Positions 1 to 64,000 of a DNA stretch of 64,000 nt are shown piece after piece. Positions within the stretch are counted from its first letter, which is position 1, and each line of letters starts with the position of its first letter. The notes beneath the pieces are model-generated. The model did no database searches and was not told where the DNA came from. It saw nothing but the letters and a program-made list of their open reading frames with translations. The stretch lies in NCBI GenBank assembly GCA_038321825.1, contig JBBQFK010000001.1, positions 1,197 to 65,196 on the forward strand. The letters are read 5' to 3'. The DNA is from Cyanophyceae cyanobacterium. GTDB taxonomy: Bacteria > Cyanobacteriota > Cyanobacteriia > Cyanobacteriales > JAAUUE01. Position numbers and translations under genes: made by a program.

Positions 1-2
1 TT

Positions 3-533
3 GTGGTCTATCTTGGTGTCGAGCAAGCCGCTATTCCCCCCGGTTGTCCGCCCCATTTGCAATTTCTCTACGATGGTCAGGGCGTGATTGGGGAAAATAA
101 TTCTCTGTTTGTCTCTGTCAGCCATCCCGGTGATGGTCGGGCAACTGAGGGAAAAGCGACAATTATTGCTTCTTCTTTTGTGGATCCAACTCAATGGTGG
201 GAGGGAGATCAGGCTAGTTATCAGGCTCTAAAGGAAAAATATACCAAGGAGGCGATCGACCACCTCGCTACCTATTTTCATCTCAACTCTGAAACTATTA
301 TTTATACTGAAGCAGCCACTCCCCGGACTTTTGCTAAATACACAGCGCGCGATCGAGGTGTAGTCGGCGGTATTGGGCAGCGCGTCCCTACCTTTGGGCC
401 CTTCGGTTTTGCCAACCGCACCCCCATTAACAATCTCTGGCTAGTCGGCGACTCTACCCACCCCGGAGAAGGCACAGCAGGGGTAAGTTATTCTGCCCTT
501 ACCGTCGTCCGTCAAATTAATCAATCAAACTAG
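3..533 (+). CDS. FAD-dependent oxidoreductase of the phytoene-desaturase/CrtI family (CrtD/CrtISO-like), C-terminal fragment; 5' end outside window
   Basis: ORF is open to the window edge. C-terminal signature WLVGDSTHPGEGTAGVSYSA is typical of CrtI-family enzymes. Confidence 0.6.
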   Translation: MVYLGVEQAAIPPGCPPHLQFLYDGQGVIGENNSLFVSVSHPGDGRATEGKATIIASSFVDPTQWWEGDQASYQALKEKYTKEAIDHLATYFHLNSETIIYTEAATPRTFAKYTARDRGVVGGIGQRVPTFGPFGFANRTPINNLWLVGDSTHPGEGTAGVSYSALTVVRQINQSN

Positions 534-568
534 TTAATCAAGTTAGTCAATTAAGGTGAATATTAAAT

Positions 569-1639
569 TTAGTTGGTGCGGTTGAGAATAAAGATTACTT
601 GGGCTAATTCATTTTTGAGAGCGGCTTCCTGCCCAGTGTCTCCGAGGCTGACAGCTAGAGCGATCGCCCGTTCCAGATAATTTTTTGCCTCCAGTCGATC
701 GCCCACTGCATTATAAAAGCGACCGTAGGTAATCAGAGCGTTGAGTTCCTGTTGTTCATTTTGGGTTTGCTGGGCTAAGAGCATTCTTTCATCGAGGGAT
801 TTTAGGGCTAGTTCTGGTTGATTCATCGCTAGATAGGTAGTGTGCATTCCGGTTAGAATCCGGAACTCGTTGGCAGTATCCCGGATAATGCGGCTGGTGC
901 GTAGGGCATCAAAGTAGTTGACCATGGCTTGACGGTATTGATTCAAGAGGCGGTAAGATTCGGCTAAACCAAGGAGAGTATTAACTTCACCGATGGGGTC
1001 TTGGGGACTGCGGCGAAATCTGAGGGCAGCTTCGTAGCGCTTAATTGCTTCATCAAAATCCCCCATACTAAAAGCCAACAAGCCCAGATTACTCAAGGAC
1101 AATCCCTCCCCAGCAGCACTGTTAACTCGGCGAGAAACCGTCAAGGCTTCGTTAAAGAGGGACTCGGCAGCAGTATAGCTTTTGCGTTTGACTAAGATGG
1201 CTCCGAGATTATTCAGCCCATAGATCTGTCCGGTGATGTCTTGATTATCTCTGGCGATCGCCAACCGTTGCCGGAGAGTTGCTTCTGCTTCCCGGAATTG
1301 CCCCAAGTTGCCGTAGGTAATCCCCAACAGTTCTAAAGTCCGCCCGATCGCCTGCTCATCTCGCACCATTTGATAAAGTTCCAGCGCTTCTAACCAGAAA
1401 GGAATAGCCTTTTCCAAACTTCCCCGCCGTTCTTCCGCCTCCCCCAATCTCAGGAGGGTATCAGCATCATTACGCAAATCTCGCACAGGACGGTTCAAAG
1501 GTCGCTGGATAAAATCTTCATCGATCAACAATTGAGCTATTAGCTGCCCTGTCATCCCATCTAACACTCCAGCATTTACTTCCAAGCCGGGTAGCCATAC
1601 CAACGGGACTAGGATTAACAATAACCAAGATTGCCTCAT
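569..1639 (-). CDS. Secreted TPR-repeat protein
   Basis: N-terminal signal-like MRQSWLLLILVPLVWLPGLEVNAG, followed by repeated 40-aa TPR-like units (LGxxYxxLGxxxEAxxxxxxAL). Confidence 0.7.
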   Translation of the reverse strand: MRQSWLLLILVPLVWLPGLEVNAGVLDGMTGQLIAQLLIDEDFIQRPLNRPVRDLRNDADTLLRLGEAEERRGSLEKAIPFWLEALELYQMVRDEQAIGRTLELLGITYGNLGQFREAEATLRQRLAIARDNQDITGQIYGLNNLGAILVKRKSYTAAESLFNEALTVSRRVNSAAGEGLSLSNLGLLAFSMGDFDEAIKRYEAALRFRRSPQDPIGEVNTLLGLAESYRLLNQYRQAMVNYFDALRTSRIIRDTANEFRILTGMHTTYLAMNQPELALKSLDERMLLAQQTQNEQQELNALITYGRFYNAVGDRLEAKNYLERAIALAVSLGDTGQEAALKNELAQVIFILNRTN

Positions 1640-1767
1640 GCTTTTCTCCCAAGATGCCCTTTATCAGCAGTTACTAAGATAATTAACGTTGTTCTCTCTC
1701 CTAGATATTACTAGACCCGGCTAGACACGATCGAAAACAATTAACTTTTCAGTAAGTTTTGTGATCT

Positions 1768-3231
1768 CTAGGGGCTTACCTGCGAGGAGAGTTGAGGAAA
1801 ACCAGTTTGTGTAATCTGTATAATCTGCATAGTTTGCTTAGTTTCTATGGGTTTGAAATTATTAATATTCCTGAGATCTAGCCCCCAGTAGGGAGTTGCC
1901 AAAAATAAAAATAGAGTTACATAGCTGCCCCAAAACAAAATTAGCAGAAATTGCCAATCTCTCCGGGAAACCAAAACTGTCGCAGTTAACATCGTTAGAG
2001 CTAGGGCTGCCATGGTCAAAAATAGCAAATTTCCGCCGATTTTTAATATGCCTACGTAGGCTGTACCGCCGATCGCCATCACCGTGAGGAGGATCAATAG
2101 ACTAGTCCAAAAACGTGGATAGGCTTGATTTTGGGGTAACTGAATGCCATCGCTAAAATAGGAGGCGATCGCTAGGGCAGCCACTGGATAGATGGGCAGT
2201 AAAGACCAAGAGTTACTAGGGATCAGCAATCCAGCACCTAGGTAAATCCCTAACCAGACAAGGACTAATTTCGCCCAACTCCAATTGTGTCGCCGCCATG
2301 CAAAGAGTAATCCTGCCGGGAGAAACACCAACCACGGTAGCCCATATCGCCAAATTTCCAAGAGATAAAACCAACTGCTCCGGTTTCTTTGGTCTTGTCC
2401 GAGATTCCTACCTAAAGTAACAAAAAACTGGTCTAGGGCTTGGGAAAAACTGAGGGATTGGAGATGGTAATGCCATTGCGCTCCGTACCAGCCCAGCATC
2501 GGCGCACAACCAAGGAAAATTCCACCCCAGAAATAGCCACAACTCAGCAGCCGGGGGGTATCCCAAGCCAGAAAAACTAGGGTAATGACTAGCCAAACAA
2601 CTCCACCTAAACCCTTTAGTAAGCACAAAGTCCCCAAGGACAATCCCGCCCCTAGGCAATAGCGTAAATCTCTTCTCGATCGAGCCACGCACCACATCAG
2701 AGCCACAATCAAAAATAATGCCGCCCCATCCAAGGTAGCCAAGCGACTATAGGACAGCACGGGTAACAGGGTGAGATAAATAAAACTAGCAAAGATGGCT
2801 TTTCTGGGAATCGTAAAAATTTCTCGTCCTAGACTGTAAACGAGGGGAACTGAGAGGGCGGCGAGGAGAGTGCCGGGGAGCCGGGTCATCAGGGGCGTGA
2901 CTCCACCCAATTGGTAGGCAAGGGCAGTAATCAATTCCATCAGGGGAAAGTGCTGCAACTCAAATTGATCGGGAGCATTCCAATCTAGGGAGCTAGCGGA
3001 GCCTTGCCAAATCTCCTTGGCTGTCTGGGCGATTTTACCCTCGTAGCTGGCTTGGATCGGCAGATGCCCAAGGTTGAAGGTAAATAAAATAACTGCGGCT
3101 CCGAGGAGAAGATAAAACCAAAACCAATGCTGATGGTGGGTTTCTTGTTTCTCGCTCCGGTTCGATCGTCCCCATGCGGAAATTTGACTATCCATAGTTA
3201 AAAAAGATTTGGAGTTAAAAAGATTTGGCAA
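1768..3231 (-). CDS. Polytopic membrane glycosyltransferase, family 39 / ArnT-PMT-like
   Basis: 487 aa with more than 10 hydrophobic segments. N-terminal third resembles ArnT/PMT-type glycosyltransferases. True start may be the internal Met (MDSQIS). Confidence 0.6.
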   Translation of the reverse strand: MPNLFNSKSFLTMDSQISAWGRSNRSEKQETHHQHWFWFYLLLGAAVILFTFNLGHLPIQASYEGKIAQTAKEIWQGSASSLDWNAPDQFELQHFPLMELITALAYQLGGVTPLMTRLPGTLLAALSVPLVYSLGREIFTIPRKAIFASFIYLTLLPVLSYSRLATLDGAALFLIVALMWCVARSRRDLRYCLGAGLSLGTLCLLKGLGGVVWLVITLVFLAWDTPRLLSCGYFWGGIFLGCAPMLGWYGAQWHYHLQSLSFSQALDQFFVTLGRNLGQDQRNRSSWFYLLEIWRYGLPWLVFLPAGLLFAWRRHNWSWAKLVLVWLGIYLGAGLLIPSNSWSLLPIYPVAALAIASYFSDGIQLPQNQAYPRFWTSLLILLTVMAIGGTAYVGILKIGGNLLFLTMAALALTMLTATVLVSRRDWQFLLILFWGSYVTLFLFLATPYWGLDLRNINNFKPIETKQTMQIIQITQTGFPQLSSQVSP

Positions 3232-3826
3232 ATACCTTACTTAATTCCGGATTGATGCAAAAATAGACATCCCTGTTGCTCTCTTCGACGATAGGTTAAG
3301 TAATGTTAAGATGAAATAGCAATTTTCAAGAGGGTGACTTTACATTCTGATTCTACAGCCCCTGATTCTACATCTAGAGAAAATCCCTAACCATTTGTAA
3401 AAATCTACAAAAATTTGCATTTATACATTAACTAGACCCCGAACCCAACACCCCACTTCAACACCTGACCTCGACTCACCTAACGAAATAATAGACTAGA
3501 CAATGGAGCTATTAATGAAGCTATTAATTTAGGGAGCGATCAAAAAGCTAAAACCTTCCTTCAAGGTAGCACCTGTTTAGGGAAATTTGCTATTCACTCA
3601 AGCAATCATTTAATCTAGGTACTTGTTTGTCTCTAGACCCAACTTCACCCAAAATTTATTAAAAAATTGGTAGTGATGCATAGAAATGGTGATTTTGGTG
3701 TCAAACGGTTAGTCTCCTGTTGCTCATAACATCACATTGCACCACTACCAAAAATTTACTATAGGTTTAACTAGCTTAATTAAATTTAACTCATAGATAC
3801 AAATTAGCAATCAGAATTTAGCACCT

Positions 3827-5794
3827 ATGGAAACGTCCCTAGAGTTTACTCTCCAAATAGTTATCGCTGTGTTTTCTGGGATTATGGCTCAGGTTTTTGC
3901 CGAATACCTAAAAGTACCAAGCATTGTGTTTCTGTTATTGCTGGGGATCGTACTGGGGGCTGATGGTCTGAACTTGCTCCATCCCCAAGAGTTGGGAGTC
4001 GGGTTAGAAGTTTTGGTATCTATGGCGGTGGCGGTGATTTTGTTTGAGGGGGGCTTGAGTCTAGATTTGCGAAATCTGGGGTTGGTTTCTGGCAGTTTGC
4101 GAAATTTGGTGACTTTGGGGAGTTTGATTACTTTCATAGGGGGGAGTATTGTTGCCCATTATTTGGCAGAGTTTCCTTGGTCGATCGCTGTCCTCTACGC
4201 TTCCTTGGTGGTGGTGACGGGACCAACGGTGGTGAGTCCGCTCTTGAAACAGGTGCAGGTCGATCGACCCGTGGCGACTTTGCTAGAAGGGGAAGGAGTA
4301 CTGGCGGATCCGGTGGGAGCAATTTTGGCTTTCGTAGTGCTGAATACGATTATTGATGGCAATATTTTTGCGGGCAGGAGTGCGGAGGCGATCGCCAGTT
4401 TTAGTAGCCTAATTTGGAGCCTAATTTTAGGGGGCAGCATTGGTTTAGGCGGTGGGTTAGTGTTGGAACAGGTTTTAAGGCGGGCTTTGTTCCTTTCCCA
4501 AGAACTAAAAAATCTCCTAGTTTTAGCCTCAGTCTGGGGTTTATTTACCCTGTCCCAAATCCTGAAAAGTGAGTCGGGGTTGATGGCGATGGTGATTCTT
4601 GGCTTGGTGTTGGGGGCAGCGGATCTGCCGGGGGAAAGATTACTGCGGAAGTTTAAGGGACAGCTAACTATCCTCGGCATATCAGTATTATTTATCTTAC
4701 TGGCAGCGGATTTGTCGATCGCTAGTCTCTTTGCCTTGGGCTGGGGCAGTCTAGCTACGGTGCTTGTCCTCATGTTTGTCGTCCGACCCATCAGCATTTT
4801 TCTGTGCACATGGCAGAGCGACTTTAACTGGCGGCAGAAATTATTTCTTTGTTGGGTTGCCCCTAGGGGAATCGTCAGTGCGTCCGTGGCTTCCCTATTT
4901 GCGATTATTCTCACGGAGCGGGGTATCACTGGGGGCGAATCTCTCAAGGCTCTGGTATTCCTAACTATTATGCTCACCGTATTTCTCCCCGGTTTAACAG
5001 CAGGTTGGGTTGCCAAACTTTTGCAAATTACTCCCCACAGTGAAACCGGAGCTGTAATTATTGGTTGTCATCCTCTAAGTATGTTGATTGCTCGATTGTT
5101 TCAGGAGCGGGGAGAGTCGGTAATTTTAATTGATACAGATGCAGAGGCTTGCCAACGGGCGATCGCCGCCGATCTTTCTGTGATTCAGAGTAGCGGTCTA
5201 GACATCAAAGCCCTAGAAGATGCGGGGTTAGACTCCATGGGAACCTTTGTCGCCATGACCAACAACAGCGAAGTAAACCTAGTGCTGGCTCAACACGCCG
5301 CTACGGAGTTTAAGCCCCCCAGAGTTCTCGCCGTGTTTTCCCACGAATCCACCGATGAAGCTGCCAGTGAATCTGGTTCTGTCCTACCAGCGTTTACAAA
5401 CCAAATGGCAATTAAAACATGGAATCAATACCTGCAAGAAGGCAATATCAAGCTAGGTACAACGATCCTAGATACAGAAAAGTTCCCCCAGCAGCAGGCT
5501 CATCTGCAAAATTTAATTAATTCAGAAACGTTAGTCCCTTTGATCATTGCTAGGAAAGGCAGAGTACAAATTCAACCAGCAACGGCGGAATGGCAGCCGG
5601 GAGATGAAGTAATATATCTCCTCCACGATGCTCGCCCCCAACTAATCAAGCGCCTCTCAGGAGCCACGGCTGCCTCTCCATTGGTACTAGAAAAATTATC
5701 CGAGGTGGAAAATATTCCCTACGCTGCGGTCTTTGCTGTCAATGGTGCGAAGGAAAATAATTCGGTGTTGCTGAATGAGAATATAAGTGACTAA
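3827..5794 (+). CDS. CPA1-type Na+/H+ (cation/proton) antiporter with C-terminal RCK/TrkA-N-like domain
   Basis: About 400 aa of polytopic exchanger core (VVVTGPTVVSPLL, WVAPRGIVSASVA), then a soluble TrkA-N-like segment (AVIIGCHPLS...VILIDTD). Confidence 0.8.
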   Translation: METSLEFTLQIVIAVFSGIMAQVFAEYLKVPSIVFLLLLGIVLGADGLNLLHPQELGVGLEVLVSMAVAVILFEGGLSLDLRNLGLVSGSLRNLVTLGSLITFIGGSIVAHYLAEFPWSIAVLYASLVVVTGPTVVSPLLKQVQVDRPVATLLEGEGVLADPVGAILAFVVLNTIIDGNIFAGRSAEAIASFSSLIWSLILGGSIGLGGGLVLEQVLRRALFLSQELKNLLVLASVWGLFTLSQILKSESGLMAMVILGLVLGAADLPGERLLRKFKGQLTILGISVLFILLAADLSIASLFALGWGSLATVLVLMFVVRPISIFLCTWQSDFNWRQKLFLCWVAPRGIVSASVASLFAIILTERGITGGESLKALVFLTIMLTVFLPGLTAGWVAKLLQITPHSETGAVIIGCHPLSMLIARLFQERGESVILIDTDAEACQRAIAADLSVIQSSGLDIKALEDAGLDSMGTFVAMTNNSEVNLVLAQHAATEFKPPRVLAVFSHESTDEAASESGSVLPAFTNQMAIKTWNQYLQEGNIKLGTTILDTEKFPQQQAHLQNLINSETLVPLIIARKGRVQIQPATAEWQPGDEVIYLLHDARPQLIKRLSGATAASPLVLEKLSEVENIPYAAVFAVNGAKENNSVLLNENISD

Positions 5795-5817
5795 ATAGGG
5801 AGATTATCAAAAAAATC

Positions 5818-7137
5818 ATGGTAAAAAAACTGCTATCTCTATTTTCTGGTTGTGGTGGTATGGATTTAGGTTTTGATGGAGGTTTTAAGGTTCATGTAAA
5901 TTTAGTAAATTCTTCAATTAACCCTCACTGGATCACAGGAGAACTAAATAAACAAGTAATGTTAGCTAAAAATGATTTTGAATTGATTTTTGCTAATGAT
6001 ATTGTTAGAGCCGCAAGAAATGCATGGGTATCTTATTTCACCAAAAGAGAGATAAATCCTACCACCTTTCATCTCGGTAGTATTGTGGATTTAGTTAAAA
6101 GCTCTGAGGTAGGAAAATTCAATTTCCCTAGCAATGTTGATATTGTAACTGGAGGGTTTCCTTGTCAGGATTTTAGTGTCGCAGGTAAAAGAAAAGGTTT
6201 TAATTCTCACAAAAGCCATAGGGGAGAAAACCTAGATGAAATAGATTCTACTGAAAATCGTGGACAATTATATCAATGGATGAAAAAAGTAATTGAAATC
6301 ACTAATCCCAAGGTATTTATTGCTGAAAATGTCAAGGGTTTAGTCTCGCTTTCTAATGCCAAATCAATTATTCAATCTGACTTTGAATTAATAGGTGAAT
6401 ATGGGTATATAGTGCTGGCAAAAGTTGTATTTGCTCCCGACTATGGCATCCCTCAAATGCGTGAACGAATCTTTTTCATAGGGCTTAATAAGCAATATTT
6501 ACGTCCTGAAGCATTGATGGCTCTACAACAACCAATAGTTGCTCCAGCTTTTGATCCATTTCCTCCAAAAACCCATACTAAGATTGAATCTCAAGGCTCC
6601 TTATTTGATTCGTTACTATCCCTAAAACCTTACACTAAAGTTGGGGCAGTATTAGAGTCTTTACATGAACCAGAGCAAGAGCTACAAGATTTAGCACAAA
6701 TGAAATATTCAAAGGCTAAATATTGTGGAAAACATCAAGGACAAATTGAAATTAATTTAGATGGACTTGCCCCTACTATTCGTTCTGAGCATCATGGCAA
6801 TATTGAATATCGACGGCTTTCTTTAGAGCATGGAGGTCGGTATATTAATGAGTTGAATCAAGGACTAAGAGAAAGAAGGTTAACTGTTAGAGAATGTGCC
6901 AGAATTCAGACTTTTCCTGATGATTATGAATTTGTTCGAGAATCTAAGGATGATTTTCAATTAGGGGCAAGTAGTAGCTACAAATTAATTGGGAATGCGG
7001 TTCCTCCTTTCTTGGCATATCATTTTGCTAGAAGACTTGAAAGCATATGGGGAAACTTATTTATCAATGATTCTTTCATGGTAAATCCAAGTCAAAATAT
7101 AAGGATACCTAAGGTTTTTCCTAGTCCAGTAAATTAA
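5818..7137 (+). CDS. DNA (cytosine-5)-methyltransferase, type II RM methylase
   Basis: All canonical m5C motifs in order: I LFSGCGGMDLGF, IV GGFPCQDFSVAG, VI ENVKGL, VIII QMRERIFFIG, IX TVRECARIQTFPDDYEF, X GNAVPP. Confidence 0.93.
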   Translation: MVKKLLSLFSGCGGMDLGFDGGFKVHVNLVNSSINPHWITGELNKQVMLAKNDFELIFANDIVRAARNAWVSYFTKREINPTTFHLGSIVDLVKSSEVGKFNFPSNVDIVTGGFPCQDFSVAGKRKGFNSHKSHRGENLDEIDSTENRGQLYQWMKKVIEITNPKVFIAENVKGLVSLSNAKSIIQSDFELIGEYGYIVLAKVVFAPDYGIPQMRERIFFIGLNKQYLRPEALMALQQPIVAPAFDPFPPKTHTKIESQGSLFDSLLSLKPYTKVGAVLESLHEPEQELQDLAQMKYSKAKYCGKHQGQIEINLDGLAPTIRSEHHGNIEYRRLSLEHGGRYINELNQGLRERRLTVRECARIQTFPDDYEFVRESKDDFQLGASSSYKLIGNAVPPFLAYHFARRLESIWGNLFINDSFMVNPSQNIRIPKVFPSPVN

Positions 7138-7871
7138 ATATCGGAATTATCTTGATCCATCTTTAAATCTTCAAGGGAAATATTTTCAGAAATTACTATT
7201 TTTATTATCTCTCTAACTAAATCATCTTGCCAAGAGTAAGTACATTGTTTGAAAAGTCGATCAACTGCTGCTCTAGCATACCTCTTAATCCATGCTTTAT
7301 TATGACTAATTAGCTCAGTTCTAGGATTTTCATTGATATGTTGATATTTATCCCAGCTTAATCGAGGACGTGGTGATCTATCCTGAAATAAATCAGTCTC
7401 TCCAAGTGTTATTCCTAAATAATATCGACCATATCTAAATTCAAATCTTGAACCATTTGATGAACGGCGACAAAATATAACCCACATATTTAAGTCTAAT
7501 TTGCTAATGGTAGAACCGGGGATTACTCTAGAACCTTTGCCCTTATTCTCTTTACAACTTTTAAGTTCAATCTTTCTTCTAAATTCATTGTTTTTATTAT
7601 CTATAAAAATTATTTGAATGTCAGGTACTTTAATTCCTGAGAGCTTAATATTTTGACAATCAGTATGATAGAAGGCTTCCTCGAACTTTTGACAAGCCAA
7701 ACTTGAAAACCCAGAATCAGTGTTCGCTTCACCATCTGTCCATTTTATTTGCGAAAGTTGGTCACTTGCTACTGCTAAAAGCTGAGTAGTTTTCTGTACC
7801 AACAAGGGTAGAAGTTGGAGATCAATAAATTCTTGACTATCCATAAATTTCATAACCAGAATATGAGCCAC
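7134..7871 (-). CDS. Putative cognate type II restriction endonuclease (PD-(D/E)xK candidate)
   Basis: Convergent with the m5C methylase, with stop codons overlapping inside AATTAA. Shares the same AT-rich composition. Candidate catalytic motif VPD-x17-ELK. No family recognised by eye. GTG start at 7871, or ATG six codons later. Confidence 0.5.
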   Translation of the reverse strand: MAHILVMKFMDSQEFIDLQLLPLLVQKTTQLLAVASDQLSQIKWTDGEANTDSGFSSLACQKFEEAFYHTDCQNIKLSGIKVPDIQIIFIDNKNNEFRRKIELKSCKENKGKGSRVIPGSTISKLDLNMWVIFCRRSSNGSRFEFRYGRYYLGITLGETDLFQDRSPRPRLSWDKYQHINENPRTELISHNKAWIKRYARAAVDRLFKQCTYSWQDDLVREIIKIVISENISLEDLKMDQDNSDI

Positions 7872-7887
7872 CCGCCCTAGTAAGTTT

Positions 7888-9234
7888 CTAAAGTTGCTTA
7901 AGAATATCTCCTAGGGTACTCACTAACTGGTCAATGTGGGATTTCTCGATAATTAGGGGCGGTGACAAGGCGATAATATCCCCCGTAGTTCTAATTAAAA
8001 TTCCGGCTTCGTAGGCTCGGAGAAAACACTCAAAAGCTCTCGCCGTAGGTTTGCCGGGGATGGGTTCCAGTTCAATGCCTGCAATTAAACCCAGATTGCG
8101 GATATCAATCACGGCGGGTAACCCCTTGAGAGAATGAACCGCTTCTTGCCAGTAGGGAGCCAAACTGCCAGCCCTAGCAAACAGATTTTCTCGATCGTAG
8201 ATATCTAAAGTTGCCAGCGCCGCCGCACAAGCTACCGGATGCCCAGAATAGGTATAACCATGAAATAGCTCAATGGCGTTCTCATCTCCCGCCATGAAAG
8301 CCTGATGGATATCTTCCCGCACCACCACCGCCCCCATGGGTATTGAGGCATTGGTAAGCCCCTTGGCAAGGCAAACAATATCAGGGATCACCCCAAAATA
8401 ATCCGTCGCAAACCCCGTACCCAAGCGCCCGAAACCGCTAATTACCTCATCAAAAATCAGTAAAATTCCGTACTTGTCGCAGATCTGCCGGAGCTTTTGT
8501 AAATAGCCCACCGGAGGAAGTAACACCCCCGTGGATCCCGCCACTGGCTCGACGATGACCGCCGCAATATTAGATGCATCATGGAGGGCGACAATGCTCT
8601 CTAGCTCCTCAGCCAAATGCGCTCCCCACTGGGGCTGTCCCTGGGAAAAGGCATTGTGTGACAAATTATGGGTATGGGGTAGATGATCCACACCACCTAG
8701 CAAACCCCCAAAAAACTTCCGCACTGTGGGGATGCCCCCTACGGACATACCACCAAAACCTACCCCGTGGTAGCCCCGTTCCCTGCCAATTAACTTTTGC
8801 CGAGTGCCATTTCCCTTAACTCGATGGTAAGCAAGGGCAATTTTTAGGGCAGAATCCACTGCTTCGGAGCCAGAATTTGCAAAGAAGACATGGTTTAAGT
8901 CTCCGGGAAACATCTTCGCTAACCTAGTAGCGGTCTCGAAGGCGATCGGGTGTCCCATCTGAAAAGCAGGAGCATAATCTAGTTGACTCATCTGAGTAGC
9001 TACTGCTTGGACAATTTCTTGCCGACCATGACCAGCATTGACGCACCATAAACCTGCTGTCCCGTCTAGTACCTGTCGTCCATCGTCGGTGGTGTAGTAC
9101 ATTCCTTGGGCAGCGACCATTAGCCGGGGTTTCGCCTTAAATTGCCGATTTGCGGTGAAAGGCATCCAAAAGGCTTCGAGGTCTGGGGGAATATTCGCAG
9201 GATTAGCAGTGGGGTCAAACATAGATGATGACAA
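7888..9234 (-). CDS. Class-III PLP-dependent aminotransferase (omega-amino acid:pyruvate aminotransferase-like)
   Basis: AGLWCVNAGHGRQEI, ANSGSEAVDSALK, LLIFDEVISGFGRLG and YTYSGHP are typical of aminotransferase class III. Confidence 0.85.
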   Translation of the reverse strand: MSSSMFDPTANPANIPPDLEAFWMPFTANRQFKAKPRLMVAAQGMYYTTDDGRQVLDGTAGLWCVNAGHGRQEIVQAVATQMSQLDYAPAFQMGHPIAFETATRLAKMFPGDLNHVFFANSGSEAVDSALKIALAYHRVKGNGTRQKLIGRERGYHGVGFGGMSVGGIPTVRKFFGGLLGGVDHLPHTHNLSHNAFSQGQPQWGAHLAEELESIVALHDASNIAAVIVEPVAGSTGVLLPPVGYLQKLRQICDKYGILLIFDEVISGFGRLGTGFATDYFGVIPDIVCLAKGLTNASIPMGAVVVREDIHQAFMAGDENAIELFHGYTYSGHPVACAAALATLDIYDRENLFARAGSLAPYWQEAVHSLKGLPAVIDIRNLGLIAGIELEPIPGKPTARAFECFLRAYEAGILIRTTGDIIALSPPLIIEKSHIDQLVSTLGDILKQL

Positions 9235-9388
9235 TTTTTAGATAATTTTATAACTAGATGGTAGGTAAAAGAAGCCAAAGCTGAAACTTTAGCCAACTCC
9301 ATCCTTAACTTCATAAATTATAAATTGCCTCTAGAAATTACCATGATCAATTGTCAGGAACTTATTATCAAAATCTGGCTCTAAGTTC

Positions 9389-9985
9389 CTATTCTGACTG
9401 CTCCAGAGCCTGTAATGCTGCCTTGGCGATCGCCAGACTCCACCGGGCTTGTTCCAGAGGAGATAGCTCTTCCCAAACTCCAGTAAACGCCTGATTTTCT
9501 TCGGTATTGCCTCGCATGGCATAGGCAAGGGGACGAGCCAAAACCTGCAAATCTTCCTCCGCCCACTGTTCCAAGAGAGATTGTACAGAGGTGACTAATT
9601 TGTCTTGAAGGGAAATCTTTTGCTGGACTACTGCTTGGGCTGCCGTAGCGATCGACTCTAGCCAAGCTGTCGGAATTCCTGCAAATCGATCGAGTAAACC
9701 CTGTTGAATAGTGGCCCACTGGATGGTCGATCGTTTTCCCAAATGACTAAATAAATTTTGCGCCCTGCTTTCTAGTTCTGCCTCATCGAAAATACCATCT
9801 AGGGAAAATAGCTGCTCTTGTCGATCGAAATAGCTGAAAGTTTCCTCTTGAGCAGGTTCCCAAGGATAAAAATCTTCCTCTGGTTGAGTGACGATTTCCA
9901 GAAATAACTTTTCCACTAAAGGTAATGGATCAGACCCTTCTGGACTTTGATGATTAAAATGATTATTAAATGGCTGCCTTGCCAT
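9389..9985 (-). CDS. Hypothetical protein (acidic, helical)
   Basis: Long ORF with codon usage like its neighbours. No motif recognised. Confidence 0.45.
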   Translation of the reverse strand: MARQPFNNHFNHQSPEGSDPLPLVEKLFLEIVTQPEEDFYPWEPAQEETFSYFDRQEQLFSLDGIFDEAELESRAQNLFSHLGKRSTIQWATIQQGLLDRFAGIPTAWLESIATAAQAVVQQKISLQDKLVTSVQSLLEQWAEEDLQVLARPLAYAMRGNTEENQAFTGVWEELSPLEQARWSLAIAKAALQALEQSE

Positions 9986-10133
9986 AAACCTAAACCCCCA
10001 TAAACGTTGTGTTGCTTTCCTGCTGCTTTAACTCAGGCAAAAGAACCTACAATGGCTATTCCGTAAGTTCCGCATAATTGAACAAATATGGCTCCTAGAG
10101 ATGAATCAAAAGATCCTAGGCATAACACAGGGA

Positions 10134-10763
10134 TTACTGGAGTGAGGTCTGTCGAGATTCTTTTAAGGACAGGCGATAGTTTCTGACTGCTTGAGTTTGC
10201 TGGTCTGTCTGAATAAAACTCATGAGTAGAGAGGGGTCTAGGTCTGGTAACAGTAGACTTCGATCGCTCTGGAGGTACTCTTGTCCATTGCTGGCAAGGT
10301 GATAGAAAGTTAACTTTTGCTGTTGCCAAAACCACACCTCTGGCACTCCCAAACCTTGATACACCGCCAATTTGTCCACGCCTCCACTGGTTAAGACTAT
10401 TTCCAGAGCAATATCAGGAACTTCTTTTAGCGCTCCCAGACAATAACATTCATCAGGCTCCACACCCCTCTGCCCATCTTGGTTTCTAAAAGTGGCATTC
10501 CCATAGCCGTTGAGATCAATATTCCGTTCTTCAGCGTAGGTTTCTAACAGGCGAGTGATAATTTTTTTGAGGCTCTCATGCTCCACAGAAGTAGTCATTG
10601 CAATCTCTAGGGTTCCTGTTAGATAGGTCAGCCGTGGAAAGCGATCGACAAAGATTGCAGAAATCTCTAAGTATTGCTCCCAAGTAGCACCGTAGAGAGT
10701 TACTCTCTGTTCTTTAGCTGCCTCTAGGGTTGTGGGGTCAAGGAGAAGCATCGGTATCACCAT
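10134..10763 (-). CDS. Uma2-family (DUF820) putative endonuclease
   Basis: Family-typical layout: TWEQYLEI...RLTYLTGTLEIAMTTSVEHE...GVEPDECYCL. Confidence 0.75.
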   Translation of the reverse strand: MVIPMLLLDPTTLEAAKEQRVTLYGATWEQYLEISAIFVDRFPRLTYLTGTLEIAMTTSVEHESLKKIITRLLETYAEERNIDLNGYGNATFRNQDGQRGVEPDECYCLGALKEVPDIALEIVLTSGGVDKLAVYQGLGVPEVWFWQQQKLTFYHLASNGQEYLQSDRSLLLPDLDPSLLMSFIQTDQQTQAVRNYRLSLKESRQTSLQ

Positions 10764-10846
10764 TCCTCGTGATTAGATTACTTTCATCATAAATCACTTT
10801 TCGGGGCTTGAGGGGCAATGTGAATATTGTTAGTAATTAAGGGCAA

Positions 10847-10863
10847 GGTGGGCAAGGCCCACC
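10847..10863. repeat. GC-rich hairpin repeat GGTGGGC-AAG-GCCCACC
   Basis: Perfect 7-bp stem with a 3-nt loop in the intergenic DNA between Uma2 and ndk. A degenerate relative lies at about 59003-59030. Confidence 0.6.
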
Positions 10864-10949
10864 CTACGTACTACCTATGGAATTTATGGGTAAGTTCTGC
10901 CTAAATCCTTAACAAATCCTCAATAAATCCTTGAATGGAAACGTCATAT

Positions 10950-11399
10950 TTACTCGTAGAGCCAAGGATTAGCTACGGGCTGCCAGATAACCAACTCCTC
11001 TGGAGTAAACCATAGAGCTATTTCTGTTTTGGCAGTTTCGATCGCATCGGAGCCGTGGATCAAGTTCCGCCCAATACTGACCCCAAAGTCCCCCCGGATT
11101 GTCCCCAATTCTGCGGCGAGGGGGTTGGTCGCCCCAATGATTTTCCGAGCAGAGGCAACTACACCATCTCCTTCCCATACCATCGCCACCACAGGAGATG
11201 AGGTAATAAATTTTACCAAGCCGCTAAAGAAGGGTCTTTCCTTGTGAACATCGTAGTGTTTTTCTGCCAGTTCTTTGCTGACACCCATAAATTTCATACC
11301 GACTAGGGTAAAACCCTTGGTTTCAAAGCGTTTGATCACATCGCCCACTAGTCCACGTTGAACTCCATCGGGTTTGATCGCAATAAATGTCCTTTCCAA
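10950..11399 (-). CDS. ndk: Nucleoside diphosphate kinase
   Basis: [19 protein letters not shown] and active-site NLIHGSD; 149 aa. Confidence 0.95.
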
Positions 11400-11473
11400 A
11401 ATAATCTCCTCAATAACTGGTAATCAATAGCTTGCAAGTCTGCAATTAATATCAACAACACTTTATCAAAAAT

Positions 11474-11501
11474 CAGTTACCAGTTATCAGTTACCAGTTA
11501 T
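11474..11501. repeat. Heptanucleotide tandem repeat (CAGTTAY)x4, STRR-like
   Basis: cagttac cagttat cagttac cagttat, read directly in the ndk-thyX intergenic region. Confidence 0.8.
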
Positions 11502-11528
11502 CAACTCTTGCTGTTCACTGTTCCTTGT

Positions 11529-13154
11529 TTACTGTTCACTGTTTAGTTGGGCTATCTTTCGATCGAGCCTTTGCTCTGCTGTCAATCTCTCCAAATCATA
11601 GTCATTCATATCTACAAACTGCATTCCCGAAGCAATTAGGGGATGAACTTTAGTGATCTGTTGATACATCTCTTGGGCAACTAGACGGTAGGAAGGATGT
11701 CCCTGCCTTGCACTGCGTAACTCTAGTAAATGGTAGGCTTCTCGGAGATTTAGCTTGATTTTCCATCGAATCTTGTGGGCAAAGGGGACGATGTATTGAG
11801 CAGCTTGGGGAAAGTCTTGGGCGATCGCATTGTAGGCAGCAGCAGCAGATTCTAGGGCTTTTTGATAGGGTGTTGCTAAACCAGATTCAATCAACTCAGA
11901 GGGAACTACATAGCCGTGGGCTACGGTGTAATCCTGCCGCTCTTGACTAATCAGGCGATGACGTTGCAAATCTCGGTAGGCTCCAATATCTATAAGTAAA
12001 TCAAAGGTGTAGGCTGTCTCTTCAAAAGCCCTGCCTACTTTGTAAAATCTAGATTGTCGATCGCCTAAGTAGGTTTGGAGGATTTCTATTTTTTGCTCCG
12101 GGGATAACTCAGCTACCTGCTCTCTAATTTGCTCAATGGTAGAACTGCTATGGGGATAGAGGATCGCCGCAATTACTTTATCTTCGGCGTGTCGATCGAA
12201 CTCAATTAGTTGCACGCCTCTTTGACCTTGGCTAGGCTTTGGCTCCCTTAATAAATGCTGAGTTATTTCTCTAGTAGCTCCTAAGTTTTTGGCAATGTAT
12301 TTAGAATAATCAATCCCCCGCTCTGTCTTGGATTTCTTGATAAAAGAGGGAATAATTTTCCCTAACTCTTCTTGCATGGATAAGCCTAGGGATTTAATTT
12401 CTGCATGGGGTGAGGCAGCAAACTTTGTCAGTAGATATTCAAAAGCTCGACCGTTCCCATACAAACCTACGTTAGTTAAAGTTGCCATGGGTAATAAACC
12501 CCGGAGAATGTCTAGGGCTTTGGCTTTGGTGGCACTGAGATAAGCTCGATCGCTAGTCTTGGCATCTTGGGGATGCTGAGTTTTTAGCCATTGGGTAAGC
12601 GGATCAATTAAGGCAGAATAGGTATCAAATAAGCTGTCTAGGGCTGATTCGTAGAGCGTTGCATAGCTAGACTCCATAATGGTCGGCTCTCGGTAATAGA
12701 GATACTTACCATCTTGCTTTTTGTTGAACAGTACGTACCTTGTGGATTTTTCTAGGGGAGAAATACCAATGCGACAATCTTCTAGGGCTTTGGCTGCGAT
12801 GTTGCTAATTCCCTCACAGGCAATGTGCGCCCCGCCTAGTTCGGCGATCGAGTCATCTCCGTAACCAAGTAACACTCGATCGTAAAATGACTCAGCTTGT
12901 TTAATGGCAATTAACTGTTCTGTGCTGTTATCAACATCGCCAACAATGCCCTGAAACCCCGCCTCGCTTGCCTTGATAAACTCATCTAACAATATTTGTC
13001 GTAAATCTTTTTCACTGCGACTGTAGCGAGAAAATAAGGCTCCTTTCACTACTTCAGGCAGGTTTTTTAAGCAAAATACGGGCTTGTCTAAGTTGGTGAC
13101 AAAGGGAGTTAATAGGGATTGATCTGGAAGGCTATCTATCAAAATTTCAGGCAT
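11529..13154 (-). CDS. thyX: FAD-dependent thymidylate synthase ThyX, long two-domain form
   Basis: 541 aa. The C-terminal half carries the ThyX signature LQRHRLISQERQ. The N-terminal half carries a degenerate counterpart, FSRYSRSEKDLRQ. Confidence 0.8.
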   Translation of the reverse strand: MPEILIDSLPDQSLLTPFVTNLDKPVFCLKNLPEVVKGALFSRYSRSEKDLRQILLDEFIKASEAGFQGIVGDVDNSTEQLIAIKQAESFYDRVLLGYGDDSIAELGGAHIACEGISNIAAKALEDCRIGISPLEKSTRYVLFNKKQDGKYLYYREPTIMESSYATLYESALDSLFDTYSALIDPLTQWLKTQHPQDAKTSDRAYLSATKAKALDILRGLLPMATLTNVGLYGNGRAFEYLLTKFAASPHAEIKSLGLSMQEELGKIIPSFIKKSKTERGIDYSKYIAKNLGATREITQHLLREPKPSQGQRGVQLIEFDRHAEDKVIAAILYPHSSSTIEQIREQVAELSPEQKIEILQTYLGDRQSRFYKVGRAFEETAYTFDLLIDIGAYRDLQRHRLISQERQDYTVAHGYVVPSELIESGLATPYQKALESAAAAYNAIAQDFPQAAQYIVPFAHKIRWKIKLNLREAYHLLELRSARQGHPSYRLVAQEMYQQITKVHPLIASGMQFVDMNDYDLERLTAEQRLDRKIAQLNSEQ

Positions 13155-13170
13155 GGTTTAGTTTATAAAT

Positions 13171-13404
13171 CTATATAGCAATGTTTGTAGTAAATTGTAG
13201 TGTCTTTGGTGGAGGGATTGTTTCACCTTCGGCTTGCCAAGATTCTAGGTACATTTCTATGACTTCTTCCCCATTTCTGATTGCTTCTGCACGAGTTTTG
13301 CCGTGGGTGCAGGGCATGATCACTCGATCACTAAATTCGGGAATTGTCACCAAAAAAAGTTGATCTTCTTCTGACCACTGGACAATCATGCTGTATTGAT
13401 TCAT
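13171..13404 (-). CDS. hicB: Type II antitoxin, HicB family
   Basis: 77 aa with a HicB-like N-terminal fold pattern (IVQWSEEDQLFLVTIPEF...GKTRAEAIRNGEEVIEMYLE). Overlaps hicA by 4 nt (ATGA). Confidence 0.75.
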   Translation of the reverse strand: MNQYSMIVQWSEEDQLFLVTIPEFSDRVIMPCTHGKTRAEAIRNGEEVIEMYLESWQAEGETIPPPKTLQFTTNIAI

Positions 13405-13625
13405 AACTCTCCGCCATCTCTCAATTTTTTCAATTCAATCAATAATTCTTGTAATTGTTTTTCTAAATATCTAGGTACATCAGCGCCATCTTTACCGGGG
13501 ATTGTCAAAGTCTTACCTAGCAAATCATGTCGCCAGCGATCGTGGCTGCCTTTACCACGTTTAGGGAGATGAATAAAACCTTCACGCCTAATCTGGGCTT
13601 TTAGTTCTCTAATTTTCCTTGGCAT
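13401..13625 (-). CDS. hicA: Type II toxin, HicA family (YcfA-like mRNA interferase)
   Basis: 74 aa: MPRKIRELKAQIRREGF...GKGSHDRWRH...LTIPGKDGADV. Toxin-first order with a 4-nt overlap to hicB. Confidence 0.75.
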   Translation of the reverse strand: MPRKIRELKAQIRREGFIHLPKRGKGSHDRWRHDLLGKTLTIPGKDGADVPRYLEKQLQELLIELKKLRDGGEL

Positions 13626-13652
13626 CAGACATTATTGTTTGTATGAAGGTAA

Positions 13653-14747
13653 TTATAGCATCGCTTCTTTTATCTCTTGGAGAAGCTGCTGGGTGAGCGG
13701 GTGGGAAGAGAGGGAGGCGGAGCTATTGTTGGCTAGGGCTTGTTGCAATAGATAGCGGAAATTTCCCCAAGTTGTTTGAGTATCGGGATGATTTTCTCCT
13801 AGACTTTTCGTCCAAATCTCCAAAGTCCGCAAGTACAGAAGTTCGGCATCACTGTAGCGTCCCATAGCTCGGTAAAGTTCTGCCAAATTGTTGAGGCTTT
13901 GGGCAGTATCGGGATGGTCTTTCCCTAGCTGGGTTTCTTTGATCTGGAGCGATCGCTTGTACAAAGATTCCGCTTCGCTGTAGTGTCCCATAGCATAGTA
14001 AAGTGCAGCCAAATTGTTGAGGCTGTTGGCGGTGTCGGGATGGTCTGCCCCTAGCTGAGTTTCTTTGATCTGGAGCGATCGCTTGTACAAAGGTTCCGCT
14101 TCGCTGTAGCGTCCCATAACATAGTAAAGTGCCGCCAAATTGTTCAGACTTAGAGCAGTGTGGGGATGGTCTGCCCCTAGCTGAGTTTCCCTAATCTGAA
14201 GCAATTCCTCATACAAAGGTTCGGCTTCGCTGTAGCGTTCCATAGCATAGTAAAATCCTGCCAAATTGTTGAGGCTTAGGACAGTATGGGGATGGTCTGC
14301 CCCTAGTTGGGTTTCCCTGATCTGGAGTGCTCGTCCATACAAAGATCCCGCATTGCTGTATCGTCCCATAGCTTTGTAAAAATACGCCAAATTGTTGAGA
14401 CTGGTGGCGGTGTCGAGATGATCTTCCCCTAGGATTTTGTCTACAGAGCTTAAACACCTCTCACGAAGTTTTAGAGCTAGAGCGTAGAACCCTTGTCCCT
14501 GATAGATTCTGGCAACTCCTTCAAATGCCCATCCCAAATTGAAGTCTTCGCCGGGGTTAGGGATATCTTCAATCATTTCACTGCTTAGTAGTTCCAGATG
14601 GGGAATCGCTGGAGCTAACCTTGCAATCAATTCTTGGGTAGGTGATTGGGGTATCTGTTTGGCAACTACCAGCATTACCTTTACAAAAGCCTGCTTTAGT
14701 TGATTTGCTTCAGTTTCCTGCTTAACCTTAACTAACGTCTGTGACAT
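13653..14747 (-). CDS. TPR protein (kinesin-light-chain-type 42-aa repeats, about 6 units), short paralog of 14975-16690
   Basis: The first ~100 aa are nearly identical to the 571-aa TPR protein. Repeat unit: ALSLNNLAxLYxxMGRYSEAEPLYxRSLQIxETQLGxDHPxT. Confidence 0.8.
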   Translation of the reverse strand: MSQTLVKVKQETEANQLKQAFVKVMLVVAKQIPQSPTQELIARLAPAIPHLELLSSEMIEDIPNPGEDFNLGWAFEGVARIYQGQGFYALALKLRERCLSSVDKILGEDHLDTATSLNNLAYFYKAMGRYSNAGSLYGRALQIRETQLGADHPHTVLSLNNLAGFYYAMERYSEAEPLYEELLQIRETQLGADHPHTALSLNNLAALYYVMGRYSEAEPLYKRSLQIKETQLGADHPDTANSLNNLAALYYAMGHYSEAESLYKRSLQIKETQLGKDHPDTAQSLNNLAELYRAMGRYSDAELLYLRTLEIWTKSLGENHPDTQTTWGNFRYLLQQALANNSSASLSSHPLTQQLLQEIKEAML

Positions 14748-14787
14748 ATTCCTCTCTCTCTAACTCTTCTCTAACAAGCTCTTGAAT

Positions 14788-14967
14788 CTAATTTGGGTTT
14801 TTGGGGCTGATTTGCTCTGAGAGGGCTGGGTGTTGAAAAATATGAGGGCTGCTGTTGATCCGAACTAACTTGAAGCCAAAGCTTTCAACTACACTCACTA
14901 GGTCATTAAAGGCAAAATTATTACTGTTATTGAAGAGCCTTTGAAATAATTTCTGTCGTTTAGTCAT
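14788..14967 (-). pseudogene. Degenerate/truncated HicA-like toxin ORF (59 codons, below the ORF-track cutoff)
   Basis: Hand translation: MTKRQKLFQRLFNNSNNFAFNDLVSVVESFGFKLVRINSSPHIFQHPALSEQISPKNPN*. It resembles the HicA pattern (GF..V...GSHxxFxHP) with the Gly replaced. A TAG stop cuts an otherwise continuing frame (IQELVREELERE). Confidence 0.35.
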
Positions 14968-14974
14968 ATTTTAA

Positions 14975-16690
14975 TCATTCTCTCAACTCTTGGAGAAGCT
15001 GCTGGGTGAGGGTATGGGGGGAGAGGGAGTCGGTGCTGCCGTTGGCTATGGCTTGTTGGAGGAGATCGCGGAAGTTGCCCCAAGCTGTTTGGGTATAGGG
15101 ATGATTTTCTCCTAAACTTTTTGTGTAAATCTCTAAGGTTCTCAAATACAAAGGTTCGGCATCACCGTAGCATCCCATGGATTTGTAAAGTAATGCCAAA
15201 TTGTTGAGGCTGGTGGCGGTGTCTGGATGATCTAATCCTAGTTGGGTTTCCCTGATCTGGAGTGATCTCCTATACAAAGGTTCCGCATCGCTGTGGCTTC
15301 CCATGGATCGGTAAAGTTCTGCTAAGTTGTTCAAGCTGGTGGCAGTGAGAGGATGGTCTGCCCCTAGTTGAGATTTCCTGATCTGGAGTGCTCTCTCATA
15401 TAAAGGTTCAGCATCGCTGTAGCGTCCCATGACTCGATAAAGTTCCGCCAAATTATTCAGGCTGGTGGCGGTGTGTGGATGGTCTGCCCCCAGTTGGGTT
15501 TCCCTGATCTGTAACGATTGCTCAAACAAGGGTTCGGCATCGCTGTAACGTACCATTGCTTTGTAAAGGGCTGCTAAATTATTCATGCTGATGGATGTGT
15601 GTGGATGGTCTGCCCCTAGCTGGATTTCCCTGATTTGCAGTGAGCGCCTATACAAAGGTTCGGCATCGCTGTAGCGTCCCATAGCATAATAAAGTGCCGC
15701 CAAATTGTTCAGGCTGGTGGCGGTGTGTGGATGGTCTGCCCCTAGCCGGATCTCCATGATCTGGAGCGACCTATAAAACAAAGGTTCAACATCGCTGTAG
15801 CGTCCCATGGCATAGTAAAGTTCTGCCAAATTCTTCAGGCTAGAGGCGGTGTGTGGATGATCAACTCCCAGTTCGGTTTCCCTTATGTAGAGCGCGCGCT
15901 GATGCAAAGGTTCGGCATCGCTGTAGCGTCCCATAGATTCGTAAAGTCCCGCCAAATTGTTCAAGCTGGAGGCGGTGTCGGGATGGTCTGCTCCCAGTTG
16001 GGTTTCTCTGATCTGGAGCGATCGCTCAAACAAGGGTTCGGCATCGCTGTAGCGTCCCATAGCACAGTAAAGTCCCGCCAAATTGTTCAGGCTGGAGGCG
16101 GTGTCTGGATGGTTAGCACCCAGTTGGGTTTCACATATCTGGAGCGATCGCTGATGCAAAGGTTCGGCATCGCTGTAGCGTCCCATAGATTCGTAAAGTC
16201 CCGCCAAATTGTTCAAGCTTTGTGCGGTGTCGGGATGGTCAATACCCAGTTGGGTTTCCCTGATGTGGAGTGATCGTCCATGCAAAGGTTCTGCATCGCC
16301 ATAGCGTCCCATGACTCGATAAAGTTCCGCCAAATTGTTGAGACTGGTGGCAGTGGATGGATGGTCTGACCCTAGAATTTTTTCTGAGGAGCTTAAGCCT
16401 CTCTCACTAGGTTCTAGAGCTAGGGTGTAGAATCCTTGTCCCTCATAGAATCTAGCGATTCCTGTAAATGCCCATCCCAGATTGAAATCTTCTCCGGGGT
16501 TGGGTATATCCTCGATCATTTCTCGGCTGAGGAGTTCCAGATGGGGAATCGCCGGGGCTACACTAGCGATCAAATCTTGAGTAGGAGTTTCAGGTATCTG
16601 TTTAGCAACTGCGAGCATCACCTTCACAAAAGCTCGCTTCAATTGATCCGCTTCAGTTTCCTGCTTAACTTTAACTAACGTCTGTGACAT
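14975..16690 (-). CDS. TPR sensor-like protein (about 11 kinesin-light-chain-type repeats) paired with the NB-ARC NTPase
   Basis: 571 aa. Its start codon lies 20 nt inside the 3' end of the NB-ARC ORF. Regular 42-aa TPR units. Confidence 0.85.
   Translation of the reverse strand: MSQTLVKVKQETEADQLKRAFVKVMLAVAKQIPETPTQDLIASVAPAIPHLELLSREMIEDIPNPGEDFNLGWAFTGIARFYEGQGFYTLALEPSERGLSSSEKILGSDHPSTATSLNNLAELYRVMGRYGDAEPLHGRSLHIRETQLGIDHPDTAQSLNNLAGLYESMGRYSDAEPLHQRSLQICETQLGANHPDTASSLNNLAGLYCAMGRYSDAEPLFERSLQIRETQLGADHPDTASSLNNLAGLYESMGRYSDAEPLHQRALYIRETELGVDHPHTASSLKNLAELYYAMGRYSDVEPLFYRSLQIMEIRLGADHPHTATSLNNLAALYYAMGRYSDAEPLYRRSLQIREIQLGADHPHTSISMNNLAALYKAMVRYSDAEPLFEQSLQIRETQLGADHPHTATSLNNLAELYRVMGRYSDAEPLYERALQIRKSQLGADHPLTATSLNNLAELYRSMGSHSDAEPLYRRSLQIRETQLGLDHPDTATSLNNLALLYKSMGCYGDAEPLYLRTLEIYTKSLGENHPYTQTAWGNFRDLLQQAIANGSTDSLSPHTLTQQLLQELRE
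15100..16351. repeat. Array of about 10 tandem 126-bp coding repeats (TPR units); coordinates approximate
   Basis: Repeated nucleotide blocks such as ggttcggcatcgctgtagcgtcccat recur with a 126-bp period. They also create spurious antisense ORFs. Confidence 0.8.
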
Positions 16691-18044
16691 ATTCTTCCCC
16701 CTCCAATTTGCCTCTAAAAAACTCTCTAATCAAAGAATGTAAACGATAAGTACGCAGATCGATATTTTGAAACAGATGGAAACGAATTAGTTTTGCCCTA
16801 GCAGCTTCCAACTCCTCTAGCTCAAATTCCCCCCACTCTGGATTCATTTGATAATATTCCTCCTCAATCCGCTCCACCAACTCCCAAGGAATCGGCGCTG
16901 GGGCAAACAAACTCAACAACTTACCGAGATGTTGACTACCCTCCTCTAGCAACTCCCAACTCAGGTTAAAAGCCGCCTCCACCCCTAACTTTGCTGTAGA
17001 TGTTAGAGTTTCCTGCTCCACATCCAGAGATTTGTGTCGTAGAGCCTGACGAATTTTTGCCTTTTCTTGTAAGCGAAACAACAAAGTCGATAGGGACAAC
17101 TCCGGTAAGGCAACTAAGTAGCGCCCCACCAACTCCAAACCTAGGGGAAGATACTCCAACCAAGTACAGAGAGTTGCCGCTATTTCTGGCTCTTGATCGA
17201 TCCGCTCCTGCCCAATGATTGACCCTAACAATTCTAGGGATTGCTCCAAACTCAGCACCTCTAGAGGCAGCATCTGGATGGGTGAGCCAAACTTTAGCCG
17301 GGTAGTCATCAATACCTTAAAACGAGCATCCTTCGGTGGCAAGTATGGCTCTACGATGGGGTAGCTGACAACATCATCTAGAACCACCAACACATCACCC
17401 GATCGCCAATTTCGCCAACAAAATGCTACCTGATCGTCAACCTTATCCAACCCTTCAGGAACCTTCAGCCCCATCTGTGCTTGAGCAAAGCTAACAATTT
17501 GAGTTCCAATATTCTCACTTCTAGCGAATAGCCAACACAACCCGCCCTGATAAACCTCCTCATACTTTTCTGCATACTGGATCGCCAGTTCAGTTTTACC
17601 CACACCTCCCATGCCAGCGATCGCCGAAATCGCCACCAAAGTACCTTGCTGTAACTGATTATGAAGAGTTAGCAGGGCATCTTCTCGTCCCACAAACCTC
17701 GTCACCCCACTACGGGGAATGTTTTTAGGGATGCCCACAGGCTGGAGCGACTTCAAAAGTTCCCCCAAAGCCTCATGCAAAACATCCTGTAATACTTCCG
17801 GCTTCACATCATTCAGGTGAATCCCAATATTGGCAATTCCCCCCGTCACCCAGGTTTGAAACCCCTTCGCATTGCCTTGATTGATCTGGATCAAATTGCG
17901 ATCGCCTTGAATTGCTTCTCCTAACTGGGAGTTGACATCAATGCGTTGCTTCACCAGCCCCACCAACTTCGCCACATCCGCTTGGGGATTATCTTGGAGG
18001 ATTTCTGCCGTAAGCTGGCATAACTGCGTAATTAAATCTGTCAT
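16671..18044 (-). CDS. NB-ARC STAND NTPase (bacterial NLR core) with N-terminal Q/N/G-rich signalling motif
   Basis: Walker A GMGGVGKTELA, Walker B VLVVLDDV, RNBS-B-like KVLMTTR, GLPL-like YLPLGLELVGRYL. N-terminal residues 47-78: GDRNLIQINQGNAKGFQTWVTGGIANIGIHLN. Confidence 0.85.
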   Translation of the reverse strand: MTDLITQLCQLTAEILQDNPQADVAKLVGLVKQRIDVNSQLGEAIQGDRNLIQINQGNAKGFQTWVTGGIANIGIHLNDVKPEVLQDVLHEALGELLKSLQPVGIPKNIPRSGVTRFVGREDALLTLHNQLQQGTLVAISAIAGMGGVGKTELAIQYAEKYEEVYQGGLCWLFARSENIGTQIVSFAQAQMGLKVPEGLDKVDDQVAFCWRNWRSGDVLVVLDDVVSYPIVEPYLPPKDARFKVLMTTRLKFGSPIQMLPLEVLSLEQSLELLGSIIGQERIDQEPEIAATLCTWLEYLPLGLELVGRYLVALPELSLSTLLFRLQEKAKIRQALRHKSLDVEQETLTSTAKLGVEAAFNLSWELLEEGSQHLGKLLSLFAPAPIPWELVERIEEEYYQMNPEWGEFELEELEAARAKLIRFHLFQNIDLRTYRLHSLIREFFRGKLEGEEYVTDVS

Positions 18045-18070
18045 AGTCGCCCTTAGTTGCGAGTCTTAAC

Positions 18071-18508
18071 TTAAGAATTTGGTGTTTGCCCCTTCTGGAT
18101 ATGAATCTCTCCAATATAAGCAGTGCCGCCTTCAACCTTAGTCTGCCAGCCTCTAGCATTATCAGAAATATTCTGAGTCATACTACTATTGTCTTGAATT
18201 TTCCCTGCTTGGATAGTCTGAGCCAACAGCTTTAGTTCATGAGCAAAATCTGGATCATCATCCAACACTACATCAAGATTTTTTGTCACTGTTTCTAGCG
18301 CAATTTGATCGCCTTTTTCTACATTAACCAAAGCCTCATCTACCTTGGCAGATTTCCCCGATAACTTAGTTTTGATCTGCCTCCACAGTTCAGGAATTTT
18401 GGCGATCGCCTCAGTCGTGAATTTTTTAGCTAATTCCCCAGCACTTGATTCGATAAACTTTGATGCGGCTAATGTCACTAATACTCCAGCAGTCAGAGGA
18501 TCCGTCAT
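18071..18508 (-). CDS. Small Bell-like (putative membrane-targeting/cell-death) protein with C-terminal amyloid-signalling-like motif
   Basis: 145 aa. Hydrophobic/amphipathic N-terminus MTDPLTAGVLVTLAASKFIESSAGELAKKF. C-terminal NARGWQTKVEGGTAYIGEIHI matches the NB-ARC N-terminal motif. Lies 26 bp upstream of the NB-ARC gene. Confidence 0.55.
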   Translation of the reverse strand: MTDPLTAGVLVTLAASKFIESSAGELAKKFTTEAIAKIPELWRQIKTKLSGKSAKVDEALVNVEKGDQIALETVTKNLDVVLDDDPDFAHELKLLAQTIQAGKIQDNSSMTQNISDNARGWQTKVEGGTAYIGEIHIQKGQTPNS

Positions 18509-18753
18509 CGCTCCATCTCCATAGTTTTAATACTACCCAGCATAATACTAACAAATAACTCTGAAATCTCCTTAAGGTGACATTGCAATTATAAATCTAC
18601 GCCTACTGGAAATTGACGATCGAGAACTTGGGCGATCGCCTAAACCACCACCCAAGTAATTAAATCTATATAAATACTCCATCTCTCAGTAAGTAAACCC
18701 CCTCAATTATCCCTCATCCCAATCCTCTTCGTCATCACCTCTACAGAATTTAA

Positions 18754-19203
18754 TTACATCCCCGTGGAACCGAACCCGCCCTCACCTCGGATAGAGCTAC
18801 TCAAGTCTTCGGCAACTTCGGTAAACTCCATTCTTGCGATCGCCGCCGTCACCAGTTGAGCAATCTTTTGCCCCTTCTCGATTACGTAGGATTCAGAACC
18901 TAGATTAATCAGAATTACTTTGATTTCCCCACGATAACCAGCATCGATCGTGCCGGGAGTATTCAATACAGTGATGCCATGCTTAAGAGCTAAACCACTT
19001 TTGGGACGGACTTGGATTTCAAAACCGGGGGGAATTTCTACAGATATTCCAGTTGCTATGGCTTTTCTTTGCAAAGGCTCCAAGGTGCAGGTTTCTAAGG
19101 AATAAATATCTGCCCCAGCATCCCCGACATGGGCATAGTTGGGGATTATTGCTTCGGGAGTTAAGCGTTTAATTTTTACAATAGGTGGTTTATTTATGGT
19201 CAC
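18754..19203 (-). CDS. dut: dUTP diphosphatase
   Basis: GDAGADIYS, KSGLALKHGI, GTIDAGYRGEI and C-terminal GGFGSTG. Confidence 0.93.
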   Translation of the reverse strand: MTINKPPIVKIKRLTPEAIIPNYAHVGDAGADIYSLETCTLEPLQRKAIATGISVEIPPGFEIQVRPKSGLALKHGITVLNTPGTIDAGYRGEIKVILINLGSESYVIEKGQKIAQLVTAAIARMEFTEVAEDLSSSIRGEGGFGSTGM

Positions 19204-19343
19204 TCTTTTCTTTGTCCGTTGGTTTTGCGATCGTCTTTTATTCTTTCACAACAACCAAGCGAAATTTGAAGGTAGCATAAAATTGTGTCAGGAAGACTAT
19301 AATTATCTGCATAGCTTGCGAGTCCCTTCCAAATTTAGGAGAG

Positions 19344-19955
19344 TTGATGAATGAGGTTTATACTACTCAGCAGTTGATTGAAGTCCTTCGGCGGGAGAGG
19401 TTGGCGTGTGTGAAGGGAGAGAGGTTGAATTTGGCAGTGGGGTATTCGGGGTATCAGGTGATCGATCGATTTGTTGATCCCCAAGCAATCCAAAAATTTA
19501 CCGCCTACCAAGATTTTAAGGCAACTATTCATCGTTATCAGCAGACTCATCAAGTATCGGGGATTTTGTGGCACAGTTTGACGATCGAGCATCATACCCT
19601 AGATTATCCAGCAGTTCATGAAGATTTAATTACCCTGCCCACTGACCTGCAAATTCTCCAGAGAGCCAAGTCTGGGGTGGTGGAATTTTGGCATCGGGCA
19701 ACGGCAGGGATGGATTTTTATCTGAGTGTTTGTCATGGCAAAGATTATCAGCAAATTAACCCCAATAGTTTGGTGGAGATGATTAACCACAGTCAGTGGG
19801 CAACGATCTGGAAGTGGGAAAATAGTCAATTTAAGGAAATCATTCTCCAGTTGGGACTATCCGCCATCGAGCTGGTCGATCGATCCCCCGAAAATCTGCA
19901 TTTAGCTACGGAAGATATCCACGCCGTCAACCCCGGCGGTAAGCCCATTGGGTAG
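19344..19955 (+). CDS. Hypothetical protein
   Basis: 203-aa ORF with no recognised motif. Start uncertain because of tandem Met codons. Confidence 0.45.
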   Translation: MMNEVYTTQQLIEVLRRERLACVKGERLNLAVGYSGYQVIDRFVDPQAIQKFTAYQDFKATIHRYQQTHQVSGILWHSLTIEHHTLDYPAVHEDLITLPTDLQILQRAKSGVVEFWHRATAGMDFYLSVCHGKDYQQINPNSLVEMINHSQWATIWKWENSQFKEIILQLGLSAIELVDRSPENLHLATEDIHAVNPGGKPIG

Positions 19956-20013
19956 TCCCAGAATTGCTAGAGTTTGGAACCGATTGAGGATGGCAATAGA
20001 ATTACCAAAGTTC

Positions 20014-20883
20014 CTAAAGCTTTCTGAGAGCTAGGGCTAAACCTTGGCAGACCCCTGTGAGAAAATCTAAATCTAGGGTATCAAGGCGATCGCTCTCCTT
20101 GTGGTAGTGGGGATTTCGCATAAAAGCCGTATCTGTCACCATCACTGCCGGATAACCCGCATCCCAAAAAGGTGCATGATCACTAAGGCGAGTGGCCGGA
20201 ACCAACTGCCCCCGATTGGGAATTGGCAACCACTCACAGGGAGTCCCACTGCGACGGATTTCACCCCCCATTTTCATGAGATCGAGGATCAAAGAAAAAT
20301 TACCAATCAGGGCAATAAAATCTCCAGTATTGGGATAAAAACGCTCTAATCCGGCGGGATAGGTTTGGGAGTTGGGGGTGCGATCGCAGTATCCCAGCAT
20401 TTCTAGGGACAACATGATCCGTACCTGTCGCTCTTGGGCTTTGAGGGTTTCCACATAGGCAGCACTACCCAATAGTCCATACTCTTCTAGATCAAAAGCA
20501 ATCAACTGCACCGGATACGCCAAGGGCTGGGCAGCAATAATTCTCGCTAGTTCTAGCAACACTGCCACCCCTGTCCCATTGTCATCGGCTGCGGGGGAGT
20601 TGGGTACACCGTCATAGTGAGCGCCGATAATAATCAAGGGCTGCGAGGGATCAATTTCGAGATTACTGTTAGCTGGAGTAGCGGCGGGTAAATTGAGGAT
20701 CAGGTTTTTATGAACTTTCCCAGAAACAATAAACTCATGAATCGTTATCTCACCCCATAGGGATAACTGCTGCCGGATGTAGGTTTGGACATAAAAATGC
20801 CCCACACTTGCTAGGTAAGGATGCCGCTCTCTAACAATTTCTTGGAGATGGTTGAGTAAATTATCCCGGAGATTTTCTGTCAT
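20014..20883 (-). CDS. M28-family metallopeptidase (aminopeptidase-like)
   Basis: IIGAHYDGVPNSPAADDNGTGVAVLLELAR and FDLEEYGLLGS metal-ligand motifs. Confidence 0.8.
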   Translation of the reverse strand: MTENLRDNLLNHLQEIVRERHPYLASVGHFYVQTYIRQQLSLWGEITIHEFIVSGKVHKNLILNLPAATPANSNLEIDPSQPLIIIGAHYDGVPNSPAADDNGTGVAVLLELARIIAAQPLAYPVQLIAFDLEEYGLLGSAAYVETLKAQERQVRIMLSLEMLGYCDRTPNSQTYPAGLERFYPNTGDFIALIGNFSLILDLMKMGGEIRRSGTPCEWLPIPNRGQLVPATRLSDHAPFWDAGYPAVMVTDTAFMRNPHYHKESDRLDTLDLDFLTGVCQGLALALRKL

Positions 20884-20968
20884 AAACTCTAGTGAGTGAC
20901 TTTATCTACTACCTACATTTTACCTGAACTTGAATGTTATTATAGGATATAAATCATTTTCTTGAGCC

Positions 20969-22627
20969 ATGACTAATCAACTTTTCTACGGTGATAATCT
21001 AGAGGTTTTACGCAGACATATTCGAGATGAAACTGTTGATCTCTGCTATATTGATCCGCCCTTCAATTCCAAGCGGAATTATAACCAAATTTATCTCAAC
21101 CAAGGGAAGGAAGATCAAGCTCAAGCTCAAGCCTTTATAGATACATGGACATGGGATGATTTGGCTAACCAAGGCTTAAGAGAAATTCAAGAAAACTATC
21201 AAGGACGTTTTACTACTCAAAGTATTGATCTGATTTCTGGTTTAACTAAAGTTCTTGGCAAAGGGTCTTTACTTGCTTATCTAATTAGCATGACTTTACG
21301 CATAGCTGAAATTCACCGAGTTCTCAAACCTACAGGTAGTTTCTATCTCCACTGCGATCCGACAGCTTCCCATTACTTAAAACTTGTCTTAGATGCAATT
21401 TTTTGTTCCCAAGGTGGAGATTTTAAAAGTGAGATTAGTTGGAAGCGTTCTAGCGCACACAATGATACTAAGCAAGGAAGTAAACAGTATGGAAATATTA
21501 GAGATATTATTTTCTTTTATACCAAATCAAATAAGTGGAATTGGAATTCTCAATATACTGAATATAGTAAGCAATATATTGATAAAAACTATCGTTATGT
21601 TGAAAAAGGAACTGGCAGACGTTATCGTCTAGATAACTTAACAGCAGCTAAGCCTGGTGGTGATGTTTCTTATGATTTTTATGGGACTAAACCATACAAA
21701 GGAAGATTTTGGGCTTATTCCCGTGAAAATATGGAAAAATTTAAAGATGAAGGACGTTTATATTTTCCTGCTAATGGAGGAACACCAAGTTATATTAGAT
21801 ATCTAGATGAAATGGCTGGAGTTTCTCTTCAAAATAACTGGGATGATATTATGCCATTGTCATCAGGAGCAAAAGAAAGACTAGGATATCCTACGCAAAA
21901 ACCAGAAGCTCTTTTGGAAAGAATTCTTGGAGTAAGTAGCAATGAAGGGGATGTAATTCTTGATGCTTATTGTGGTTGTGGAACGACGGTAGCAGTTGCT
22001 CAGAGATTAAATAGACAATGGATTGGAATTGATATTACTTACCAGAGTATTGGTTTGATTTTGAGGAGATTAGAAGAGGCTTTTGGTACAGAAATTGTAG
22101 ACAATGTTGTTTTGAATGGAATTCCTAGAGATATGGAATCGGCGAAGGCTTTGGCACTGAAGAAAGACGATCGCACTCGGAAAGAATTTGAAAAATGGGC
22201 AGTACTTACCTATTCTAATAACCGTGCGGTGATTAATCAAAAGAAAGGTGCTGATAAAGGCGTAGATGGGACTGCTTATTTTACAGGCGATCAAGATGAA
22301 CCAGAAAAAATCATCTTACAGGTTAAATCAGGAAAGGTAGAGTCTGGTGATATTCAAAAATTACAAGGTGCAATGACCCGTGAGGGTGCAGTATTAGGTA
22401 TTTTTATTACTCTCAATAAGCCCACAAAAAATATGAACCAAGAGGCAAAGGAAGCAGGAATTTATCAAAGTCGATTTATGAGTCAGCCTGTAGACAAAAT
22501 TCGGATTGTCACTATTCAAGAAATTTTAGAAGAACAAAAACGCCTTGATATTCGCCTGAGCTTAGAAGTCTTAAAATCTGCTGAAAGACAATCAACGTCT
22601 ACCCAGTTACCCATTAACTTAGAATAG
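20969..22627 (+). CDS. Beta-class N6-adenine/N4-cytosine DNA methyltransferase fused to a C-terminal Mrr-like PD-(D/E)xK domain
   Basis: Motif IV DLCYIDPPFNS is near the N-terminus. YPTQKPEALLERIL and AdoMet motif DVILDAYCGCGTTVAVAQ come later. C-terminal EFEKWAV...GADKGVDGTAYF...IILQVKSGK...GIFITL resembles the Mrr catalytic core (D...QxK). Confidence 0.8.
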   Translation: MTNQLFYGDNLEVLRRHIRDETVDLCYIDPPFNSKRNYNQIYLNQGKEDQAQAQAFIDTWTWDDLANQGLREIQENYQGRFTTQSIDLISGLTKVLGKGSLLAYLISMTLRIAEIHRVLKPTGSFYLHCDPTASHYLKLVLDAIFCSQGGDFKSEISWKRSSAHNDTKQGSKQYGNIRDIIFFYTKSNKWNWNSQYTEYSKQYIDKNYRYVEKGTGRRYRLDNLTAAKPGGDVSYDFYGTKPYKGRFWAYSRENMEKFKDEGRLYFPANGGTPSYIRYLDEMAGVSLQNNWDDIMPLSSGAKERLGYPTQKPEALLERILGVSSNEGDVILDAYCGCGTTVAVAQRLNRQWIGIDITYQSIGLILRRLEEAFGTEIVDNVVLNGIPRDMESAKALALKKDDRTRKEFEKWAVLTYSNNRAVINQKKGADKGVDGTAYFTGDQDEPEKIILQVKSGKVESGDIQKLQGAMTREGAVLGIFITLNKPTKNMNQEAKEAGIYQSRFMSQPVDKIRIVTIQEILEEQKRLDIRLSLEVLKSAERQSTSTQLPINLE

Positions 22628-22637
22628 GAAAAAGCCT

Positions 22638-23099
22638 ATGAATTATACAAATCAGTTGGTTTCTTTGTATGAACAGGATTTGAATCTTTGGTTGGAAACT
22701 ACAATTTCTGATCTTAAAGCTGGGGATTTTCAGCGTCTTGATATAGAAAACTTAGTAGAGGAATTGGCAAGTTTGGCTGGTAGAGATAGACGAGAACTGC
22801 GGATTCGGTTAGCAACTTTATTAGAACATTTACTAAAACGATGCTATGTCAACAGTGAATATGATTATGCCGAATGGGAAGAAACGATCGATCGAACTCG
22901 GTTTGAAATTGTAGGTATTCTCGATCAATCTCCCAGCCTCAAGAACTATGCTAATAGTCCAGAATTATTCTCTCAAGCCTTTAATTTTGCCTTGGGGCAG
23001 ATGAAAAAAAATCAAAATTATCAATCTATCGCATTTCCCGATCGATGGGAGTTTAATAGTGATATTGAATCTTTGTTAAATATTAATTTCTGGGAATAA
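22638..23099 (+). CDS. DUF29-family protein
   Basis: LYEQDLNLWLETTISDLKAGDFQRLDIENLVEELASLAGRDRRELRIRLATLLEHLLK is a typical DUF29 opening. Starts 11 bp after the methyltransferase stop. Confidence 0.8.
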   Translation: MNYTNQLVSLYEQDLNLWLETTISDLKAGDFQRLDIENLVEELASLAGRDRRELRIRLATLLEHLLKRCYVNSEYDYAEWEETIDRTRFEIVGILDQSPSLKNYANSPELFSQAFNFALGQMKKNQNYQSIAFPDRWEFNSDIESLLNINFWE

Positions 23100-23159
23100 T
23101 TTCTGGGAATAATTAGCTCTAGCTAAATCAGTAGATCGGGTGCAACTCTAAGGTGGTTT

Positions 23160-24701
23160 ATGAAAAATAGAATTTTATTTTGCGGGCTGTTTTTTAGCGT
23201 GTTTATCTTTAGTATTTTTTTTAGTAATTCTAGAGGCTTGGCGATCGATCATCTTGCTAATTCTTTTATTAATCCCGAAGCTCGATCGATCCCTACTTTG
23301 TTGGCAGGGGTTCTCCCTGAAGATGAAGACATCAATCAAGAAGCAGAAACTCAGATGGCAGATCAGATGATGGCTAACTATGAAAACTGGGACAATCGGG
23401 CTAGAGAACAGGTGGCAACCAATCTTCAAAGCGGCGACTGGGATCAGGCTCTGAACCAACTGGAGAATACTTGGGAGCAGGATCTGCAAACGTTTTATGG
23501 GGAAAATGCCCCAAGGCGGGAGGTCAATCTCCAACAATTGCAGCAAACTTTAGCTGGTCTAGATCAAGAAACGGGACAAAAAAGTGCGATCGTCTATCTA
23601 GCTTCCCGCCCCAGTAGCCTCGAAGTTCTCTTGGTAACTGCCGATGCACCCCCGGCTCGCCATAGTATTGTCGAAGCCAAACGAGATTTATTATTCAAAA
23701 CTGCGGGACAATTGATCCTCCGCATTGATAACAAAGAACGGACAACGGGGAGGTCTTATCTAACTCCGGCAAGGCAACTCTATCGCTGGATTATAAATCC
23801 CTTAATTCCCCAACTCGATCGACAGGAGATTAATAACCTGATTTTTGTCACTGACTATGGGTTGCGATCGATCCCCATGGCAGTCCTTCACGATGGTCAG
23901 CAATTCCTGATCGAAAAATACAGCATTGCCAACAGCCCCAGCTTTAGCATGATCAATACTCGCTTCAAAAGCCTGCAAGAATCGCCAATCTTAGCCATGG
24001 GGGCCTCCACTTTTATTAATCAAGAGCCATTACCTGCGGTTCCGGTGGAGTTAAGAATGATTACCCAAGACCGGGGCAGGGGAGAGTCTTTTTTGAACCA
24101 ACCCTTTACCGTTAATAATCTGATCAGCCAACGTCAACGCCAGCCCTTTGAAATTGTGCATCTGGCAACCCACGCTGGTTTTAATGATGGCAGTCCCGAT
24201 CGCTCCTATATTCAATTTTTTGATAGTCAACTCCTCCTTAATGACCTAGGGAAATTAGGCTTAAATAATCCTCCCGTTAGTTTGCTGGTAATTAGTGCTT
24301 GTCAAAGTGCGATCGGGAATCGGAATGCCGAACTGGGCTTTGGGGGTTTGGCTCTCAAAAGTGGTGTAGATACGGTGGTGGCAAGTCTTTGGTATGTTAG
24401 TGATGAAGGAACTCTTGCCCTCATGAGTGAATTTTATCGCTATCTCCGTACTGCCCCCATCAAAGCCCAAGCTCTCCGACAGGCACAGATCGCAATGTTG
24501 CAGGGAAATATCCGCATTGAAAATGGGCAGCTAATTACTCAAACTAATTTAGTCAACGATATCGCCAATAATCCAATTAATAATCCAGCGAATAATCAAA
24601 CTAGTATTACCCTGCCCCCAGAGTTGAGGAACTTGAATATCCAGAATCTTACCCATCCCTACTACTGGTCATCTTTTGTGATGCTGGGTAGCCCTTGGTA
24701 A
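23160..24701 (+). CDS. Signal-anchored CHAT-domain (caspase-fold) protease
   Basis: N-terminal hydrophobic MKNRILFCGLFFSVFIFSIFF. Catalytic dyad context IVHLATHAGF and LLVISACQSA. Confidence 0.8.
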   Translation: MKNRILFCGLFFSVFIFSIFFSNSRGLAIDHLANSFINPEARSIPTLLAGVLPEDEDINQEAETQMADQMMANYENWDNRAREQVATNLQSGDWDQALNQLENTWEQDLQTFYGENAPRREVNLQQLQQTLAGLDQETGQKSAIVYLASRPSSLEVLLVTADAPPARHSIVEAKRDLLFKTAGQLILRIDNKERTTGRSYLTPARQLYRWIINPLIPQLDRQEINNLIFVTDYGLRSIPMAVLHDGQQFLIEKYSIANSPSFSMINTRFKSLQESPILAMGASTFINQEPLPAVPVELRMITQDRGRGESFLNQPFTVNNLISQRQRQPFEIVHLATHAGFNDGSPDRSYIQFFDSQLLLNDLGKLGLNNPPVSLLVISACQSAIGNRNAELGFGGLALKSGVDTVVASLWYVSDEGTLALMSEFYRYLRTAPIKAQALRQAQIAMLQGNIRIENGQLITQTNLVNDIANNPINNPANNQTSITLPPELRNLNIQNLTHPYYWSSFVMLGSPW

Positions 24702-24741
24702 AATTAGGATTAAATTAGGATCAAAACTATTCATTAAAACT

Positions 24742-25071
24742 ATGACTGAACCGATCGCCGCCATTACCCTGCCCCCAGCTACCAATCCCCAAGAAGAAGG
24801 ACTGTGGCTAGAAACTTCTCTGCGATCGTGGTTAGATGCAGAATTTTTGCCAGAATTGAGTAATCAATCCATTGCCCAGCGTGCAGCTCAGGTATTTGTG
24901 CGGCATCGGATGGAGGGGGAAAATGATCTGGGTTCCTTGGTGATTGCGATCGTGACAGAGATGCAGGAATTTGATTTCTCGAAAAGTTTCTATAGCGAGT
25001 TTGCCGTAGCCAATGCTGTGAGTGATTTATTGCTAGATAGTCTGGGGATCGATCGATGTTGTGGACAATGA
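24742..25071 (+). CDS. Hypothetical protein
   Basis: 109-aa ORF, 40 bp downstream of the CHAT gene. No motif recognised. Confidence 0.4.
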   Translation: MTEPIAAITLPPATNPQEEGLWLETSLRSWLDAEFLPELSNQSIAQRAAQVFVRHRMEGENDLGSLVIAIVTEMQEFDFSKSFYSEFAVANAVSDLLLDSLGIDRCCGQ

Positions 25072-25114
25072 AATTAGTTGTTTGTGAGTAATTTAATATT
25101 AGTTATTTATTTGA

Positions 25115-26557
25115 TTATCCAATTAGAATCTCGTGATGAATCGGGATTTTAATAATAAACTGAGTTCCCTTATTAAGTTGGGATAAGCACTCTAATCTGC
25201 CGTTGTGCTGGTCATTAATAATTTGGTAACTAATTGATAATCCCATGCCTGTACCTTTGCCAATCGCCTTCGTTGTAAAAAAAGGATTGAAAATATATTG
25301 CTTAATGTCTTCAGTCATCCCCATACCATTATCTGCGATCAAAATTTGTACCCAGTCATCAGCAATTTGACTAGTTCTAATTATAATTTCTTTAGGTGTA
25401 ATTTCTTTGGGTTGCAGTAAAGTATTAATATCGAGAGATTCTAAGTTGATATTGTTGGTGTTATTAACATTTATTGTGGAAATACAACTAGATTCGATCG
25501 CATCGATCGCATTCACCAAGATATTCATAAATACCTGATTTAGTTGCCCCGGTGAACACTCTACTAGAGGCAGAGTTCCATACTCTTTAATTACTTTGAT
25601 ACCCACATCATTAGCTTGGGGATGGAGGCGATGTTGTAAAATCATCAGGGTACTTTCTAAGCCTTCATGGATATCTACTATCTTAAATTCCGATTGATCC
25701 ATGCGAGAAAAATTGCGTAGAGATAAGACAATATCCCGGATACGACTAGTCCCAGTTTTCATCGATCTCATCATTTTTGGTAAATCTTCTAGGAGAAATA
25801 ATAAATCAATTTCTTTCTCTAGGGTTTTGATTTCTACATCATCACTAAAATGTCTAATTTTATAAAGATTAAGCATTCTTAGGAGGTCTCCTATATACTG
25901 CTCTAAATATAATAAGTTGCCATGAACAAAACTGATGGGATTATTAATTTCATGGGCAACTCCCGCCACTAACTGTCCTAAACTAGACATTTTTTCATTT
26001 TGAATCATTTGCGATTGTGCCTTTTGTAATTCTTCTAAGGTTTCGGCTAATTTTTTGGATTGTAATTGTGCTTTAGCTGTTGCTGTCTTTAGTTCTTGGA
26101 GATTATTGTAGGCTTTGGAATGGTAGCGAGTCCGGGCAACAAATTCTAACTTATCTGGCAGTTTGACTAAATAATCATTAGCACCTAAATCAAATGCTTC
26201 TGCCTTGAGTTTAGGGTCTTCTTTACTAGACAACATGACTAGAGGAATTTCACAGGTTTCGGTATTTGCCCGTAAGAATTTTGCTAAGATTAAGCCATCA
26301 ATTTCTGGCATAACTAGATCAAGAAAAATAACCGTTGGCTGTACTTCTTGGATCATAGAAAGGGCAATGGCGGGATCAGCACAATAATGGAAACTAATAT
26401 CTGATTCTGTTGCCAAAATCCGGCGGACAGCTTCCCCAATAATTGGCTGGTCATCAACTAATAAAACCCGAATCGAACAACTAGAGGTTGGGATTAACTC
26501 TAGGCTTTTCGGGCTATTTTGAGATGTAATTATCGGCTCAGGTATAGGTTCAGGCAT
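25115..26557 (-). CDS. Hybrid response regulator-histidine kinase (REC-HisKA-HATPase), terminal gene of the chemosensory operon
   Basis: REC (RVLLVDDQ...FLDLVMPEIDG), H-box VAGVAHEINNPISF, N-box NILVNAIDAIE, G-boxes IADNGMGM and GKGTGMGLSIS. Confidence 0.85.
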   Translation of the reverse strand: MPEPIPEPIITSQNSPKSLELIPTSSCSIRVLLVDDQPIIGEAVRRILATESDISFHYCADPAIALSMIQEVQPTVIFLDLVMPEIDGLILAKFLRANTETCEIPLVMLSSKEDPKLKAEAFDLGANDYLVKLPDKLEFVARTRYHSKAYNNLQELKTATAKAQLQSKKLAETLEELQKAQSQMIQNEKMSSLGQLVAGVAHEINNPISFVHGNLLYLEQYIGDLLRMLNLYKIRHFSDDVEIKTLEKEIDLLFLLEDLPKMMRSMKTGTSRIRDIVLSLRNFSRMDQSEFKIVDIHEGLESTLMILQHRLHPQANDVGIKVIKEYGTLPLVECSPGQLNQVFMNILVNAIDAIESSCISTINVNNTNNINLESLDINTLLQPKEITPKEIIIRTSQIADDWVQILIADNGMGMTEDIKQYIFNPFFTTKAIGKGTGMGLSISYQIINDQHNGRLECLSQLNKGTQFIIKIPIHHEILIG

Positions 26558-26661
26558 AGGCTAATTACCAGAGAGTGGTAGTCAGGGTTGATCAAAAAGT
26601 TTGGCTTATTTTGGGGCTGTTTTTGTGATTAGTGACTAGCTAGATATTAACTAGATATTAA

Positions 26662-27729
26662 CTAGATGAGGGTTTCAGTTTTCCGGAGTGCCATGACACA
26701 GGCAGAGGCGATCGAGGGCAGGGGTAAAATCTGCATAGCCGCCCCAATTTCCGCCGCCACCTTGGGCATCCCATACACCACAGAAGTTGCTTGATCTTGA
26801 GCGATCGTCTGCCAACCCGCCAACCGCAGAGCCAAAAGCCCCTTTGCTCCATCTCGACCCATGCCCGTTAGTAATACAGCGATCCCTTTCTTCGACCAGT
26901 TTTTTAACAAGCTATCAAATAAAACATCTACCGAGGGACGATAGACATAATCTTCAGGATCGGCAGTGTAATGAAAAACCAAGTCTTTGCCCAGAATGAG
27001 ATGATCATTAGTTCCTGCTAATAATACTTTACCCATTTCTGGATAACTCCCTGCTGTAGCAATCCTTACGGGTAGAGGAGATTGTTGATCTAGCCAAGTT
27101 GCTAAATTGGGGGCAAATTGGGCATCCATGTGCTGGACAATGACGATCGCTGCCCGCAGATCTGGGGGAAAGCATTCCAGCAGAGTCACGAGGGCTTGGG
27201 GACCACCTGCGGAGGCTCCGATCGCAATCAGAGGCGGTTGGGGTTGGGAGTTAGGAGGAAAGAGAACTGGAGGAAATGAGGGGGGATGGTGGCGATCGGA
27301 TTTACCAATGAGTTTGGCGATCGTGGCGATTTTTGCTAGTAATTTTGCTCCTCCGTTAGAGTTTTTCTGAGATGTTCCTGATTTTCCAGTAGATTTTTCG
27401 CTTAATCCCAGAATGGGGGTATTCACAGCATCCAAAGCTCCGTAACCCATCGCTGTAAAAACCTTCCCTGCGTTACCATCAACACTAACAGTCACCATCA
27501 GAATTGCACAGGGAGAATGATTCATAATTTCCTTCGTAGCTTCTACCCCGTCCATGATGGGCATGATCAAATCCATCAAAATTAAATCTGGGGTGTCTAC
27601 GGCGCATTTAGTAACGGCTTCCATGCCATTGGTAGCGACCCAAGCTAGCTCATAACTAGGGACAGTGCTTAGTACCCGGCGCATAGCTTCTACGGCGATG
27701 GGGAGGTCGTTGGCGATCGCAATTCTCAC
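26662..27729 (-). CDS. cheB: Protein-glutamate methylesterase CheB (REC + methylesterase)
   Basis: [17 protein letters not shown]. Esterase motifs [16 protein letters not shown] and TGMGRDGA. Confidence 0.85.
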
Positions 27730-27798
27730 AGGTTCAGGTTCTCCAAGTAAATATTTTTGTAAATTTCTATAAATCTCTGTAAATTAAGGCTCTACAAA

Positions 27799-30531
27799 TT
27801 AAGGCTCGCCAATTAAATCAATCACCGCATGGAGGAGAGTATTATCGTGGAAACTACTTTTGGTTAAATAATAATTAGCTCCAGCTTCCATGCCCCGCAA
27901 ACGGTCTTCTTCCCGGTCTTTGTAAGAAACAATAATCACGGGCAGAGATTTCAAATTTGGGTTGCCTTTGATTTGATTGACTAGTTCGATACCATTCATC
28001 CGGGGCATATCTATGTCAGTGACGATGAGGTCATAAACTCCAGTTCGCACCGCATTCCAGCCATCAATTCCATTGACAGCAACTTCTACTTTATAACCTT
28101 TATTTTCCAAAATTTTTCGCTCCATTTCCCGAACAGTGATCGAGTCATCCACCACGAGGATTTTCCGAGTAGTTTGGGTCAGGGTTTGTACTTGTCGATC
28201 GCTGACCTGATCCAATTGACCACTGGTGAGGAGAGTCGTGATCGATCGCACCAAATCCTCCACATCCACAATCAACACTGGAGTACCATCATCCATCAAC
28301 GCTGCCGCACTGATATCCCGGACTTTGCCCAAGCGGGGATCAAGGGGACGCACCACTAGCTCCCGTTCTCCGAGGAAGCGATCGACCACTAGCCCGTAGG
28401 CATTACCATAAGCTCCGGTTTCACTGACCACAATTACCGAAATTAAATCTGTGTCATTGATAACCGAGGGCAGTGTTAATACTTGAGCTGCTGAGATTAA
28501 GCCAATGTGTCTTTCGGTTTTAATAGCTAGATGGGAAACTGAATTCTTAGTTAGATTCTTAGTTAGATTCTTAGTTAGATTCATCGCTGAATTTTTACTT
28601 GAATTTTTACTTGCGTTGGTAGCCGCACCAGCACTAGTTGCTGATCGATCGGTGAAGTATTGGCGATTTTCCATCACATGAATCTCGGCTCTGGTTAACT
28701 GAACGACTCGATCGATCCGGGTCAAGGGAAAAGCGTAGGGTTCCCCCGCGATCTCGACTAGAAGCGTCCGCATAACTGAAAGCGTTAAGGGTAACTGGAG
28801 ATGAAAACTCATACCTAGCCCCGGATAGGACACTGCCCGGAGAGTTCCCCCCACCTGCTGCACCATGCTTTGGGCAATATCCAACCCCACACCCCGCCCC
28901 GAAATTTCTGTTACGGTCTTGGCAGTGGAAAATCCCGGCAGAAACAAAAATTCGAGGATCTCTGCTTCACTAAGTTGGACTGCCATCTGGGGAGTGGCTA
29001 ACTGCCGACTAATCACTTTTTGACGGAGTTCTTCTAGATCAACACCCCGCCCATCATCACTAATCGTCAGAGACAACATCCCTGCCCGGTGTCCAGCTTC
29101 AATCCGAATCGTCCCCTCTGGAGATTTACCTACGGCAATTCGTTCGGCGGGGGTTTCAAGGCCGTGGTCGATCGCATTCCGGAGAAGATGGGTGAGGGGA
29201 GCCTCTAGCCGTTCTAAAATATCTCGGTCTACTTCCGTAGCTTTGCCCAGAATCTCAAACCGGACTTGTTTCCCCAACTGCCGAGCCATATCTCGCATCA
29301 TCCGGGGAAATCCTTGGACTCCATCCCCCAAGGGAGCCATGTGGCTGGCAACAACTTCTCGGTAGAGGCGATCGGCTAGATTCCCAGACCGACGAGCATA
29401 CAATTCCACCTCACTCAGTCGATCGAGCAAAAATTCCTGACAGGCTCCGGCTTGATCCCTTGCTGCTTTAATTTGCGCTAGTTGGTTTGGTTCTAAATTC
29501 TTGCCGCCCAAGGATGTTTGTAATTTATCCAACAGGGAAGCTAGTTCGGTTTGTTGCTTTTTAAGTTGGAGTAGAGAATCTGCAAAGGGACGTAACCAGT
29601 TGGTTTCTACCAAGGTTTCCCCCGCCAGTCCCATCAAACGGTTGAGGTTATCTGCCCGGACTCGGATCATCCTGTCTAAGCTGGAATTGGGGGCAATGGC
29701 AGAATCTTGATTTTTCTTGAGCAGGTCTGATTGAGGATTGATTGGGGGAATAGCTATTGGAGAATTTATAGGTGGATTTATTGGAGAATTTATAGATGGA
29801 TTTATTGGAGAATTTATAGATGGATTTATAGGTGGATTATCTGGCGAACTGTCTGATGATCGAGACGAACTAGCAAAATCTGGAGTAACTTCTGAATTAG
29901 TAGAATTAGCCTCAGGAGCATAGTTAGGGGTAATCTCTAGAGTGATTTTTGGCAGAACTTCTGGAGTAATTTCAAGAAGAGGTTCGGGGATAATCTCTGG
30001 AAAAACTTCTGGAAAAACTTCTGGGTTTGGTAACTTTAGGGGCGTAAGCGGGTGATCGATCGAGGTATTAGAACTAGTTGGATTAGTTAGATTAGTTGGA
30101 TTAGTTAGATTAGTTGGATTAGTTAGAGAGGGATGGAGAATTTGGGCGATCGCTGTCATCACTGCGGGGGTATCGGCAGGAAATAGTCCCTGTTCTAGGT
30201 CGATGGGGGGAATTTGGGTGATGGCAAGTAATTGATCTACTCCCCGGAGCAGAGCATCGATTTCTGGTGAACCGAGGGTGACTTTTCCCTGTTGGGCAGC
30301 CACAAAACAATCTTCCATCACATAGGCAATTTCCACCGCCGCATTTACCTGAACAATCCGGGCAGCTCCTTTCACCGAATGGGCGGCTCGCATCAGGGCA
30401 GCAAGATTTTCCACCACATTGGCATTAGTTTCTAGGGCAAGGAGACCATCACTTAAGATTGCGGTCTGGGTTTCGACTTCCATGCGAAATAAATCAAACA
30501 TGGAAAAATTACTGAGATCCTGTCCATTCAT
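27799..30531 (-). CDS. cheA: CheA-type hybrid histidine kinase (Hpt-HATPase-CheW-REC), WspE-like
   Basis: Hpt AHSVKGAARIV; HLLRNAIDHGLE; DDGRGVD; GRGVGLD. C-terminal REC ILVVDDSITVRE...DLIVTDIDMPRMNG. Low-complexity repeat inserts. Confidence 0.9.
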   Translation of the reverse strand: MNGQDLSNFSMFDLFRMEVETQTAILSDGLLALETNANVVENLAALMRAAHSVKGAARIVQVNAAVEIAYVMEDCFVAAQQGKVTLGSPEIDALLRGVDQLLAITQIPPIDLEQGLFPADTPAVMTAIAQILHPSLTNPTNLTNPTNLTNPTSSNTSIDHPLTPLKLPNPEVFPEVFPEIIPEPLLEITPEVLPKITLEITPNYAPEANSTNSEVTPDFASSSRSSDSSPDNPPINPSINSPINPSINSPINPPINSPIAIPPINPQSDLLKKNQDSAIAPNSSLDRMIRVRADNLNRLMGLAGETLVETNWLRPFADSLLQLKKQQTELASLLDKLQTSLGGKNLEPNQLAQIKAARDQAGACQEFLLDRLSEVELYARRSGNLADRLYREVVASHMAPLGDGVQGFPRMMRDMARQLGKQVRFEILGKATEVDRDILERLEAPLTHLLRNAIDHGLETPAERIAVGKSPEGTIRIEAGHRAGMLSLTISDDGRGVDLEELRQKVISRQLATPQMAVQLSEAEILEFLFLPGFSTAKTVTEISGRGVGLDIAQSMVQQVGGTLRAVSYPGLGMSFHLQLPLTLSVMRTLLVEIAGEPYAFPLTRIDRVVQLTRAEIHVMENRQYFTDRSATSAGAATNASKNSSKNSAMNLTKNLTKNLTKNSVSHLAIKTERHIGLISAAQVLTLPSVINDTDLISVIVVSETGAYGNAYGLVVDRFLGERELVVRPLDPRLGKVRDISAAALMDDGTPVLIVDVEDLVRSITTLLTSGQLDQVSDRQVQTLTQTTRKILVVDDSITVREMERKILENKGYKVEVAVNGIDGWNAVRTGVYDLIVTDIDMPRMNGIELVNQIKGNPNLKSLPVIIVSYKDREEDRLRGMEAGANYYLTKSSFHDNTLLHAVIDLIGEP
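28544..28582. repeat. In-frame 12-nt tandem repeat (TTCTTAGTTAGA)x3 inside cheA (encodes NLTK x3)
   Basis: Read directly. The unit is a multiple of 3. Confidence 0.85.
29756..29840. repeat. In-frame 24-nt tandem repeat x3.5 inside cheA (encodes INSPINPS units)
   Basis: attggagaatttatagRtggattt is repeated head to tail. Confidence 0.85.
30076..30127. repeat. In-frame 18-nt tandem repeat (AGTTGGATTAGTTAGATT)x2.9 inside cheA (encodes NPTNLT units)
   Basis: Read directly. Confidence 0.9.
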
Positions 30532-30547
30532 AAGTTAGAGTGTCAGA

Positions 30548-31462
30548 TTAAAGTACCCGCCGATTTAGGGTATGAAACAATAGCTCATCATCTAGATAGT
30601 TCACATGATATCTAGTTTGGTTTGTTTGCCAATCAAAAACTCCTTGGGTGTAGCTGTGGGCTGCCTTGGAGATTACCACTGGAGCAGGGCGCAGGGCTTG
30701 TACAGAAAAGTGTTGGACTCCATAGATTTCATCCACCGGAAAAACCCAGAGGCTACCTTCTCGCTCTACCACCACCAGACGTTGATAAACTAAGTGGTTA
30801 ATTTTTTGGATGGGTTGATTAGTTTGGGAGATAGTTTTAGAAATAGTTTTAGAGATAGTTTTAGAGATAGCTGAGGAGCCGTGGGGAGAGATGATCTTAG
30901 CCCCGGTTTTTGCCGTAACTCCTGAGTTGACCTCTAATCCAGTTTCTAAGCCAAGGAGATGATGTAGGGAAATACAAAGCTGAAGTTCGCCCCGGATACT
31001 CACTATCCCCAAGAAAACCTCACTGCTCCGGTGGGGTAAAGTCCGCACGACACTAGGTTCAGTGATTTCCTTAAAAATACTTGCCTTGAGGGCTAACCAT
31101 TCTTTCTGCAAGCGAAAAACCACCACAGATAAAACTTTATTAGTGAGGGTCTTTCCTTTGGAGACTACGAGGGAATTTTCTGCCCCGGCAATTTCTTGTT
31201 TATTATTAGTGGTATTGCCAGCGATCGCTCCCTTAGTATTTTCTATATTTTCTGTAGTTTCAGCTAACAATTTAGTCCATTCTTGCTGATAACCGGAGGG
31301 GGGTTGTCGATCGAGCAGTTGCCGACCACCTTGGGAATAGACATCACAGTTACGGCAATGAATCACCGTGGTTAATTCCGGACAGGATCGATCGCCCTTC
31401 ACCCCGATCGTGTTCCAGCAGCTTTGAGAATTACTTTGTGACCTAGGTATAGAAAGATTCAT
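30548..31462 (-). CDS. CheW-like coupling protein with N-terminal 4-Cys motif (WspD-like position)
   Basis: CheW core LSVVVFRLQKEWLALKASIF...VVVEREGSLWVFPVDEIYGV. N-terminal CWNTIGVKGDRSCPELTTVIHCRNCDVY. Confidence 0.75.
   Translation of the reverse strand: MNLSIPRSQSNSQSCWNTIGVKGDRSCPELTTVIHCRNCDVYSQGGRQLLDRQPPSGYQQEWTKLLAETTENIENTKGAIAGNTTNNKQEIAGAENSLVVSKGKTLTNKVLSVVVFRLQKEWLALKASIFKEITEPSVVRTLPHRSSEVFLGIVSIRGELQLCISLHHLLGLETGLEVNSGVTAKTGAKIISPHGSSAISKTISKTISKTISQTNQPIQKINHLVYQRLVVVEREGSLWVFPVDEIYGVQHFSVQALRPAPVVISKAAHSYTQGVFDWQTNQTRYHVNYLDDELLFHTLNRRVL
30829..30870. repeat. In-frame 12-nt tandem repeat x3.5 inside the cheW-like gene (encodes ISKT x4)
   Basis: atagttttagaR is repeated. 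Confidence 0.85.
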
Positions 31463-31503
31463 AGGTTGATTTAGATACTTACAAGCTTATACAAAAACTT
31501 ACA

Positions 31504-33123
31504 CTAAGCCTCTTGGACTTTGAAACCAGCTACTTCCCGGCGGAGATTTTGGGCAGCTTCGTTGAGTTGCTCGATCGCACTATTGGTTTCTCGTAAAGCA
31601 CTAGCAGTTTGCAGAGAAGATTCACTAAGCTGGCGCATGGCTTCGCTGATCTGCTGAGTTCCCTGGGCTTGAGCTTCCATACCCTGATTCACGAAAGTAA
31701 ACTGGGGGCCCAGAGCCTGTACTTGCTCAATGATAACCGTTAGCTGATCACTAGTTTTCTGGACATCACCCACGCCCTGATCCACTTCCCGGCTAAATTT
31801 ATCCATTTCCATCACCCCCGTAGACACCGCCCCCTGCATTTCCTTCACCATCTGCTCAATATCTAATGTAGCAATGGCAGCCTGATCTGCTAATCTTCTA
31901 ATTTCCCTTGCTACCACCGCAAAACCTAAACCATACTCCCCAGCTTTCTCGGCTTCGATCGCCGCATTCAAAGATAACAAATTAGTCTGATCCGCTACTT
32001 TGGTAATCGTCGCCACCACGCCATTGATATTATTTGCTTTCTCACTGATAATGCCCAACTTGGTCGAAATTGAATCTGTCGCCGCCGCCAACTGCCGCAT
32101 CGTAGTTTCCATTCTGCCGAGGTCTTTTTTGCCCCCGTCTGCCGCCTTATTACCCACCTCGATCATCTCTACTACTACCAGCATGGTTTTTACCAGTTCA
32201 TTAGTAGTTGCCGAAATTTCCCGTGTCGTTGCCACCACTTCATTTGTCGAAGCCACCTGCTCGGTCATTGTCGCTTCTAATTGTTTTCCAGAAGCCGCTA
32301 TTTGGGTAGAAGAAGTAGTAACTTGAATCCCTGAATGTTGGACTTGACGAATCAAAGCATTGAGGCTTTGTACCATATTTTTCAGGGCTGTAAATAACCT
32401 GCCAATATCATCATTACTACTAGCATCTAATTTTGTAGTCAGATCTCCCGTAGAAACTTGTTCCGCAGCTTTTACAGCTTCTTCTAAAGCCCGGCGGAGA
32501 GTATTAGCAATGACAACAGATACAATAACAGAGACTAATATAATAACTATAATACTGCCCCAGCTTGTATAGTTGAGAAAAGATTGAGCTTTTATAGAGT
32601 CTTCTTTTCTTTTAATTAAAATCTGATCCTCTATAGCATTCATTTCATCTAATTTAAGTTTAAGCTCATTCATGTTTGTTCTATTAACCGGATCTAAGAA
32701 CCTAGCTCTAACTTCATCGTCTCTATTAGCTTTTTTTAACATTGTGGCATTATTGATAGATGCCAATCTTTCTTGCACTAATGGTCTGATTTTTGATAAT
32801 CTTTGAAGTTGTAATGGATCAATAATTACTTGTTCTAGCTGTATAAAAATTTTGTTGACTTCTTCATCTAATTTAACTGATTCATTTAAGTAGCTTTGAT
32901 CCCCAGAAATTATAAAGGCTCGGTTTTCACTTTGGGCGGTTAAAATTAGATTTTCTAACTTTTCAATATCTGCTTTAATTTGGTAAGTAAGAGATAATTG
33001 CTTAATTGATTCTACTAAAGTATCACTGGTTGATTTTGAAATCAAACTAGTAACCAGAGTAACGATCACAACAATACCAAAACCTAGGGGAACTAACTGA
33101 TTAATTTTCAATCCTTGCTTCAT
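31504..33123 (-). CDS. Methyl-accepting chemotaxis protein (TM-CHASE3-like-TM-HAMP-MCP signalling domain)
   Basis: Invariant hairpin [35 protein letters not shown]. Two TM segments flank a CHASE3-like region ([14 protein letters not shown]). Confidence 0.9.
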
Positions 33124-33151
33124 ATACTTTTGTTGGGAGAATAATTTTCAT

Positions 33152-34528
33152 CTATTTTTGGAGTCTTTGGACTCTTTGCCAAATTACGGCGGCTCGATTT
33201 AGATCACCCTGTTCTTCCTTGATTAATGCTAAGTGTACCAGAGCTTCTTCTAAATGAGGATTAAGATAAATAGCCCTTTCAAAGTTTAACTCTGCTTTCT
33301 CTAGTTGTCCTTGGGCTTGATGGAGTTCCCCTAGCAAATAATGAGCCTCAGCACTAGCACGGTTTCCTTGCAGATAGGCTTTACAGGCTGTAATTGCTTT
33401 ATCTAGTTGTCCTCGATCGGCTAAATCTCTAGCACTAGCTAAGGCGTTTATAAGGATGTTTTGTGAAGATTCTTGGAGTAGTTCTTGAAATAATTTTTCC
33501 GGGATATTTGTAGCATGATGTTTCTGACTAGATTGAGGTTTAGATTTAGACAGGAACGGTGGTTGATCGCCCACAATTTCAGAAGCAATTTTAGGAATAG
33601 TTTTAGGAATGGTTTTTGGGGGCGGGGAGGAAAAAGAAGCAGGAGATGTATTTGTGAGGGGAAATTTGACAGGAAGTTGAGGGTTAATTTTTTGGTAGGC
33701 AAAGGCGAGGGGATGGGGGATCGAAGTAAATTTGGGAGAAGTTGAGATTTGCCCTGTTTCCGAGTGACCGACAAAGAGTAAGCCCAAGGGTTTGAGGAGG
33801 TAATGGAGATGCTCGATCGTTCTGTTTCTTGCCATCAGATCAAAATAAATTAAAACATTCCGACAAAAGATCACATCATAAAAACCCTGCTGCGAAGAGA
33901 GGTTTGGGTCTAAATTTAGGTTTAATAAGTTGCTCTGCTGAAAATTAACAGTAGAAGCGATCGACTCCTTTAGTTTGTAATTGCTGCCCACGGGATGAAA
34001 ATAGCTCTCACGAAAGGTATTAATTTTCCCCCGGAAAGAATTAGGGCTGTAAAGGGCTTGGCGGGCTTTTGTCAGGGCAACTTTACTAATATCTAGGGCA
34101 TCAATCCGAAAGTTATGAATAGATAGCCCCGCCTCTAGGAGAGTGATGGCGATCGAGTAGGGTTCTTCCCCCGTGGCACAGGGCGCACTGAGAATGTTAA
34201 ATACTCTGGAAGGATTAGTTCGCCATAGGGCTTTAATATACTCCCCTAGATAATTAAAGGGTTCCCGGTCACGAAAAAACCAAGTTTCTGGCACCACTAC
34301 CGCCTCGATTAAGGCTTCTAACTCCACAGAATTACCGACAAGGTGGCTGTAATAGGTGGCTAAATCGTGGAGGCCCAAAGCCCGACAACGCTGCTCTACG
34401 GCTCCGGTAATCACCTGAGAGCCAAGGGAGTTTGCCTCTAGTCCGATCGATCGCCTCAACAGAGCTTCAATGGCGGTCTCTTGATTTTGGCGGTCTTGAT
34501 ATTTGTCTTGATAGTTATGATCTGACAC
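33152..34528 (-). CDS. cheR: CheR methyltransferase with C-terminal TPR region (WspC-like)
   Basis: ETWFFRDREPF, ILSAPCATGEEPYSIAI and DVIFCRNVLIYF, with a C-terminal TPR region (AEAHYLLGELHQAQGQLEKAELNFERAIYLNP). Confidence 0.85.
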   Translation of the reverse strand: MSDHNYQDKYQDRQNQETAIEALLRRSIGLEANSLGSQVITGAVEQRCRALGLHDLATYYSHLVGNSVELEALIEAVVVPETWFFRDREPFNYLGEYIKALWRTNPSRVFNILSAPCATGEEPYSIAITLLEAGLSIHNFRIDALDISKVALTKARQALYSPNSFRGKINTFRESYFHPVGSNYKLKESIASTVNFQQSNLLNLNLDPNLSSQQGFYDVIFCRNVLIYFDLMARNRTIEHLHYLLKPLGLLFVGHSETGQISTSPKFTSIPHPLAFAYQKINPQLPVKFPLTNTSPASFSSPPPKTIPKTIPKIASEIVGDQPPFLSKSKPQSSQKHHATNIPEKLFQELLQESSQNILINALASARDLADRGQLDKAITACKAYLQGNRASAEAHYLLGELHQAQGQLEKAELNFERAIYLNPHLEEALVHLALIKEEQGDLNRAAVIWQRVQRLQK

Positions 34529-34548
34529 TTGTTTAATTATTCACTTAA

Positions 34549-35160
34549 TTATTCAGTGGCTGCGAGGAGGGCGATCGAGGACACTCCTGATAATAAATGT
34601 TCAATCTGAATTAACTGAATCATTCCCTGATCATCTGTAATTATTTTGCCCAAATAAGGTGCTGTATCTATCCTGATTGCTTTTTCTTTAAGATCATTTA
34701 CTGATACATCTAGAGTTGTGGTCACTCGTTCCGCCCGTAATCCTAGTAGGTGTGAGGTAGGCGAACTGATCTGTTCAGTAACTGGGTTATTTTGAGTATC
34801 TTGGTTGATCGAGTTAGTTGGGTTAGTTGGGTTAATTGAGTTAATTGAGTTAGTTGGGTTAATTGGGTCGATCAAGTTAATCGGGTTAATTGATTTAATT
34901 GGGTTAATTGAGTTAGTTGAGTTAGCTTGACTCTTGACCAAAATAATCCGGGTACTCAGCAGATTTGGACAGGCTTTCCCTTGGATTAGGTAGCTGAGAT
35001 CCAGTACAGGAATGATTTGTCCTTGATAGTTGAATAATCCAGAAATATACTCTGGGGCATGGTTAATTTCTTTGAGGAGTAAGTTGGGAAATACCTGCAC
35101 TACCCGCTCACTCTCTAGGGCATAACGTTCTTGACCCACATGAAATAGCAATAGCAACAT
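34549..35160 (-). CDS. CheW-like coupling protein (WspB-like position)
   Basis: LLLFHVGQERYALESERVVQV...IPVLDL CheW core, interrupted by an Asn/Pro/Ile/Ser-rich repeat insert. Confidence 0.75.
   Translation of the reverse strand: MLLLLFHVGQERYALESERVVQVFPNLLLKEINHAPEYISGLFNYQGQIIPVLDLSYLIQGKACPNLLSTRIILVKSQANSTNSINPIKSINPINLIDPINPTNSINSINPTNPTNSINQDTQNNPVTEQISSPTSHLLGLRAERVTTTLDVSVNDLKEKAIRIDTAPYLGKIITDDQGMIQLIQIEHLLSGVSSIALLAATE
34811..34926. repeat. Degenerate in-frame 9-nt tandem repeat array (about 13 units GRGTTARTT) inside the cheW-like gene
   Basis: gagttagtt gggttagtt gggttaatt gagttaatt and so on, read directly. Confidence 0.85.
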
Positions 35161-35188
35161 GAAATTACCGATTTGGGTATGAATTAAG

Positions 35189-36415
35189 TTAAGTAGTTGC
35201 CCCTGATCTGGAAAGCGCTAATCTGGGAGAAAGGCGATCGAGTACCTGTCGGAGGACGATCGCTGTCCAGTCAATATCCGCCACCGTGGTTTGTTTACCG
35301 AGGGTGAGACGAATCCCGCCGAGGGCTTCCTGCTCTGTGTAACCCATTGCCAGGAGAACAGGACTAGGCATAGTTTTCCCGCTATGACAGGCAGAGCCAG
35401 AACTAATGCCAATCCCGGCTAGGTTCAACTGCCGGACTAGGGTTTTCCCGGTAATCTCTGGTCGATCGCTCAGGAAAGTAAAACTGACGTGGTGAGGCAG
35501 ACGTTTCTGTAGAGGCCCGGTGGTGACTAATCGAGGTATTCCTGCAAGCTGGGTAAATAATCTGTCCCGGAGTTTTTCTAACCGACACATTTCTGTGGGT
35601 AATTCTTCCGCCGCCAATTCCGCCGCAATACCAAACCCCGCAATAATCGGTACAGCTTGGGTTCCCGATCGCAACTGATTTTCTTGACCGCCCCCAAAGA
35701 GGAGAGGCACTAGGGCAGAGTCTACATTGGTCGGGTTGGTAATGGTTCTATTCCTGATCTGATCTGTGGGAGATTTGACATACAATGCTCCTGTGCCTTG
35801 GGGCCCGTAGAGTTTGTGGCTAGACAGAGAAAGGAAATCTACAGGGATTTTTTGGACATCGAGGGGATAACGTCCGGCGACTTGGACGGCATCGGTGTGA
35901 AACAGAATGCCATGACGTTGGGCGATCGCACACAATTCTGCTATAGGTTGAAGAGTTCCTACTTCACTCTGCCCGTAGATAATCGATACTAAAACCGTGT
36001 TTGGCTGAATTGCTCGCTCCAACTCTGCGGGATCAACTTGCCCTAGGCGATCGACCCCCAGCTTTGTTACTTCCCAGCCCCGACTTTCTAGCCAACTAGC
36101 AGGTTGAGAAATGGCTGAATGTTCTACCTGAGAAATTATCAAATGTTGGGGAGTAGCGTATTGATGGGCAACTCCGAAAATGGCGAGGTTGTTTGCCTCA
36201 GTACCGCCGGAAGTGAAGACGATCGACTCTGGATCCACCGCATGAATTAACCCCGCCACCTGCATTCTGGCAGTTTCGATCACCGTGGCGGATCGCTGTC
36301 CCCACTCGTGCAGACTAGAAGGATTGCCCCAATAGGTAGTCATCACCTGCTGAAGGAGGTCGATCGCTTCCGGGCGGGTGGGCGTGGTGGCACTGTGGTC
36401 GAGGTAAATTTGCAT
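35189..36415 (-). CDS. Cysteine desulfurase (class-V aminotransferase, NifS/IscS-like)
   Basis: PLP-lysine SSHKLYGPQGTGALY, GGGQENQLRSGT and active-site loop SSGSACHSG. Confidence 0.9.
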   Translation of the reverse strand: MQIYLDHSATTPTRPEAIDLLQQVMTTYWGNPSSLHEWGQRSATVIETARMQVAGLIHAVDPESIVFTSGGTEANNLAIFGVAHQYATPQHLIISQVEHSAISQPASWLESRGWEVTKLGVDRLGQVDPAELERAIQPNTVLVSIIYGQSEVGTLQPIAELCAIAQRHGILFHTDAVQVAGRYPLDVQKIPVDFLSLSSHKLYGPQGTGALYVKSPTDQIRNRTITNPTNVDSALVPLLFGGGQENQLRSGTQAVPIIAGFGIAAELAAEELPTEMCRLEKLRDRLFTQLAGIPRLVTTGPLQKRLPHHVSFTFLSDRPEITGKTLVRQLNLAGIGISSGSACHSGKTMPSPVLLAMGYTEQEALGGIRLTLGKQTTVADIDWTAIVLRQVLDRLSPRLALSRSGATT

Positions 36416-36731
36416 AGTTTTTTCCTTCCTAACCTTAACAATAACCCGAAATAAACCCCAGTAATTACCAGTAACTAGATAAGTTCATCAGACAATTTCA
36501 TTAGGGTCTAAGCCAAGCACTGGTGAAGCCTCCCTTTTGGAAAATCGCATCCATGCCAGCAACAAATCTAGCAGCAAACCCTTGTTAGTTCATAGGTATT
36601 TCTGATCTGATTTTGAGGCTATCAGGGGACGATCGCCCAGATCTAAAATAAGTCTTAAACAAAATTTGAGCTAGATATTGAGCTAAATATTAAAATAATT
36701 CTCAAACCCCTTTACAAAAATTAATAATACT

Positions 36732-36749
36732 GTTACATTAGTTTACATA
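36732..36749 (+). promoter_or_regulatory. HLR1 (high-light regulatory 1) direct repeat, candidate RpaB-type binding site
   Basis: GTTACATT-AG-TTTACATA matches (G/T)TTACA(T/A)(T/A)-N2-(G/T)TTACA(T/A)(T/A) exactly. Lies 60 bp upstream of the HLIP start codon. Confidence 0.65.
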
Positions 36750-36808
36750 GAGATTTGCAAGTAAAGATTTTTACCAAAATTCAACCAAAACTTCAAGGAG
36801 CTACTTAT

Positions 36809-37018
36809 ATGTCTAGAGGCATAATCGTTGACGAACAAGGCAAGCTAAACAACTTTGCGATCGAACCCGAAGTGTATGTACAGGAATCTGTAGAAGTGGG
36901 CTTTACTCCCAAGGCAGAAACCCTCAACGGTCGCCTCGCAATGATTGGTTTTGTCTCTCTGCTAATCCTTGAAGTGGTTACAGGTCACGGTGTCATCGGC
37001 TTCATTGGCAGCCTGTAA
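36809..37018 (+). CDS. hli: High-light-inducible protein (HLIP / one-helix CAB-like protein)
   Basis: Chlorophyll-binding helix [23 protein letters not shown] at 36809 is preceded by AAGGAG at 36795-36800. The upstream extension in the ORF track is unlikely. Confidence 0.85.
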
Positions 37019-37230
37019 TCTTTGATAGATAGGTATTGATCGACTTGTCGGCGCTATAGACTTGAGTAGAAACTGCGGGAATAGTTCATCAACTCCAGAT
37101 TTATAAATTTTACCGACATCATATTTTTTAAAAATTAATTGGAATAATCAGGGAGGTAGCGGGCTGCTACTTCTCTATTTTTCTTCTTCCCAAGGACTTG
37201 CGACATAGGATATCTAGTTACGATAATGTA

Positions 37231-40200
37231 CTAACTCTTATCTCGATCGCACACCTCCGGCGACCCATTAGGATTGTGATTTTTATAATCTGCTAACCAA
37301 GTACAGCCTTGTCTAATTAAACTCTCCAAATTAAGATTCCATACAACTACTCGCCCATCTTGATCTGCCGATACTAGAAAATTACCATCTTCGCTAAAAC
37401 TTGCTTCAAAAATAGCTTCACTATGGCTGGTACTAAGAGTAGTGATCAGGTTGCCATCCAAGCGCCAAAACTTCAGGGTTTTATCTTCGCTAACCGAGGC
37501 GATCGACTTCCCATCGGTTGCAAAACCCACCCAGTTCACCGAGCCATTATGTCCCCGGAGAGTGGTGATTAAAGTTCCATCCATACTCCACAGGCGAATT
37601 GTCCCCTTATTCGTCGCCGCCGCCAAAAATTTACCATCGGCAGATATTGCCAAGTAATTCACTGCCCCGTTATTTTCTGTCAAAGTTCGCAAAAGTTGAC
37701 CATCCAAGCTCCAAATCTTCACCGTCTGGTCATCGCTGCCCGTGGCGATCAACTTTCCCCCCGGTGCAAAAGCCACTGTATTTACATTATCTTCATGCCC
37801 CACCAAAGTATGCAGAAGTTCTCCCGCCGGATTCCAAATCTTGGCAGTTTTATCCCTACCAGCACTTGCCATCAGGCGATCGTCCAAGGAGAAAGCCACC
37901 CCATTTACCCCGCCCTCGTGAGCCTTAATCGTTTGCATCAAATCTCCCTTATCTGTCCACAGGCGCACCGTTTCGTCATCACTGCCACTGACTAAAAACT
38001 TGCCATTGTGGGAAAAAACTACACTGTTGATAGCTTCCGTATGCGCCTTTAATTCCTTCAGGAGATTTCCCCGCGTTGACCATAACCGGATCAGGTGATC
38101 TTGGCTCCCGGTGGCGATCGACTCTCCCCTAGGACTAACGCTAACTGCATTCACCGCCTCTGATTGGATAATCTTCTGGGTAAAATCATTCCGCCGCCAA
38201 AACTTCACCGTACTATCCCCACTACCACTAGCCAAAATCTGCCCATCAGGGCTAAAACCCACCGCCCGGACTAAATTCCCATGTCCCCGGAAGGTATCAA
38301 TTAATTTTCCTGCCAAATCCCAAACTTGCACCGTATTATCTGCATTACCCACCGCTAACATTCGGCTATCAGGGCTAAACGCCACACTCAAAACCCAATC
38401 TTGGCTGACTTGCCAATCCCGACTTGGAGCCTGATTCCACGGTTCATTTGGTGTAGCTCGCTGCCAGAGAAATATCCTCCCATTAGTGCCTGTAACTGCC
38501 AAAGCCTGATGATTGGGGGCAAATTTGACACTAGTAATCACCTTGTCTGTATCCTGCCCCGGAGCTTGCCACGACTGCTGCCGTTGAAATTCCCCCCTAG
38601 CATCCTGCTGCCAAAAAATCACTAAGCCATCCGCCCCTACGGAAACTAAGGTCTTGCCATCCGGGGCAAAATCTATCCCCAACACTCGATTACTATGTCC
38701 CTGCAAGGTACTAACTAACTGCCCTTGGAGATTCCAAATTTTAATAGTTTTATCCCAACTGCCACTGGCGATCACCTGCCCGTCTGGACTGAAAACTACA
38801 GAACTCACCGTCCCCTCGTGGGCGTTGGCAGAGCCTGCTTCAGTGGAGATTGTCCTAACTACTTTGCCTGTAGCGTAGTTCCATATCTGTACCTGTTTCC
38901 CTGTTCCCCCGGTGGCGATGAGTTGACTATTAGGAGAAAAACTAACACTATCCAGTTCTCCTCCTGCCCCGGCTAATTCCCGAAGTAACTGCCCTTGGGG
39001 ATTCCAGATTTTAATAGTTTGGTCTTTGCTAGCAGTGGCAAGGAGTTGACCATTGGGGGAGAAGGCTAAACCCATGACCCAATCTGTGTGTCCTTCGAGG
39101 CGATTACTTTCCCGGATTTGGTCGATCGTCTGTTGCAGGGTCGTCAGTACCCGGATATTCGTATCCACACTAGCACCCCAAAAACCAGTTAAAATTCGCC
39201 CCGCCTTCAGGCTTTCCACCAGAGCATCAAACTTCCGACTGGAGAGGATCAAACTTTCTGAAGAAGAGACGATCGCCCCAATTTGAGTATTGGTTTCCTT
39301 CAGGGATGCTTGGATGGCAAAAACCCCCGTCAACATAGCCATAGTTAAAAATCCCAAACCCCACAACCTTGCCCCAGTTAATCTTTGTTGGAGAATTTGA
39401 TTAAGTTTATTTTCACTATCTTGTTGTCCTAGTTTCGCTGTAGTCAATTCGGCAATCAAAGCTTTTTCTCGTAGGGCAAATTCTAGCCTTTCAATAGTTT
39501 CTTGATTACTAATTTGGCGTTGTTTATAATCTTCGATCTGAAGCTTCGTATTAACTTCTTCTCGCTGCCGAATAAACTCGACTAAATAGTCATGAACTAA
39601 CTGATAACGAGGAAAGGGAATTTCTGGTAAGAGAAATACTAAACCCGACTTTTCAAGGATTTCTAAAATTAGGTCTAAGGTTGGATGAAAGGCTCCTTGA
39701 TCTAATTCTAGATCGGCAATTAATTCGAGGCGAGTTTTCAGGGGACGGATATTATTTTCTGCTGTGAGGAAATATAAAACCTGCCAAGCCATCGCCGCAT
39801 TTTCTACCCCGCAATCTTGGACTACTTGTGCTAAAAATCTTTCTGCTAGACGTTGCTTTAATCCAGATTCATGATACTGCTCTAGGGTTGTAATATTTTC
39901 TGACTGGACTTGAGCGCCAACTAACTGGAGTTCAATGGGGCGAATTTCCTGATTTTTTCCGGCTAGTTCGGCAACTATTTCATTAATTAAATCTGGCTCT
40001 ATTTCAAAATCAGCCCGATGGGTGAGGGTAGTGACGACCGATCGAGCATCAGTAATTGAGAAGTTACCAAGGGAATAGCGAATTCTGCGATCGAGGATGT
40101 TATTATTAATGGGATCAAGTAATACCTGTTCACTATTTAGGAGATAATGTAAGCCATCTTCCCGCAGAGATAAGATTACCTTGACGTAGGAAATATTTAG

Positions 40201-42258
40201 GCAATCTCGTAGAAATTCAAAAAAATCAGTTCGCTGCTGATTGTCAGTATTATAGAAGAAAAATTCCTCAAATTGATCAAAGATAATTACCGTAAGGGCG
40301 TGTTGTTTTTCCTGTTGCCTGAGATGTTCTAAGATAATTACGAGGGGAGTATCAATTTCTAGGGAAAGGGCTTTTGCTAGTTCCTTCAGCCAGTTTGTAT
40401 AAACTTGAATTGTGATAGTTATAGCGACTCGATCGCCCACTCCCTGTTCTTGGAGAGTAGGAATTAAACCTGCATGAATTAAGGAACTTTTGCCCACACC
40501 AGATTCTCCGTGGAGAACGATTAAGCGATGGTCTGCCCGGCTAAGACGGCTCATCATATTTTGCAGGTCTTGATAGCGACTAGAAACCCGAATTTCGGCG
40601 GCTACCGTGGTTTGCATACCGTTTAAGGTTGGAAAAGATTTCCCATAAACGGGTTGGGGTTGCAATCTTCTGGCACCAATAAAAGCCCGAAAGCCATAAA
40701 GCTGCTCTACTGATAGTTGTTGCTGTTTAATATGAAAGGCTTCTAGATAGCAACCTTGGTCAAAATATAAATTTCTGAGTTGTTTGAGAATATCTAAATA
40801 GTGTTGGGGATCAGCCCGATGATCACTAAGTTTTAGGGCTACATCTAGTTGTTTTGTCGCAATAGATAAATTTTGTTGGGCTTGACTAGTATTACCTAAA
40901 GCTGTGTGGGCTTTGACAAGAAATAATCGATAGAGTTGCCCCAATAATAATCCTTGCAGAATTAAGGGATGCTCGGTTAAAGATGCTGTGACGGGAGGAA
41001 ATTCTCGAACTAAACTTTCTAGAGCTTGACTGGCTAATTTGATACTATCTTGCCAACGAGCTTGGGCGATCGCTACCATTGCCAAAAAACCATAATCTTG
41101 AGCCATTTCGATAGTTTTTCCGCAGGTTTCATGGATTAATCTAGCTCGTTCTGCCAAGTCCTTGAGCGGAGTCCATGCTTGTAAATACTGGAGAATTTCA
41201 CCCTGCTGACTGAGAATTTGGGATACTAATTCGGGACAATTTACTTGACTTAAATAGTTAACTGCCTGTTCCATTGCTAGCCAAGCAGATTGCCAGTGTA
41301 ATTGTTTTTGAGCCTGTTGTCTTTCTGCCAAGCGACAATAGCAAAGGGCAATATTAGCTAATACTAAACCTTGGGCTTGTTTATCACTATTCGTCTGCCA
41401 AAATTCTAGGGATAATTGATAGTGGAGGAGAGCCTGTTCTAATTCCTGTTGGCTATAGGCTTTCCTGCCCAAAACAAACTCTAGCTTTGCGGATAGTTCT
41501 AGGGGTAATTGATATTTATAGTCTTCTAAATCTCTGAAAGCAAAATCTAGTTCTAAAGTTTCTTCACTCAGGTCTTGTATAGTTAAATACTGCTGTAATT
41601 GTTGGGGATGATTGTAAATACTATTAACTTTGACTTCGAGGAGATTAACTAGTTCTAAATAATTTAACTGGAGACTAATGGGAGTCACAGCCCAGTTATT
41701 AAAGTCTGGGGCATAACGAATTAAGCTAGTGAGGATGCGATCGTTCACTACCAGAATTATAGGAAAAGGAAATTTATTGCGAAATTCATCTCTAATTTGG
41801 TTAGCAGAGGTCAATAATCCAGCTAAATCAATGACATTTTCTAACCCCAAAATAATTAGGGCATCTGGGAAGTTTTCTGGTGGAGATTGTCCTAGATTAT
41901 TTACAATACTATCGGCAATATTATCTACAACATTACCTACAAGACTATCTGCAACATCACCTGTAATATTATCTACAAAATCATCTACAAAATCATCTAC
42001 AACATTATCTACAAGACTATCGGCAATACTAGAATAAATACTTGTAGTTTGTGGAGGAAGATCAATCTTTAGTAGATTGTGATCAGGGGGCAGATAAATT
42101 GATAATTCTTCTAGATATTTATCCCGGAGTTGCTGATAGTTGCAATGCATCAAAATTAAGGAAAATTCCCCAAGAGACAGGGTAATTGCCCGGACTAAAC
42201 TATTAAGCGCCTGTTGGTTTCTCGCTGCTACATCATCTAGGGAATATGGCTCGCCCAT
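37231..42258 (-). CDS. Giant STAND-type NTPase: P-loop-less N-terminal domain, TPR-like helical region, P-loop NTPase, hydrophobic helix, 14 WD40 repeats
   Basis: Walker A LHGESGVGKSS (nt 40486-40509), Walker B VIIFDQFEEFFF, hydrophobic LWGLGFLTMAMLTGVFAIQASL (residues 965-986). 14 blades end in xxxW motifs (IKIWN, VQIWN, VKFWR and others). Confidence 0.85.
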   Translation of the reverse strand: MGEPYSLDDVAARNQQALNSLVRAITLSLGEFSLILMHCNYQQLRDKYLEELSIYLPPDHNLLKIDLPPQTTSIYSSIADSLVDNVVDDFVDDFVDNITGDVADSLVGNVVDNIADSIVNNLGQSPPENFPDALIILGLENVIDLAGLLTSANQIRDEFRNKFPFPIILVVNDRILTSLIRYAPDFNNWAVTPISLQLNYLELVNLLEVKVNSIYNHPQQLQQYLTIQDLSEETLELDFAFRDLEDYKYQLPLELSAKLEFVLGRKAYSQQELEQALLHYQLSLEFWQTNSDKQAQGLVLANIALCYCRLAERQQAQKQLHWQSAWLAMEQAVNYLSQVNCPELVSQILSQQGEILQYLQAWTPLKDLAERARLIHETCGKTIEMAQDYGFLAMVAIAQARWQDSIKLASQALESLVREFPPVTASLTEHPLILQGLLLGQLYRLFLVKAHTALGNTSQAQQNLSIATKQLDVALKLSDHRADPQHYLDILKQLRNLYFDQGCYLEAFHIKQQQLSVEQLYGFRAFIGARRLQPQPVYGKSFPTLNGMQTTVAAEIRVSSRYQDLQNMMSRLSRADHRLIVLHGESGVGKSSLIHAGLIPTLQEQGVGDRVAITITIQVYTNWLKELAKALSLEIDTPLVIILEHLRQQEKQHALTVIIFDQFEEFFFYNTDNQQRTDFFEFLRDCLNISYVKVILSLREDGLHYLLNSEQVLLDPINNNILDRRIRYSLGNFSITDARSVVTTLTHRADFEIEPDLINEIVAELAGKNQEIRPIELQLVGAQVQSENITTLEQYHESGLKQRLAERFLAQVVQDCGVENAAMAWQVLYFLTAENNIRPLKTRLELIADLELDQGAFHPTLDLILEILEKSGLVFLLPEIPFPRYQLVHDYLVEFIRQREEVNTKLQIEDYKQRQISNQETIERLEFALREKALIAELTTAKLGQQDSENKLNQILQQRLTGARLWGLGFLTMAMLTGVFAIQASLKETNTQIGAIVSSSESLILSSRKFDALVESLKAGRILTGFWGASVDTNIRVLTTLQQTIDQIRESNRLEGHTDWVMGLAFSPNGQLLATASKDQTIKIWNPQGQLLRELAGAGGELDSVSFSPNSQLIATGGTGKQVQIWNYATGKVVRTISTEAGSANAHEGTVSSVVFSPDGQVIASGSWDKTIKIWNLQGQLVSTLQGHSNRVLGIDFAPDGKTLVSVGADGLVIFWQQDARGEFQRQQSWQAPGQDTDKVITSVKFAPNHQALAVTGTNGRIFLWQRATPNEPWNQAPSRDWQVSQDWVLSVAFSPDSRMLAVGNADNTVQVWDLAGKLIDTFRGHGNLVRAVGFSPDGQILASGSGDSTVKFWRRNDFTQKIIQSEAVNAVSVSPRGESIATGSQDHLIRLWSTRGNLLKELKAHTEAINSVVFSHNGKFLVSGSDDETVRLWTDKGDLMQTIKAHEGGVNGVAFSLDDRLMASAGRDKTAKIWNPAGELLHTLVGHEDNVNTVAFAPGGKLIATGSDDQTVKIWSLDGQLLRTLTENNGAVNYLAISADGKFLAAATNKGTIRLWSMDGTLITTLRGHNGSVNWVGFATDGKSIASVSEDKTLKFWRLDGNLITTLSTSHSEAIFEASFSEDGNFLVSADQDGRVVVWNLNLESLIRQGCTWLADYKNHNPNGSPEVCDRDKS

Positions 42259-43568
42259 AACTGAAATTGTTTGGTTTCTTCCAAGGCAGGATTGAGGCTA
42301 TACCAACAACCTTGCTGGTCTCGGTACTCGAATACTAGCATACTCTTCAGGAGGGTTTGATATTCTTCATCGCCCTTGACTGTCTGTTCTTGAACTACTT
42401 GAAATAATAAATCCCACTCTTGATTATCGATGGGCGAAACGAGAAAATCCCGGCGTTGTCTGATGGCAGTTTCTAGGCATTCACGAGAAATAGGTGGGTC
42501 TTCCTGCCGGAGACAGTCGTAGAGTAAGCCCAACAGATTCCGTAGATGACCACCGCTAATTTGGCAGAGGCGATCGAGGGTATCGAGACTATCAAATACT
42601 TCAGAAACTAGGTTTAATCTTTCTGTCACCGTAGCATCGGGAAAAGCTCTAGAAAGCACCAGATGGCGGAGCAAATCTAGTCCGGGTTGATAAAACTGCC
42701 CATCCCTCGATCGCACCTGTACCATCGGCAGCACTTGGGGAATTAGACCACCCCCCAGACGATTTTTCAGGGTTTCGGCATCGCTACAAAAAGCCAAGGC
42801 AAGGGGAATTGTATAGACAATATGGCAGGCTAGTTGCCGGAGTTCATCGCCCCGATCGATAAAAAGATATTCTGGTTGCGATCGTCCAGAGGGCAGGAGT
42901 CGATAGGTGATCCGATCGAGGTTGTCTATGATTACCACCAAGCCCGCTTTCCCTCGGCGTTGAAGTTCAGTTTGGACGGGTTTAATTAATTCTGTATTAA
43001 TAGCAGCTAAAATATTGCTGGTTCTGGGTTCGAGGTATTCTCGGAGACGACGGCGGACTTGGGGAGATTCCTTCGTCCGGGCGTGAATCTTGGCAATTCC
43101 TAGGGATATTTCTGCCTCCGCATTGAGTTCTATGGGGGTTTGCAAAAATTGCCCAATATCTTGAAATAAACGAGTAAATAGTCCGGGTTGCAGTTTGATC
43201 TTAATCCCCGCCAAGGCTTCACTCACCTGCCAAGCGATCGCCAGCAAAATATCCGTAATATCTACGTCTGCCACGTCAAGGTACTGACTAGATTCAAAAT
43301 AAACCACCACAAAGCCCTGCTGCTCTAGCTCGGCCTGCAATCGTAATAACTCTGTAGATTTCCCTGCCCCAATGTGTCCCGTAAATAGCTGACAGGTGGG
43401 TTCATCGGGGGAGATTCTGGTAATTGTACGTTTGAGAGCCTCGATCATTTTCCCGCCCCGCACTGCGGAGAGGTCTATGTAATATTTCCGGTCTTCTTCC
43501 ACACTGACAACGAGAGGTTTACTGGGATTACAAGCCTTGTAGAATTTAGTTAGATCGATCGCTCCCAT
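42237..43568 (-). CDS. Stand-alone P-loop ATPase, translationally coupled to the giant WD40 NTPase
   Basis: Walker A FTGHIGAGKSTELL, Walker B GLVVIIDNLDRI. The 3' end overlaps the downstream start by 22 nt. Confidence 0.7.
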   Translation of the reverse strand: MGAIDLTKFYKACNPSKPLVVSVEEDRKYYIDLSAVRGGKMIEALKRTITRISPDEPTCQLFTGHIGAGKSTELLRLQAELEQQGFVVVYFESSQYLDVADVDITDILLAIAWQVSEALAGIKIKLQPGLFTRLFQDIGQFLQTPIELNAEAEISLGIAKIHARTKESPQVRRRLREYLEPRTSNILAAINTELIKPVQTELQRRGKAGLVVIIDNLDRITYRLLPSGRSQPEYLFIDRGDELRQLACHIVYTIPLALAFCSDAETLKNRLGGGLIPQVLPMVQVRSRDGQFYQPGLDLLRHLVLSRAFPDATVTERLNLVSEVFDSLDTLDRLCQISGGHLRNLLGLLYDCLRQEDPPISRECLETAIRQRRDFLVSPIDNQEWDLLFQVVQEQTVKGDEEYQTLLKSMLVFEYRDQQGCWYSLNPALEETKQFQLWASHIP

Positions 43569-43626
43569 AGTCGCACCTCAGAGTTTTTATCAGCCACCCC
43601 GACCTTTTGTATCACTAATTATTTTA

Positions 43627-44022
43627 CTAGGCATCACAGATTCCTAACAGGCGACATTCTTTTTGTCGATCGTTCCTAGCTGCCGTGAGCCAATGAAAAG
43701 AGCTAGTTAAAGAGCTAGTTAAAGAGCTAGTTAAAGATTCAGCTAAAGAGCTAGTTGCAGAATTAATCTGGGGAGCAGGCTGCCTCGAACTGATAAGAGC
43801 ATGATTAGATTCCACTCTGGGGCTACCAGATACTTGGGCTGTCCCTGTCATGGCTGCTGGATCAGTCATCACCGTACTACCTAAGTTTATCTCTCCAAAA
43901 GTATTTTCTGGAAGTATTGGTTGTGGAGGGAGAGTTCCTAGTTGAGAGCCAAGAACTGAGCCGACCGCAGGCAAAAGTAGCAATCCCTTGGTAAAAGATT
44001 CCTTGGTTAAAGATTTCTGCAT
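43627..44022 (-). CDS. Hypothetical small protein with possible signal sequence and LTSS repeats
   Basis: ORF only: GLLLLPAVGSVLG hydrophobic N-terminus and a 12-nt repeat-encoded LTSSLTSSLTSS. Weak support. Confidence 0.3.
   Translation of the reverse strand: MQKSLTKESFTKGLLLLPAVGSVLGSQLGTLPPQPILPENTFGEINLGSTVMTDPAAMTGTAQVSGSPRVESNHALISSRQPAPQINSATSSLAESLTSSLTSSLTSSFHWLTAARNDRQKECRLLGICDA
43698..43757. repeat. 12-nt tandem repeat (AGAGCTAGTTAA-like) x4-5
   Basis: Read directly inside ORF 43627-44022. Confidence 0.8.
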
Positions 44023-44143
44023 AAAAATAACAACTCCGATCGAAGAGTGATGATTGAGAGGAGAGATTACTCGGTTTGATTCTCTCTACTTCACTTTTCA
44101 GGGGTTGTTGGGGTGATCAGGATTAAATGTGGAGAGTTGGGGG

Positions 44144-44581
44144 TTATTCTCGATCGTCCTTTGGCTCTTCCAAATGCTCGGCGATCGCTTGATAAAAACT
44201 AAGGACATGATGATCCTTCAAACTATAGAAAACGTGCCTTCCCTGTTTGCGAAAATTGACTAGTCTAATGGCTCGGAGGGTGCGTAATTGGTGGGACACT
44301 GCCGATTCATTCATGGTTAAAGTAACCGCCAGATCACCCACACACATTTCCCCGGCGGCTAATACAGACAAAATTCTGAGACGGTTGGTATCCGCCAAAA
44401 AATTCATAAATTCCGCCATCCCCTGAGCTTTTTCTACTGAGAGAATTTGCGATCGAATTGGTAACAGCTTATCCGTCTCGGCGTGATTGTGGGTTTCTTC
44501 ACAACAGAGTTCCTGATTTTCAGACTGGAGATCAGACTGGAGATCAGACTTGAGCATGGTTTCTTCTGGAAAATCGGGCAT
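44144..44581 (-). CDS. smtB: ArsR/SmtB-family metal-sensing repressor
   Basis: LADTNRLRILSVLAAGEMCVGDLA...ESAVSHQLRTLR HTH, plus alpha5 metal-site pattern LKDHHVLSFYQAIAEHLEE. The N-terminus carries a DLQS repeat, so the start is uncertain. Confidence 0.85.
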   Translation of the reverse strand: MPDFPEETMLKSDLQSDLQSENQELCCEETHNHAETDKLLPIRSQILSVEKAQGMAEFMNFLADTNRLRILSVLAAGEMCVGDLAVTLTMNESAVSHQLRTLRAIRLVNFRKQGRHVFYSLKDHHVLSFYQAIAEHLEEPKDDRE

Positions 44582-44629
44582 GGATAAACTGTACCTTAAA
44601 TTTACTACTGGGATTGCCGGAGCAGTTGT

Positions 44630-44797
44630 TTATTTGTTGCAACCACAGCCCGTATGTCCACAACCTTGACCCGCAGGATGACCATTGGCGCAGGCTTCTC
44701 CACAATAGGGTTTGTCGTCTTTCATCAAAGCGCTGGATAGGGAGACAATACACAGACAAGATTCACAAGCACATTTCATTTGGGTAACGCTAGTCAT
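44630..44797 (-). CDS. smtA: Bacterial metallothionein SmtA/BmtA (55 aa; absent from the ORF track)
   Basis: Hand translation: MTSVTQMKCACESCLCIVSLSSALMKDDKPYCGEACANGHPAGQGCGHTGCGCNK. The Cys/His pattern KCACExCLC...YCxEACAxGH...GCGHTGCxC matches cyanobacterial SmtA. Confidence 0.85.
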   Translation of the reverse strand: MTSVTQMKCACESCLCIVSLSSALMKDDKPYCGEACANGHPAGQGCGHTGCGCNK

Positions 44798-44923
44798 AAA
44801 TTTGATCCTTGTTGATTTTGGTTAGATGTAAATTTGGTTAAATGTCCTTGGGTATTTCTAAAAGGGAAAATCTCAAATTACCTTCTCAAGTTACCTTGGA
44901 ACAATCTCTAGGCTTATCATAAC

Positions 44924-44943
44924 ATATGAACAGCTATTCATAT
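44924..44943. promoter_or_regulatory. Candidate SmtB operator: near-perfect 20-bp inverted repeat
   Basis: ATATGAACAGCTATTCATAT, palindromic except for one symmetric position. TGAACA/TATTCA half-sites resemble ArsR/SmtB 12-2-12 operators. About 127 bp upstream of the smtA ATG and next to a TATGAT -10-like hexamer on the minus strand. Confidence 0.5.
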
Positions 44944-45094
44944 AAATAGATGTTGGAAAATTTTTAGGTAATATAGGCAATAAAAAAATAACACCTCGAT
45001 CGAGCCGGGGTGCTATCTTATAGATTCTCTAGAAACCATCTAGAAATTATGGAGTGATTATCTGGGGATTATCTAAGATTTTCCCCTAGAGCAG

Positions 45095-48000
45095 TTAGTT
45101 GGGAGAGAGAGTCCGGCGCTTGGCAATCATCCGGAAAGCATCGATCGTATCGCCAACTACCCAGTCATTAAAGCGATCAATACCGATCCCGCACTCATAA
45201 CCAGTATTAACTTCCTTGGCATCATCCTTCATCCGTTTTAGGGAATCCAAATTGCCTTCGAATACCAGTTGATTGCCCCGACGGACTCGGACACTACAGT
45301 TACGAGCTACCTTCCCATTCAGGACATAACACCCAGCCACGGCATTGCGTCCTACAGTAAATACCGCCCGGACTTCGGCTTGTCCTAGGGTTTCTTCCAC
45401 CTGCTCTGGTTCTAGCAATCCTTCCATCGCCCCTTGGATATCGTCGAGGAGTTTGTAAATAATGCTGTACTCCCGGACATCTACCCCTAGCTGTTCGATC
45501 GCCTGCCGAGCAGAACCCACGGGCGAAGTATTGAAGCCAATCACCACCGCTCCACTAGCTGCGGCTAGGTCAATATCCGTTTGGGTAATTTCTCCCGCCG
45601 TTGCCAACAGTACCCGAATTTGGACTTCGTTTTGAGGTAGTTGTTGAATAGAGCCAAGAATTGCTTCCACCGAACCTTGGACATCGGCTTTGAGGATCAA
45701 GTTTAGTTCCTTGAGTTCCCCTTCCGCTGCCTTGGCAGAAAGACTATTGAGAGTTACCCGGCGAGAAGCCATTTGTTGTTGTAGTCTGGTTTCCCGTTGA
45801 GTTTCGCCCCGTTGATCGGCGATCGCTCTAGCATCTTTTTCACTCTCGAAGACTTCAAACTCATCCCCGGCGGCAGGAACATCGCTGAGACCCAAGAGTT
45901 CCACCGCAAAGGAAGGACCCGCATCCTTGATTGGCTCGCCTCGATCGTCCACCATGGCTCGGACTTTCCCAAATACCGAACCCGCCACTAAGCTATCGCC
46001 CAAGCGTAAGGTTCCATTTTGGATCAAGAGAGTCGCCACCGGACCTTTATTTTTATCTAGGTTTGCCTCAATAACTGTCCCCTTGGCTGGGCGTTCGGGG
46101 TTAGCCATCAGTTCTTCCACATCGGCGACTAACAGGATCATCTCCAAGAGGGTATCCAGATTTTCGCCCTTGATGGCACTAACGGGAACCATGATCGTAT
46201 CACCACCCCATTCTTCTGGTTGCAAGCCTCGATCGGTCAACTCCTGTTTTACCCGGTCTGGTTGCGCCCCGACTTTATCAACTTTGTTGATTGCTACAAT
46301 AATTGGCACTCCAGCAGCCTTGGCATGACTGATCGCCTCAATGGTTTGGGGTTGGACACCATCATCCGCCGCAACTACAAGAATGGCAATATCCGTTACC
46401 CTTGCGCCTCTAGCCCGCATGGCAGTGAAGGCTTCGTGACCGGGAGTATCAAGGAAGACCACCTGTTGCATCTTGCCCTCATGCTCCACATCCACATGGT
46501 AAGCACCAATGTGCTGGGTAATCCCCCCTGCCTCTCCCTGGGCAACCTTGGTCGATCGAATCGCATCCAAGAGAGTAGTTTTCCCGTGGTCTACGTGACC
46601 CATGATAGTAACTACGGGCGGACGACGTTGGAGACTTTCCAGATCGCTGACTTCGATCATCTCCGTTATCTTCGTAGCGGGAGCCGTGACCACTGCCATA
46701 TCGACAATGACCCCAAACTCCTCCGCCACCATCTTGGCTGTATCTAGCTCTAGGGTCTGGGTAATACTAATGGCAATGCCCTTAAAGAAGAGATTTTTAA
46801 TGATCTCAGTTTCTGGCACATTGATCATAGCGGATAAATCCCGGACAGTTAAAGAACCAGAAAGGGTAGCAAATTCTGCTGGCTGGTCATTTTTCTTGTC
46901 TTGACGGCGTTCCCGTGGTTCAGATTTACGATCTGTTTTCAGGGTTGGTTTTTTCTTCGTAGCAACAGCGATCGGGGCGCTAGGGCTGCTATTATTTTCC
47001 TGTTTGGGACGGGGCGGACGAGCCACTGACAGGCTAACTACCATCGGTGCATCACCGTCTTCTAGGTCATCTAGATCATCCTCATCATCTTCTTCAAAGG
47101 CATCCTGCAAGCGACGCTTTGCTTTGGTTTTCTTGGCATTTTCCTTTTCTTCTTCCTCTTCTTCCCACTGCTTTTTCTTGCTCACCATCTTGGGAGGCAG
47201 AGGACGCTTGAGGTTGAGACTAGGTGTTGCTTCACCACCAACTTTAGCTGCGGCTGGATCGGTTTCGCTAGGCTGGGGGCGACGTTGGGGGCGTTGGAGC
47301 TCCAATACTGGACGAGTCACCTTGGCGGCTTCTCCTTCTCCCCGGTTCGGACGATTGGGGCTAAGTTTTTCTCCGGCTCGTGGTCTTGCTTCCGAAGTCT
47401 TTGATTTAATCTCTTCGCCGCCCTTGCGTTTGAGAACTGGACGCTCAAAATTATTCGTAGGGATTGATCGCTCCCTAGGTGGTGCTTCTAGCACAGGGAC
47501 TTCCGGAGCGTTGAGGGCAGGGGGAGGAGCAAGTTTCTCAGTTTGGCTGGGGTTGGGTTGATTTGGTTCCTCAACAGCTTGATTACTTGGCTGATTGATA
47601 GGCTCACTGATAGCCTGACTAGCTGCCTGACTAGCTGCCTGACTAGCTGGTGGAGTTGGTTGGGGAGATGTTTGTTCCCCTTGTCCATTTTGCCCAGAGA
47701 GCTGTTCAGGCTGTCCAGATTGTGTCGACAGAGCCTGGGGAGACTCGGCAACTGGGTTAGGTTGAGTAGGTTGGGGAGATTCCACCGGAGACTCAAGAGC
47801 TGGAGATTGCTCTGAGAGGTTGGCCGGGGGCGATTCTAGACGGTTGGGGGGATTGATCTGAGGTTTCAATTCTGGAACAGTGGGGGTAGAGGATGACTGG
47901 GGGCGATTTTTGGGGTCAATATCTTTTCTAAGGCGCACTTCGACAATTTGGGGTTTTTTTTCTAGAACTGGGCTGGGTGCAAGTTTGTTTCTAGAATCAT

Positions 48001-48202
48001 TTTTCTCGGCGATCGGGCGCTTGCGGAGTTTACCTACTGCTTTTTGGGCAGCCTCCCGGATACGATCGGCATCAGATTCAGAAATGGTGCTACTGTGGCT
48101 TTTGACGGCAATGTGCAGTTGCTCACAAATATTCAAAATGTCCTTGTTATCCAAGTTCAATTCTCGTGATAAATCGTAAATTCTTACTTTTAAATTATTC
48201 AT
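45095..48202 (-). CDS. infB: Translation initiation factor IF-2
   Basis: G-domain [20 protein letters not shown] and NKVDK. Long Pro/Gln/Glu-rich N-terminus. Confidence 0.95.
47614..47649. repeat. In-frame 12-nt tandem repeat (CCTGACTAGCTG)x3 inside infB (encodes ASQA x3)
   Basis: Read directly. Confidence 0.85.
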
Positions 48203-48631
48203 CCACTGTCCCCCGTTTTACTGAGCAATTGTTATTAATTCATAGTCACCTGTTTAGCTGAGATTATGATTATGGTATTTTTACTTCCCGTTTATCCTAG
48301 CCTCGATTCCCTGCTACTAAGAACTCTAAGAGTTGCCAGCCCAAGAAATCACAGTTAGGGTAACTGGGAAGTTAGCAAAATTTTTACCTCAAGGTAAGAC
48401 CTTTACCTTTCTATATTAACTACTGGCGGGCAATAATTTCAGAGAGCTTAAGGATTTCCCCTGAAATTTCCTAGAGTTTCTCAGGGGATCGCTTAATTTG
48501 GGGTAATTAGTTTGGGTAGTTAATCTTTCTTGTAGTTAATCTTATAGCTAATCTTATAGCTAATCTTCAAGAGTATCAGTGTAGATCATCCCCACCTTAG
48601 AGATTATTTAGTAGAGATTATTCAGCAGAGA

Positions 48632-51604
48632 CTATTCGGCTCCTTCGATCGGGGCAAAACCTTGACGCTGGATATTTTCAGTAATTACTCTCGGTTCGAG
48701 GAATTGTAAGAGATAGTCGGGGCCCCCAGCCTTGGAGCCGACTCCAGAGAGCTTGAAACCACCAAAGGGCTGGCGAGAGACGATCGCTCCTGTAATATTC
48801 CGGTTGATATAAAGATTGCCTACTTCAAAATTCGCCGCCGCCTGATCAATGTGGGAAGGAGTCCGGGAATAGAGTCCCCCCGTGAGGGCAAAGTCCGTAC
48901 TATTGGCAACTTCCAGAGCTTCAGCAAAATTCTGCACTCGGATGACGGCGAGGATAGGCCCAAAAATTTCTTCTTGGGCAATGCGGGCTTGGGGGGAAAC
49001 TTCGCTGAAAATCACCGGAGCCACGAAATAACCGGGGCTGGGGCTGGGCATTTCTAGGGCAACTTGGGCTTCAGTTTTGCCGATCGCAATGTATTCCTGC
49101 ATTTTTACCTGAGCCGGAGCATCGATCACGGGGCCCACCTTGGTACTGGGTAATTCTGCCGCTCCCACATTTAAGCTCTGGGTCGCCTCTACCAATCTCT
49201 CTAGGAAAGTGCCATAGATACTGTCGAGGACGATCGCCCGGGAACAGGCAGAGCATTTTTGCCCACTATAACCAAAGGCAGACTGGACAACCCCCTGCAC
49301 CGCTTGGTCGAGGTCAGCACTTTCATCAATGATGATGGCATTTTTGCCCCCCATTTCCGCAATTACTCGCTTCAGGTGTTTCTGTCCCGGTTGCAGCACC
49401 GCCGCTTCGGCATAAATCCGACAACCCACGGCTTGGGAACCTGTAAAGGCAATCACATGGGTATCCTTATGTTTTACCAAATAGGCTCCCACATCCCCGC
49501 CAACTCCCGGCACATATTGGAAGACACCCTTGGGGATCCCCGCTTCGAGGAGAATTTCTGTAAATTTGGCAGCAATTACCGAAGAAGTTTCGGCGGGCTT
49601 GAGGAGGGTACAGTTTCCGGCAACTAGAGCCGCTACGGTCATGCCCACGGCGATCGCTAGGGGAAAATTCCAAGGAGCAATCACCACGGCAATCCCTCTG
49701 GGTTGATAGATATAGCGGTTGGTTTCTCCGGCAATATCGTAGGCAACTCCCCCGTCTAGGCGTTCCATCTCGGTGGCGTAGTAATTACAAAAATCGATCG
49801 CTTCCGATACTTCCCCATCGGCTTCCCGCACTGGTTTACCAACTTCCAAAACCATCCATGCTGATAATTCGGCTCGGCGATCGGTCATGAGTTGGGCTGC
49901 TCGCCGGAGAATAGCCGCCCGTTCCGTAGCCGGAGTGTTTTTCCAAGCTGGGAACGCCGCCTTTGCTGCCACCATCGCCTGTTCAGCCTGCTCAATGCTC
50001 AATAAACCTATCTTGCCGATGACCTCGCTGGGTTGGGATGGGTTCACGGATTCCACCACATTTAAGGTATTGCGGTATTCCCCATTAATCAGGGGGAGGT
50101 AAGTTTTGCCCAGTTGTTCTCGCACGTACTGGAAAGCCTGCTCCGATCGATTACGTTCCGTCAAAATTGAATAATCCGTATCTTCAGCATTGGCAAACTG
50201 TTGGAGATTGCGGGTTAGATCGGTTTTTCCCGTTGCCACCGGGGGAGCCAGTAATTCCTCGATCGGGCGCTCTTCGAGATTTTGGCGGAGGAAGGAGCTA
50301 TTGGCAGTATTTTCCAACAGACGGCGAATCAAGTACGCCATGCCGGGGATCAGATCACCGTAGGGACAATAGACCCGGACACGGTAGCCTTTGTTGACGA
50401 TCGCCTTTGCTAGTTGGTCGCCCATGCCGTAGAGAACCTGCATTTCAAAACTCCGCCGGGGAATTTGCAGAGCCTCAGCAATCGCCATGGCCTTAGCTTG
50501 CGATCGAACATTATGACTACCAATGGCAACATAAACCGCTTGGTGATTTTCTAGCAATAGCTGGGTAATCCGTTCAAAGTTGAGATCCGTTTCTGCCTTG
50601 TCGTTATACACAGGCTGCGCCCAATCTTTTTGCAACACCTTAATGGTTTCCTGATCCCAGTAAGCACCCTTCACTAGGCGGATGGTGACGGGAGTCCCCC
50701 GATGTTTTGCCCAAGTAATCAGATCCGTGGCATCTTGGTAAGAATCCCGGAGGTAGGCTTGGACGGTCATGCCAATATCCGAGCGTTGCCGAAACTCTGG
50801 CTCTAGGAGTAATTCCTTGAGAATTTTTAGGGTAGTGTCCTTAAAGGCGTACTGCTCCATGTCAAAATGCACCGCCGCCCCCAGTTCCGCTGCTTTGCGT
50901 AAAAGAATCCGGAGGCGATCGCCCACTTTCTCTTGGCTACCCTGTTCATTGAGGGGATCAAACTGAGAATAAAACGCCGTCAGCTTTACTGATACTTGAA
51001 TCTTCGCTAGTTCTTCCTCTCCGGCTTTGTCTACTGCTGGTACCAACCCCCAATTTTTGGCAGCTTGGGTGAGTTGGGTAATCATGTCTAGGTAGCGATC
51101 GAGGTAAGATTGGGCTTCAGTTTCTGTAATTACTGCTTCCCCCAACAAATCCAGCGTAAACCCCATTTTATCCTTGCGAAGTTTTTCAATATTCCGCACT
51201 GCCTGTTGGATATTCTCCCCGGCAATATATTTTTTGGCTAGGGTTTCCACTGCTGTAGAGACGGTAGTAGCCGCAACTTGGGCGGGCATAGAATCCGCTT
51301 GGGTATAGTTCAAAATCCCCTTCAGGGCTGAGGGCAATTCTACCTGAGCTACCCCCAGATATTCCTGTAAATGTCGAGCGATTTCTGCCTTAGTTTTCAA
51401 GGCTGGCAAGGAATCAATAAACCGGAATAACTGCACCCGCAAGCCGGGGTTGCTCATCGTCCAACCCAGCAATTTGTCATCTAAACGCATCTGGTCTTGC
51501 ATCTGGGCAAAAAAGCTACGTTTCTCCCTCGTCGCTTGCAATAGTTCCTTGGCAATATCTTGGGTCTTGGCTTCGTAGGAACTGACGGACACTTGTACAA
51601 CCAC
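48632..51604 (-). CDS. putA: Bifunctional proline dehydrogenase / L-glutamate-gamma-semialdehyde dehydrogenase
   Basis: 990 aa: N-terminal PRODH barrel region and a C-terminal aldehyde dehydrogenase with EMGGKNAIIID and GQKCSACSR. Confidence 0.88.
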   Translation of the reverse strand: MVVQVSVSSYEAKTQDIAKELLQATREKRSFFAQMQDQMRLDDKLLGWTMSNPGLRVQLFRFIDSLPALKTKAEIARHLQEYLGVAQVELPSALKGILNYTQADSMPAQVAATTVSTAVETLAKKYIAGENIQQAVRNIEKLRKDKMGFTLDLLGEAVITETEAQSYLDRYLDMITQLTQAAKNWGLVPAVDKAGEEELAKIQVSVKLTAFYSQFDPLNEQGSQEKVGDRLRILLRKAAELGAAVHFDMEQYAFKDTTLKILKELLLEPEFRQRSDIGMTVQAYLRDSYQDATDLITWAKHRGTPVTIRLVKGAYWDQETIKVLQKDWAQPVYNDKAETDLNFERITQLLLENHQAVYVAIGSHNVRSQAKAMAIAEALQIPRRSFEMQVLYGMGDQLAKAIVNKGYRVRVYCPYGDLIPGMAYLIRRLLENTANSSFLRQNLEERPIEELLAPPVATGKTDLTRNLQQFANAEDTDYSILTERNRSEQAFQYVREQLGKTYLPLINGEYRNTLNVVESVNPSQPSEVIGKIGLLSIEQAEQAMVAAKAAFPAWKNTPATERAAILRRAAQLMTDRRAELSAWMVLEVGKPVREADGEVSEAIDFCNYYATEMERLDGGVAYDIAGETNRYIYQPRGIAVVIAPWNFPLAIAVGMTVAALVAGNCTLLKPAETSSVIAAKFTEILLEAGIPKGVFQYVPGVGGDVGAYLVKHKDTHVIAFTGSQAVGCRIYAEAAVLQPGQKHLKRVIAEMGGKNAIIIDESADLDQAVQGVVQSAFGYSGQKCSACSRAIVLDSIYGTFLERLVEATQSLNVGAAELPSTKVGPVIDAPAQVKMQEYIAIGKTEAQVALEMPSPSPGYFVAPVIFSEVSPQARIAQEEIFGPILAVIRVQNFAEALEVANSTDFALTGGLYSRTPSHIDQAAANFEVGNLYINRNITGAIVSRQPFGGFKLSGVGSKAGGPDYLLQFLEPRVITENIQRQGFAPIEGAE

Positions 51605-51711
51605 GGTAGTCTCTCTCTATTTTCAATACTTGCGGGTACTTCCCCCTAAGTTAAAATTCTACCGAATTTTTGCCGATCGTGGGCAGAGAGAATAGACAGA
51701 GAGAATATTAG

Positions 51712-52560
51712 TTAGCTAGCGCCCCAACTCAGTCGCCGGGAGTTATTGAGATCGTTATTGAGATCGTTATTTAGATTATTGAGGGGATTAAAGGTTTTAT
51801 TTTGAAGTTTCTGCTCGACGATCGCCTGAATTCCACTAAAAATCAGGTCTGGATCAATAACCAGTTGCCCTGACCAAGCGGGATCCAGTCCTTGGAGGTA
51901 TTTTTCAATAATCGGGGCATCACCACCCGTTAGGACAATTTTACTTTCAGGAAATTGTTGCTGCCAATCTTGGACAAAATCCCTTACCCCCGCCAACAGA
52001 GTATAAACTACGCCGCTCCGAATGGCTTCGATCGTACTCCTGCCCCACCGACTCGGCACATCAATCCGACTCCTGCCCAAAAAAGGTAGAGCCGCAGTTC
52101 CCCCCACCAGCGATCGTAACTGGAGATCCAATCCCGGTAAAATCGCCCCGCCGACCATTTCTAGCTGAGGTTTGGCTATACCCCCTGTGAAAGTCAGAGC
52201 TGTACCACCATCTACCACTAAGGAGGAAACCTGCCATTTTTCTAGGGCGGCATAAACTGCCAAGGCTCGATCGATCCCCAAACTAGAATACATCCCGTCT
52301 AAAGGCACATCATCAAGGACAATCTCACGGCTATTGGGATATTTACGCCAAATCTGAGTTTGTTGGGGAACCACAGAGGCGAAAAATAGGGGAATCTCTG
52401 GAGACTCTTTACCGGGAGGTTCTAGGGGCAGAAACTGCTGCCACGGATAGGTTTGCATTTCTAAGGAGTGGGGTGTATCCCACCTATTGACGAGGGCATG
52501 ATTGCGGAAGTATGCCCAGTGCGATCGAGAATTACCAATTACCAATCCTAACCAATCCAT
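51712..52560 (-). CDS. coaX: Type III pantothenate kinase
   Basis: LVIGNSRSHWAYF, VVDGGTALTF and LTGGDA. The C-terminal tail is extended by LNND repeats. Confidence 0.8.
   Translation of the reverse strand: MDWLGLVIGNSRSHWAYFRNHALVNRWDTPHSLEMQTYPWQQFLPLEPPGKESPEIPLFFASVVPQQTQIWRKYPNSREIVLDDVPLDGMYSSLGIDRALAVYAALEKWQVSSLVVDGGTALTFTGGIAKPQLEMVGGAILPGLDLQLRSLVGGTAALPFLGRSRIDVPSRWGRSTIEAIRSGVVYTLLAGVRDFVQDWQQQFPESKIVLTGGDAPIIEKYLQGLDPAWSGQLVIDPDLIFSGIQAIVEQKLQNKTFNPLNNLNNDLNNDLNNSRRLSWGAS
51742..51786. repeat. In-frame 12-nt tandem repeat (GTTATTGAGATC-like) x3.5 at the 3' end of coaX
   Basis: Read directly. Encodes LNNDLNNDLNN. Confidence 0.85.
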
Positions 52561-53155
52561 CGCTTACCATCCCTTAACTAGTAGAAAATACTGACTAATG
52601 ACTCTGCCGTGACCATGGCATAAAAATCTTTGCTTACAGATATTTACTGACTCCCTTAAGGCAAATCAGTACTAATTTTTCAGTTAATCAGGGTAGTAAA
52701 GATAAACAAGGTTTTTGCTCAACCAGCCTATTCTCAATATGTCTCTGCTCACCGAGCTACATCTCAAACGTCAAGGAATTAAAAATTTTATCCCTGATAT
52801 AGCTTTCATGACCAAGGCTGTGTATTTATTTCACTCAAAATTGCACCCCAAACAGCCCAAAATTTAGCTGAAATACCCTAATTTTCTGTTTTCCTGTTTT
52901 GTAGACCCCCGACTCAAGTTTGACAACATAAGTAATTGCTCAGTCACAACTTGGCAATAACTCAGTAATAACTCAGTAATAATCTCGGTAGACATTAACG
53001 TTTACAACTGAATTATTCCCCAACTATAGCAGTCTCTGGGGATTTACGGAACAACTGAGGGGTGTTAACCCTAGGACTGATTAGGGCAATTGGCAGTAAG
53101 TATCGTGCATTGGTTGGTGAATTTTAGGAATCTCAAGGGGTCTGAGCAACTAAAT

Positions 53156-54415
53156 CTAGGAAATGGATTTGGCTAGGGCTAGGAGTTGAAACCCTTGGGG
53201 ATAGACACCTTCAGTTTTGATGCGCTTAATATCTGCTTCGGAAATGGGGAGACTGAGTTTGGTTGCGATCGCCCGGACGACATCACCTCGATCGATAATT
53301 CCGGCTACAGTTTCGGCTGGAGAAAGGATTGTAATAAAATCTAGCTGCTTTTCCTCTAGGCTGTTGATCACGGTGACGAGGGAAGATTTTTCTGGCAGGG
53401 TAGGAATTTCTGTGAGGGGACGGACGATATCTCCCAAACTCTGCACATCCCATTCACTCCGCTCAATGACTTGTAGGGCATCGATGGGTACTAGACCCCG
53501 GTAACGACCATCGGCGGTGGCGTAGTAAGGAAAAGATTTCTGCACATCACTGAGGACATATTCTTCTGCAAAACTCCTTAGGGTCAGGTGAGCATCCACC
53601 ACTCGAAAATCCCTAGTCATGGTTTCGGCGGCGGTAATTTGTTGGATAGCTTGCTGGAGAGAGGTCACTTTGCTGTAGGAGTCGGCATTGCGGTAGATAA
53701 ATAAACCAATTAAAGAAAGCCAGATAGAACTGATTTGCCCATTGATCAATAACAAGCTCAAACCAAAGGCAATCCCCAATCCTCCTATAAACTTGCCACA
53801 GTTGGCTGCCCAGCGTACTGCCTTGAATCGATCGCCTGTCACCTGCCATACGAGAGCTTTGAGTACCTGTCCGCCATCGAGGGGCAATCCGGGAATCATG
53901 TTAAACACTGCTAAGACTAGATTGATTCTGCTCAAATCTGCCGCCAACAATTGCAGCACTGTATCCGTAGGTAAAAACTGGGCGATCGCTGCAAAAATAG
54001 CAAATAAAGCTAGGCTCACTGAGGGCCCGGCAACGGCTACACCAAAGGCTCCGAGGGGAGTTTTGGATTCTCGATCAATCGCAGCGACCCCGCCGAAGAG
54101 AAACAGAGTAATGGAGTTAACTTTAATTCCTTGGCGCAGCGCTACTAAACTGTGTCCCAACTCGTGAAGCAGTACCGAACCAAACAGCAACAGAGCCATC
54201 ACAAATCCCGCCACCCAAGAAATGTTGCCAAATCGGGGCAGAAAATCTAGAGCATTGATGACCGTGATGAAAATAACCACAAAGAACCACGAAGGATCTA
54301 AAAATAGGGGTATACCAAAAAGATTTCCCACCCGCCAGTTATTTTGCTGCATTAGTTTGAGTCCTGAGTTTGAATCCTGAGTAATAGACATATAAAGGGT
54401 ATTCGCATCAACCAA
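53156..54415 (-). CDS. M50 site-2 zinc metalloprotease with C-terminal CBS pair
   Basis: HELGHSL and FNMIPGLPLDGG motifs within TM segments. CBS-like C-terminal half. Start codon uncertain. Confidence 0.85.
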   Translation of the reverse strand: MVDANTLYMSITQDSNSGLKLMQQNNWRVGNLFGIPLFLDPSWFFVVIFITVINALDFLPRFGNISWVAGFVMALLLFGSVLLHELGHSLVALRQGIKVNSITLFLFGGVAAIDRESKTPLGAFGVAVAGPSVSLALFAIFAAIAQFLPTDTVLQLLAADLSRINLVLAVFNMIPGLPLDGGQVLKALVWQVTGDRFKAVRWAANCGKFIGGLGIAFGLSLLLINGQISSIWLSLIGLFIYRNADSYSKVTSLQQAIQQITAAETMTRDFRVVDAHLTLRSFAEEYVLSDVQKSFPYYATADGRYRGLVPIDALQVIERSEWDVQSLGDIVRPLTEIPTLPEKSSLVTVINSLEEKQLDFITILSPAETVAGIIDRGDVVRAIATKLSLPISEADIKRIKTEGVYPQGFQLLALAKSIS

Positions 54416-54649
54416 TACTCCTCATTGATTAAATTCCCTCTACTTCTTTTAGGATAAGCTATTTAACCTGAGTTCAGGATCGGATATCCCCCTAAATCCA
54501 CCTATCCTATGGGAAGGCAAAGCCTATAAAAAAGGAGACTTGAAGATTTGTTACCCCACTTTTTGTAGCTTTAGCTTCCCGAAGGGTAGGGGGGCAGGGG
54601 GGATCAAAATGTCGAAATGTAGCCTAAAAACCAAAACTTACAGCAAACC

Positions 54650-55453
54650 CTACCGGAATCTTTGCCGATTACCTTGATAGCGCAGAGATTCAGCAATTAG
54701 GGCAATCAAGCCAGAACCAAGGATTAATAAGACACTCAGGGCATTGATATCTGGTTTTACCCCAGTGCGGATGCGGCTAAAAATCTCCATGGGTAAGGTG
54801 TTGGAACCCGCCCCCGCCGTGAAGCTAGAAATCAAAAAATCATCCATGCTCAACACAAAAGAAAGAAGACATCCGGCAATAATTGCGGGGCTGAGTTCTG
54901 GTAAAAGTACCTTGATAAAGGCTTGGGTTGGTGTTGCTCCCAAATCTAGGGCAGCTTCTTCTAGATGGGGATCGAGGGAAGTTAGCCGGGAACCAACGAC
55001 GACGGCAACGTAAGCCAAGCAAAACACTACGTGGGCACCGATGATTGTCCCCAAGCTCAGGGGCAGTCCTACCACCGCTAGAAATACTAGAGTTGCTACT
55101 GCCATGGCAATATCTGGGATCACCACGGGGAGAATGCTCACACCCCGATAGAGTTTCCTGCCCCAGAATTTATATTTGGCTAGACCCACCGCCATCATGG
55201 TTCCCAACACTGCGGAAATGGCAACGGCAGCGATCGCCACCACCAAACTATTTTGCAGAGTCGCCAAGAGTCTACTATCACTGAGTAATTTCTCGTACCA
55301 TTTCAGGGTAAATCCTGACCATTGGGCGCTGTAGGCAGAGTCATTGAAGCTATAAAAACCAAGGACGGCGATCGGCAGGTACATATAACCAAACATCACC
55401 AAGGTAAAAATACTCTGCCAAGAAAAAATTGCCTTGAGGAAAGATGAATTCAT
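54650..55453 (-). CDS. ABC transporter permease (PotC/spermidine-putrescine-type)
   Basis: Six TM segments and an EAA-like loop, EEAALDLGATPTQAFIKVLLP. Confidence 0.8.
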   Translation of the reverse strand: MNSSFLKAIFSWQSIFTLVMFGYMYLPIAVLGFYSFNDSAYSAQWSGFTLKWYEKLLSDSRLLATLQNSLVVAIAAVAISAVLGTMMAVGLAKYKFWGRKLYRGVSILPVVIPDIAMAVATLVFLAVVGLPLSLGTIIGAHVVFCLAYVAVVVGSRLTSLDPHLEEAALDLGATPTQAFIKVLLPELSPAIIAGCLLSFVLSMDDFLISSFTAGAGSNTLPMEIFSRIRTGVKPDINALSVLLILGSGLIALIAESLRYQGNRQRFR

Positions 55454-55480
55454 GGGGAGTGTTCTAAAAGGTTTTCCTAG

Positions 55481-55507
55481 TTATGCTGATTATGCTGATT
55501 ATGCTGA
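55481..55507. repeat. 9-nt tandem repeat (TTATGCTGA)x3
   Basis: Read directly at the junction between the permease start and the exosortase-like stop. Confidence 0.85.
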
Positions 55508-56404
55508 ATTTTGTTGTTTATTTGGGTGTTTGTGCGGGTTCGATCGAGAAAAATCTAGCAAAAATTTACACAATACCCCCCAGATTAGCACAGCAAATAC
55601 CGGAAAAAGTTGCCCGCCCTGTCCTGTGTGCCAGTAGTTAAAAGCTAAGGGATAGGGAACGATCGCTGCCAAGACCGCTACCCGGATAGCATTAATAATA
55701 TAGGCAATCACCACTGCTACCATGGGGATGATCAATTTTTGACGGCGACTAGTGGGCAACAAGAAAATTCCGGCGAGCGACAATACCCACAATTGCAACA
55801 TCATATCTACTCCAGCACAGCCCCTAGCCACGATCACAGAATTATTTGCCGTGGGCAGGGCAGCACCAATGGTCAGGACAATTTCCTTTTGGATGTAGCC
55901 GAGGTGAGCATCGAAACCTAGACTTTGCAGCAAGAAATGGGAGAGGTTGGCAGTAATTGTTTCCCAGTCTGCGAGACGATGGACTAATCCGGGGGGCAGG
56001 GCAGTGAGGAGTGTGAGGGTTAATTCTTGTTTGTGTCGCTGTATTCCTCCAAATCCTGCCGCTATTAGACCCAAGCCTAGGCAGATCAAAAAGGGGGCAA
56101 ATCTAATAAATGTGTGATAACCAGTTAGAGAAAAACCCACTATGAGGACGATCTCCACGATTCCCCAACCCAGAATATTCGCCCCGGTATTTGCCCAATT
56201 ATTAAACCAGCGTAAATTTTCTTCTAGGGGTTGCTTTCTTTTTTCCCACACCAACAACCCGCAGACAAACCAGACAAGGATGCTGCTATTAATAAGAGTA
56301 GAATCATTGGGCTGGCGCAAGACCAGAGAAATATGAACAGCTATGAGGAGTGCTGCAAGGGCAAGTAATCTATAAAGTTTCCCAGAAAAAGTTTTAGACG
56401 GCAT
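55499..56404 (-). CDS. Exosortase-family intramembrane transpeptidase (cyanoexosortase-like)
   Basis: Polytopic 301 aa with the Cys/Arg/His signature in family order: ARGCAGVDMM, INAIRVAVL, NYWHTGQGG. Confidence 0.6.
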   Translation of the reverse strand: MPSKTFSGKLYRLLALAALLIAVHISLVLRQPNDSTLINSSILVWFVCGLLVWEKRKQPLEENLRWFNNWANTGANILGWGIVEIVLIVGFSLTGYHTFIRFAPFLICLGLGLIAAGFGGIQRHKQELTLTLLTALPPGLVHRLADWETITANLSHFLLQSLGFDAHLGYIQKEIVLTIGAALPTANNSVIVARGCAGVDMMLQLWVLSLAGIFLLPTSRRQKLIIPMVAVVIAYIINAIRVAVLAAIVPYPLAFNYWHTGQGGQLFPVFAVLIWGVLCKFLLDFSRSNPHKHPNKQQNSA

Positions 56405-56461
56405 GAAAAATAACCTATCCTCACTGCCAGTATTCAGAAAATTATAATTATAAAAACTATA

Positions 56462-57469
56462 CTACTGAGGGGAAATACTACTTGTTAGTAAATACTTTAG
56501 ATCTTCTAACAAAGCTGCTAGCAGGGAAGTAGAGTCTACTTGAGTAGCAATAAACGCATTGGGATTAGTTTTGGGGAAGTGACGACGATCGCGCAGAGTT
56601 TTGCCTTGAGTAAACTTGCTGACGGTTTCGATTTCGACTCTGGCTCTTTGTAACCATAGGGTTTCTGGGTAGAACAGGTAGGCGATCGTGGCAGCATCGT
56701 GCATGAGACAGCCTTCAACCCCTTTAGTTTCCCGGTGAGCGAGGTTGGTTTGAAACATAAACTGCCCCAACTGCTGGATAAATAGAGCCAATTTACTAGT
56801 AGTAGTTGCCTTGGTAATATAGGTCAGCATGGCTGGAGTCAAAACTAATTGGTTGGTGACATCCATGGGCAGGACGACAATTTGTTCATGGCTGGCGAAA
56901 ACTGTGGCGGCAGCTTGGGGATCAAAGGCAATATTAAACTCTGATTCTGGGGTGACATTGCCGGGACAATCAAAAGCTCCCCCCATAATCACGACCGACC
57001 TCGCCTGCTTGAGAATCCCCGGTTTTTTAATTTCTGCCGTTGCCAAATTCGTCAAAGGGCCGATCGCCACTAAATCAATTTCTCCCGGAAACTGGGATAG
57101 CTGCTCAATAATAATTTCATCCGCCCGGCGAGCTTGGGCAAAAATATCCTTATCTGGTTGGGTCACTTCTGGCAGACTATCTGATAAATTCCCCATGCCA
57201 TCCTGTCCATGAATGTGGGCAGCATCACGGATATTCCCGGCAATTCTAGAGGTCGATCGACCAATTTCTATCCCTGTAATATTGAGTAATTTAAGAATTT
57301 TGTGGGCAGCTCGAAAGGTTGATTCTGCTGGTACATTGCCCCCAACAGTAGTAATAGCTGTAATTTCGGCAAAGCCTTGGAGAGATAGGCTAATCAACCA
57401 GAGGAGAGCAAAAATATCATCTGCGCCGGGGTCGGTATCGAGAATAACTTTGGTGGTTTTGGAGGACAT
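56462..57469 (-). CDS. Inosine-uridine-preferring nucleoside hydrolase
   Basis: N-terminal VILDTDPGADDIFAL (DxDxxxDD). Start placed at the internal ATG (MSSKTTK). The upstream 31 codons in the ORF track are repeat DNA. Confidence 0.85.
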   Translation of the reverse strand: MSSKTTKVILDTDPGADDIFALLWLISLSLQGFAEITAITTVGGNVPAESTFRAAHKILKLLNITGIEIGRSTSRIAGNIRDAAHIHGQDGMGNLSDSLPEVTQPDKDIFAQARRADEIIIEQLSQFPGEIDLVAIGPLTNLATAEIKKPGILKQARSVVIMGGAFDCPGNVTPESEFNIAFDPQAAATVFASHEQIVVLPMDVTNQLVLTPAMLTYITKATTTSKLALFIQQLGQFMFQTNLAHRETKGVEGCLMHDAATIAYLFYPETLWLQRARVEIETVSKFTQGKTLRDRRHFPKTNPNAFIATQVDSTSLLAALLEDLKYLLTSSISPQ

Positions 57470-57472
57470 GGG

Positions 57473-57526
57473 GGTAAAGGAGGTAAAGGAGGTAAAGGAG
57501 GTAAAGGAGGTAAAGCAAGTAAAGAT
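57473..57526. repeat. 9-nt tandem repeat (GGTAAAGGA)x4 plus 2 degenerate units; contains 4 tandem AAAGGAGGT
   Basis: Read directly. Ends 4 nt upstream of the nucleoside hydrolase ATG. Confidence 0.9.
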
Positions 57527-57535
57527 AGGGTAGGG

Positions 57536-57561
57536 TAGGGGCGTAAGGCTTTGCGCCCTCA
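57536..57561. repeat. 26-bp dispersed hairpin repeat TAGGGGCGTAAGGCTTTGCGCCCTCA, copy 1
   Basis: Identical to 62366-62391. GGGCG/CGCCC stem. Confidence 0.85.
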
Positions 57562-57890
57562 AGGGTAGGGAGAGGTAAAGAAGTTGAGGGAGTTTGATTT
57601 AGGGAAGTGGCTGTTAATTACGAAGTTTAGAGTTAATAAATCATTGCCGCAGTTTAGACTTTAGGGATTTATTAAAGAATTAAGGCGATTGGAGCTAATG
57701 TATATCCTTAATAATATTACTCTGGGGACATTTAGTTTTTGTTTCCTAGTTAGTCCTATCTAGAAAATGATTGAGTTGATTAGTTTCTGAATTAGTTTTT
57801 GGGCATCTCTAGTGATTATTCGCCATGTTTGAGAAACTGGTGATCTGCTATATTGGCTAACGTAAGGAAAGTAGGGAAAGTAAAATATTC

Positions 57891-58922
57891 ATGACGGATT
57901 ATAAGGCAGCAGGGGTTGATATTGAGAAGGGTCGGGTTTTTGTAGAGCAAATCAAAAATTTGGTGGCGAGTACCCTCCGTCCAGAAGTTTTAGGGGGTTT
58001 GGGGGGGTTTAGCGGTCTGTTTGAATTGCCCACGGGTTATCAACAACCAGTGCTGGTTTCGGGAACTGATGGGGTGGGGACAAAATTAAAATTAGCCTTT
58101 GAACTCGATCGACACTCGACGGTGGGTATTGACCTTGTAGCCATGTGTGTCAATGATGTCCTGACTTGCGGGGCAGAGCCTTTATTTTTCTTGGACTATC
58201 TCGCTACAGGTAAACTCAGTGTGGAGCAGTCTACCCAAGTAGTAGCAGGAATTGCGAAGGGATGTCTGCAAGCGGGTTGTACTTTGTTGGGCGGGGAAAC
58301 GGCAGAGATGCCGGGATTTTATCAAGCTGGGGAGTATGATCTGGCGGGGTTTTGTGTGGGCATTGTGGAAAAAAGTAAAATCCTCAATGGTGCTCAAGTG
58401 CAGTTGGGAGATGTGGCGATCGCCCTGCCCAGTAGTGGGGTGCATAGTAATGGTTTTAGTTTAGTTAGAAAAATTGTGGCTGATAGTGGCTCTAGTTGGG
58501 ATGACACCCCGGAAATCCTTCAAGGAAAAACCCTCGGCTCTACGCTCCTGACCCCGACTCAAATTTATGTAAAAGTTATTCATCAAGCTCTGAAACAGGA
58601 AATGCCCATCCACGGCATGGCGCACATCACGGGCGGTGGTATTCCCGAAAACTTACCCCGGTGTCTCAGTCCCGGTCGATCGGTGGCAATTCATCCTGAT
58701 ACTTGGGAAATTCCCCCCATTTTTAGTTGGCTGGCAACTACTGGCCATGTCCGTCCCCAAGAGATGTTTAATACTTTTAATATGGGGATTGGGTTTGTGG
58801 TGATTGTCCCGGCTTCAGAATTGGATCGTAGTCTGGAGTTTTTTCAGGCTCAGGGAACCGCAGCTTGGGCGATCGGCACGGTGATTGGGGAACCCGATGG
58901 GGTAATTATGCCTTGGCTGTAG
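57891..58922 (+). CDS. purM: Phosphoribosylformylglycinamidine cyclo-ligase (AIR synthetase)
   Basis: [18 protein letters not shown] and [11 protein letters not shown]. Confidence 0.95.
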
Positions 58923-58972
58923 CAGGGTTTGGAACATTTTTGTCTTCATTTCCATCACAACTGATAAATTAT

Positions 58973-59062
58973 AGGACTTACGCTCAGACTCAATAAGTAG
59001 GGTGGACAAGGCCCGCCTTACCCCTACCAATAGCGGAGGTCAGCTTGTTTTGCGTAAGTCCT
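58973..59062. mobile_element. MITE-like nested palindromic element
   Basis: Perfect 11-bp terminal inverted repeats AGGACTTACGC and GCGTAAGTCCT enclose about 68 bp containing a GGGTGGACAAGGCCCGCC hairpin-like core. Confidence 0.5.
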
Positions 59063-59107
59063 GAATTAATCTTAATGAACCTCAATTAATACCCTAAATA
59101 CCCTAGG

Positions 59108-59494
59108 ATGAAAATTATGTCTATGACATCCAACTTAGAAAATAGCAATCTGAGTAATTCAATTAATCTAGCGAATACTCCAGAGTGGTTAGTAGATTTA
59201 GAAGAAACGGAAATGGAAGTAGTTACTGGCGGACTTTTATTTAACGGTTGGTATCAACGTTGGTTAAATAACTTCAAATCTGGCAGATTAGACTTCTTCC
59301 GGGCGCAACGGATGGTGGGTCGTCTTTTGAATGAAGAAGCGGCAGGGAATACCCCCACGAATAATGCGATCGGCTTCAACTGGTGGAGTACCCTGTCTCC
59401 CAATGATCAATTTCAATGGAATGTAGGCGTAGTCCAAGCAATTAATGCTAATGTGCCACCAACGGTAAATTATGGCTTCCGTCCCTTCGGTTAA
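59108..59494 (+). CDS. Double-glycine-leader peptide precursor (bacteriocin-like/exported peptide)
   Basis: The leader ends in LVDLEETEMEVVTGG. It has hydrophobic residues at -4, -7, -12 and -15 and Glu at -8 relative to the GG at nt 59228-59233. The 86-aa core is Trp/Asn-rich and has no Cys. Confidence 0.5.
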   Translation: MKIMSMTSNLENSNLSNSINLANTPEWLVDLEETEMEVVTGGLLFNGWYQRWLNNFKSGRLDFFRAQRMVGRLLNEEAAGNTPTNNAIGFNWWSTLSPNDQFQWNVGVVQAINANVPPTVNYGFRPFG

Positions 59495-59550
59495 GTTTGC
59501 CTAACTAGGTTTGAATAGTTTGAGATGGAAGTTTTTAGGGGGTAGAAATA

Positions 59551-62355
59551 GTGAGAAGAGTTTTGCTTTTGCTGGCAGCTTTGGCTACTTGCTTGGTAGT
59601 TATTGTTAGCAATAGGTTGACTAGTAATGGGGAAATTTTTCCAACTTTAGTCTCTAGTTTAAGTTCTAATTTTTTATCTACCCCTGCCCAAGCTCAAACT
59701 ACAAGTCAAACCATAAATCAACCTAGAAAGCAAATCACCGCCCCAGATCAAATAGATCAAATAGATCAAATAGATCAAATAGCTGCCCCCCAACTTCTTT
59801 CTCTCTACCAACCGATTCAAAATATTGTCTGGGAAGGTCAATATCTTAGCCAAAAAGGGATTTCCTACTTCTCCAATCGGGGGGAAGCCCAGCTTACGGA
59901 TTTTGGGACAGGGGATGCTCTCAGGGAAGCGATCGCCCTCCATGCTAACGGGGAATACGATCGAGCCATTCCTACCTATCTAGCAAGTTTGGAGGAAACT
60001 AGAAATACTACCACCCGGGATCAAGCACAGGAAATCATGCTCTTGGGAAACTTGGGTTTAGCCTATGCTGCCACTGGGTTGTACTACGAAGCGATCGATT
60101 ATTTCAATCAATATTTTGCTCAAACTTGGCACAAAGCCTACTACTACCAAGGCACGGATCCAAAACTTGGTGGACTAGCCCTTGGGAATATTGGCAAGAT
60201 CTATTTAGCTGGAGATGTCTATCTGAAGGCGATCGAAACCTTAGAAAAACGGCTGACCTTATCCCAAGAAATTAGAGACCCCCTAGGAGAAGCCCAAGCC
60301 CTCGGCGATTTGGGAATGGTGTATCAAGCCATTGGAGAATATCCAAAAGCCCAAGAATTTCAAGAAAAATCCCTAGCTCTAGCCCGTACTCTCCAGAACG
60401 ATCGAGCCATTGGTCAAGCTCTGTCTAATTTGGGAATTGTCTACCACGCCCTTGCCAACTATCCCCAAGCCATCAGCTTCCAACAGCAATACCTAGATCT
60501 CCTACGGCGTAATCAGCAAAGTAATCAGGGTTCACCGACCCAAAGGAAGAGTCAACGTCTCAACGAAGTTCAAGCTCTGGGAAATCTGGGGGGAGCCTAC
60601 TATTTGCAGGGGGATGTCGATCGAGCCATTAGTCTCTACGAAGAGGGGATTAAAATTGCATTTGAAATTGCTGAAGGAAGGATGGCTGCCATTATTCGCA
60701 ACAACTTGGCTCTAGCCTACGCCCAAAAATACAATAACAAGCCCACTCCCCAAGACCAACAAAAATTACTAGAATTTTATCGGCAATTTGTTAATAACAT
60801 TCCTCCCCAATCCGGGAGTTTAGAAGGGTTAGCTAGAAACAATTTTGCTGTTGCCTACAACCGAGCCAATAATCCCGCTAGTGCTGAAAGTCAATTTATA
60901 CGGGGGATAGAATCATGGGAAAAAGTCCGCCAGAACCTAGGCAGTAACGATGGTTACAAGGTTTCATTTCTGGAAACCCAAGGGGCCATTTATAACAATT
61001 TCCAAAAATTTCTGACGGAACAAAATAAAGTCGAGCAAGCCCTAGAAATTTCGGAACGGGGCAGAGCCAGAACCTTTGTGGATCTAATCTCCCGCCGTCT
61101 GACCCCCAGAACTACCCAAGCCCCGAAGGTAGAGCCGATCGCCGTGGCGCAGATGCAGAAAATTGCTCAGGATGAAAAGGCTACTCTAATTGAGTATTCG
61201 ATTATTTATGAAGATTTTGTTGTTAATAATCAACTGCGTCCCCAAGAATCAGAGTTATTTATTTGGGTCGTGCAGCCCACGGGGAAAATTTCCCAACGCC
61301 GAGTAGACCTCAAGCCCTTGGCACAGGGAAAGCAAACTTCCTTAGCTGAATTAGTAAACCGTACCCGTGATGCCTTGGGAGTAGGGCGAGGTGGTGGCAG
61401 AAATACTTATCCCCAGTTGTTACAGGAATTACATCAGATATTAATTGACCCGATCGCCGACCTATTACCGCCGCCCTTAGCCTCCACAGAACTAGCTAAT
61501 CCTGCCATCGATCCTGCTACAAACCCAGAGCGCTTGATTATTATTCCCCATCGGAGCTTATTCCTATTACCTTTCCCCGCCCTGCAAGATGCCCAAGGAA
61601 AATATCTAATTGATAAATACGCTCTGCAAACTGCTCCTTCTATTCAGGTGTTGCAACTCACCCAACGCCAAGGAAACTCTGGACAGGAGGTTTTGATTGT
61701 GGGAAATCCTACCATGCCCCTGATTACTATTCCCGGCACTCCACCCCAACGCTTAGAAGATTTGCCGGGGGCAGAACAGGAGGCTGTGAATATTGCCCAA
61801 ATATTTAAGGTGTCAGCAATTACTGGAGATCAAGCCACGAAGGCGGCGATCGTTCGCCAGATGCCCCAAGCAAAAATTATTCACTTCGCAACTCACGGAT
61901 TACTGGATGATTTTAGTGGTGGTGGTGTACCAGGGGCGATCGTCCTTGCCAATTCCCCTGCTAATTCTCCTGCTAATGCTAATAATGCTCAAGCTGCTCC
62001 CAATGTTTCCCAACTCAATCAGGGACTGCTGACGGCGACAGATATTCTCAATCTCCGACTCACTAGTCAATTGGTGGTGCTGAGTGCCTGTGATACGGGA
62101 CGGGGGAAAATTACTGGGGATGGGGTGATCGGGTTGTCTCGATCGTTCATTGCTGCCGGAGCCGCTAGTGTCTTGGTTTCCCTGTGGGCTATTCCTGATA
62201 CCTTCACTGCCGAACTCATGGAGACTTTTTACCAGCAGTTGCAATCAAATCCTGATGAGGCCCTAGCCCTGCAACAAGCCACGATCGCCACCAAAGCCAA
62301 ACATCCCCATCCCCAAAACTGGGCAGCCTTCACTCTCATCGGCGAAAAATCTTAA
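59551..62355 (+). CDS. Signal-anchored TPR + CHAT-domain protease
   Basis: N-terminal MRRVLLLLAALATCLVVIV. Central TPR units (ALGDLGMVYQAIGEYPKAQEF and others). CHAT dyad context IIHFATHGLL and LVVLSACDTGRG. Confidence 0.85.
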   Translation: MRRVLLLLAALATCLVVIVSNRLTSNGEIFPTLVSSLSSNFLSTPAQAQTTSQTINQPRKQITAPDQIDQIDQIDQIAAPQLLSLYQPIQNIVWEGQYLSQKGISYFSNRGEAQLTDFGTGDALREAIALHANGEYDRAIPTYLASLEETRNTTTRDQAQEIMLLGNLGLAYAATGLYYEAIDYFNQYFAQTWHKAYYYQGTDPKLGGLALGNIGKIYLAGDVYLKAIETLEKRLTLSQEIRDPLGEAQALGDLGMVYQAIGEYPKAQEFQEKSLALARTLQNDRAIGQALSNLGIVYHALANYPQAISFQQQYLDLLRRNQQSNQGSPTQRKSQRLNEVQALGNLGGAYYLQGDVDRAISLYEEGIKIAFEIAEGRMAAIIRNNLALAYAQKYNNKPTPQDQQKLLEFYRQFVNNIPPQSGSLEGLARNNFAVAYNRANNPASAESQFIRGIESWEKVRQNLGSNDGYKVSFLETQGAIYNNFQKFLTEQNKVEQALEISERGRARTFVDLISRRLTPRTTQAPKVEPIAVAQMQKIAQDEKATLIEYSIIYEDFVVNNQLRPQESELFIWVVQPTGKISQRRVDLKPLAQGKQTSLAELVNRTRDALGVGRGGGRNTYPQLLQELHQILIDPIADLLPPPLASTELANPAIDPATNPERLIIIPHRSLFLLPFPALQDAQGKYLIDKYALQTAPSIQVLQLTQRQGNSGQEVLIVGNPTMPLITIPGTPPQRLEDLPGAEQEAVNIAQIFKVSAITGDQATKAAIVRQMPQAKIIHFATHGLLDDFSGGGVPGAIVLANSPANSPANANNAQAAPNVSQLNQGLLTATDILNLRLTSQLVVLSACDTGRGKITGDGVIGLSRSFIAAGAASVLVSLWAIPDTFTAELMETFYQQLQSNPDEALALQQATIATKAKHPHPQNWAAFTLIGEKS
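59746..59781. repeat. In-frame 9-nt tandem repeat (GATCAAATA)x4 (encodes DQI x4)
   Basis: Read directly inside the TPR-CHAT gene. Confidence 0.9.
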
Positions 62356-62365
62356 GAGCGGCAAG

Positions 62366-62391
62366 TAGGGGCGTAAGGCTTTGCGCCCTCA
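62366..62391. terminator. 26-bp hairpin repeat copy 2, in the 33-bp gap between convergent CHAT and lpxB genes (possible bidirectional terminator)
   Basis: Identical to 57536-57561. Lies between the stop codons at 62353-62355 and 62389-62391. Confidence 0.45.
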
Positions 62392-63558
62392 GTATAGTTT
62401 TTTATGTAATAATTGCAGGATTTCTTTCGCTGCTCGATCGCCCACCCCCGGACTCCCTAACTTTTCCCGTACCTCTTGATAGTCCTGCTGCATTTGAACC
62501 AACCGTTGGGGGTTTACCAAAAATTCCTCGGCGGCTTGCACCATATTTTCCACCGTCACCTTGGATTGCAATAATTCTGGAACAATCTCCCGCATCACCA
62601 CCAGATTCACTGGGGAAATTAAGGGGCGAGGAAACCGGAGGACATCTTTGGCGATCCAGTAGGTAAATTTATTAACTCGATAAATCACCACTTGGGGAAT
62701 ATCTAATAAAGCTAGTTCTAGATTCACTGTCCCAGACTTGGTAATTGCTAAATCTGCGGCGGCGATCACTGCCTTGGGGTTATCCTTAACTAAGGTTGCC
62801 TTGATGCCATAATCTGCGATCGCCTGTTCAATCCGATCGGCGTAGGCAGGGAGGGCAAGGGGAATCCAGAAACTAATATGGGGATAGCGGTCTTGGAGGA
62901 CTTTGGCAGCTTGGAACATCACGGGCATGAGGTATTTTAGTTCCTGATGGCGGGAGGCGGGGAAGAGGGCGATCGCCGTTTCTGCTGGACTAATCCCCAA
63001 TTCGGCTCGGGCTGCTTCTCGACTGGGAAACTGAGAAACTCGATCGACCAAGGGATGCCCTACCCAAGTTACATCTGCACCGTGGGCTTGGAAATATTTG
63101 GCTTCTTCAGGAAAGATAGCGAGGATGCGATCGCTAATCCGAATCGCCCGTTTCAAATCTTCAGGAAAAGGACACCATACCCAAAGCTGGGGTGCAATGT
63201 AATACACCACGGGGACATCGGGCAGGTGCTTATGAATATAGTTGCCAATTACCGAGTTGGGGCCCCAGTAGTCAATTAACACGATCAGATCGGGACGATG
63301 TTTCTTGAGGTATGCTTTTGCCTGACTCTGGACTTTGAGAGTGGGCAGCACAAATCGGAGAGCTTCAATGATTCCCATGGAGCCGATCGCTGTGGTATCT
63401 CCCAGGAGTTTTGCTCCCGCCGCCTGCATCCTTGCGCCCCCCAAGGCGGTGATACCTAGGTCAATCCCCAGAGCCTGTGCTTGACGGTAGAGAGCCTCAA
63501 CGAGCATCCCTCCTTGCAGGTCTCCAGAGACTTCCCCAGTGCTAATAAAAATTTGCAT
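62389..63558 (-). CDS. lpxB: Lipid-A-disaccharide synthase
   Basis: MQIFISTGEVSGDLQGG N-terminus and GT19-type layout; 389 aa. Confidence 0.88.
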   Translation of the reverse strand: MQIFISTGEVSGDLQGGMLVEALYRQAQALGIDLGITALGGARMQAAGAKLLGDTTAIGSMGIIEALRFVLPTLKVQSQAKAYLKKHRPDLIVLIDYWGPNSVIGNYIHKHLPDVPVVYYIAPQLWVWCPFPEDLKRAIRISDRILAIFPEEAKYFQAHGADVTWVGHPLVDRVSQFPSREAARAELGISPAETAIALFPASRHQELKYLMPVMFQAAKVLQDRYPHISFWIPLALPAYADRIEQAIADYGIKATLVKDNPKAVIAAADLAITKSGTVNLELALLDIPQVVIYRVNKFTYWIAKDVLRFPRPLISPVNLVVMREIVPELLQSKVTVENMVQAAEEFLVNPQRLVQMQQDYQEVREKLGSPGVGDRAAKEILQLLHKKLY

Positions 63559-63565
63559 CTCGAAC

Positions 63566-64000
63566 CTAAATAGCTACGGGCTGCAATGCCGAGGGGCTGC
63601 GATCGATCACCTGATCAATCAATCCATAATCCCTAGCTTCGGCGGCGGACATAAAGAAATCCCGCTCGGTATCGGCTTCGATGGTTTCGTAGGATTTTTT
63701 GGTATGTTTTGCCAATAGTTCGTTCAGACGTTGCTTATGGTAGAGAATTTCCCTGGCTTGAATCTCAATATCTGTGGCTTGTCCTTGCGCTCCGCCTAGG
63801 GGTTGGTGGATCATAATCCGGGAGTGGGGTAGGCTCATGCGTTTGCCTTCAGCTCCGGCACTTAAGAGAAAGGCTCCCATACTGGCGGCAAGTCCGACAC
63901 AAATGGTAGAAACATCGGGGCGGATTTGGTTCATGGTGTCAAAAATACCCATGCCTGCGGTGACGGAACCACCGGGGGAGTTGATATAGAGATAAATGTC
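63566..64000 (-). CDS. clpP: ATP-dependent Clp protease proteolytic subunit, 5' end beyond window
   Basis: The frame stays open to the window edge ([16 protein letters not shown]). Active-site [11 protein letters not shown] and IMIHQPLGG. Confidence 0.9.

What the first reader, a model, noticed from the sequence alone, without database searches (positions are those of the whole stretch)
5818..7871. Compact m5C restriction-modification cassette forming a CGATCG-free, AT-rich island between two convergent host genes
The methylase carries every m5C motif. The tail-to-tail 245-aa partner shares its AT-rich composition, and their stop codons overlap inside AATTAA. The partner has a plausible PD-x17-ExK motif (VPD...IELK). 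Scanning by eye, I found no CGATCG or GCGATCGC in this ~2.05 kb, whereas the flanking genes carry them every 100-300 bp. The cassette fills the gap between the antiporter stop (23 bp away) and the aminotransferase stop (16 bp away). This argues for a recent, very tight horizontal insertion. The nuclease matches no family I can recognise, so specificity and fold are open.
Basis: partly seen in the sequence, partly recalled or inferred. Interest (0 to 1): 0.55.

Follow-up and report, generated by a model that had tools for sequence, protein, structure and literature searches.

The report
CpaAI-like CGCG restriction-modification gene pair
This AT-rich two-gene island in a cyanobacterial genome is an ordinary Type II restriction-modification system: a cytosine-5 methylase plus a nuclease related to CpaAI, a known enzyme for the sequence CGCG. 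It was acquired horizontally, but long ago.

Summary
A complete m5C methyltransferase gene (5818-7137, +) and a convergent 236-245-aa ORF (7134-7844/7871, -) overlap at their stop codons. Together they form the lowest-GC 2-kb stretch of the window (0.34 against 0.455) and contain no CGATCG.

The partner is a nuclease, and its family is not open. It has an invariant PD-x17-ELK motif and a confident AlphaFold model whose best, though weak, structural matches are restriction enzymes.

It is homologous to R.CpaAI of Clostridium pasteurianum (hhalign 99.5%, E 8e-23). I identified the CpaAI gene by mapping the published knock-out primers onto it. CpaAI recognises CGCG.

The methylase shares an invariant target-recognition core with M.CpaAI. 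CGCG is about ten-fold depleted in the host (9 observed, 85 expected). Predicted specificity is therefore CGCG.

The insertion is not recent. A relative at 87% nucleotide identity (Coleofasciculaceae SM2_1_6) carries the cassette at the same site. Synonymous divergence of the cassette genes equals that of the flanks, and dN/dS is 0.13 (M) and 0.20 (R).

The tight fit is partly secondary. The relative keeps 1.27 kb more, including a small RHH-like ORF that is also linked to M in Synechococcus PCC 7502.

Verdict: a new member of a known kind, of low to moderate interest.

The parts
5818..7137 (+). M gene: C5-cytosine DNA methyltransferase, 439 aa
   Evidence: PF00145 E 6e-52, covering profile positions 2-322 of 324. 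TIGR00675 scores 155 bits against a cut-off of 100.65. PADLOC MTase_II E 1e-73. 90% aa identity to the SM2_1_6 orthologue, dN/dS 0.13.
5842..5859 (+). Methyltransferase motif I (FSGCGG, AdoMet binding), aa 9-14
   Evidence: Read directly from the translation. Invariant in 12 related methyltransferases.
6154..6177 (+). Methyltransferase motif IV (GFPCQDFS) with catalytic Cys116
   Evidence: Translation. G113-S120 are invariant in alignment A3.
6709..6813 (+). Core of the target-recognition domain, aa 298-332 (SKAKYCGKHQGQIEINLDGLAPTIRSEHHGNIEYR)
   Evidence: S298, A300, Q307, G308, P319, T320, R322 and E324-E330 are invariant in all 12 aligned methyltransferases. These include M.CpaAI (L100) and the pP60P2 enzyme.
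7134..7844 (-). R gene: candidate restriction endonuclease, 236 aa from ATG 7844. Upstream in-frame starts exist at ATG 7853 (239 aa) and GTG 7871 (245 aa).
   Evidence: The ORF is. Homologues start at MDSQ. 117 homologues, none with a Pfam domain. AlphaFold2 pLDDT 90, pTM 0.86. Homologous to R.CpaAI. dN/dS 0.20.
7560..7625 (-). PD-x17-ELK catalytic motif (P83, D84 ... E102, L103, K104; numbering from the GTG start)
   Evidence: Invariant in 57 homologues. In the model PD lies between strands 75-81 and 85-91, and ELK lies in strand 96-107. The motif aligns with PDL...ELK of the CpaAI subfamily.
7716..7730 (-). EANTD motif (E48-D52); E48 is a possible third acidic residue of the active site
   Evidence: N50 is invariant; E48 and D52 are conserved in at least 90%. 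The motif aligns with EANTD of R.CpaAI, the site of primer REN.Rv.
7365..7388 (-). FQDRSPRP signature motif (aa 162-169)
   Evidence: F162, Q163, R165, P167, R168 and P169 are invariant. The motif equals FPDRSPRP of R.CpaAI, the site of primer REN.Fw.
7132..7137 (.). AATTAA: overlapping stop codons of the convergent M and R genes, with no terminator between them
   Evidence: Sequence. The same 4-nt overlap occurs in PCC 7502 and Geminocystis. No terminator-like site lies in 5400-8300.
5762..5817 (.). Left junction. Homology with SM2_1_6 breaks here, where that genome has 1.27 kb more (67-aa RHH-like ORF and Uma2 gene). It includes the last codons and stop of the antiporter gene and a GGGAG ribosome-binding site 14 nt before the M ATG.
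   Evidence: blastn segments. Junction alignment. ORFs and Pfam.
7845..7887 (.). Right junction: 43 nt between the aminotransferase stop (TAG at 7888-7890, minus strand) and the probable R start. No promoter-like site was found.

Best explanation
The island is a Type IIP restriction-modification system of the CpaAI kind.

The methyltransferase (5818-7137) methylates a cytosine at C5 in its target. The target is most likely CGCG.

The convergent gene (7134-7844) encodes a small Mg-dependent PD-(D/E)XK endonuclease. It has catalytic residues D84, E102 and K104, and probably E48. It cuts the same site when that site is unmethylated, so incoming phage or plasmid DNA is destroyed.

The cassette entered an ancestor of this Coleofasciculaceae-like cyanobacterium by horizontal transfer, between a Na+/H+ antiporter gene and a class-III aminotransferase gene. 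It has since been inherited vertically under purifying selection and has kept its AT-rich, HIP1-free composition.

In the window's lineage a later deletion removed the small RHH-like ORF and the native region upstream of M. Each cassette gene now lies directly downstream of a co-oriented host gene and is probably transcribed by read-through.

**Shown here**
- Gene structure and catalytic motifs.
- Homology to R.CpaAI and M.CpaAI.
- Conserved R-M pairing.
- Shared insertion site with a relative.
- Purifying selection on both genes.
- CGCG depletion in the host.

**Inferred**
- CGCG specificity.
- Nuclease activity.
- Read-through expression.
For: **M**
- It carries all m5C motifs.

**R: motifs and fold**
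- Invariant PD-x17-ELK, EANTD and FQDRxPRP motifs in 57 homologues.
- AF2 model with pLDDT 90 and pTM 0.86, with the motif on adjacent beta-strands.
- Foldseek PDB hits are weak but are mostly restriction enzymes: DpnI E 2.8e-3, EcoRV TM 0.41 and probability 0.84, HincII, NaeI, SfiI, NhoI.

**R-M pairing**
- An M homologue lies next to every full-length R homologue examined: L001-L005, L013-L018, L099, L100. L006 holds only a fragment of R.
- Identities of the two proteins fall together: M/R of 90/73, 79/63, 67/48, 58/45 and 49/37%.

**Link to CpaAI**
- Primers REN.Rv and REN.Fw were used to verify disruption of cpaAIR (PMC4245778). They map exactly inside L100:10001-10891, which encodes P0385 of C. 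pasteurianum ATCC 6013.
- That knock-out removed the need for M.FnuDII (m5CGCG) methylation.
- CpaAI is described as a CGCG, m5C-type system.
- P0385 scores E 1.9e-105 against the profile of the roughly 300-aa subfamily.
- That profile matches the window's subfamily with probability 99.5% and E 7.9e-23 over 206 columns. All signature motifs are in register.
- Direct BLASTP of the window R against P0385 gives E 5e-13.
- M.CpaAI shares the invariant TRD core with the window M.
- An independent REBASE-based prediction of CGCG exists for a Moraxella homologue of the pP60P2 nuclease (PMC3632715).

**CGCG depletion (observed / Markov-expected)**
- Window 9/85; L001 1/15; L002 1/22 (lowest of all 136 tetramers); PCC 7202 3/18; Geminocystis 4/14.5; L006 0/4.
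- There is no depletion where the related M is solitary (Microcystis, 19/25).

**Age and selection**
-.
Against: - No enzymatic or methylome data exist for this organism.
- The window's R is only 27% identical to R.CpaAI, and nucleases at that distance can differ in specificity.
- CGCG is not depleted in the 20 kb around the intact system of Synechococcus PCC 7502 (17 observed, 21.5 expected).
- In the AT-rich SAR11 loci the test has no power.
- GGCC is depleted at least as strongly as CGCG in most cyanobacterial loci. Depletion alone therefore does not single out CGCG, and the host clearly carries several other restriction systems.
- In the sister genome the R gene has a premature stop that removes about 27 residues. 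R decay therefore happens in this lineage.
- No promoter was detected for either gene.
Confidence: 0.75

Rival explanations
1. It is a restriction-modification system of the same architecture, but its specificity is not CGCG. The target could be GGCC (HaeIII-like) or a longer site containing CGCG.
For: - M.HaeIII is the best PDB sequence match of the methylase (E 1.6e-26).
- GGCC is the most depleted palindrome in the window (23 observed, 243 expected) and in most cyanobacterial host loci, including PCC 7502 (0 of 45-47).
- R is only 27% identical to R.CpaAI.
- CGCG is not depleted around the PCC 7502 system.
Against: - The HaeIII match covers only the conserved catalytic motifs (aa 4-61, 136-226, 352-409), not the TRD.
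- The TRD core is invariant with M.CpaAI across the clade.
- GGCC is not depleted in L002 (26-28 observed, 42-46 expected) or in the SAR11 loci (17 of 20), both of which carry the system.
- CGCG depletion to about 0.1 of expectation at the tetramer level argues against a 6-bp site.
- GGCC depletion is a general trait of these cyanobacteria, where other GGCC methylases are described (PMC6560206 abstract).
Confidence: 0.12
2. The nuclease gene is no longer active, or is not expressed. The cassette now works only as a solitary methyltransferase with a decaying partner.
For: - R decay is common in the family. There is a premature stop in SM2_1_6, only a 64-residue fragment in L006 and a truncated 143-aa form in Gloeomargarita.
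- Related methylases are solitary in Microcystis.
- The window has lost the small regulator ORF and the native region upstream of M.
- No promoter was found upstream of R.
Against: - The window's R is full length and keeps every invariant residue of the family.
- dN/dS is 0.20 against SM2_1_6 and 0.20 against PCC 7502.
- The host is about ten-fold depleted in CGCG, as expected under long-term restriction pressure.
Confidence: 0.1
3. The 245-aa protein is not a restriction enzyme. It would be another partner of the methylase, such as a Vsr-like mismatch nicking enzyme or a methylation-dependent nuclease.
For: - m5C methylases are often linked to Vsr-type repair nucleases (my own knowledge).
- The top Foldseek hit is DpnI, a methyl-directed enzyme.
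- There is no direct activity assay.
Against: - No match to Vsr or to any other Pfam or NCBIfam model.
- The homologue CpaAI behaves as a classical restriction enzyme. Unmethylated plasmids are restricted, M.FnuDII-methylated ones are not, and the knock-out removes the barrier.
- The DpnI match is weak (TM 0.20).
Confidence: 0.03

Closest known systems
CpaAI restriction-modification system of Clostridium pasteurianum ATCC 6013 (recognises CGCG, m5C-type; R gene cpaAIR = CPAST_c05920 / P0385, with M adjacent)
   Same: - The gene pair is convergent (R then M, tail to tail), as in the window.
- R is homologous, with EANTD, PD...ELKS.K, IPGS and F.DR[ST]PRP in register.
- M shares the invariant TRD core.
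   Different: - The window's R is a short form: 236 aa against 296 aa. It lacks about 60 residues inserted between the EANTD helix and the PD strand.
- R identity is only 27% and M identity 37%.
- The window's M carries extra insertions after motifs I and IV.
- No activity data exist for the window's system.
pP60P2 R-M module of Psychrobacter sp. DAB_AL60 (ORF5 and ORF6; CGCG predicted by similarity to a Moraxella catarrhalis REBASE entry)
   Same: - M is 54% identical over its full length, including the TRD.
- R is homologous (34% over aa 83-234).
- It is a two-gene module with no Pfam domain for R.
   Different: - It is plasmid-borne.
- Its R is the long form (299 aa).
- Its M has an N-terminal extension (470 aa).
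- CGCG is not depleted on the plasmid.
FnuDII, BstUI, ThaI and Bsh1236I (classical CGCG enzymes); Pfam family ThaI, cited as PF15514 from memory
   Same: The predicted recognition sequence is the same. M.FnuDII methylation (m5CGCG) protects against CpaAI.
   Different: The window's R matched no Pfam family, so it did not match the ThaI family either. If it is an isoschizomer, it belongs to an unrelated or undetectably related nuclease family. Cleavage position is unknown here. That the classical enzymes cut CG^CG blunt is my own knowledge and was not tested.
EcoRV-like (beta-class) PD-(D/E)XK restriction endonucleases (EcoRV, HincII, DpnI catalytic domain, NaeI)
   Same: - The arrangement is an acidic residue on a helix, then PD, then (D/E)xK. 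It reads E48 / D84 / E102-x-K104, against E45 / D74 / D90-x-K92 in EcoRV (EcoRV numbering from my own knowledge).
- These enzymes are the top structural matches.
   Different: - TM-scores are only 0.2-0.41 and sequence identity 5-14%.
- There is no sequence-level match to any solved structure.
- The family has no close structural relative.
DmtC / M.Ssp6803I / M.XorII family of CGATCG-specific m5C methyltransferases (the HIP1-associated solitary methylases of cyanobacteria)
   Same: They are m5C methyltransferases that are widespread in cyanobacteria.
   Different: In Cyanobacterium stanieri PCC 7202 the CGATCG methylase is Cyast-1970, with no nuclease (Elhai 2015, Table S4). The R homologue there is Cyast_1724, with its own adjacent M. 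The lack of CGATCG in the island is a matter of composition and origin, not of specificity.

Membership tests
C5-cytosine DNA methyltransferase (Pfam PF00145, TIGR00675) | Whole-protein score above the curated cut-offs | tested here: met
   PF00145 scores 177.5 bits against a cut-off of 22. TIGR00675 scores 155.1 bits against 100.65.
C5-cytosine DNA methyltransferase (Pfam PF00145, TIGR00675) | Motif I (FxGxG), motif IV (PCQ with the catalytic Cys), motif VI (ENV), motif VIII (QxRxR), and motifs IX and X (GNAVPP) | tested here: met
   FSGCGG at aa 9-14, GFPCQDFS at 113-120, AENVKGL at 169-175, QMRERIFFIG at 213-222, RECARIQTFPDDY, GNAVPP. All are invariant in alignment A3.
C5-cytosine DNA methyltransferase (Pfam PF00145, TIGR00675) | Transfer of a methyl group to C5 of a target cytosine | not testable with these tools
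   Needs bisulfite, EM-seq or nanopore data, or a protection assay.
PD-(D/E)XK nuclease superfamily | PD...(D/E)xK catalytic motif on two adjacent beta-strands | tested here: met
   P83-D84 and E102-L-K104 are invariant in 57 sequences. They lie at strands 85-91 and 96-107 of the AF2 model.
PD-(D/E)XK nuclease superfamily | Core alpha-beta-beta-beta-alpha-beta fold superposable on known members | tested here: inconclusive
PD-(D/E)XK nuclease superfamily | Metal-dependent phosphodiester cleavage | not testable with these tools
   Needs an enzyme assay and active-site mutants.
CpaAI-type restriction endonucleases (CGCG) | Sequence homology to R.CpaAI | tested here: met
   The cpaAIR gene was identified by exact primer mapping. 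hhalign gives probability 99.5% and E 7.9e-23. BLASTP gives E 5e-13.
CpaAI-type restriction endonucleases (CGCG) | Adjacent m5C methyltransferase with the same type of target-recognition domain as M.CpaAI | tested here: met
   The TRD core, SKAK..QG..PT[IM]R.EHHGNIE, is invariant in 12 methylases including M.CpaAI.
CpaAI-type restriction endonucleases (CGCG) | Recognition and cleavage of CGCG | not testable with these tools
   Indirect evidence only. CGCG counts are 9 observed against 85 expected in the window. CGCG is also depleted in the other five R-bearing loci with enough expected sites (L001, L002, L006, L015, L016). It is not depleted in PCC 7502, and the SAR11 loci lack power.
ThaI family of CGCG endonucleases (Pfam; accession PF15514 from memory) | Match to the family profile | tested here: not met
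   No Pfam family matched at E up to 1.
C-protein-controlled Type II R-M systems | A small DNA-binding controller gene inside the cassette | tested here: not met
   The window holds only the two genes, and no ORF fits in the 23-nt or 43-nt junctions. Relatives do have one: a 67-aa RHH-like ORF in L001 and L014, and a 66-aa HTH_3 ORF in L016 and L006.
DmtC / M.Ssp6803I CGATCG-specific solitary m5C methylases | Orthology to the REBASE-assigned CGATCG methylase of the same genome | tested here: not met
   In PCC 7202 that enzyme is Cyast-1970. The R-linked M lies beside Cyast_1724. This is indirect, literature-based evidence.

The most novel reading that the evidence does not exclude
After it lost its own small regulator and upstream region, this selfish two-gene module may have become wired into host transcription.

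M would be made only by read-through from the Na+/H+ antiporter gene. R would be made only by read-through from the aminotransferase gene. The two transcripts would collide over overlapping stop codons with no terminator between them.

The ratio of restriction to protection would then be set by the expression of two unrelated host genes and by convergent-transcription interference. That would be an unusual form of domesticated control.

A weaker variant of the idea concerns the short-form subfamily found in cyanobacteria, SAR11 and giant-virus-like contigs. It may cut at a different position, or recognise a different site, from CpaAI.
Probability: 0.2. Interest if true: 0.4.

Novelty: new member of a known kind. 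Interest (0 to 1): 0.22.

Why it matters
**For the organism.** The result predicts a concrete barrier to genetic transformation. Plasmids would need m5CGCG methylation (for example by M.FnuDII) or would need to lack CGCG sites. It also explains the ten-fold lack of CGCG in the genome.

**For annotation.**
- More than 1000 proteins are labelled 'hypothetical', with no Pfam, NCBIfam or structural model. They can now be tied to one experimentally validated enzyme, CpaAI.
- These proteins share clear catalytic and signature motifs.
- The family reaches into SAR11 genomes and giant-virus-like contigs.

None of this changes how restriction-modification is understood. REBASE very probably already lists these genes as putative CGCG systems.

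Tried and rejected
1. **CGATCG (PvuI/XorII-like) specificity.** The island lacks CGATCG and solitary CGATCG m5C methylases are common in cyanobacteria, which suggested this. I rejected it because Elhai 2015 Table S4 assigns a different gene (Cyast-1970) in a genome that also carries this R-M pair.

2. **Naming the nuclease from libraries.** Pfam, NCBIfam, PADLOC and PDB sequence searches gave nothing. The only hit was a meaningless PADLOC match at E 0.003.

4. **Inferring specificity from the partners of related methylases.** In Microcystis the M is solitary, with an unrelated 162-aa ORF next to it. In another lineage the neighbour is a 372-aa ORF with no domain. Neither was informative.

5. 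**Searching for an empty-site relative.** I used the aminotransferase as query. It returned 80 metagenome loci, the best at 78% aa identity, and none has the antiporter, M or R nearby. The boundaries of the original insertion could not be defined.

6. **Terminal repeats, target-site duplications, promoters and terminators** at the cassette ends. Nothing was found beyond chance.

7. **Recognition-site avoidance inside the cassettes themselves.** Expected counts are too low to be informative.

8. **Palindrome depletion as the sole guide to specificity.** GGCC, CCWGG and CGCG are all depleted, so the method cannot decide alone.

9. **Phage collection.** No homologue of R.

10. **Rfam scan of 3000-11000.** No RNA family.
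Full report
**1. What is in the sequence**

- The window holds an ORF at 5818-7137 (+, 439 aa) and a convergent ORF at 7134-7871 (-, 245 aa from a GTG start).
- Their stop codons overlap inside AATTAA at 7132-7137.
- The pair sits between a Na+/H+ exchanger with a TrkA-N domain (3827-5794, +) and a class-III aminotransferase gene (7888-9234, -).
- The gaps are 23 nt on the left and 16 nt on the right, counted from the GTG start.
- GC falls to 0.32-0.38 in the island, against 0.45-0.54 in the flanks. The island is the lowest-GC 2-kb stretch in the 64 kb.
- CGATCG occurs 198 times in the window and never in the island. GCGATCGC occurs 36 times in the window and never in the island.
- The island lies in the longest CGATCG-free gap, 5160 to 8192.
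- After scaling the host's 16-fold CGATCG enrichment to the island's base composition, only about 3 sites are expected. The absence is real but only marginally significant.
Homologues start at 'MDSQ', so the nuclease gene most likely starts at ATG 7844 (236 aa), 43 nt from the aminotransferase stop.

**2. The methyltransferase**

- PF00145 matches over its whole length (E 6e-52). TIGR00675 is above its cut-off.
- Motifs I, IV (with the catalytic Cys116), VI, VIII, IX and X are all present. They are invariant among twelve relatives.
- The best solved relative is M.HaeIII. That match covers only the catalytic motifs, not the target-recognition domain.

**3. The partner protein**

- It matches no Pfam, NCBIfam or PDB sequence.
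- It has 117 homologues in the 5.8-billion-protein collection and 101 cluster representatives in the exhaustive search. All are 'hypothetical'.
- An alignment of 57 homologues shows invariant P83-D84, E102-L-K104-S105, N50 and F162-Q-x-R-x-P-R-P.
- The AlphaFold2 model built on this alignment is confident (pLDDT 90, pTM 0.86). It places PD and ELK on adjacent strands.
- Foldseek against the PDB finds nothing strong. Even so, the top of the list is dominated by PD-(D/E)XK restriction enzymes: DpnI, EcoRV (TM 0.41), HincII, NaeI, SfiI and NhoI.

**4. Pairing with the methylase**

- Every full-length homologue of the partner that I examined lies next to a homologue of this methylase.
- The loci examined are:
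  - Coleofasciculaceae SM2_1_6;
  - an uncultured Synechococcus;
  - three Pelagibacteraceae single-cell genomes;
  - Synechococcus PCC 7502;
  - Cyanobacterium stanieri PCC 7202;
  - Geminocystis PCC 6308;
  - Psychrobacter plasmid pP60P2;
  - two contigs with giant-virus-like gene content.
- One further locus, L006, holds only a 64-residue fragment of R beside an intact M.
- The two proteins diverge in step. M/R identities are 90/73, 79/63, 67/48, 58/45 and 49/37%.
- The cassette lies at unrelated chromosomal positions in the different genera. This fits a mobile R-M unit.
- Related methylases also occur alone (Microcystis) or with an unrelated neighbour.

**5. Specificity**

- *First lead.* A paper on pP60P2 states that its nuclease resembles a Moraxella catarrhalis gene for which REBASE predicts CGCG (PMC3632715). 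The pP60P2 methylase is 54% identical to the window's over its full length.
- *Identification of the cpaAIR gene.*
  - CpaAI of Clostridium pasteurianum recognises CGCG and is an m5C-type system (PMC5027557).
  - Disruption of cpaAIR removed the need to methylate plasmids with M.FnuDII (m5CGCG) (PMC4245778).
  - The two gene-specific primers of that study translate to TDRPLKVF and DRSPRPQV. These are the two signature motifs of the family.
  - A profile of the roughly 300-aa subfamily retrieved CPAST_c05920 of C. pasteurianum ATCC 6013 (P0385, E 1.9e-105).
  - That protein contains both peptides. Both primers map exactly inside its gene. It is therefore R.CpaAI.
- *Relation to the window's proteins.*
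  - The profile of the window's subfamily matches the CpaAI subfamily with probability 99.5% and E 7.9e-23. All motifs are in register.
  - The direct pairwise E-value is 5e-13, at 27% identity.
  - The methylase convergent with cpaAIR is 37% identical to the window's. It shares an invariant TRD core, SKAK..QG..PTIR.EHHGNIE.
- *CGCG depletion.* Counts are observed / Markov-expected.

| Locus | CGCG observed / expected |
|---|---|
| Window (host part) | 9 / 85 |
| SM2_1_6 (L001) | 1 / 15 |
| L002 | 1 / 22 (lowest of all 136 tetramers) |
| PCC 7202 (L015) | 3 / 18 |
| Geminocystis (L016) | 4 / 14.5 |
| L006 | 0 / 4 |
| Microcystis, solitary M (L007) | 19 / 25 (not depleted) |
| PCC 7502 (L014) | 17 / 21.5 (not depleted) |

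- *Caveats.*
  - The SAR11 loci are too AT-rich to test.
  - GGCC is depleted as strongly as CGCG in most cyanobacterial loci.
  - GGCC is, however, not depleted in L002 or SAR11.
- I conclude CGCG with roughly 75% confidence.
- The idea that the system targets CGATCG was rejected from Elhai 2015, Table S4.

**6. History**

- Locus L001 (Coleofasciculaceae cyanobacterium SM2_1_6) aligns with the window at about 87% DNA identity from 2235 to 12760. The cassette is at the same site there.
- It is AT-rich there too (GC 0.34 against 0.45) and free of CGATCG.
- Nei-Gojobori estimates between the two genomes are below.

| Gene | dS | dN/dS |
|---|---|---|
| Antiporter | 0.62 | 0.05 |
| M | 0.37 | 0.13 |
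| R | 0.69 | 0.20 |
| Aminotransferase | 0.40 | 0.09 |

- The cassette has thus diverged together with its flanks, under purifying selection. The insertion predates the split and is not recent.
- In SM2_1_6 the R gene has a premature stop that removes about 27 residues.
- SM2_1_6 also has 1.27 kb more between the antiporter gene and M. This extra DNA holds a Uma2-family gene and a 67-aa ORF divergent from M.
- The 67-aa ORF is 87% identical to an ORF at the same position next to M in PCC 7502. It weakly resembles the ribbon-helix-helix protein ORF56.
- Geminocystis and L006 carry a 66-aa HTH_3 ORF at that position instead.
- The simplest reading is that the ancestral cassette had a small regulator. 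The window's lineage then deleted it, together with the native region upstream of M and the original 3' end of the antiporter gene. The 'very tight fit' is thus partly secondary.

**7. How it probably works here**

- M methylates CGCG on the host chromosome. R cuts unmethylated CGCG in incoming DNA. Both statements are inferred from homology.
- No sigma-70-like promoter lies upstream of either gene. No terminator lies anywhere in 5400-8300.
- Each gene follows a co-oriented host gene closely. I therefore infer read-through transcription from the antiporter gene into M and from the aminotransferase gene into R, with the two transcripts converging over the overlapping stops. This step is not shown.

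**8. Novelty**

- This is a Type IIP R-M pair of a family that has one validated member. It is a new member of a known kind.
- The family lacks any Pfam or NCBIfam model and any solved structure.
- It spreads widely: cyanobacteria, SAR11, Bacteroidota, Clostridia, Moraxellaceae and giant-virus-like contigs.
- These points are useful for annotation but are not surprising.

**9. Dead ends**

- No empty-site relative was found.
- No terminal repeats were found.
- There are no phage homologues.
- There are no RNA families in the region.
- Two fold libraries were unavailable.

Noticed in passing
window 1-64000: Many palindromes are almost or wholly missing from the 64 kb. GGCC occurs 23 times against 243 expected, CCWGG 10 against 111, GGWCC 4 against 59. 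The following occur 0 times: CTGCAG, GRCGYC, GGCGCC, GCCGGC, TGCGCA, CAGCTG, ACATGT, CTCGAG and RCCGGY. RCCGGY is absent even though CCGG occurs 209 times. The host evidently carries, or has carried, many restriction systems.
   Followed up: partly
L001 7163-8447 (Coleofasciculaceae SM2_1_6), absent from the window at 5762-5808: The sister genome has 1.27 kb more between the antiporter gene and M. It holds a Uma2-family gene (PF05685, E 2e-17) and a 67-aa ORF divergent from M. That ORF is 87% identical to an ORF at the same place in Synechococcus PCC 7502 (L014 12137-12340). It weakly resembles the RHH protein ORF56, so it may be a cassette regulator lost from the window.
   Followed up: partly
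L016 12124-12324 (Geminocystis PCC 6308) and L006 1517-1711: In these relatives a 66-aa HTH_3 protein, 85% identical between the two loci, lies divergently upstream of M. It looks like a classical C-protein-type controller. Different subclades of the cassette thus carry different small regulators.
   Followed up: partly
L017 8743-10696; L018 10001-12095; also the contig of P0077 (no DNA held): Homologues of both R (about 41% identity) and M (about 36%) lie on long contigs, up to 445 kb. The gene content of these contigs looks like giant viruses: poxvirus-type poly(A) polymerase, mRNA capping enzyme, SWIB, XPG, PARP, ankyrin and Ser/Thr kinases. The genes are in tandem in L017 and convergent in L018.
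   Followed up: partly
L003, L004, L005 (Pelagibacteraceae single-cell genomes AG-426-B11, AG-898-F23, AG-410-D23), about 6001-7800: Three SAR11 single-cell genomes carry the complete convergent R-M pair (R 37% identical, M 49%). The cassette GC there is close to that of the host (0.27 against 0.27-0.29).
   Followed up: partly
L007 5001-6296 (Microcystis aeruginosa EAWAG127a): A methylase 62% identical to the window's, with the same TRD core, stands alone between the rubredoxin/psbEFLJ cluster and the pmbA/tldD genes. Near-identical copies occur in many Microcystis assemblies. CGCG is not depleted there (19 of 25). It is probably a solitary CGCG m5C methylase.
   Followed up: partly
L001 5125-5853: The R gene of SM2_1_6 has an in-frame stop after ...SWQDDLVR, which removes about 27 C-terminal residues. 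The aminotransferase gene of the same MAG aligns in two overlapping segments, as if frameshifted. Either could be an assembly error.
   Followed up: no
window 10134-10763 (-): A 209-aa ORF is 33% identical to the Uma2-family protein of L001, and an orthologous copy lies at L001 2120-2602. Uma2-type 'putative restriction endonuclease' genes recur around these loci, including L014 17406-17996.
   Followed up: no
window about 20900-23300, and 3200-3800: Two further low-GC stretches (about 0.36 and 0.35). The first still contains 3-5 CGATCG sites, unlike the island. Neither was examined.
   Followed up: no
window 346-381, 15893-15898, 56590: Of the nine surviving CGCG sites, four lie in two GCGCGCG runs. 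Several others abut CGATCG/HIP1-like sequence, for example GCGCGATCG and CGATCGCG.
   Followed up: no

Follow-up and report, generated by a model that had tools for sequence, protein, structure and literature searches.

Current models of STAND/NLR switches assume that the repeat sensor keeps its own molecule inhibited. The locus considered here lies in a cyanobacterial window (the whole stretch of 64,000 nucleotides that was analysed) and raises the question of how such a switch might operate when its putative sensor is encoded apart from the NTPase and, before that, whether such a separation is genuine. The NB-ARC ORF and both TPR ORFs of the window all lie on the minus strand:

16671-18044, minus strand: NB-ARC (AP-ATPase/STAND) hub without a repeat domain, 457 aa, ending ...EGEEYVTDVS before the stop codon
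14975-16690, minus strand: TPR sensor 1 (TPR1), 571 aa, starting MSQTLVKVKQ; head, residues 1-105 (16376-16690), repeat units (15110-16369) and a C-cap
13653-14747, minus strand: TPR sensor 2 (TPR2), 364 aa, with the same start; head (14433-14747), repeat units (13797-14426) and a C-cap

The hub has the hallmarks of a STAND/AP-ATPase (NB-ARC) protein: its Pfam NB-ARC match reaches 46.8 bits against a cutoff of 23.5 (3e-12; DUF7779 is matched weakly), its Walker A and B elements (P-loop GMGGVGKT and LVVLDDV) are invariant in an alignment of 20 homologues, and the nearest solved sequence is the NB-ARC of AfsR (1e-15). The dN/dS of the NB-ARC is 0.06-0.07. In the AF2 model, the C-terminal third is poor (pLDDT below 50 from residue 332). 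Pfam matched no TPR within the NB-ARC ORF, and repeats occur only in the separate ORFs at 14975-16690 and 13653-14747. Both of these have a 126-bp period (9.7 copies in TPR1 and 4.8 in TPR2 by TRF), and motif anchoring gives 10 and 5 canonical 42-aa units, respectively, at an exact spacing of 42 aa. Since each protein also has one degenerate N-terminal unit (and one C-cap), the original prediction of about 11 versus about 6 repeats was a fair count. Pfam TPR_10 is matched at 8e-138 over 11 stretches (TPR1) and at 2e-70 over 5 stretches (TPR2), and TPR_12 is also matched; these are the tandem 42-aa helix-turn-helix units of TPR_10/TPR_12 (KLC-like) proteins. The units share a mean identity of 72% (aa) and 76% (nt), with variable positions concentrated at few sites. 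The two heads, which had been called near-identical over about 100 aa, are indeed alike, although this was somewhat overstated: identity is 81% over 105 aa and 22/24 over the first 24 aa, whose codons differ by 5 synonymous and 2 non-synonymous changes. Between TPR1 and TPR2, dN/dS rises from 0.12 in the head to 0.30 in the C-cap, and for heads overall it is 0.12-0.17.

The junction between the NB-ARC and TPR1 genes comprises two elements:

16671-16690, minus strand: 20-nt overlap of NB-ARC and TPR1 (TPR1 ATG at 16688-16690, NB-ARC stop at 16671-16673)
16697-16704, minus strand: SD-like GGAGGGGG, within the Leu-Glu-Gly-Glu codons of the NB-ARC tail, 6 nt 5' of the TPR1 ATG

The two genes therefore overlap by 20 nt, counted from the TPR1 ATG, as predicted, and TPR1 is read in the +1 frame relative to NB-ARC, as are the TPR genes at nearly all related loci. 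All of the 28 distinct split junctions compared have their own ATG or GTG start (ATG in 24); the genes overlap in 23 of them, with recurring classes of 14, 17, 20, 23, 32 and 44 nt, and are separated in the other 5 by gaps of 4-101 nt, one of these in frame 0 with stops between. The TPR ATG is embedded in GAT GTN or TAT GTC codons (conserved Asp/Tyr-Val of the NB-ARC tail) with a GGAG-like motif on its 5' side, and at most loci the +1 frame meets a stop 12 nt 5' of the ATG. The SD-like motif is present at 26/28 junctions, compared with 9/36 large ORFs of the window; however, its conservation is confounded with that of the protein because it also encodes the conserved residues L-E-G-E. The C-termini of homologues that consist of NB-ARC only align at ...REFFRSKLEGExDV.

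Such homologues are numerous. The best approx. 100 of 1564 hub homologues are NB-ARC-only proteins from many cyanobacterial genera, almost all of 437-470 aa. Among loci with at least 54% identity to the NB-ARC of the window, the split form is found in 26, the fused form in 3 and NB-ARC alone in 3, whereas below 54% there are 97 fused and 7 split loci. A comparison of fused and split homologues had been proposed as a check. On the NB-ARC tree, the split state clusters: the genes are split in 26/32 sequences clustering with the window versus 1/98 in the sister cluster. The four closest relatives, at 98, 85, 79 and 76% identity in NB-ARC, are split in the same way. Thus, neither the window nor these 26 of the 32 clade members have NOD and repeats in a single polypeptide, which is the NLR architecture according to Dyrka et al. 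Behind the NB-ARC gene there are 1-4 TPR cistrons per locus, with arrays of several at L001, L003, L004, L085-L087, L091 and L092, and the secondary TPR genes have their own starts inside short spacers. As far as sequence comparison goes, the split is shown to be genuine, old and clade-wide, with both halves under purifying selection. The proposal of an independent TPR cistron is supported by the split being the rule in this clade, by the conserved start and SD-like motif, and by the recurrent arrays.

The original prediction had left open a frameshifted fusion, and single-chain relatives are the overall majority (91 of 137 distinct sequences). Loss or gain of a single base close to the Asp-Val codons would turn a split gene into a fused one or vice versa, and one locus (L013, 60% identity) is fused across this very segment. 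Nonetheless, the split is almost certainly neither an artefact nor the result of a single-chain NB-ARC-TPR gene having recently been pseudogenised by a frameshift: an independent metagenome contig (97.6% aa identity) and the loci at 85, 79 and 76% identity share the same 20-nt overlap, the split extends over many genera of the clade, both halves are under purifying selection (dN/dS 0.06-0.17), and the start codon is conserved. Contradicted by the split relatives, the selection and the start, this reading was rejected. Programmed +1 ribosomal frameshifting in the overlap, which would yield a fused NB-ARC-TPR protein at least for the first TPR cistron, would suit the nearly constant +1 offset and the G-rich SD-like element just 5' of the overlap (as in prfB), with a 0-frame stop 14-44 nt on. 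However, it appears very improbable, given that the codons before the 0-frame stop vary by locus (AGT TAA, GCT TGA, ACT TAA, CGT TAA), and no conserved slippery or hungry-codon site of the prfB type was found at this stop among the junctions compared. Moreover, the closure of the +1 frame 12 nt 5' of the ATG mostly leaves little room for slippage, the five gapped junctions (including the one in frame 0) do not fit, and the second to fourth TPR cistrons could not be fused. It is the ATG itself that is conserved.

The head offers an indication of what the separate TPR proteins might do. It is matched by 386 representatives; in most of them, the match is internal, at about residue 350-700, and in approx. 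30 of the best 150 it is N-terminal. Judged from these matches, the head is an NLR-specific module of approx. 100 aa, which single-chain relatives carry behind their winged-helix region. Because it is homologous to the segment linking NOD and TPR in those proteins, the same structural role can be argued for it here.

The part of the locus that begins at the TPR start also appears to be exchanged. The window and locus L079 share 97.6% aa identity in NB-ARC and approx. 96% nt identity up to approx. 60 nt inside the TPR ORF, after which identity falls to 50-78%; dS is 0.175 for NB-ARC and 1.46 for the head. Between L001 and L084, NB-ARC is 93% and TPR-b 92% identical, whereas TPR-a is only 60% identical; the identity profile runs from 95% to 55-68% and back to 88-100%, with its left breakpoint at the junction, and dS of the head is saturated. 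A different TPR cassette beyond a flank of approx. 95% nt identity, with saturated dS, argues for recombinational exchange of the sensor. Taken together, the profiles indicate two independent replacements of TPR cassettes between close relatives, with the left breakpoint at the junction, and these in turn indicate that selection treats the sensor gene as a unit of exchange. The conserved exchange junction would comprise the NB-ARC stop, the TPR start and the first approx. 20 codons. Thus, the suggestion that sensors might be diversified or swapped gains support, although by a different route than was envisaged: whole cassettes are replaced, whereas a change of repeat number by slippage was not directly seen.

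The second TPR gene of the window seems to have a history of its own, as two features between the TPR genes suggest:

14748-14792, minus strand: 45-nt remnant of an NB-ARC 3' end (ending ELEREEYVTDVS before a stop codon), directly 5' of TPR2 and overlapping its start; 31/45 identity
14788-14967, minus strand: truncated HicA-like ORF, 59 aa, which marks a rearrangement

The junction sequence had been described as the same at both TPR genes. It is similar but not identical (GGGGAAGAAT upstream of the TPR1 ATG vs. GAGAGGAAT upstream of that of TPR2), and the string quoted was the TPR2 version. Upstream of the two ATGs, ungapped identity is 31/45 and then 1/15, and none of 100,000 shuffles equalled the match over 48 nt. 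The NB-ARC tail remnant is joined to the truncated HicA gene, which matches Pfam HicA_toxin at 6.6e-4 over positions 2-29 of the 58-position profile. Because this remnant precedes TPR2, the gene is best read as a relic, the one sensor left from a second NB-ARC/TPR unit, and not as a simple duplicate; a deletion took away the NB-ARC gene of that unit and also truncated the HicA gene. The claim that the TPR module has been duplicated therefore stands for the existence of two paralogous copies but not for their origin.

A further gene directly upstream of the hub provides a candidate for the output of the system:

18071-18508, minus strand: effector candidate (Bell-like), 145 aa; begins with a hydrophobic helix, continues with a sheath of five helices and ends in a beta motif
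18098-18181, minus strand: motif at the effector C-terminus (…NARGWQTKVEGGTAYIGEIHI), which hardly varies across the aligned homologues; a putative BASS-type amyloid signalling motif
17814-17894, minus strand: counterpart of the effector motif at the N-terminus of the NB-ARC protein (…NAKGFQTWVTGGIANIGIHL)

The effector gene is on the same strand as the NB-ARC gene, collinear with it and separated by a 26-nt spacer, well within the 5 kb expected of Bell/BASS pairs. Its 758 homologues (approx. 145 aa) are all cyanobacterial, and none has a consistent Pfam domain. The AF2 model places a helix at residues 7-19, five more helices up to residue 101 and, at low confidence, strands at 111-136, and this helix layout fits the published description of Bell (approx. 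100 aa, helices cupping a hydrophobic N-terminal helix). However, neither Pfam nor PADLOC gave a hit for the effector, and no fold was matched in the PDB (best E 0.76). The effector and the NB-ARC protein match each other in BLASTP (E = 2e-6, 41% identity over 64 aa); NARGWQTKVEGGTAYIG aligns with NAKGFQTWVTGGIANIG, giving a common motif of at least 15 aa, as in Bell/BASS pairs. Residues F62, Q63, T64, V66, A71, G74 and H76 of the NB-ARC motif are invariant in 20 homologues, and a beta-strand is predicted, at low confidence, at 62-73 (AF2). The pattern fits published Bell/BASS amyloid signalling, with amyloid formation itself only putative. Other members of the clade have EAD4 or EAD10 N-termini.

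Within this context, the locus is probably a disaggregated three-part NLR, that is, a cell-death or immunity operon composed of a Bell-like death effector, an NB-ARC hub and trans-acting TPR sensors. TPR1 would be translated from the same mRNA by coupling, through either termination-reinitiation or the internal SD. The TPR proteins would bind the NB-ARC protein in trans, dock on it via the head and hold the hub off until a ligand is bound. The hub might then oligomerise, and its clustered N-terminal motifs could template the C-terminal motif of the effector into an amyloid-like fold, whereupon the N-terminal helix of the effector would attack the membrane, leading to abortive infection or altruistic death. 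With alternative TPR paralogues, such as TPR1 and TPR2 in the window, one hub might answer several ligands.

This last step would fail if only TPR1 were functional and TPR2 an inert leftover of a deleted NLR unit, in which case there would be no two sensors for one NTPase. The tail remnant and the truncated HicA gene do speak of deletion or rearrangement rather than of a designed tandem array, and no second NB-ARC gene was found elsewhere within the 64-kb window. Inertness nevertheless seems unlikely: the TPR2 ORF is intact (364 aa) and retains its ATG and GAGG motif, its dN/dS against TPR1 is 0.12-0.30 with the first 24 aa almost identical, and relatives often have 2-4 TPR cistrons behind a single NB-ARC gene, in arrays that are inherited stably, as exemplified by TPR-b, 92% conserved between L001 and L084. 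The TPR proteins might also not be ligand sensors at all but trans-acting inhibitors or chaperones, decoys or guards, or proteins acting independently of NB-ARC. The NB-ARC ORF seems to be a complete NOD, from P-loop to DUF7779, and there is precedent in CED-4, a repeat-less NB-ARC protein regulated in trans by CED-9. We consider a non-sensor role decidedly unlikely, however, given the homology of the head to the NOD-TPR linking segment of single-chain relatives, the fast turnover of the cassettes beside a conserved hub, which is the pattern expected of a specificity determinant, and the concentration of within-unit variation at few sites.

The three-part reading can be extended, more tentatively, to a 'plug-and-play' NLR, in which the hub, linked by an amyloid-type motif to a separate death effector, would accept interchangeable trans-acting TPR sensors exchanged at the conserved junction. 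If true, sensor/helper NLR networks would have an equivalent in bacteria, and nature would provide a system in which a STAND switch can be given new targets. Because separate, multi-copy sensor proteins occur throughout a widespread natural family, the off/on control of a NOD in trans becomes directly testable, along with the reading of several ligands by one hub and the re-programming of specificity by cassette swap. The cassette replacements bear on the arms races between phages and bloom-forming cyanobacterial hosts such as Microcystis. The split also matters for annotation, in which these NB-ARC-only and TPR-only genes are now labelled as hypothetical or unrelated proteins.

Among known systems, the Bell/BASS-NLR pairs are closest. 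They likewise have, directly 5' of an NB-ARC gene and collinear with it, a gene for a small helical protein that begins with a hydrophobic helix, share a short motif between the effector C-terminus and the NB-ARC N-terminus, occur in cyanobacteria and carry the motif on other effector types, here a PNP_UDP_1 phosphorylase with the same C-terminal motif (L002, L003). One such pair, Bab/Agp, has been tested in abortive infection (bioRxiv 10.1101/2024.11.07.622273). However, the NLR partner is defined there as having TPR or WD repeats in the same chain (bioRxiv 10.1101/2020.01.06.895854, in which no mention of a split NLR was found), whereas here the repeats are in separate cistrons, often several, and the Bell fold is only a candidate. 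The single-chain NB-ARC-TPR STAND proteins (cyanobacterial AP-ATPases and Streptomyces AfsR, PDB 8k60/8jke) agree with the window in the head segment and in the 42-residue TPR_10/12 units, and their NB-ARC core is homologous to that of the hub, but NOD and sensor are covalently linked; the window instead has a stop and a new start at a short linker (KLEGExDV-stop / M..VKQxTEAExLK), with extra sensor genes behind.

More distant systems share only parts of this organisation. Fungal NLRs whose internal repeats are strongly conserved (HET-E/HET-D, NWD2/HET-S) and 42-residue TPR-like repeats of high internal identity also have mutually similar units with few variable positions, a sensor that evolves fast relative to the NOD and, as the proposed output, amyloid-motif signalling to a pore-forming partner; however, units are shuffled there within one gene, whereas here whole sensor cistrons, head included, are replaced between conserved flanks. 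CED-4/CED-9 and plant sensor-helper NLR pairs likewise combine an NB-ARC oligomerisation module lacking its own repeat sensor with a separate controller, but the sequence relation stops at the NB-ARC fold: plant sensors are full NLRs, several of which feed one signalling hub, and CED-9 is a Bcl-2 protein, not a detached repeat domain. The hsdS shufflons of Type I restriction-modification systems are a functional analogy only. They too combine a conserved enzymatic core with alternative, recombining, adjacent specificity subunits, but the proteins have no relationship to those of the window, where neither inverted repeats nor a recombinase were found, and exchange is seen between strains rather than as phase variation within one strain.

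Directly downstream of TPR2 lies one more gene pair, a neighbour of the NLR genes and only a candidate member of the system:

13171-13625, minus strand: intact HicA and HicB toxin-antitoxin pair (HicA 13401-13625, HicB 13171-13404)

The two ORFs overlap by 4 nt, and they match Pfam HicA_toxin (3.2e-9) and HicB_lk_antitox (1.9e-5, slightly under the cutoff), respectively.

The three-part gene set to which the NB-ARC gene of the window belongs is conserved, and its sensor is a separate, multi-copy and exchangeable cistron. In the window, the genes follow one another on the minus strand as listed here.

18071-18508, minus strand: ORF of 145 aa, Bell-like effector candidate, separated from the next gene by a 26-nt spacer
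16671-18044, minus strand: NB-ARC ORF of 457 aa (Pfam NB-ARC 46.8 bits, cutoff 23.5; weak DUF7779 match)
14975-16690, minus strand: TPR1, ORF of 571 aa
14788-14967, minus strand: truncated HicA-like ORF of 59 aa, between TPR1 and TPR2
13653-14747, minus strand: TPR2, ORF of 364 aa
13171-13625, minus strand: intact HicA/HicB pair downstream of TPR2, its ORFs overlapping by 4 nt

No TPR was matched in the NB-ARC ORF with Pfam, and the last base of its stop codon (16671) lies 20 nt beyond the TPR1 ATG (16688-16690), so that TPR1 is read in the +1 frame. Tandem Repeats Finder (TRF) gives 9.7 and 4.8 copies of a 126-bp period in TPR1 and TPR2, and anchoring on the S-L-N-N-L-A motif resolves ten and five canonical units at an exact spacing of 42 aa, each series also having a degenerate unit in front and a cap at its C-terminus. 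Mean identity among units is 72 % (TPR1) and 69 % (TPR2) for protein and 76 % and 75 % for DNA, with differences clustered at few positions. ORFs, TRF and unit anchoring thus show that the original prediction of a split NB-ARC/TPR system with two TPR copies of differing repeat number was correct. The likeness of the copies is real, the heads (aa 1-105, preceding the canonical units) being 81 % identical and their first 24 residues matching at 22 of 24 positions, but "same" for the junctions and "near-identical" for the heads were slight overstatements. The exact TPR1 and TPR2 proteins are absent from a 15-billion-protein collection that does hold the NB-ARC and 145-aa proteins of the same NCBI contig; the source annotation may use other starts for them or flag them differently.

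The alternative that the split is a frameshifted fusion, i.e., a sequence error or a pseudogene, is not borne out by the relatives. Of the 1564 homologues found for the NB-ARC ORF, the best ~100 are NB-ARC-only and nearly all 437-470 aa long (Stigonema, Tychonema, Nostoc, Adonisia, Leptolyngbya, Dendronalium, Microcystis, and many metagenomes), whereas single-chain NB-ARC-TPR homologues appear only at 56 % identity or less. At their C-termini, the short proteins can be aligned at ...YRLHSLIREFFRSKLEGExDV, and they stop only a few residues later. The comparison covered 78 genome loci and 80 metagenome loci, together with one contig carrying a 97.6 %-identical NB-ARC; the metagenome loci were found with an alignment of 20 NB-ARC homologues as the query, a scan with a single NB-ARC protein having returned pattern matches of which none was confirmed as a relative. 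Loci at least 54 % identical to the window NB-ARC comprise 26 split, three NB-only and three fused cases, and those below 54 % comprise 97 fused and seven split. When 137 distinct NB-ARC domains were grouped by UPGMA on Kimura-corrected distances, which is a clustering and not a rigorous phylogeny, the cluster containing the window (n = 32) held 26 split, two NB-only, three fused and one long-tailed member, and its sister cluster (n = 98) held 87 fused members and one split. Since dN/dS is low in both halves (0.06-0.07 for the NB-ARC gene, 0.12-0.17 for the TPR heads), the NB-ARC-only homologues, the clustering of split loci and these ratios together rule out error or decay. The nearest named relatives are Microcystis for NB-ARC (79 %) and Woronichinia and Pseudanabaena for the effector (83 %).

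Three loci, L008 5689-7314 (Nostoc paludosum), L009 135-1658 (Spirulina) and L010 5716-7248 (Dendronalium), have a short NB-ARC gene of just 331-346 aa without the N-terminal motif region; the tblastn alignment crosses an in-frame stop between an upstream Bell-like ORF (MEPLTAGAIA...) and the NB-ARC ORF. These short genes may reflect an additional split, or an adaptor that has decayed.

Across the split clade, the start codon of the TPR gene (ATG in 24 and GTG in four of 28 distinct junctions) sits within Asp-Val codons that are conserved in the NB-ARC tail (GAT GTN; TAT GTC in the window), and the Leu-Glu-Gly-Glu codons immediately 5' of these spell GGAG/GAGG. Such an SD-like motif is found at 26/28 distinct junctions vs. 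9/36 large ORFs in the window, although the same bases are also constrained by the encoded amino acids. The genes overlap at 23 of the 28 junctions, by 14 nt (nine cases), 20 nt (seven cases) or 17, 23, 32 or 44 nt, and are separated by gaps of 4-101 nt at the other five. At most loci, a +1-frame stop lies only 12 nt upstream of the TPR ATG, and the codons at the 0-frame stop vary among split loci. Because of the start codon, the SD-like motif, the +1 stops, the gaps and the variable stop codons, these junctions argue for independent or coupled initiation of the TPR ORF over programmed +1 frameshifting. Promoter and terminator scans gave counts at or below shuffle expectation.

Fused relatives are read without interruption through a shorter linker (...REFFQYKLTGLEQAEELKRSLCRVMVAVAK...) into the head, which is therefore the part of the chain normally found after the winged-helix region. 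When the head alone was searched against 1.84 billion representatives, 386 proteins were matched, in which it is mostly internal, at residue ~350-700, and N-terminal in ~30 of the best 150. By this distribution, the head is a module specific to NLRs, and it has been retained in the free-standing TPR proteins.

The number of TPR cistrons per repeat-less NB-ARC gene is two in the window and in Microcystis-type loci (L001, L081-L084), two also in L086, L087 and L092, and three in Microcoleus L003 and in L004, one of the latter being without a recognisable head. L085 has three to four, L091 has three additional TPR cistrons behind a fused gene, and Adonisia L007 has one upstream and one downstream of NB-ARC. 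In the arrays of relatives, secondary TPR cistrons have their own starts and follow spacers of 10-100 nt without any NB-ARC remnant; thus, no translational trick could fuse them to the NTPase. The upstream TPR gene of Adonisia turfae (L007 4707-6008) carries the head, overlaps the NB-ARC start with its 3' end, and stands where a Bell-like gene would be. In Tychonema, L002 7313-9700 is a chimeric gene, in which a fragment of the TPR head, placed at the usual junction, is followed by a complete second NB-ARC-TPR protein of 795 aa; this gene looks like a recombination product of two NLR units.

Two pairs of loci bear on the exchange of sensors. The window and L079 share 97.6 % protein identity in NB-ARC and ~96 % DNA identity over a stretch that begins where the upstream gene ends, spans NB-ARC and reaches ~60 nt inside the TPR ORF; past that point, identity is 66-78 % in the head and ~50 % in the repeats, and dS is 0.175 for NB-ARC vs. 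1.46 for the head. Similarly, L001 and L084 are 93 % identical in NB-ARC and 92 % in the second TPR cistron (TPR-b), but only 60 % in the first (TPR-a). Their DNA is ~95 % identical until the junction (7374), 55-68 % over 7375-8770, and 88-100 % from 8771 through TPR-b, with dS saturated in the TPR-a head vs. 0.26 in NB-ARC and 0.15 in TPR-b. As the non-repetitive head has been replaced as well and dS is high, both cases are whole-cistron replacements by recombination, and neither slippage of units nor positive selection acting at a few residues accounts for them. In both, the left breakpoint coincides with the conserved junction. The suggestion that sensors might be diversified or swapped therefore holds for whole cassettes, replaced in two pairs, but plain repeat-number variation between otherwise identical TPR cassettes was seen at none of the loci compared.

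The second sensor of the window had been considered a duplicated TPR cistron. Similarity to the TPR1 locus extends 45 nt upstream of the TPR2 ATG (31/45 identical) and then ends abruptly (1/15), a level of ungapped match reached in 0 of 100,000 shuffles. These 45 nt correspond to the tail of an NB-ARC gene, translating to ...ELEREEYVTDVS*, and are fused to a HicA gene whose 3' part has been lost. Because of this NB-ARC tail fused to a truncated HicA, TPR2 is the remainder of a second NB-ARC/TPR unit after deletion and did not arise by simple tandem duplication of just the sensor; no further NB-ARC gene or head was found in the 64 kb. TPR2 still has its ATG, a GAGG motif and an uninterrupted ORF, and its dN/dS relative to TPR1 is 0.12 in the head and 0.30 in the cap. 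The two HicA genes that flank it, truncated upstream (59 aa, 14788-14967) and intact with HicB downstream (13171-13625), are different.

On the effector side, 758 homologues were found for the 145-aa protein; nearly all of them are ~145 aa long, come from cyanobacteria and carry no annotation. Over its last 30 residues, the 145-aa protein matches the NB-ARC N-terminus (NARGWQTKVEGGTAYIG vs. NAKGFQTWVTGGIANIG; BLASTP E = 2e-6), and each motif is near-invariant within its own family. Its AF2 model (pLDDT 72) contains a hydrophobic helix at 7-19, five further helices to residue 101, and low-confidence strands over the motif. In the published account (bioRxiv 10.1101/2020.01.06.895854), the Bell domain is a ~100-aa unit whose N-terminal hydrophobic helix is cupped by helices, with a conserved N-terminal "MEPIS" region, and the BASS motif is common to the effector and the N-terminus of an adjacent collinear NLR. 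The 145-aa protein, which begins with MTDPLTAG in the window and MEPLTAGAIA in relatives, appears to fit this description in model and sequence. It had no profile match in Pfam or PADLOC and its model had no significant Foldseek match in the PDB; hence, it is called only "Bell-like". In PADLOC, the NB-ARC protein was likewise without a match, and the sensors matched nothing beyond a generic TPR model. In L002 (5100-5993) and L003 (5103-5993), the split NB-ARC is preceded by a different effector, a PNP_UDP_1 phosphorylase of 296-297 aa ending in ...GGT(A/N)Y(V/M)GEIHIH, the C-terminal motif of the 145-aa protein of the window, and in other split-clade members, the N-terminal motif is replaced by EAD4 or EAD10. 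This makes the hub modular at both ends.

Bell/BASS-NLR pairing and NLR repeats of high self-similarity have already been published. In the texts searched, NTPase and repeats form one polypeptide, whereas the TPRs of the window system are in separate ORFs. A limited literature search found no description of a conserved NB-ARC/TPR split with sensor arrays. By its domain content, the window system is placed in the NB-ARC STAND family but outside the criterion of NOD and repeats sharing a single chain, and our reading is that it would work in the manner of a Bell/BASS NLR whose sensor acts in trans. Translation of TPR1 would be coupled to that of NB-ARC, and the TPR proteins would dock on the NOD via the head; a ligand would then release the NOD for oligomerisation, and the oligomerised NB-ARC could template the effector motif, after which the effector would attack the membrane. 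For the NB-ARC ORF, AF2 (20 sequences; mean pLDDT 59.6) gave a model that is confident only in the nucleotide-binding domain and poor from residue 332; such a model speaks neither for nor against the need for a partner.

The surroundings of the gene set include the following.

18754-19203: dUTPase
20969-22627: N6_N4 methylase fused to Mrr_cat/NA-iREase1
22638-23099: DUF29
23160-24701: CHAT-domain protein, 513 aa
42237-43568, minus strand: NTPase, 443 aa, weak AAA_16, KAP and nSTAND5 matches
37231-42258, minus strand: WD40 protein, 1675 aa, with its own P-loop (LHGESGVGKSS) and ~12 WD40 repeats

The last two form a second STAND-like gene pair (37231-43568), with an ORF overlap of 22 nt; as a second example of a split NB-ARC it was rejected, because its NTPase is of a different family (KAP/nSTAND-like + WD40). 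With the CHAT protease, the methylase-Mrr fusion, DUF29, HicAB and this second pair, the surrounding region resembles a conflict island.

What the first reader, a model, noticed from the sequence alone, without database searches (positions are those of the whole stretch)
59108..62355. Double-glycine-leader peptide gene immediately upstream of a secreted TPR-CHAT protease, with no C39 transporter nearby
The 128-aa ORF has a leader ending in LVDLEETEMEVVTGG. This fits the double-glycine consensus: hydrophobic residues at -4, -7, -12 and -15, Glu at -8, and GG at -2/-1. It is followed by an 86-aa core with no Cys that is rich in Trp and Asn (LLFNGWYQRWLNNF...NWW...FQWN...). Such leaders are normally cut by C39-peptidase ABC exporters, but none is in the window. 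Instead, 56 bp downstream lies a signal-anchored TPR-CHAT protease. Possibilities are an exported bacteriocin or signalling peptide whose maturation, sensing or immunity involves the CHAT protein, or a coincidental neighbour.
Basis: partly seen in the sequence, partly recalled or inferred. Interest (0 to 1): 0.55.

Follow-up and report, generated by a model that had tools for sequence, protein, structure and literature searches.

The report
Orphan double-glycine secreted protein beside CHAT protease
A small, conserved cyanobacterial gene encodes a protein with a classic double-glycine export leader whose transporter lies elsewhere in the genome, and its TPR-CHAT protease neighbour looks like an inherited, often-broken adjacency rather than a required partner.

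Summary
ORF 59108-59494 is a real gene under strong purifying selection (core dN/dS about 0.06). W(-16), L(-12), M(-7) and G(-2)G(-1) are invariant in all 16 aligned relatives. The window has no C39/ABC/HlyD gene. A TPR-CHAT gene with an N-terminal hydrophobic segment starts 56 bp downstream.

The family is small, cyanobacterial and unannotated. Two remote homologs lie next to divergent C39-ABC transporters, one also followed by HlyD. The leader is therefore a transporter-cleaved export signal, and the window gene is an orphan substrate.

The CHAT link is weaker. Orthologous peptide-CHAT pairs occur in five lineages, with three different upstream neighbours. The junction is disrupted in at least four others:
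- relocation in two lineages;
- inversion in one;
- a 620-nt insertion in one.

A fifth lineage lacks a CHAT neighbour; its CHAT location is unknown.

That is as often as the peptide's upstream junction is broken. CHAT homologs at 46-56% identity, with the same N-terminal motif, lie in contexts with no peptide.

Best reading: a new family of a known kind, with CHAT as an ancestral neighbour, possibly co-transcribed where adjacent. A functional peptide-CHAT module is not excluded (about 0.2). Interest is modest.

The parts
59108..59494 (+). Precursor gene of a small secreted protein (128 aa) with a double-glycine leader
   Evidence: ORF listed. Homologs. Purifying selection. No Pfam match, and only a sub-threshold NCBIfam match confined to the leader.
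59108..59182 (+). Variable, Asn/Ser/Leu-rich N-terminal part of the leader (residues 1-25), with repeat-like length variation between relatives
   Evidence: Alignments. pN of 0.56-0.66 in distant pairs, close to neutral.
59183..59233 (+). Conserved recognition part of the leader (residues 26-42, EWLVDLEETEMEVVTGG). The predicted cleavage site is after G42.
   Evidence: W27, L31, M36, G41 and G42 are invariant in 16 family representatives. They match L(-12)xxxE(-8)L(-7)xxxxGG (PMC6959990, PMC6363468). Sub-threshold matches to NF038167, TIGR03949 and TIGR01847 fall here.
59234..59491 (+). Predicted mature protein (residues 43-128; 86 aa, basic, Trp/Asn/Phe-rich, no Cys, no membrane-spanning segment)
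   Evidence: Composition. Most core positions are invariant within the close family. dN/dS of about 0.06. The AlphaFold2 model is low-confidence, mostly helical (pLDDT 46).
59495..59550 (+). 56-bp spacer between the peptide gene and the CHAT gene. No terminator-like hairpin, so co-transcription is possible.
   Evidence: No + strand terminator-like site. The fold is no more stable than shuffles (z = 0.70).
59551..62355 (+). TPR-CHAT protein (934 aa), predicted to be outside the cytoplasm
   Evidence: Pfam CHAT at 225 bits plus several TPR families. Full-length ortholog in L003 at 67% identity. Orthologs listed.
59551..59700 (+). N-terminal hydrophobic segment (residues 4-18, signal peptide or signal anchor) followed by a conserved AQAQ motif
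   Evidence: Kyte-Doolittle maximum of 3.14 at residues 4-18. A hydrophobic N-terminus, usually with an AQAQ-like motif, and then LYQPIQNxxWEGQ are conserved in orthologs. No dedicated signal-peptide predictor was available, so export is an inference.
61417..62346 (+). CHAT protease domain (residues 623-932) with His (ATHG) and Cys (LSAC) motifs intact
   Evidence: Domain limits. The motifs are present in 119 and 120 of 120 homologs respectively and are conserved in the alignment.

Best explanation
The 128-aa ORF encodes the precursor of a small secreted protein. Its conserved leader segment (W-16, L-15, L-12, E-8, M-7, V-4, GG) is recognised in the cytoplasm by the C39 peptidase domain of a peptidase-containing ABC transporter (PCAT) encoded elsewhere in the genome. 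That transporter cuts after Gly42 and exports the 86-aa, basic, Trp/Asn-rich, unmodified core. In a cyanobacterium this would happen together with an HlyD-type adaptor and an outer-membrane channel.

The gene is an orphan substrate. It belongs to a small, unannotated cyanobacterial family whose remote members still sit inside transporter clusters.

The downstream TPR-CHAT gene encodes an independently exported, probably active cysteine protease. It was the peptide's neighbour in the common ancestor of this clade. Where the two genes are 30-56 bp apart it may be co-transcribed with the peptide. It is not needed for leader removal and is not an obligatory partner.

What the mature protein does is inferred only weakly. 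These features favour a conserved extracellular role (matrix, surface or signalling, as shown for EbfG1-4 of Synechococcus) over a strain-level bacteriocin:
- strong purifying selection;
- vertical, apparently single-copy inheritance;
- no adjacent immunity-like gene;
- no hydrophobic segment.

Shown here: gene reality, motif conservation, transporter linkage of the remote homologs, and the pattern of adjacency. Inferred: cleavage, export, the location of the CHAT protein, and function.
For: Gene reality:
- Core dN/dS is about 0.06 in close pairs. In distant pairs pS is about 0.75 against pN of 0.11-0.23.

Leader:
- W27, L31, M36, G41 and G42 are invariant in 16 representatives.
- They match the structurally defined docking positions -12, -7 and -4 plus GG (PMC6959990, PMC6363468).
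- 8 of 12 members give sub-threshold matches to NF038167 and 5 of 12 to TIGR03949. Both are double-glycine-leader bacteriocin families.

Transporter link:
- P0008 lies between a divergent Peptidase_C39 + ABC_membrane + ABC_tran gene and an HlyD gene.
- P0009 lies next to a C39-ABC gene.
- Both share core residues with the window protein (W52, L53, L73, E76, W92, L96, D100).
- Transporter cargo of 66 aa is documented (PMC6959990).
- EbfG1-4 are double-glycine-motif small proteins secreted with the help of the C39 transporter PteB and needed for biofilm formation (PMC4997328).

Orphan status:
- No ABC, C39 or HlyD gene is in the window.

CHAT not obligatory:
- L001 is collinear with the window from 48.6 kb up to the peptide at 78-98% protein identity (95-98% for all genes but the exosortase) and breaks directly after it.
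- An 87%-identical CHAT sits in an unrelated context in related assemblies.
- In Phormidium lacuna HE10JO the peptide and the CHAT gene lie on different contigs in different contexts.
- In L022 the purM-peptide block is inverted.
- The P0006 lineage has no CHAT neighbour.
- CHAT homologs at 46-56% identity, with the same N-terminal motif, lie in contexts with no peptide.
Against: No transporter was shown in this genome.

The peptide-CHAT pair is the only adjacency shared by both main clades. It persists with three different upstream neighbours (purM, PMT_2 glycosyltransferase, cyclophilin) and with short 30-56 bp spacers. No terminator lies between the genes. This pattern would also fit a two-gene operon.

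Both genes evolve faster than their housekeeping neighbours (86-91% against about 97% identity).

The leader is long (42 aa), and the Leu-Leu after GG is conserved. Neither is explained.

The preference for a non-bacteriocin function rests on indirect arguments only.
Confidence: 0.6

Rival explanations
1. The peptide and the TPR-CHAT protein form a functional two-gene module. The transporter-exported core meets the exported CHAT protease outside the cytoplasm. There it is trimmed, activated, degraded (immunity or turnover), or sensed through the TPR domain so as to control the protease.
For: Orthologous pairs, with the peptide at 63-98% and CHAT at 59-99% identity, are adjacent on the same strand in five lineages despite scrambled surroundings. 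A sixth lineage keeps them 620 nt apart. Spacers are 30-56 bp with no terminator. The CHAT His and Cys motifs are intact. Both products are predicted to leave the cytoplasm. In two genomes where the pair is split, both genes are retained.
Against: The junction is disrupted in at least four lineages, and CHAT is missing next to the peptide in a fifth. That is as many events as at the peptide's upstream junction, so there is no sign that the junction is protected. CHAT homologs at 46-56% identity, carrying the same N-terminal motif, lie in contexts with no peptide. Remote peptide homologs pair with the transporter and HlyD, not with an adjacent CHAT gene. CHAT genes are common here: a second one lies in this window, so one ancestral chance adjacency is plausible.
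Confidence: 0.2
2. The mature 86-aa protein is an unmodified class II bacteriocin or microcin-like toxin, comparable in size to colicin V. Its immunity and export genes lie at the distant transporter locus.
For: The double-glycine leader is typical of such toxins. The core is cationic (pI 10.2). Sub-threshold matches are all to bacteriocin leader families. Cyanobacteria hold many such clusters: 145 clusters and 290 precursors in 58 genomes (PMC3140520).
Against: No immunity-like small membrane protein lies next to the gene in any context examined. The core has no hydrophobic or Gly-rich membrane-active stretch (maximum Kyte-Doolittle value 0.63). It is under strong purifying selection, appears single-copy in the DNA examined, and is syntenic among relatives, unlike patchy, fast-changing bacteriocin loci. 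EbfG shows that this leader type serves non-toxic proteins too (PMC4997328).
Confidence: 0.3
3. The gene has lost its link to export. The motif is a relic and the protein acts uncleaved inside the cell.
For: No transporter lies within 64 kb or within 10 kb in any close homolog's locus.
Against: The docking residues and GG are invariant, and leader residues 26-42 are under purifying selection (pN of 0-0.17 for all pairs within the purM- and PMT_2-linked clades). A relic would not keep this.
Confidence: 0.05

Closest known systems
Substrates of peptidase-containing ABC transporters (PCAT/AMS: ComA-ComC, CvaB-colicin V, PCAT1-CtA, LahT)
   Same: The leader has the L(-12)xxxE(-8)[L/M](-7)xxV(-4)xGG geometry. 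The cargo is an unmodified small protein of a size comparable to CtA (66 aa). Remote family members lie next to a C39-ABC gene, and one is also followed by HlyD.
   Different: Met replaces Leu at -7. The leader is long (42 aa) with a variable N-terminal half. No transporter lies near the window gene or its close homologs. Cleavage and export are untested.
EbfG1-4 / PteB of Synechococcus elongatus PCC 7942 (PMC4997328)
   Same: Cyanobacterial small proteins of 6-10 kDa when mature, with a double-glycine secretion motif and no known domain, secreted for a non-antibiotic extracellular role.
   Different: ebfG genes sit in a four-gene operon. The paper does not give the position of pteB relative to ebfG; from my own recollection it is the neighbouring gene. 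No sequence similarity to EbfG was tested or is claimed. The function here is unknown.
NCBIfam NF038167 'CTB family bacteriocin' and other cyanobacterial double-glycine precursors (PMC3140520)
   Same: The best sub-threshold match covers the leader only, in 8 of 12 family members. Same phylum.
   Different: The score of 13.7 bits is far below the 32-bit cut-off. The core is unrelated. No match to Nif11 or NHLP leader models at E <= 1.
CHAT-domain proteases (HetF; type III-E Csx29)
   Same: The neighbour has a full CHAT domain with His and Cys motifs and TPR repeats.
   Different: It has an N-terminal hydrophobic export segment. There is no CRISPR context, and the match to Csx29 is 20 bits against a 300-bit cut-off. 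No substrate is known.

Membership tests
Double-glycine-leader substrates of C39-peptidase ABC transporters | Leader consensus L(-12)xxxE(-8)L(-7)xxxxG(-2)G(-1) with a hydrophobic residue at -4 | tested here: met
   L31, E35, M36 (Met instead of Leu), V39, G41 and G42. Consensus taken from PMC6959990 and PMC6363468.
Double-glycine-leader substrates of C39-peptidase ABC transporters | The motif is conserved among homologs | tested here: met
   W(-16), L(-12), M(-7) and GG are invariant in 16 representatives. Position -4 is Val or Ile in the close family.
Double-glycine-leader substrates of C39-peptidase ABC transporters | A cognate C39-ABC transporter, with HlyD in Gram-negative bacteria, encoded with the substrate | tested here: inconclusive
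   Absent from the window and from 10-kb flanks of close homologs. Present next to the remote homologs P0008 and P0009. The rest of this genome could not be searched.
Double-glycine-leader substrates of C39-peptidase ABC transporters | Cleavage after GG and export of the core | not testable with these tools
   Needs exoproteome mass spectrometry or an in vitro C39 assay.
NCBIfam NF038167 CTB family bacteriocin | Score at or above the curated cut-off of 32 bits | tested here: not met
   13.7 bits, E = 0.054, leader only. Best family member E = 0.001.
Nif11 / NHLP leader precursor families | Match to the leader-domain models | tested here: not met
   No such model was listed at E <= 1 in NCBIfam or Pfam.
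Class II bacteriocin / class II microcin | A dedicated immunity gene next to the structural gene | tested here: not met
   Neighbours are purM and CHAT here, and a methyltransferase, CoaE, a PMT_2 glycosyltransferase or a reverse transcriptase elsewhere. An immunity gene at a distant locus cannot be excluded.
Class II bacteriocin / class II microcin | Antimicrobial activity of the mature peptide | not testable with these tools
   Requires an experiment.
CHAT domain proteases (PF12770) | Domain match above the gathering score, with the catalytic His and Cys present | tested here: met
   225.3 bits against a cut-off of 24. ATHG and LSAC motifs are present.
Type III-E CRISPR Csx29 TPR-CHAT | Match to NF041237 at or above 300 bits, plus a CRISPR/gRAMP context | tested here: not met
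   20.2 bits. The only PADLOC match is a generic TPR model.

The most novel reading that the evidence does not exclude
A transporter-exported small protein and an exported TPR-CHAT caspase-like protease act as an extracytoplasmic pair. The protease would trim, activate or destroy the secreted protein, or the protein would act as the ligand that switches the protease on. This would give a first substrate or regulator for the many exported cyanobacterial CHAT proteins.
Probability: 0.18. Interest if true: 0.6.

Novelty: new member of a known kind. Interest (0 to 1): 0.3.

Why it matters
It adds an unannotated, well-conserved family of about 18 protein clusters, all labelled hypothetical or left unnamed, to the double-glycine-leader secreted proteins of filamentous cyanobacteria. 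Functions in that class are known for very few members.

It also shows that such substrates can sit far from their transporter. Cluster-based genome mining would miss them.

If the minority reading were right, the locus would give a testable candidate substrate or ligand for an exported CHAT protease. I know of no reported substrate for an exported bacterial CHAT protease (own knowledge). As it stands the case is ordinary: a known export signal on a new cargo with an inherited neighbour.

Tried and rejected
- **Structure of the peptide.** AlphaFold2 on the 7-sequence alignment gave mean pLDDT 45.8 and pTM 0.33. That is too poor for a fold search, so none was run.
- **Solved structures.** A profile search of PDB sequences gave no match at E <= 1.
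- **RNA families.** Rfam found nothing over the whole window at gathering thresholds.
- **Defence systems.** PADLOC gave no match for the peptide and only a generic TPR match for CHAT.
- **Promoters and terminators.** Site counts did not exceed the shuffles, and no + strand terminator lies between the genes. Folds of the two intergenic regions were no more stable than shuffles.
- **Exhaustive profile search.** P0007 (1235 aa, 12 matched stretches) is a tandem-repeat protein matched on a short WW/QW motif. I rejected it as spurious.
- **Signal-peptidase site.** I considered the conserved AQAQ as the cleavage site of the CHAT protein. In the window protein it lies about 30 residues after the hydrophobic core, so signal peptide versus signal anchor is left open.
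- **Finding the transporter in this genome.** This could not be done.
- **Literature.** A search for DUF928 together with CHAT found no paper.
Full report
**1. The observation**

The window is from a filamentous cyanobacterium. The closest loci come from Microcoleus and Coleofasciculaceae genome bins.

- ORF 59108-59494 (+, ATG, 128 aa) reads as quoted.
- Counting back from Gly42 gives V at -4, M at -7, E at -8, L at -12, L at -15 and W at -16.
- This fits the published consensus L(-12)xxxE(-8)L(-7)xxxxG(-2)G(-1). In that consensus, positions -12 and -7 form the hydrophobic knot with the C39 domain, and -4 tunes specificity (PMC6959990, PMC6363468).
- The core is 86 aa and 9.9 kDa, with pI 10.2 and no Cys. 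It has 13 Asn, 5 Trp and 8 Phe and no membrane-spanning stretch.
- After a 56-bp spacer, a 934-aa TPR-CHAT gene starts at a GTG (59551-62355). Its CHAT domain scores 225 bits.
- No ORF of 150 aa or more in the window has an ABC signature.
- tblastn with a real C39-ABC transporter and an HlyD protein finds nothing in the window.

**2. The gene is real**

The word-indexed search found six homolog clusters. The exhaustive profile search of 1.84 billion representatives added two remote relatives. The genome and metagenome scans added loci L001-L004 and L029-L033.

- For close pairs the core has dN/dS of about 0.06.
- For distant pairs synonymous sites are saturated (pS about 0.75) while pN is 0.11-0.23.
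- Leader residues 26-42 are also constrained.
- Residues 1-25 evolve nearly neutrally and vary in length through Asn/Leu-rich repeats.

**3. The leader**

In the close family W27, L28, L31, M36, G41 and G42 are invariant. In a 16-sequence alignment of the wider family, W27, L31, M36, G41 and G42 remain invariant. There the leader (consensus NPVWLTELTDAEMExxTGG) is the best-conserved part, while the cores diverge.

8 of 12 members match NF038167 (CTB family bacteriocin) and 5 of 12 match TIGR03949. All these matches are below threshold and confined to the leader. No Pfam model matches. The proteins are labelled hypothetical or left unnamed in every source.

**4. Link to the transporter**

P0008 (107 aa) and P0009 (100 aa) share both the leader and core residues with the window protein: W52, L53, L73, E76, W92, L96 and D100.

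- P0008 lies between a divergently transcribed Peptidase_C39 + ABC_membrane + ABC_tran gene (714 aa) and an HlyD-family gene. This holds in four assemblies.
- P0009 lies next to a C39-ABC gene that is 85% identical to that of P0008.

So the leader type of this family is serviced by such transporters. The window gene and its close homologs are orphan substrates. No transporter lies within 10 kb of any of them.

**5. The CHAT neighbour**

The protein has an N-terminal hydrophobic segment at residues 4-18. Most orthologs then have an AQAQ-like motif followed by LYQPIQNxxWEGQ, which is conserved in all of them. The His (ATHG) and Cys (LSAC) motifs of the CHAT domain are present in 119 and 120 of 120 homologs respectively. 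It is probably an active protease outside the cytoplasm. Export is inferred, because no signal-peptide predictor was available.

**6. Adjacency survey**

| Lineage | Arrangement |
|---|---|
| Window, L029, L009-L011 | purM, peptide, CHAT; 56-bp gap; CHAT 91-99% identical |
| L003, L030 | PMT_2, peptide, CHAT; CHAT 67% identical over its full length |
| L013 | PMT_2, peptide, CHAT; 30-bp gap |
| L031 | PMT_2, peptide, CHAT |
| L032 | cyclophilin, peptide, CHAT; 48-bp gap |
| L002 + L023 (one genome bin) | Contig ends overlap over about 45 nt with two mismatches. About 620 nt carrying two small opposite-strand ORFs separate the peptide and CHAT. |
| L001 | Collinear with the window from 48.6 kb to the peptide at 78-98% identity (95-98% apart from the exosortase), then switches to an opposite-strand methyltransferase. 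An 87%-identical CHAT lies between an Fe-ADH gene and a ferrochelatase gene in related assemblies. |
| L004 + L025 (one assembly, Phormidium lacuna HE10JO) | The peptide is followed by a reverse transcriptase gene. The 64%-identical CHAT is on another contig beside a diacylglycerol-kinase-like gene. |
| L022 | The purM-peptide block is inverted. The peptide lies 1.55 kb from CHAT on the opposite strand. |
| P0006 group (L005-L008) | N6-methyltransferase, peptide, CoaE. No CHAT within 10 kb. |

L012, L014 and L015 end too early to tell.

Homologs of the CHAT protein at lower identity lie in contexts with no peptide:
- At 56% identity: DUF7734, CHAT, then a CHAT-FHA gene.
- At 46-48% identity: CHASE2-cyclase, DUF928, CHAT.

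**7. Reading the survey**

For coupling:
- The pair is the only adjacency shared by the purM-linked and PMT_2-linked clades.
- It has survived three different upstream neighbours.
- The spacers are short, and no terminator lies between the genes.

Against coupling:
- Taking PMT_2-peptide-CHAT as ancestral, the upstream junction changed at least three times. The neighbours seen are purM, cyclophilin and N6-methyltransferase.
- The peptide|CHAT junction changed at least four or five times (L001, L004, L022, the P0006 group and the L002 insertion). The junction is therefore no better protected than its neighbour.
- CHAT homologs occur in many more clusters than the peptide family. There are 262 hits at E <= 1e-50 against about 18 peptide clusters.
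- CHAT genes are frequent here. A second one lies at 23127-24698.

I therefore treat the adjacency as inherited synteny, with possible co-transcription where it persists. I give a true functional module about 0.2.

**8. Function of the core**

There are no modification enzymes nearby, no Cys, no adjacent immunity-like gene and no hydrophobic stretch. Selection is strongly purifying, and the gene is syntenic and seen once in the DNA examined per lineage.

These features fit a conserved extracellular protein of the EbfG kind (PMC4997328) somewhat better than a bacteriocin. This is inference only. The structure model was uninformative and no solved relative exists.

**9. Comparison and verdict**

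It works like a substrate of a C39-peptidase ABC transporter. It meets the sequence criteria for that class, and its remote homologs meet the genomic criterion. It is not a member of NF038167, Nif11 or NHLP by their thresholds. The neighbour is a CHAT protease but not Csx29.

- Novelty: a new, unannotated family of a known kind.
- Interest: modest (0.3).
- The most novel reading not excluded is an extracytoplasmic peptide-CHAT pair (probability about 0.18).

Noticed in passing
window 55499-56404 (-): Cyanoexosortase A (TIGR03763, 170.6 bits against a cut-off of 150) lies 2.7 kb upstream of the peptide gene. The peptide has no PEP-CTERM-like C-terminus, so I saw no link.
   Followed up: partly
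window 23127-24698 (+): A second CHAT-domain protein (524 aa, PF12770 at 227 bits) without TPR repeats. It shows that CHAT genes are frequent in this genome.
   Followed up: partly
window 59745-59782, 61947-61977, 57473-57524, 43697-43756, 51742-51776: Many in-frame 9- and 12-nt tandem repeats lie inside coding regions. Examples are DQI x4 and ANSP repeats in the CHAT gene and FTS x5.8 in the nucleoside hydrolase. Copy number differs between close relatives: P0010 has 2 DQI copies and P0011 has NQI x3. The Asn/Leu-rich start of the peptide leader varies in length in the same way (L002, L022, P0001).
   Followed up: partly
window 1837-3240 (-) and 3797-5791 (+); L004 6029-9914: The PMT_2 glycosyltransferase that sits directly upstream of the peptide in L003, L004, L013, L014, L015, L030 and L031 has its ortholog (63% identity) 56 kb away in the window. 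There it is still next to the same Na/H-exchanger/TrkA gene as in L004. The break that moved the peptide-CHAT pair therefore fell between PMT_2 and the peptide.
   Followed up: partly
L004 11192-12673 (-): A reverse transcriptase gene (RVT_1, 493 aa) lies just downstream of the peptide, where CHAT sits in related lineages. It may be a group II intron or another retroelement at the breakpoint.
   Followed up: no
L002 10483-10825 (-): Two small opposite-strand ORFs (79 and 45 aa, no Pfam match) fill a roughly 620-nt insertion between the peptide and CHAT in the SM2_1_6 genome bin. Their layout resembles a toxin-antitoxin pair, but this is unverified.
   Followed up: partly
L028 2896-8703; L024 9643-14116: More distant homologs of the CHAT protein sit in other recurring contexts. 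One is CHASE2-guanylate cyclase, DUF928, CHAT. The other is DUF7734 (98 aa, 62 nt upstream), CHAT, then a convergent CHAT-FHA gene.
   Followed up: no
window 13656-18065 (-) and 37234-43577 (-): NLR-like signalling ATPase genes. One set is an NB-ARC protein followed by large TPR_12/TPR_10 proteins. The other is an AAA_16 protein followed by a 1688-aa protein with many WD40 repeats.
   Followed up: no
window 5791-7134 (+): A C-5 cytosine DNA methylase gene next to a low-GC stretch (6-8 kb, GC 0.35 against about 0.46 elsewhere). This may be a restriction-modification or mobile insertion.
   Followed up: no
L016 1-92 (-): A 1094-aa TPR-CHAT gene lies about 10 kb from the transporter-linked remote homolog P0008. 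It is too far away, with many unrelated genes between, to count as linkage.
   Followed up: no
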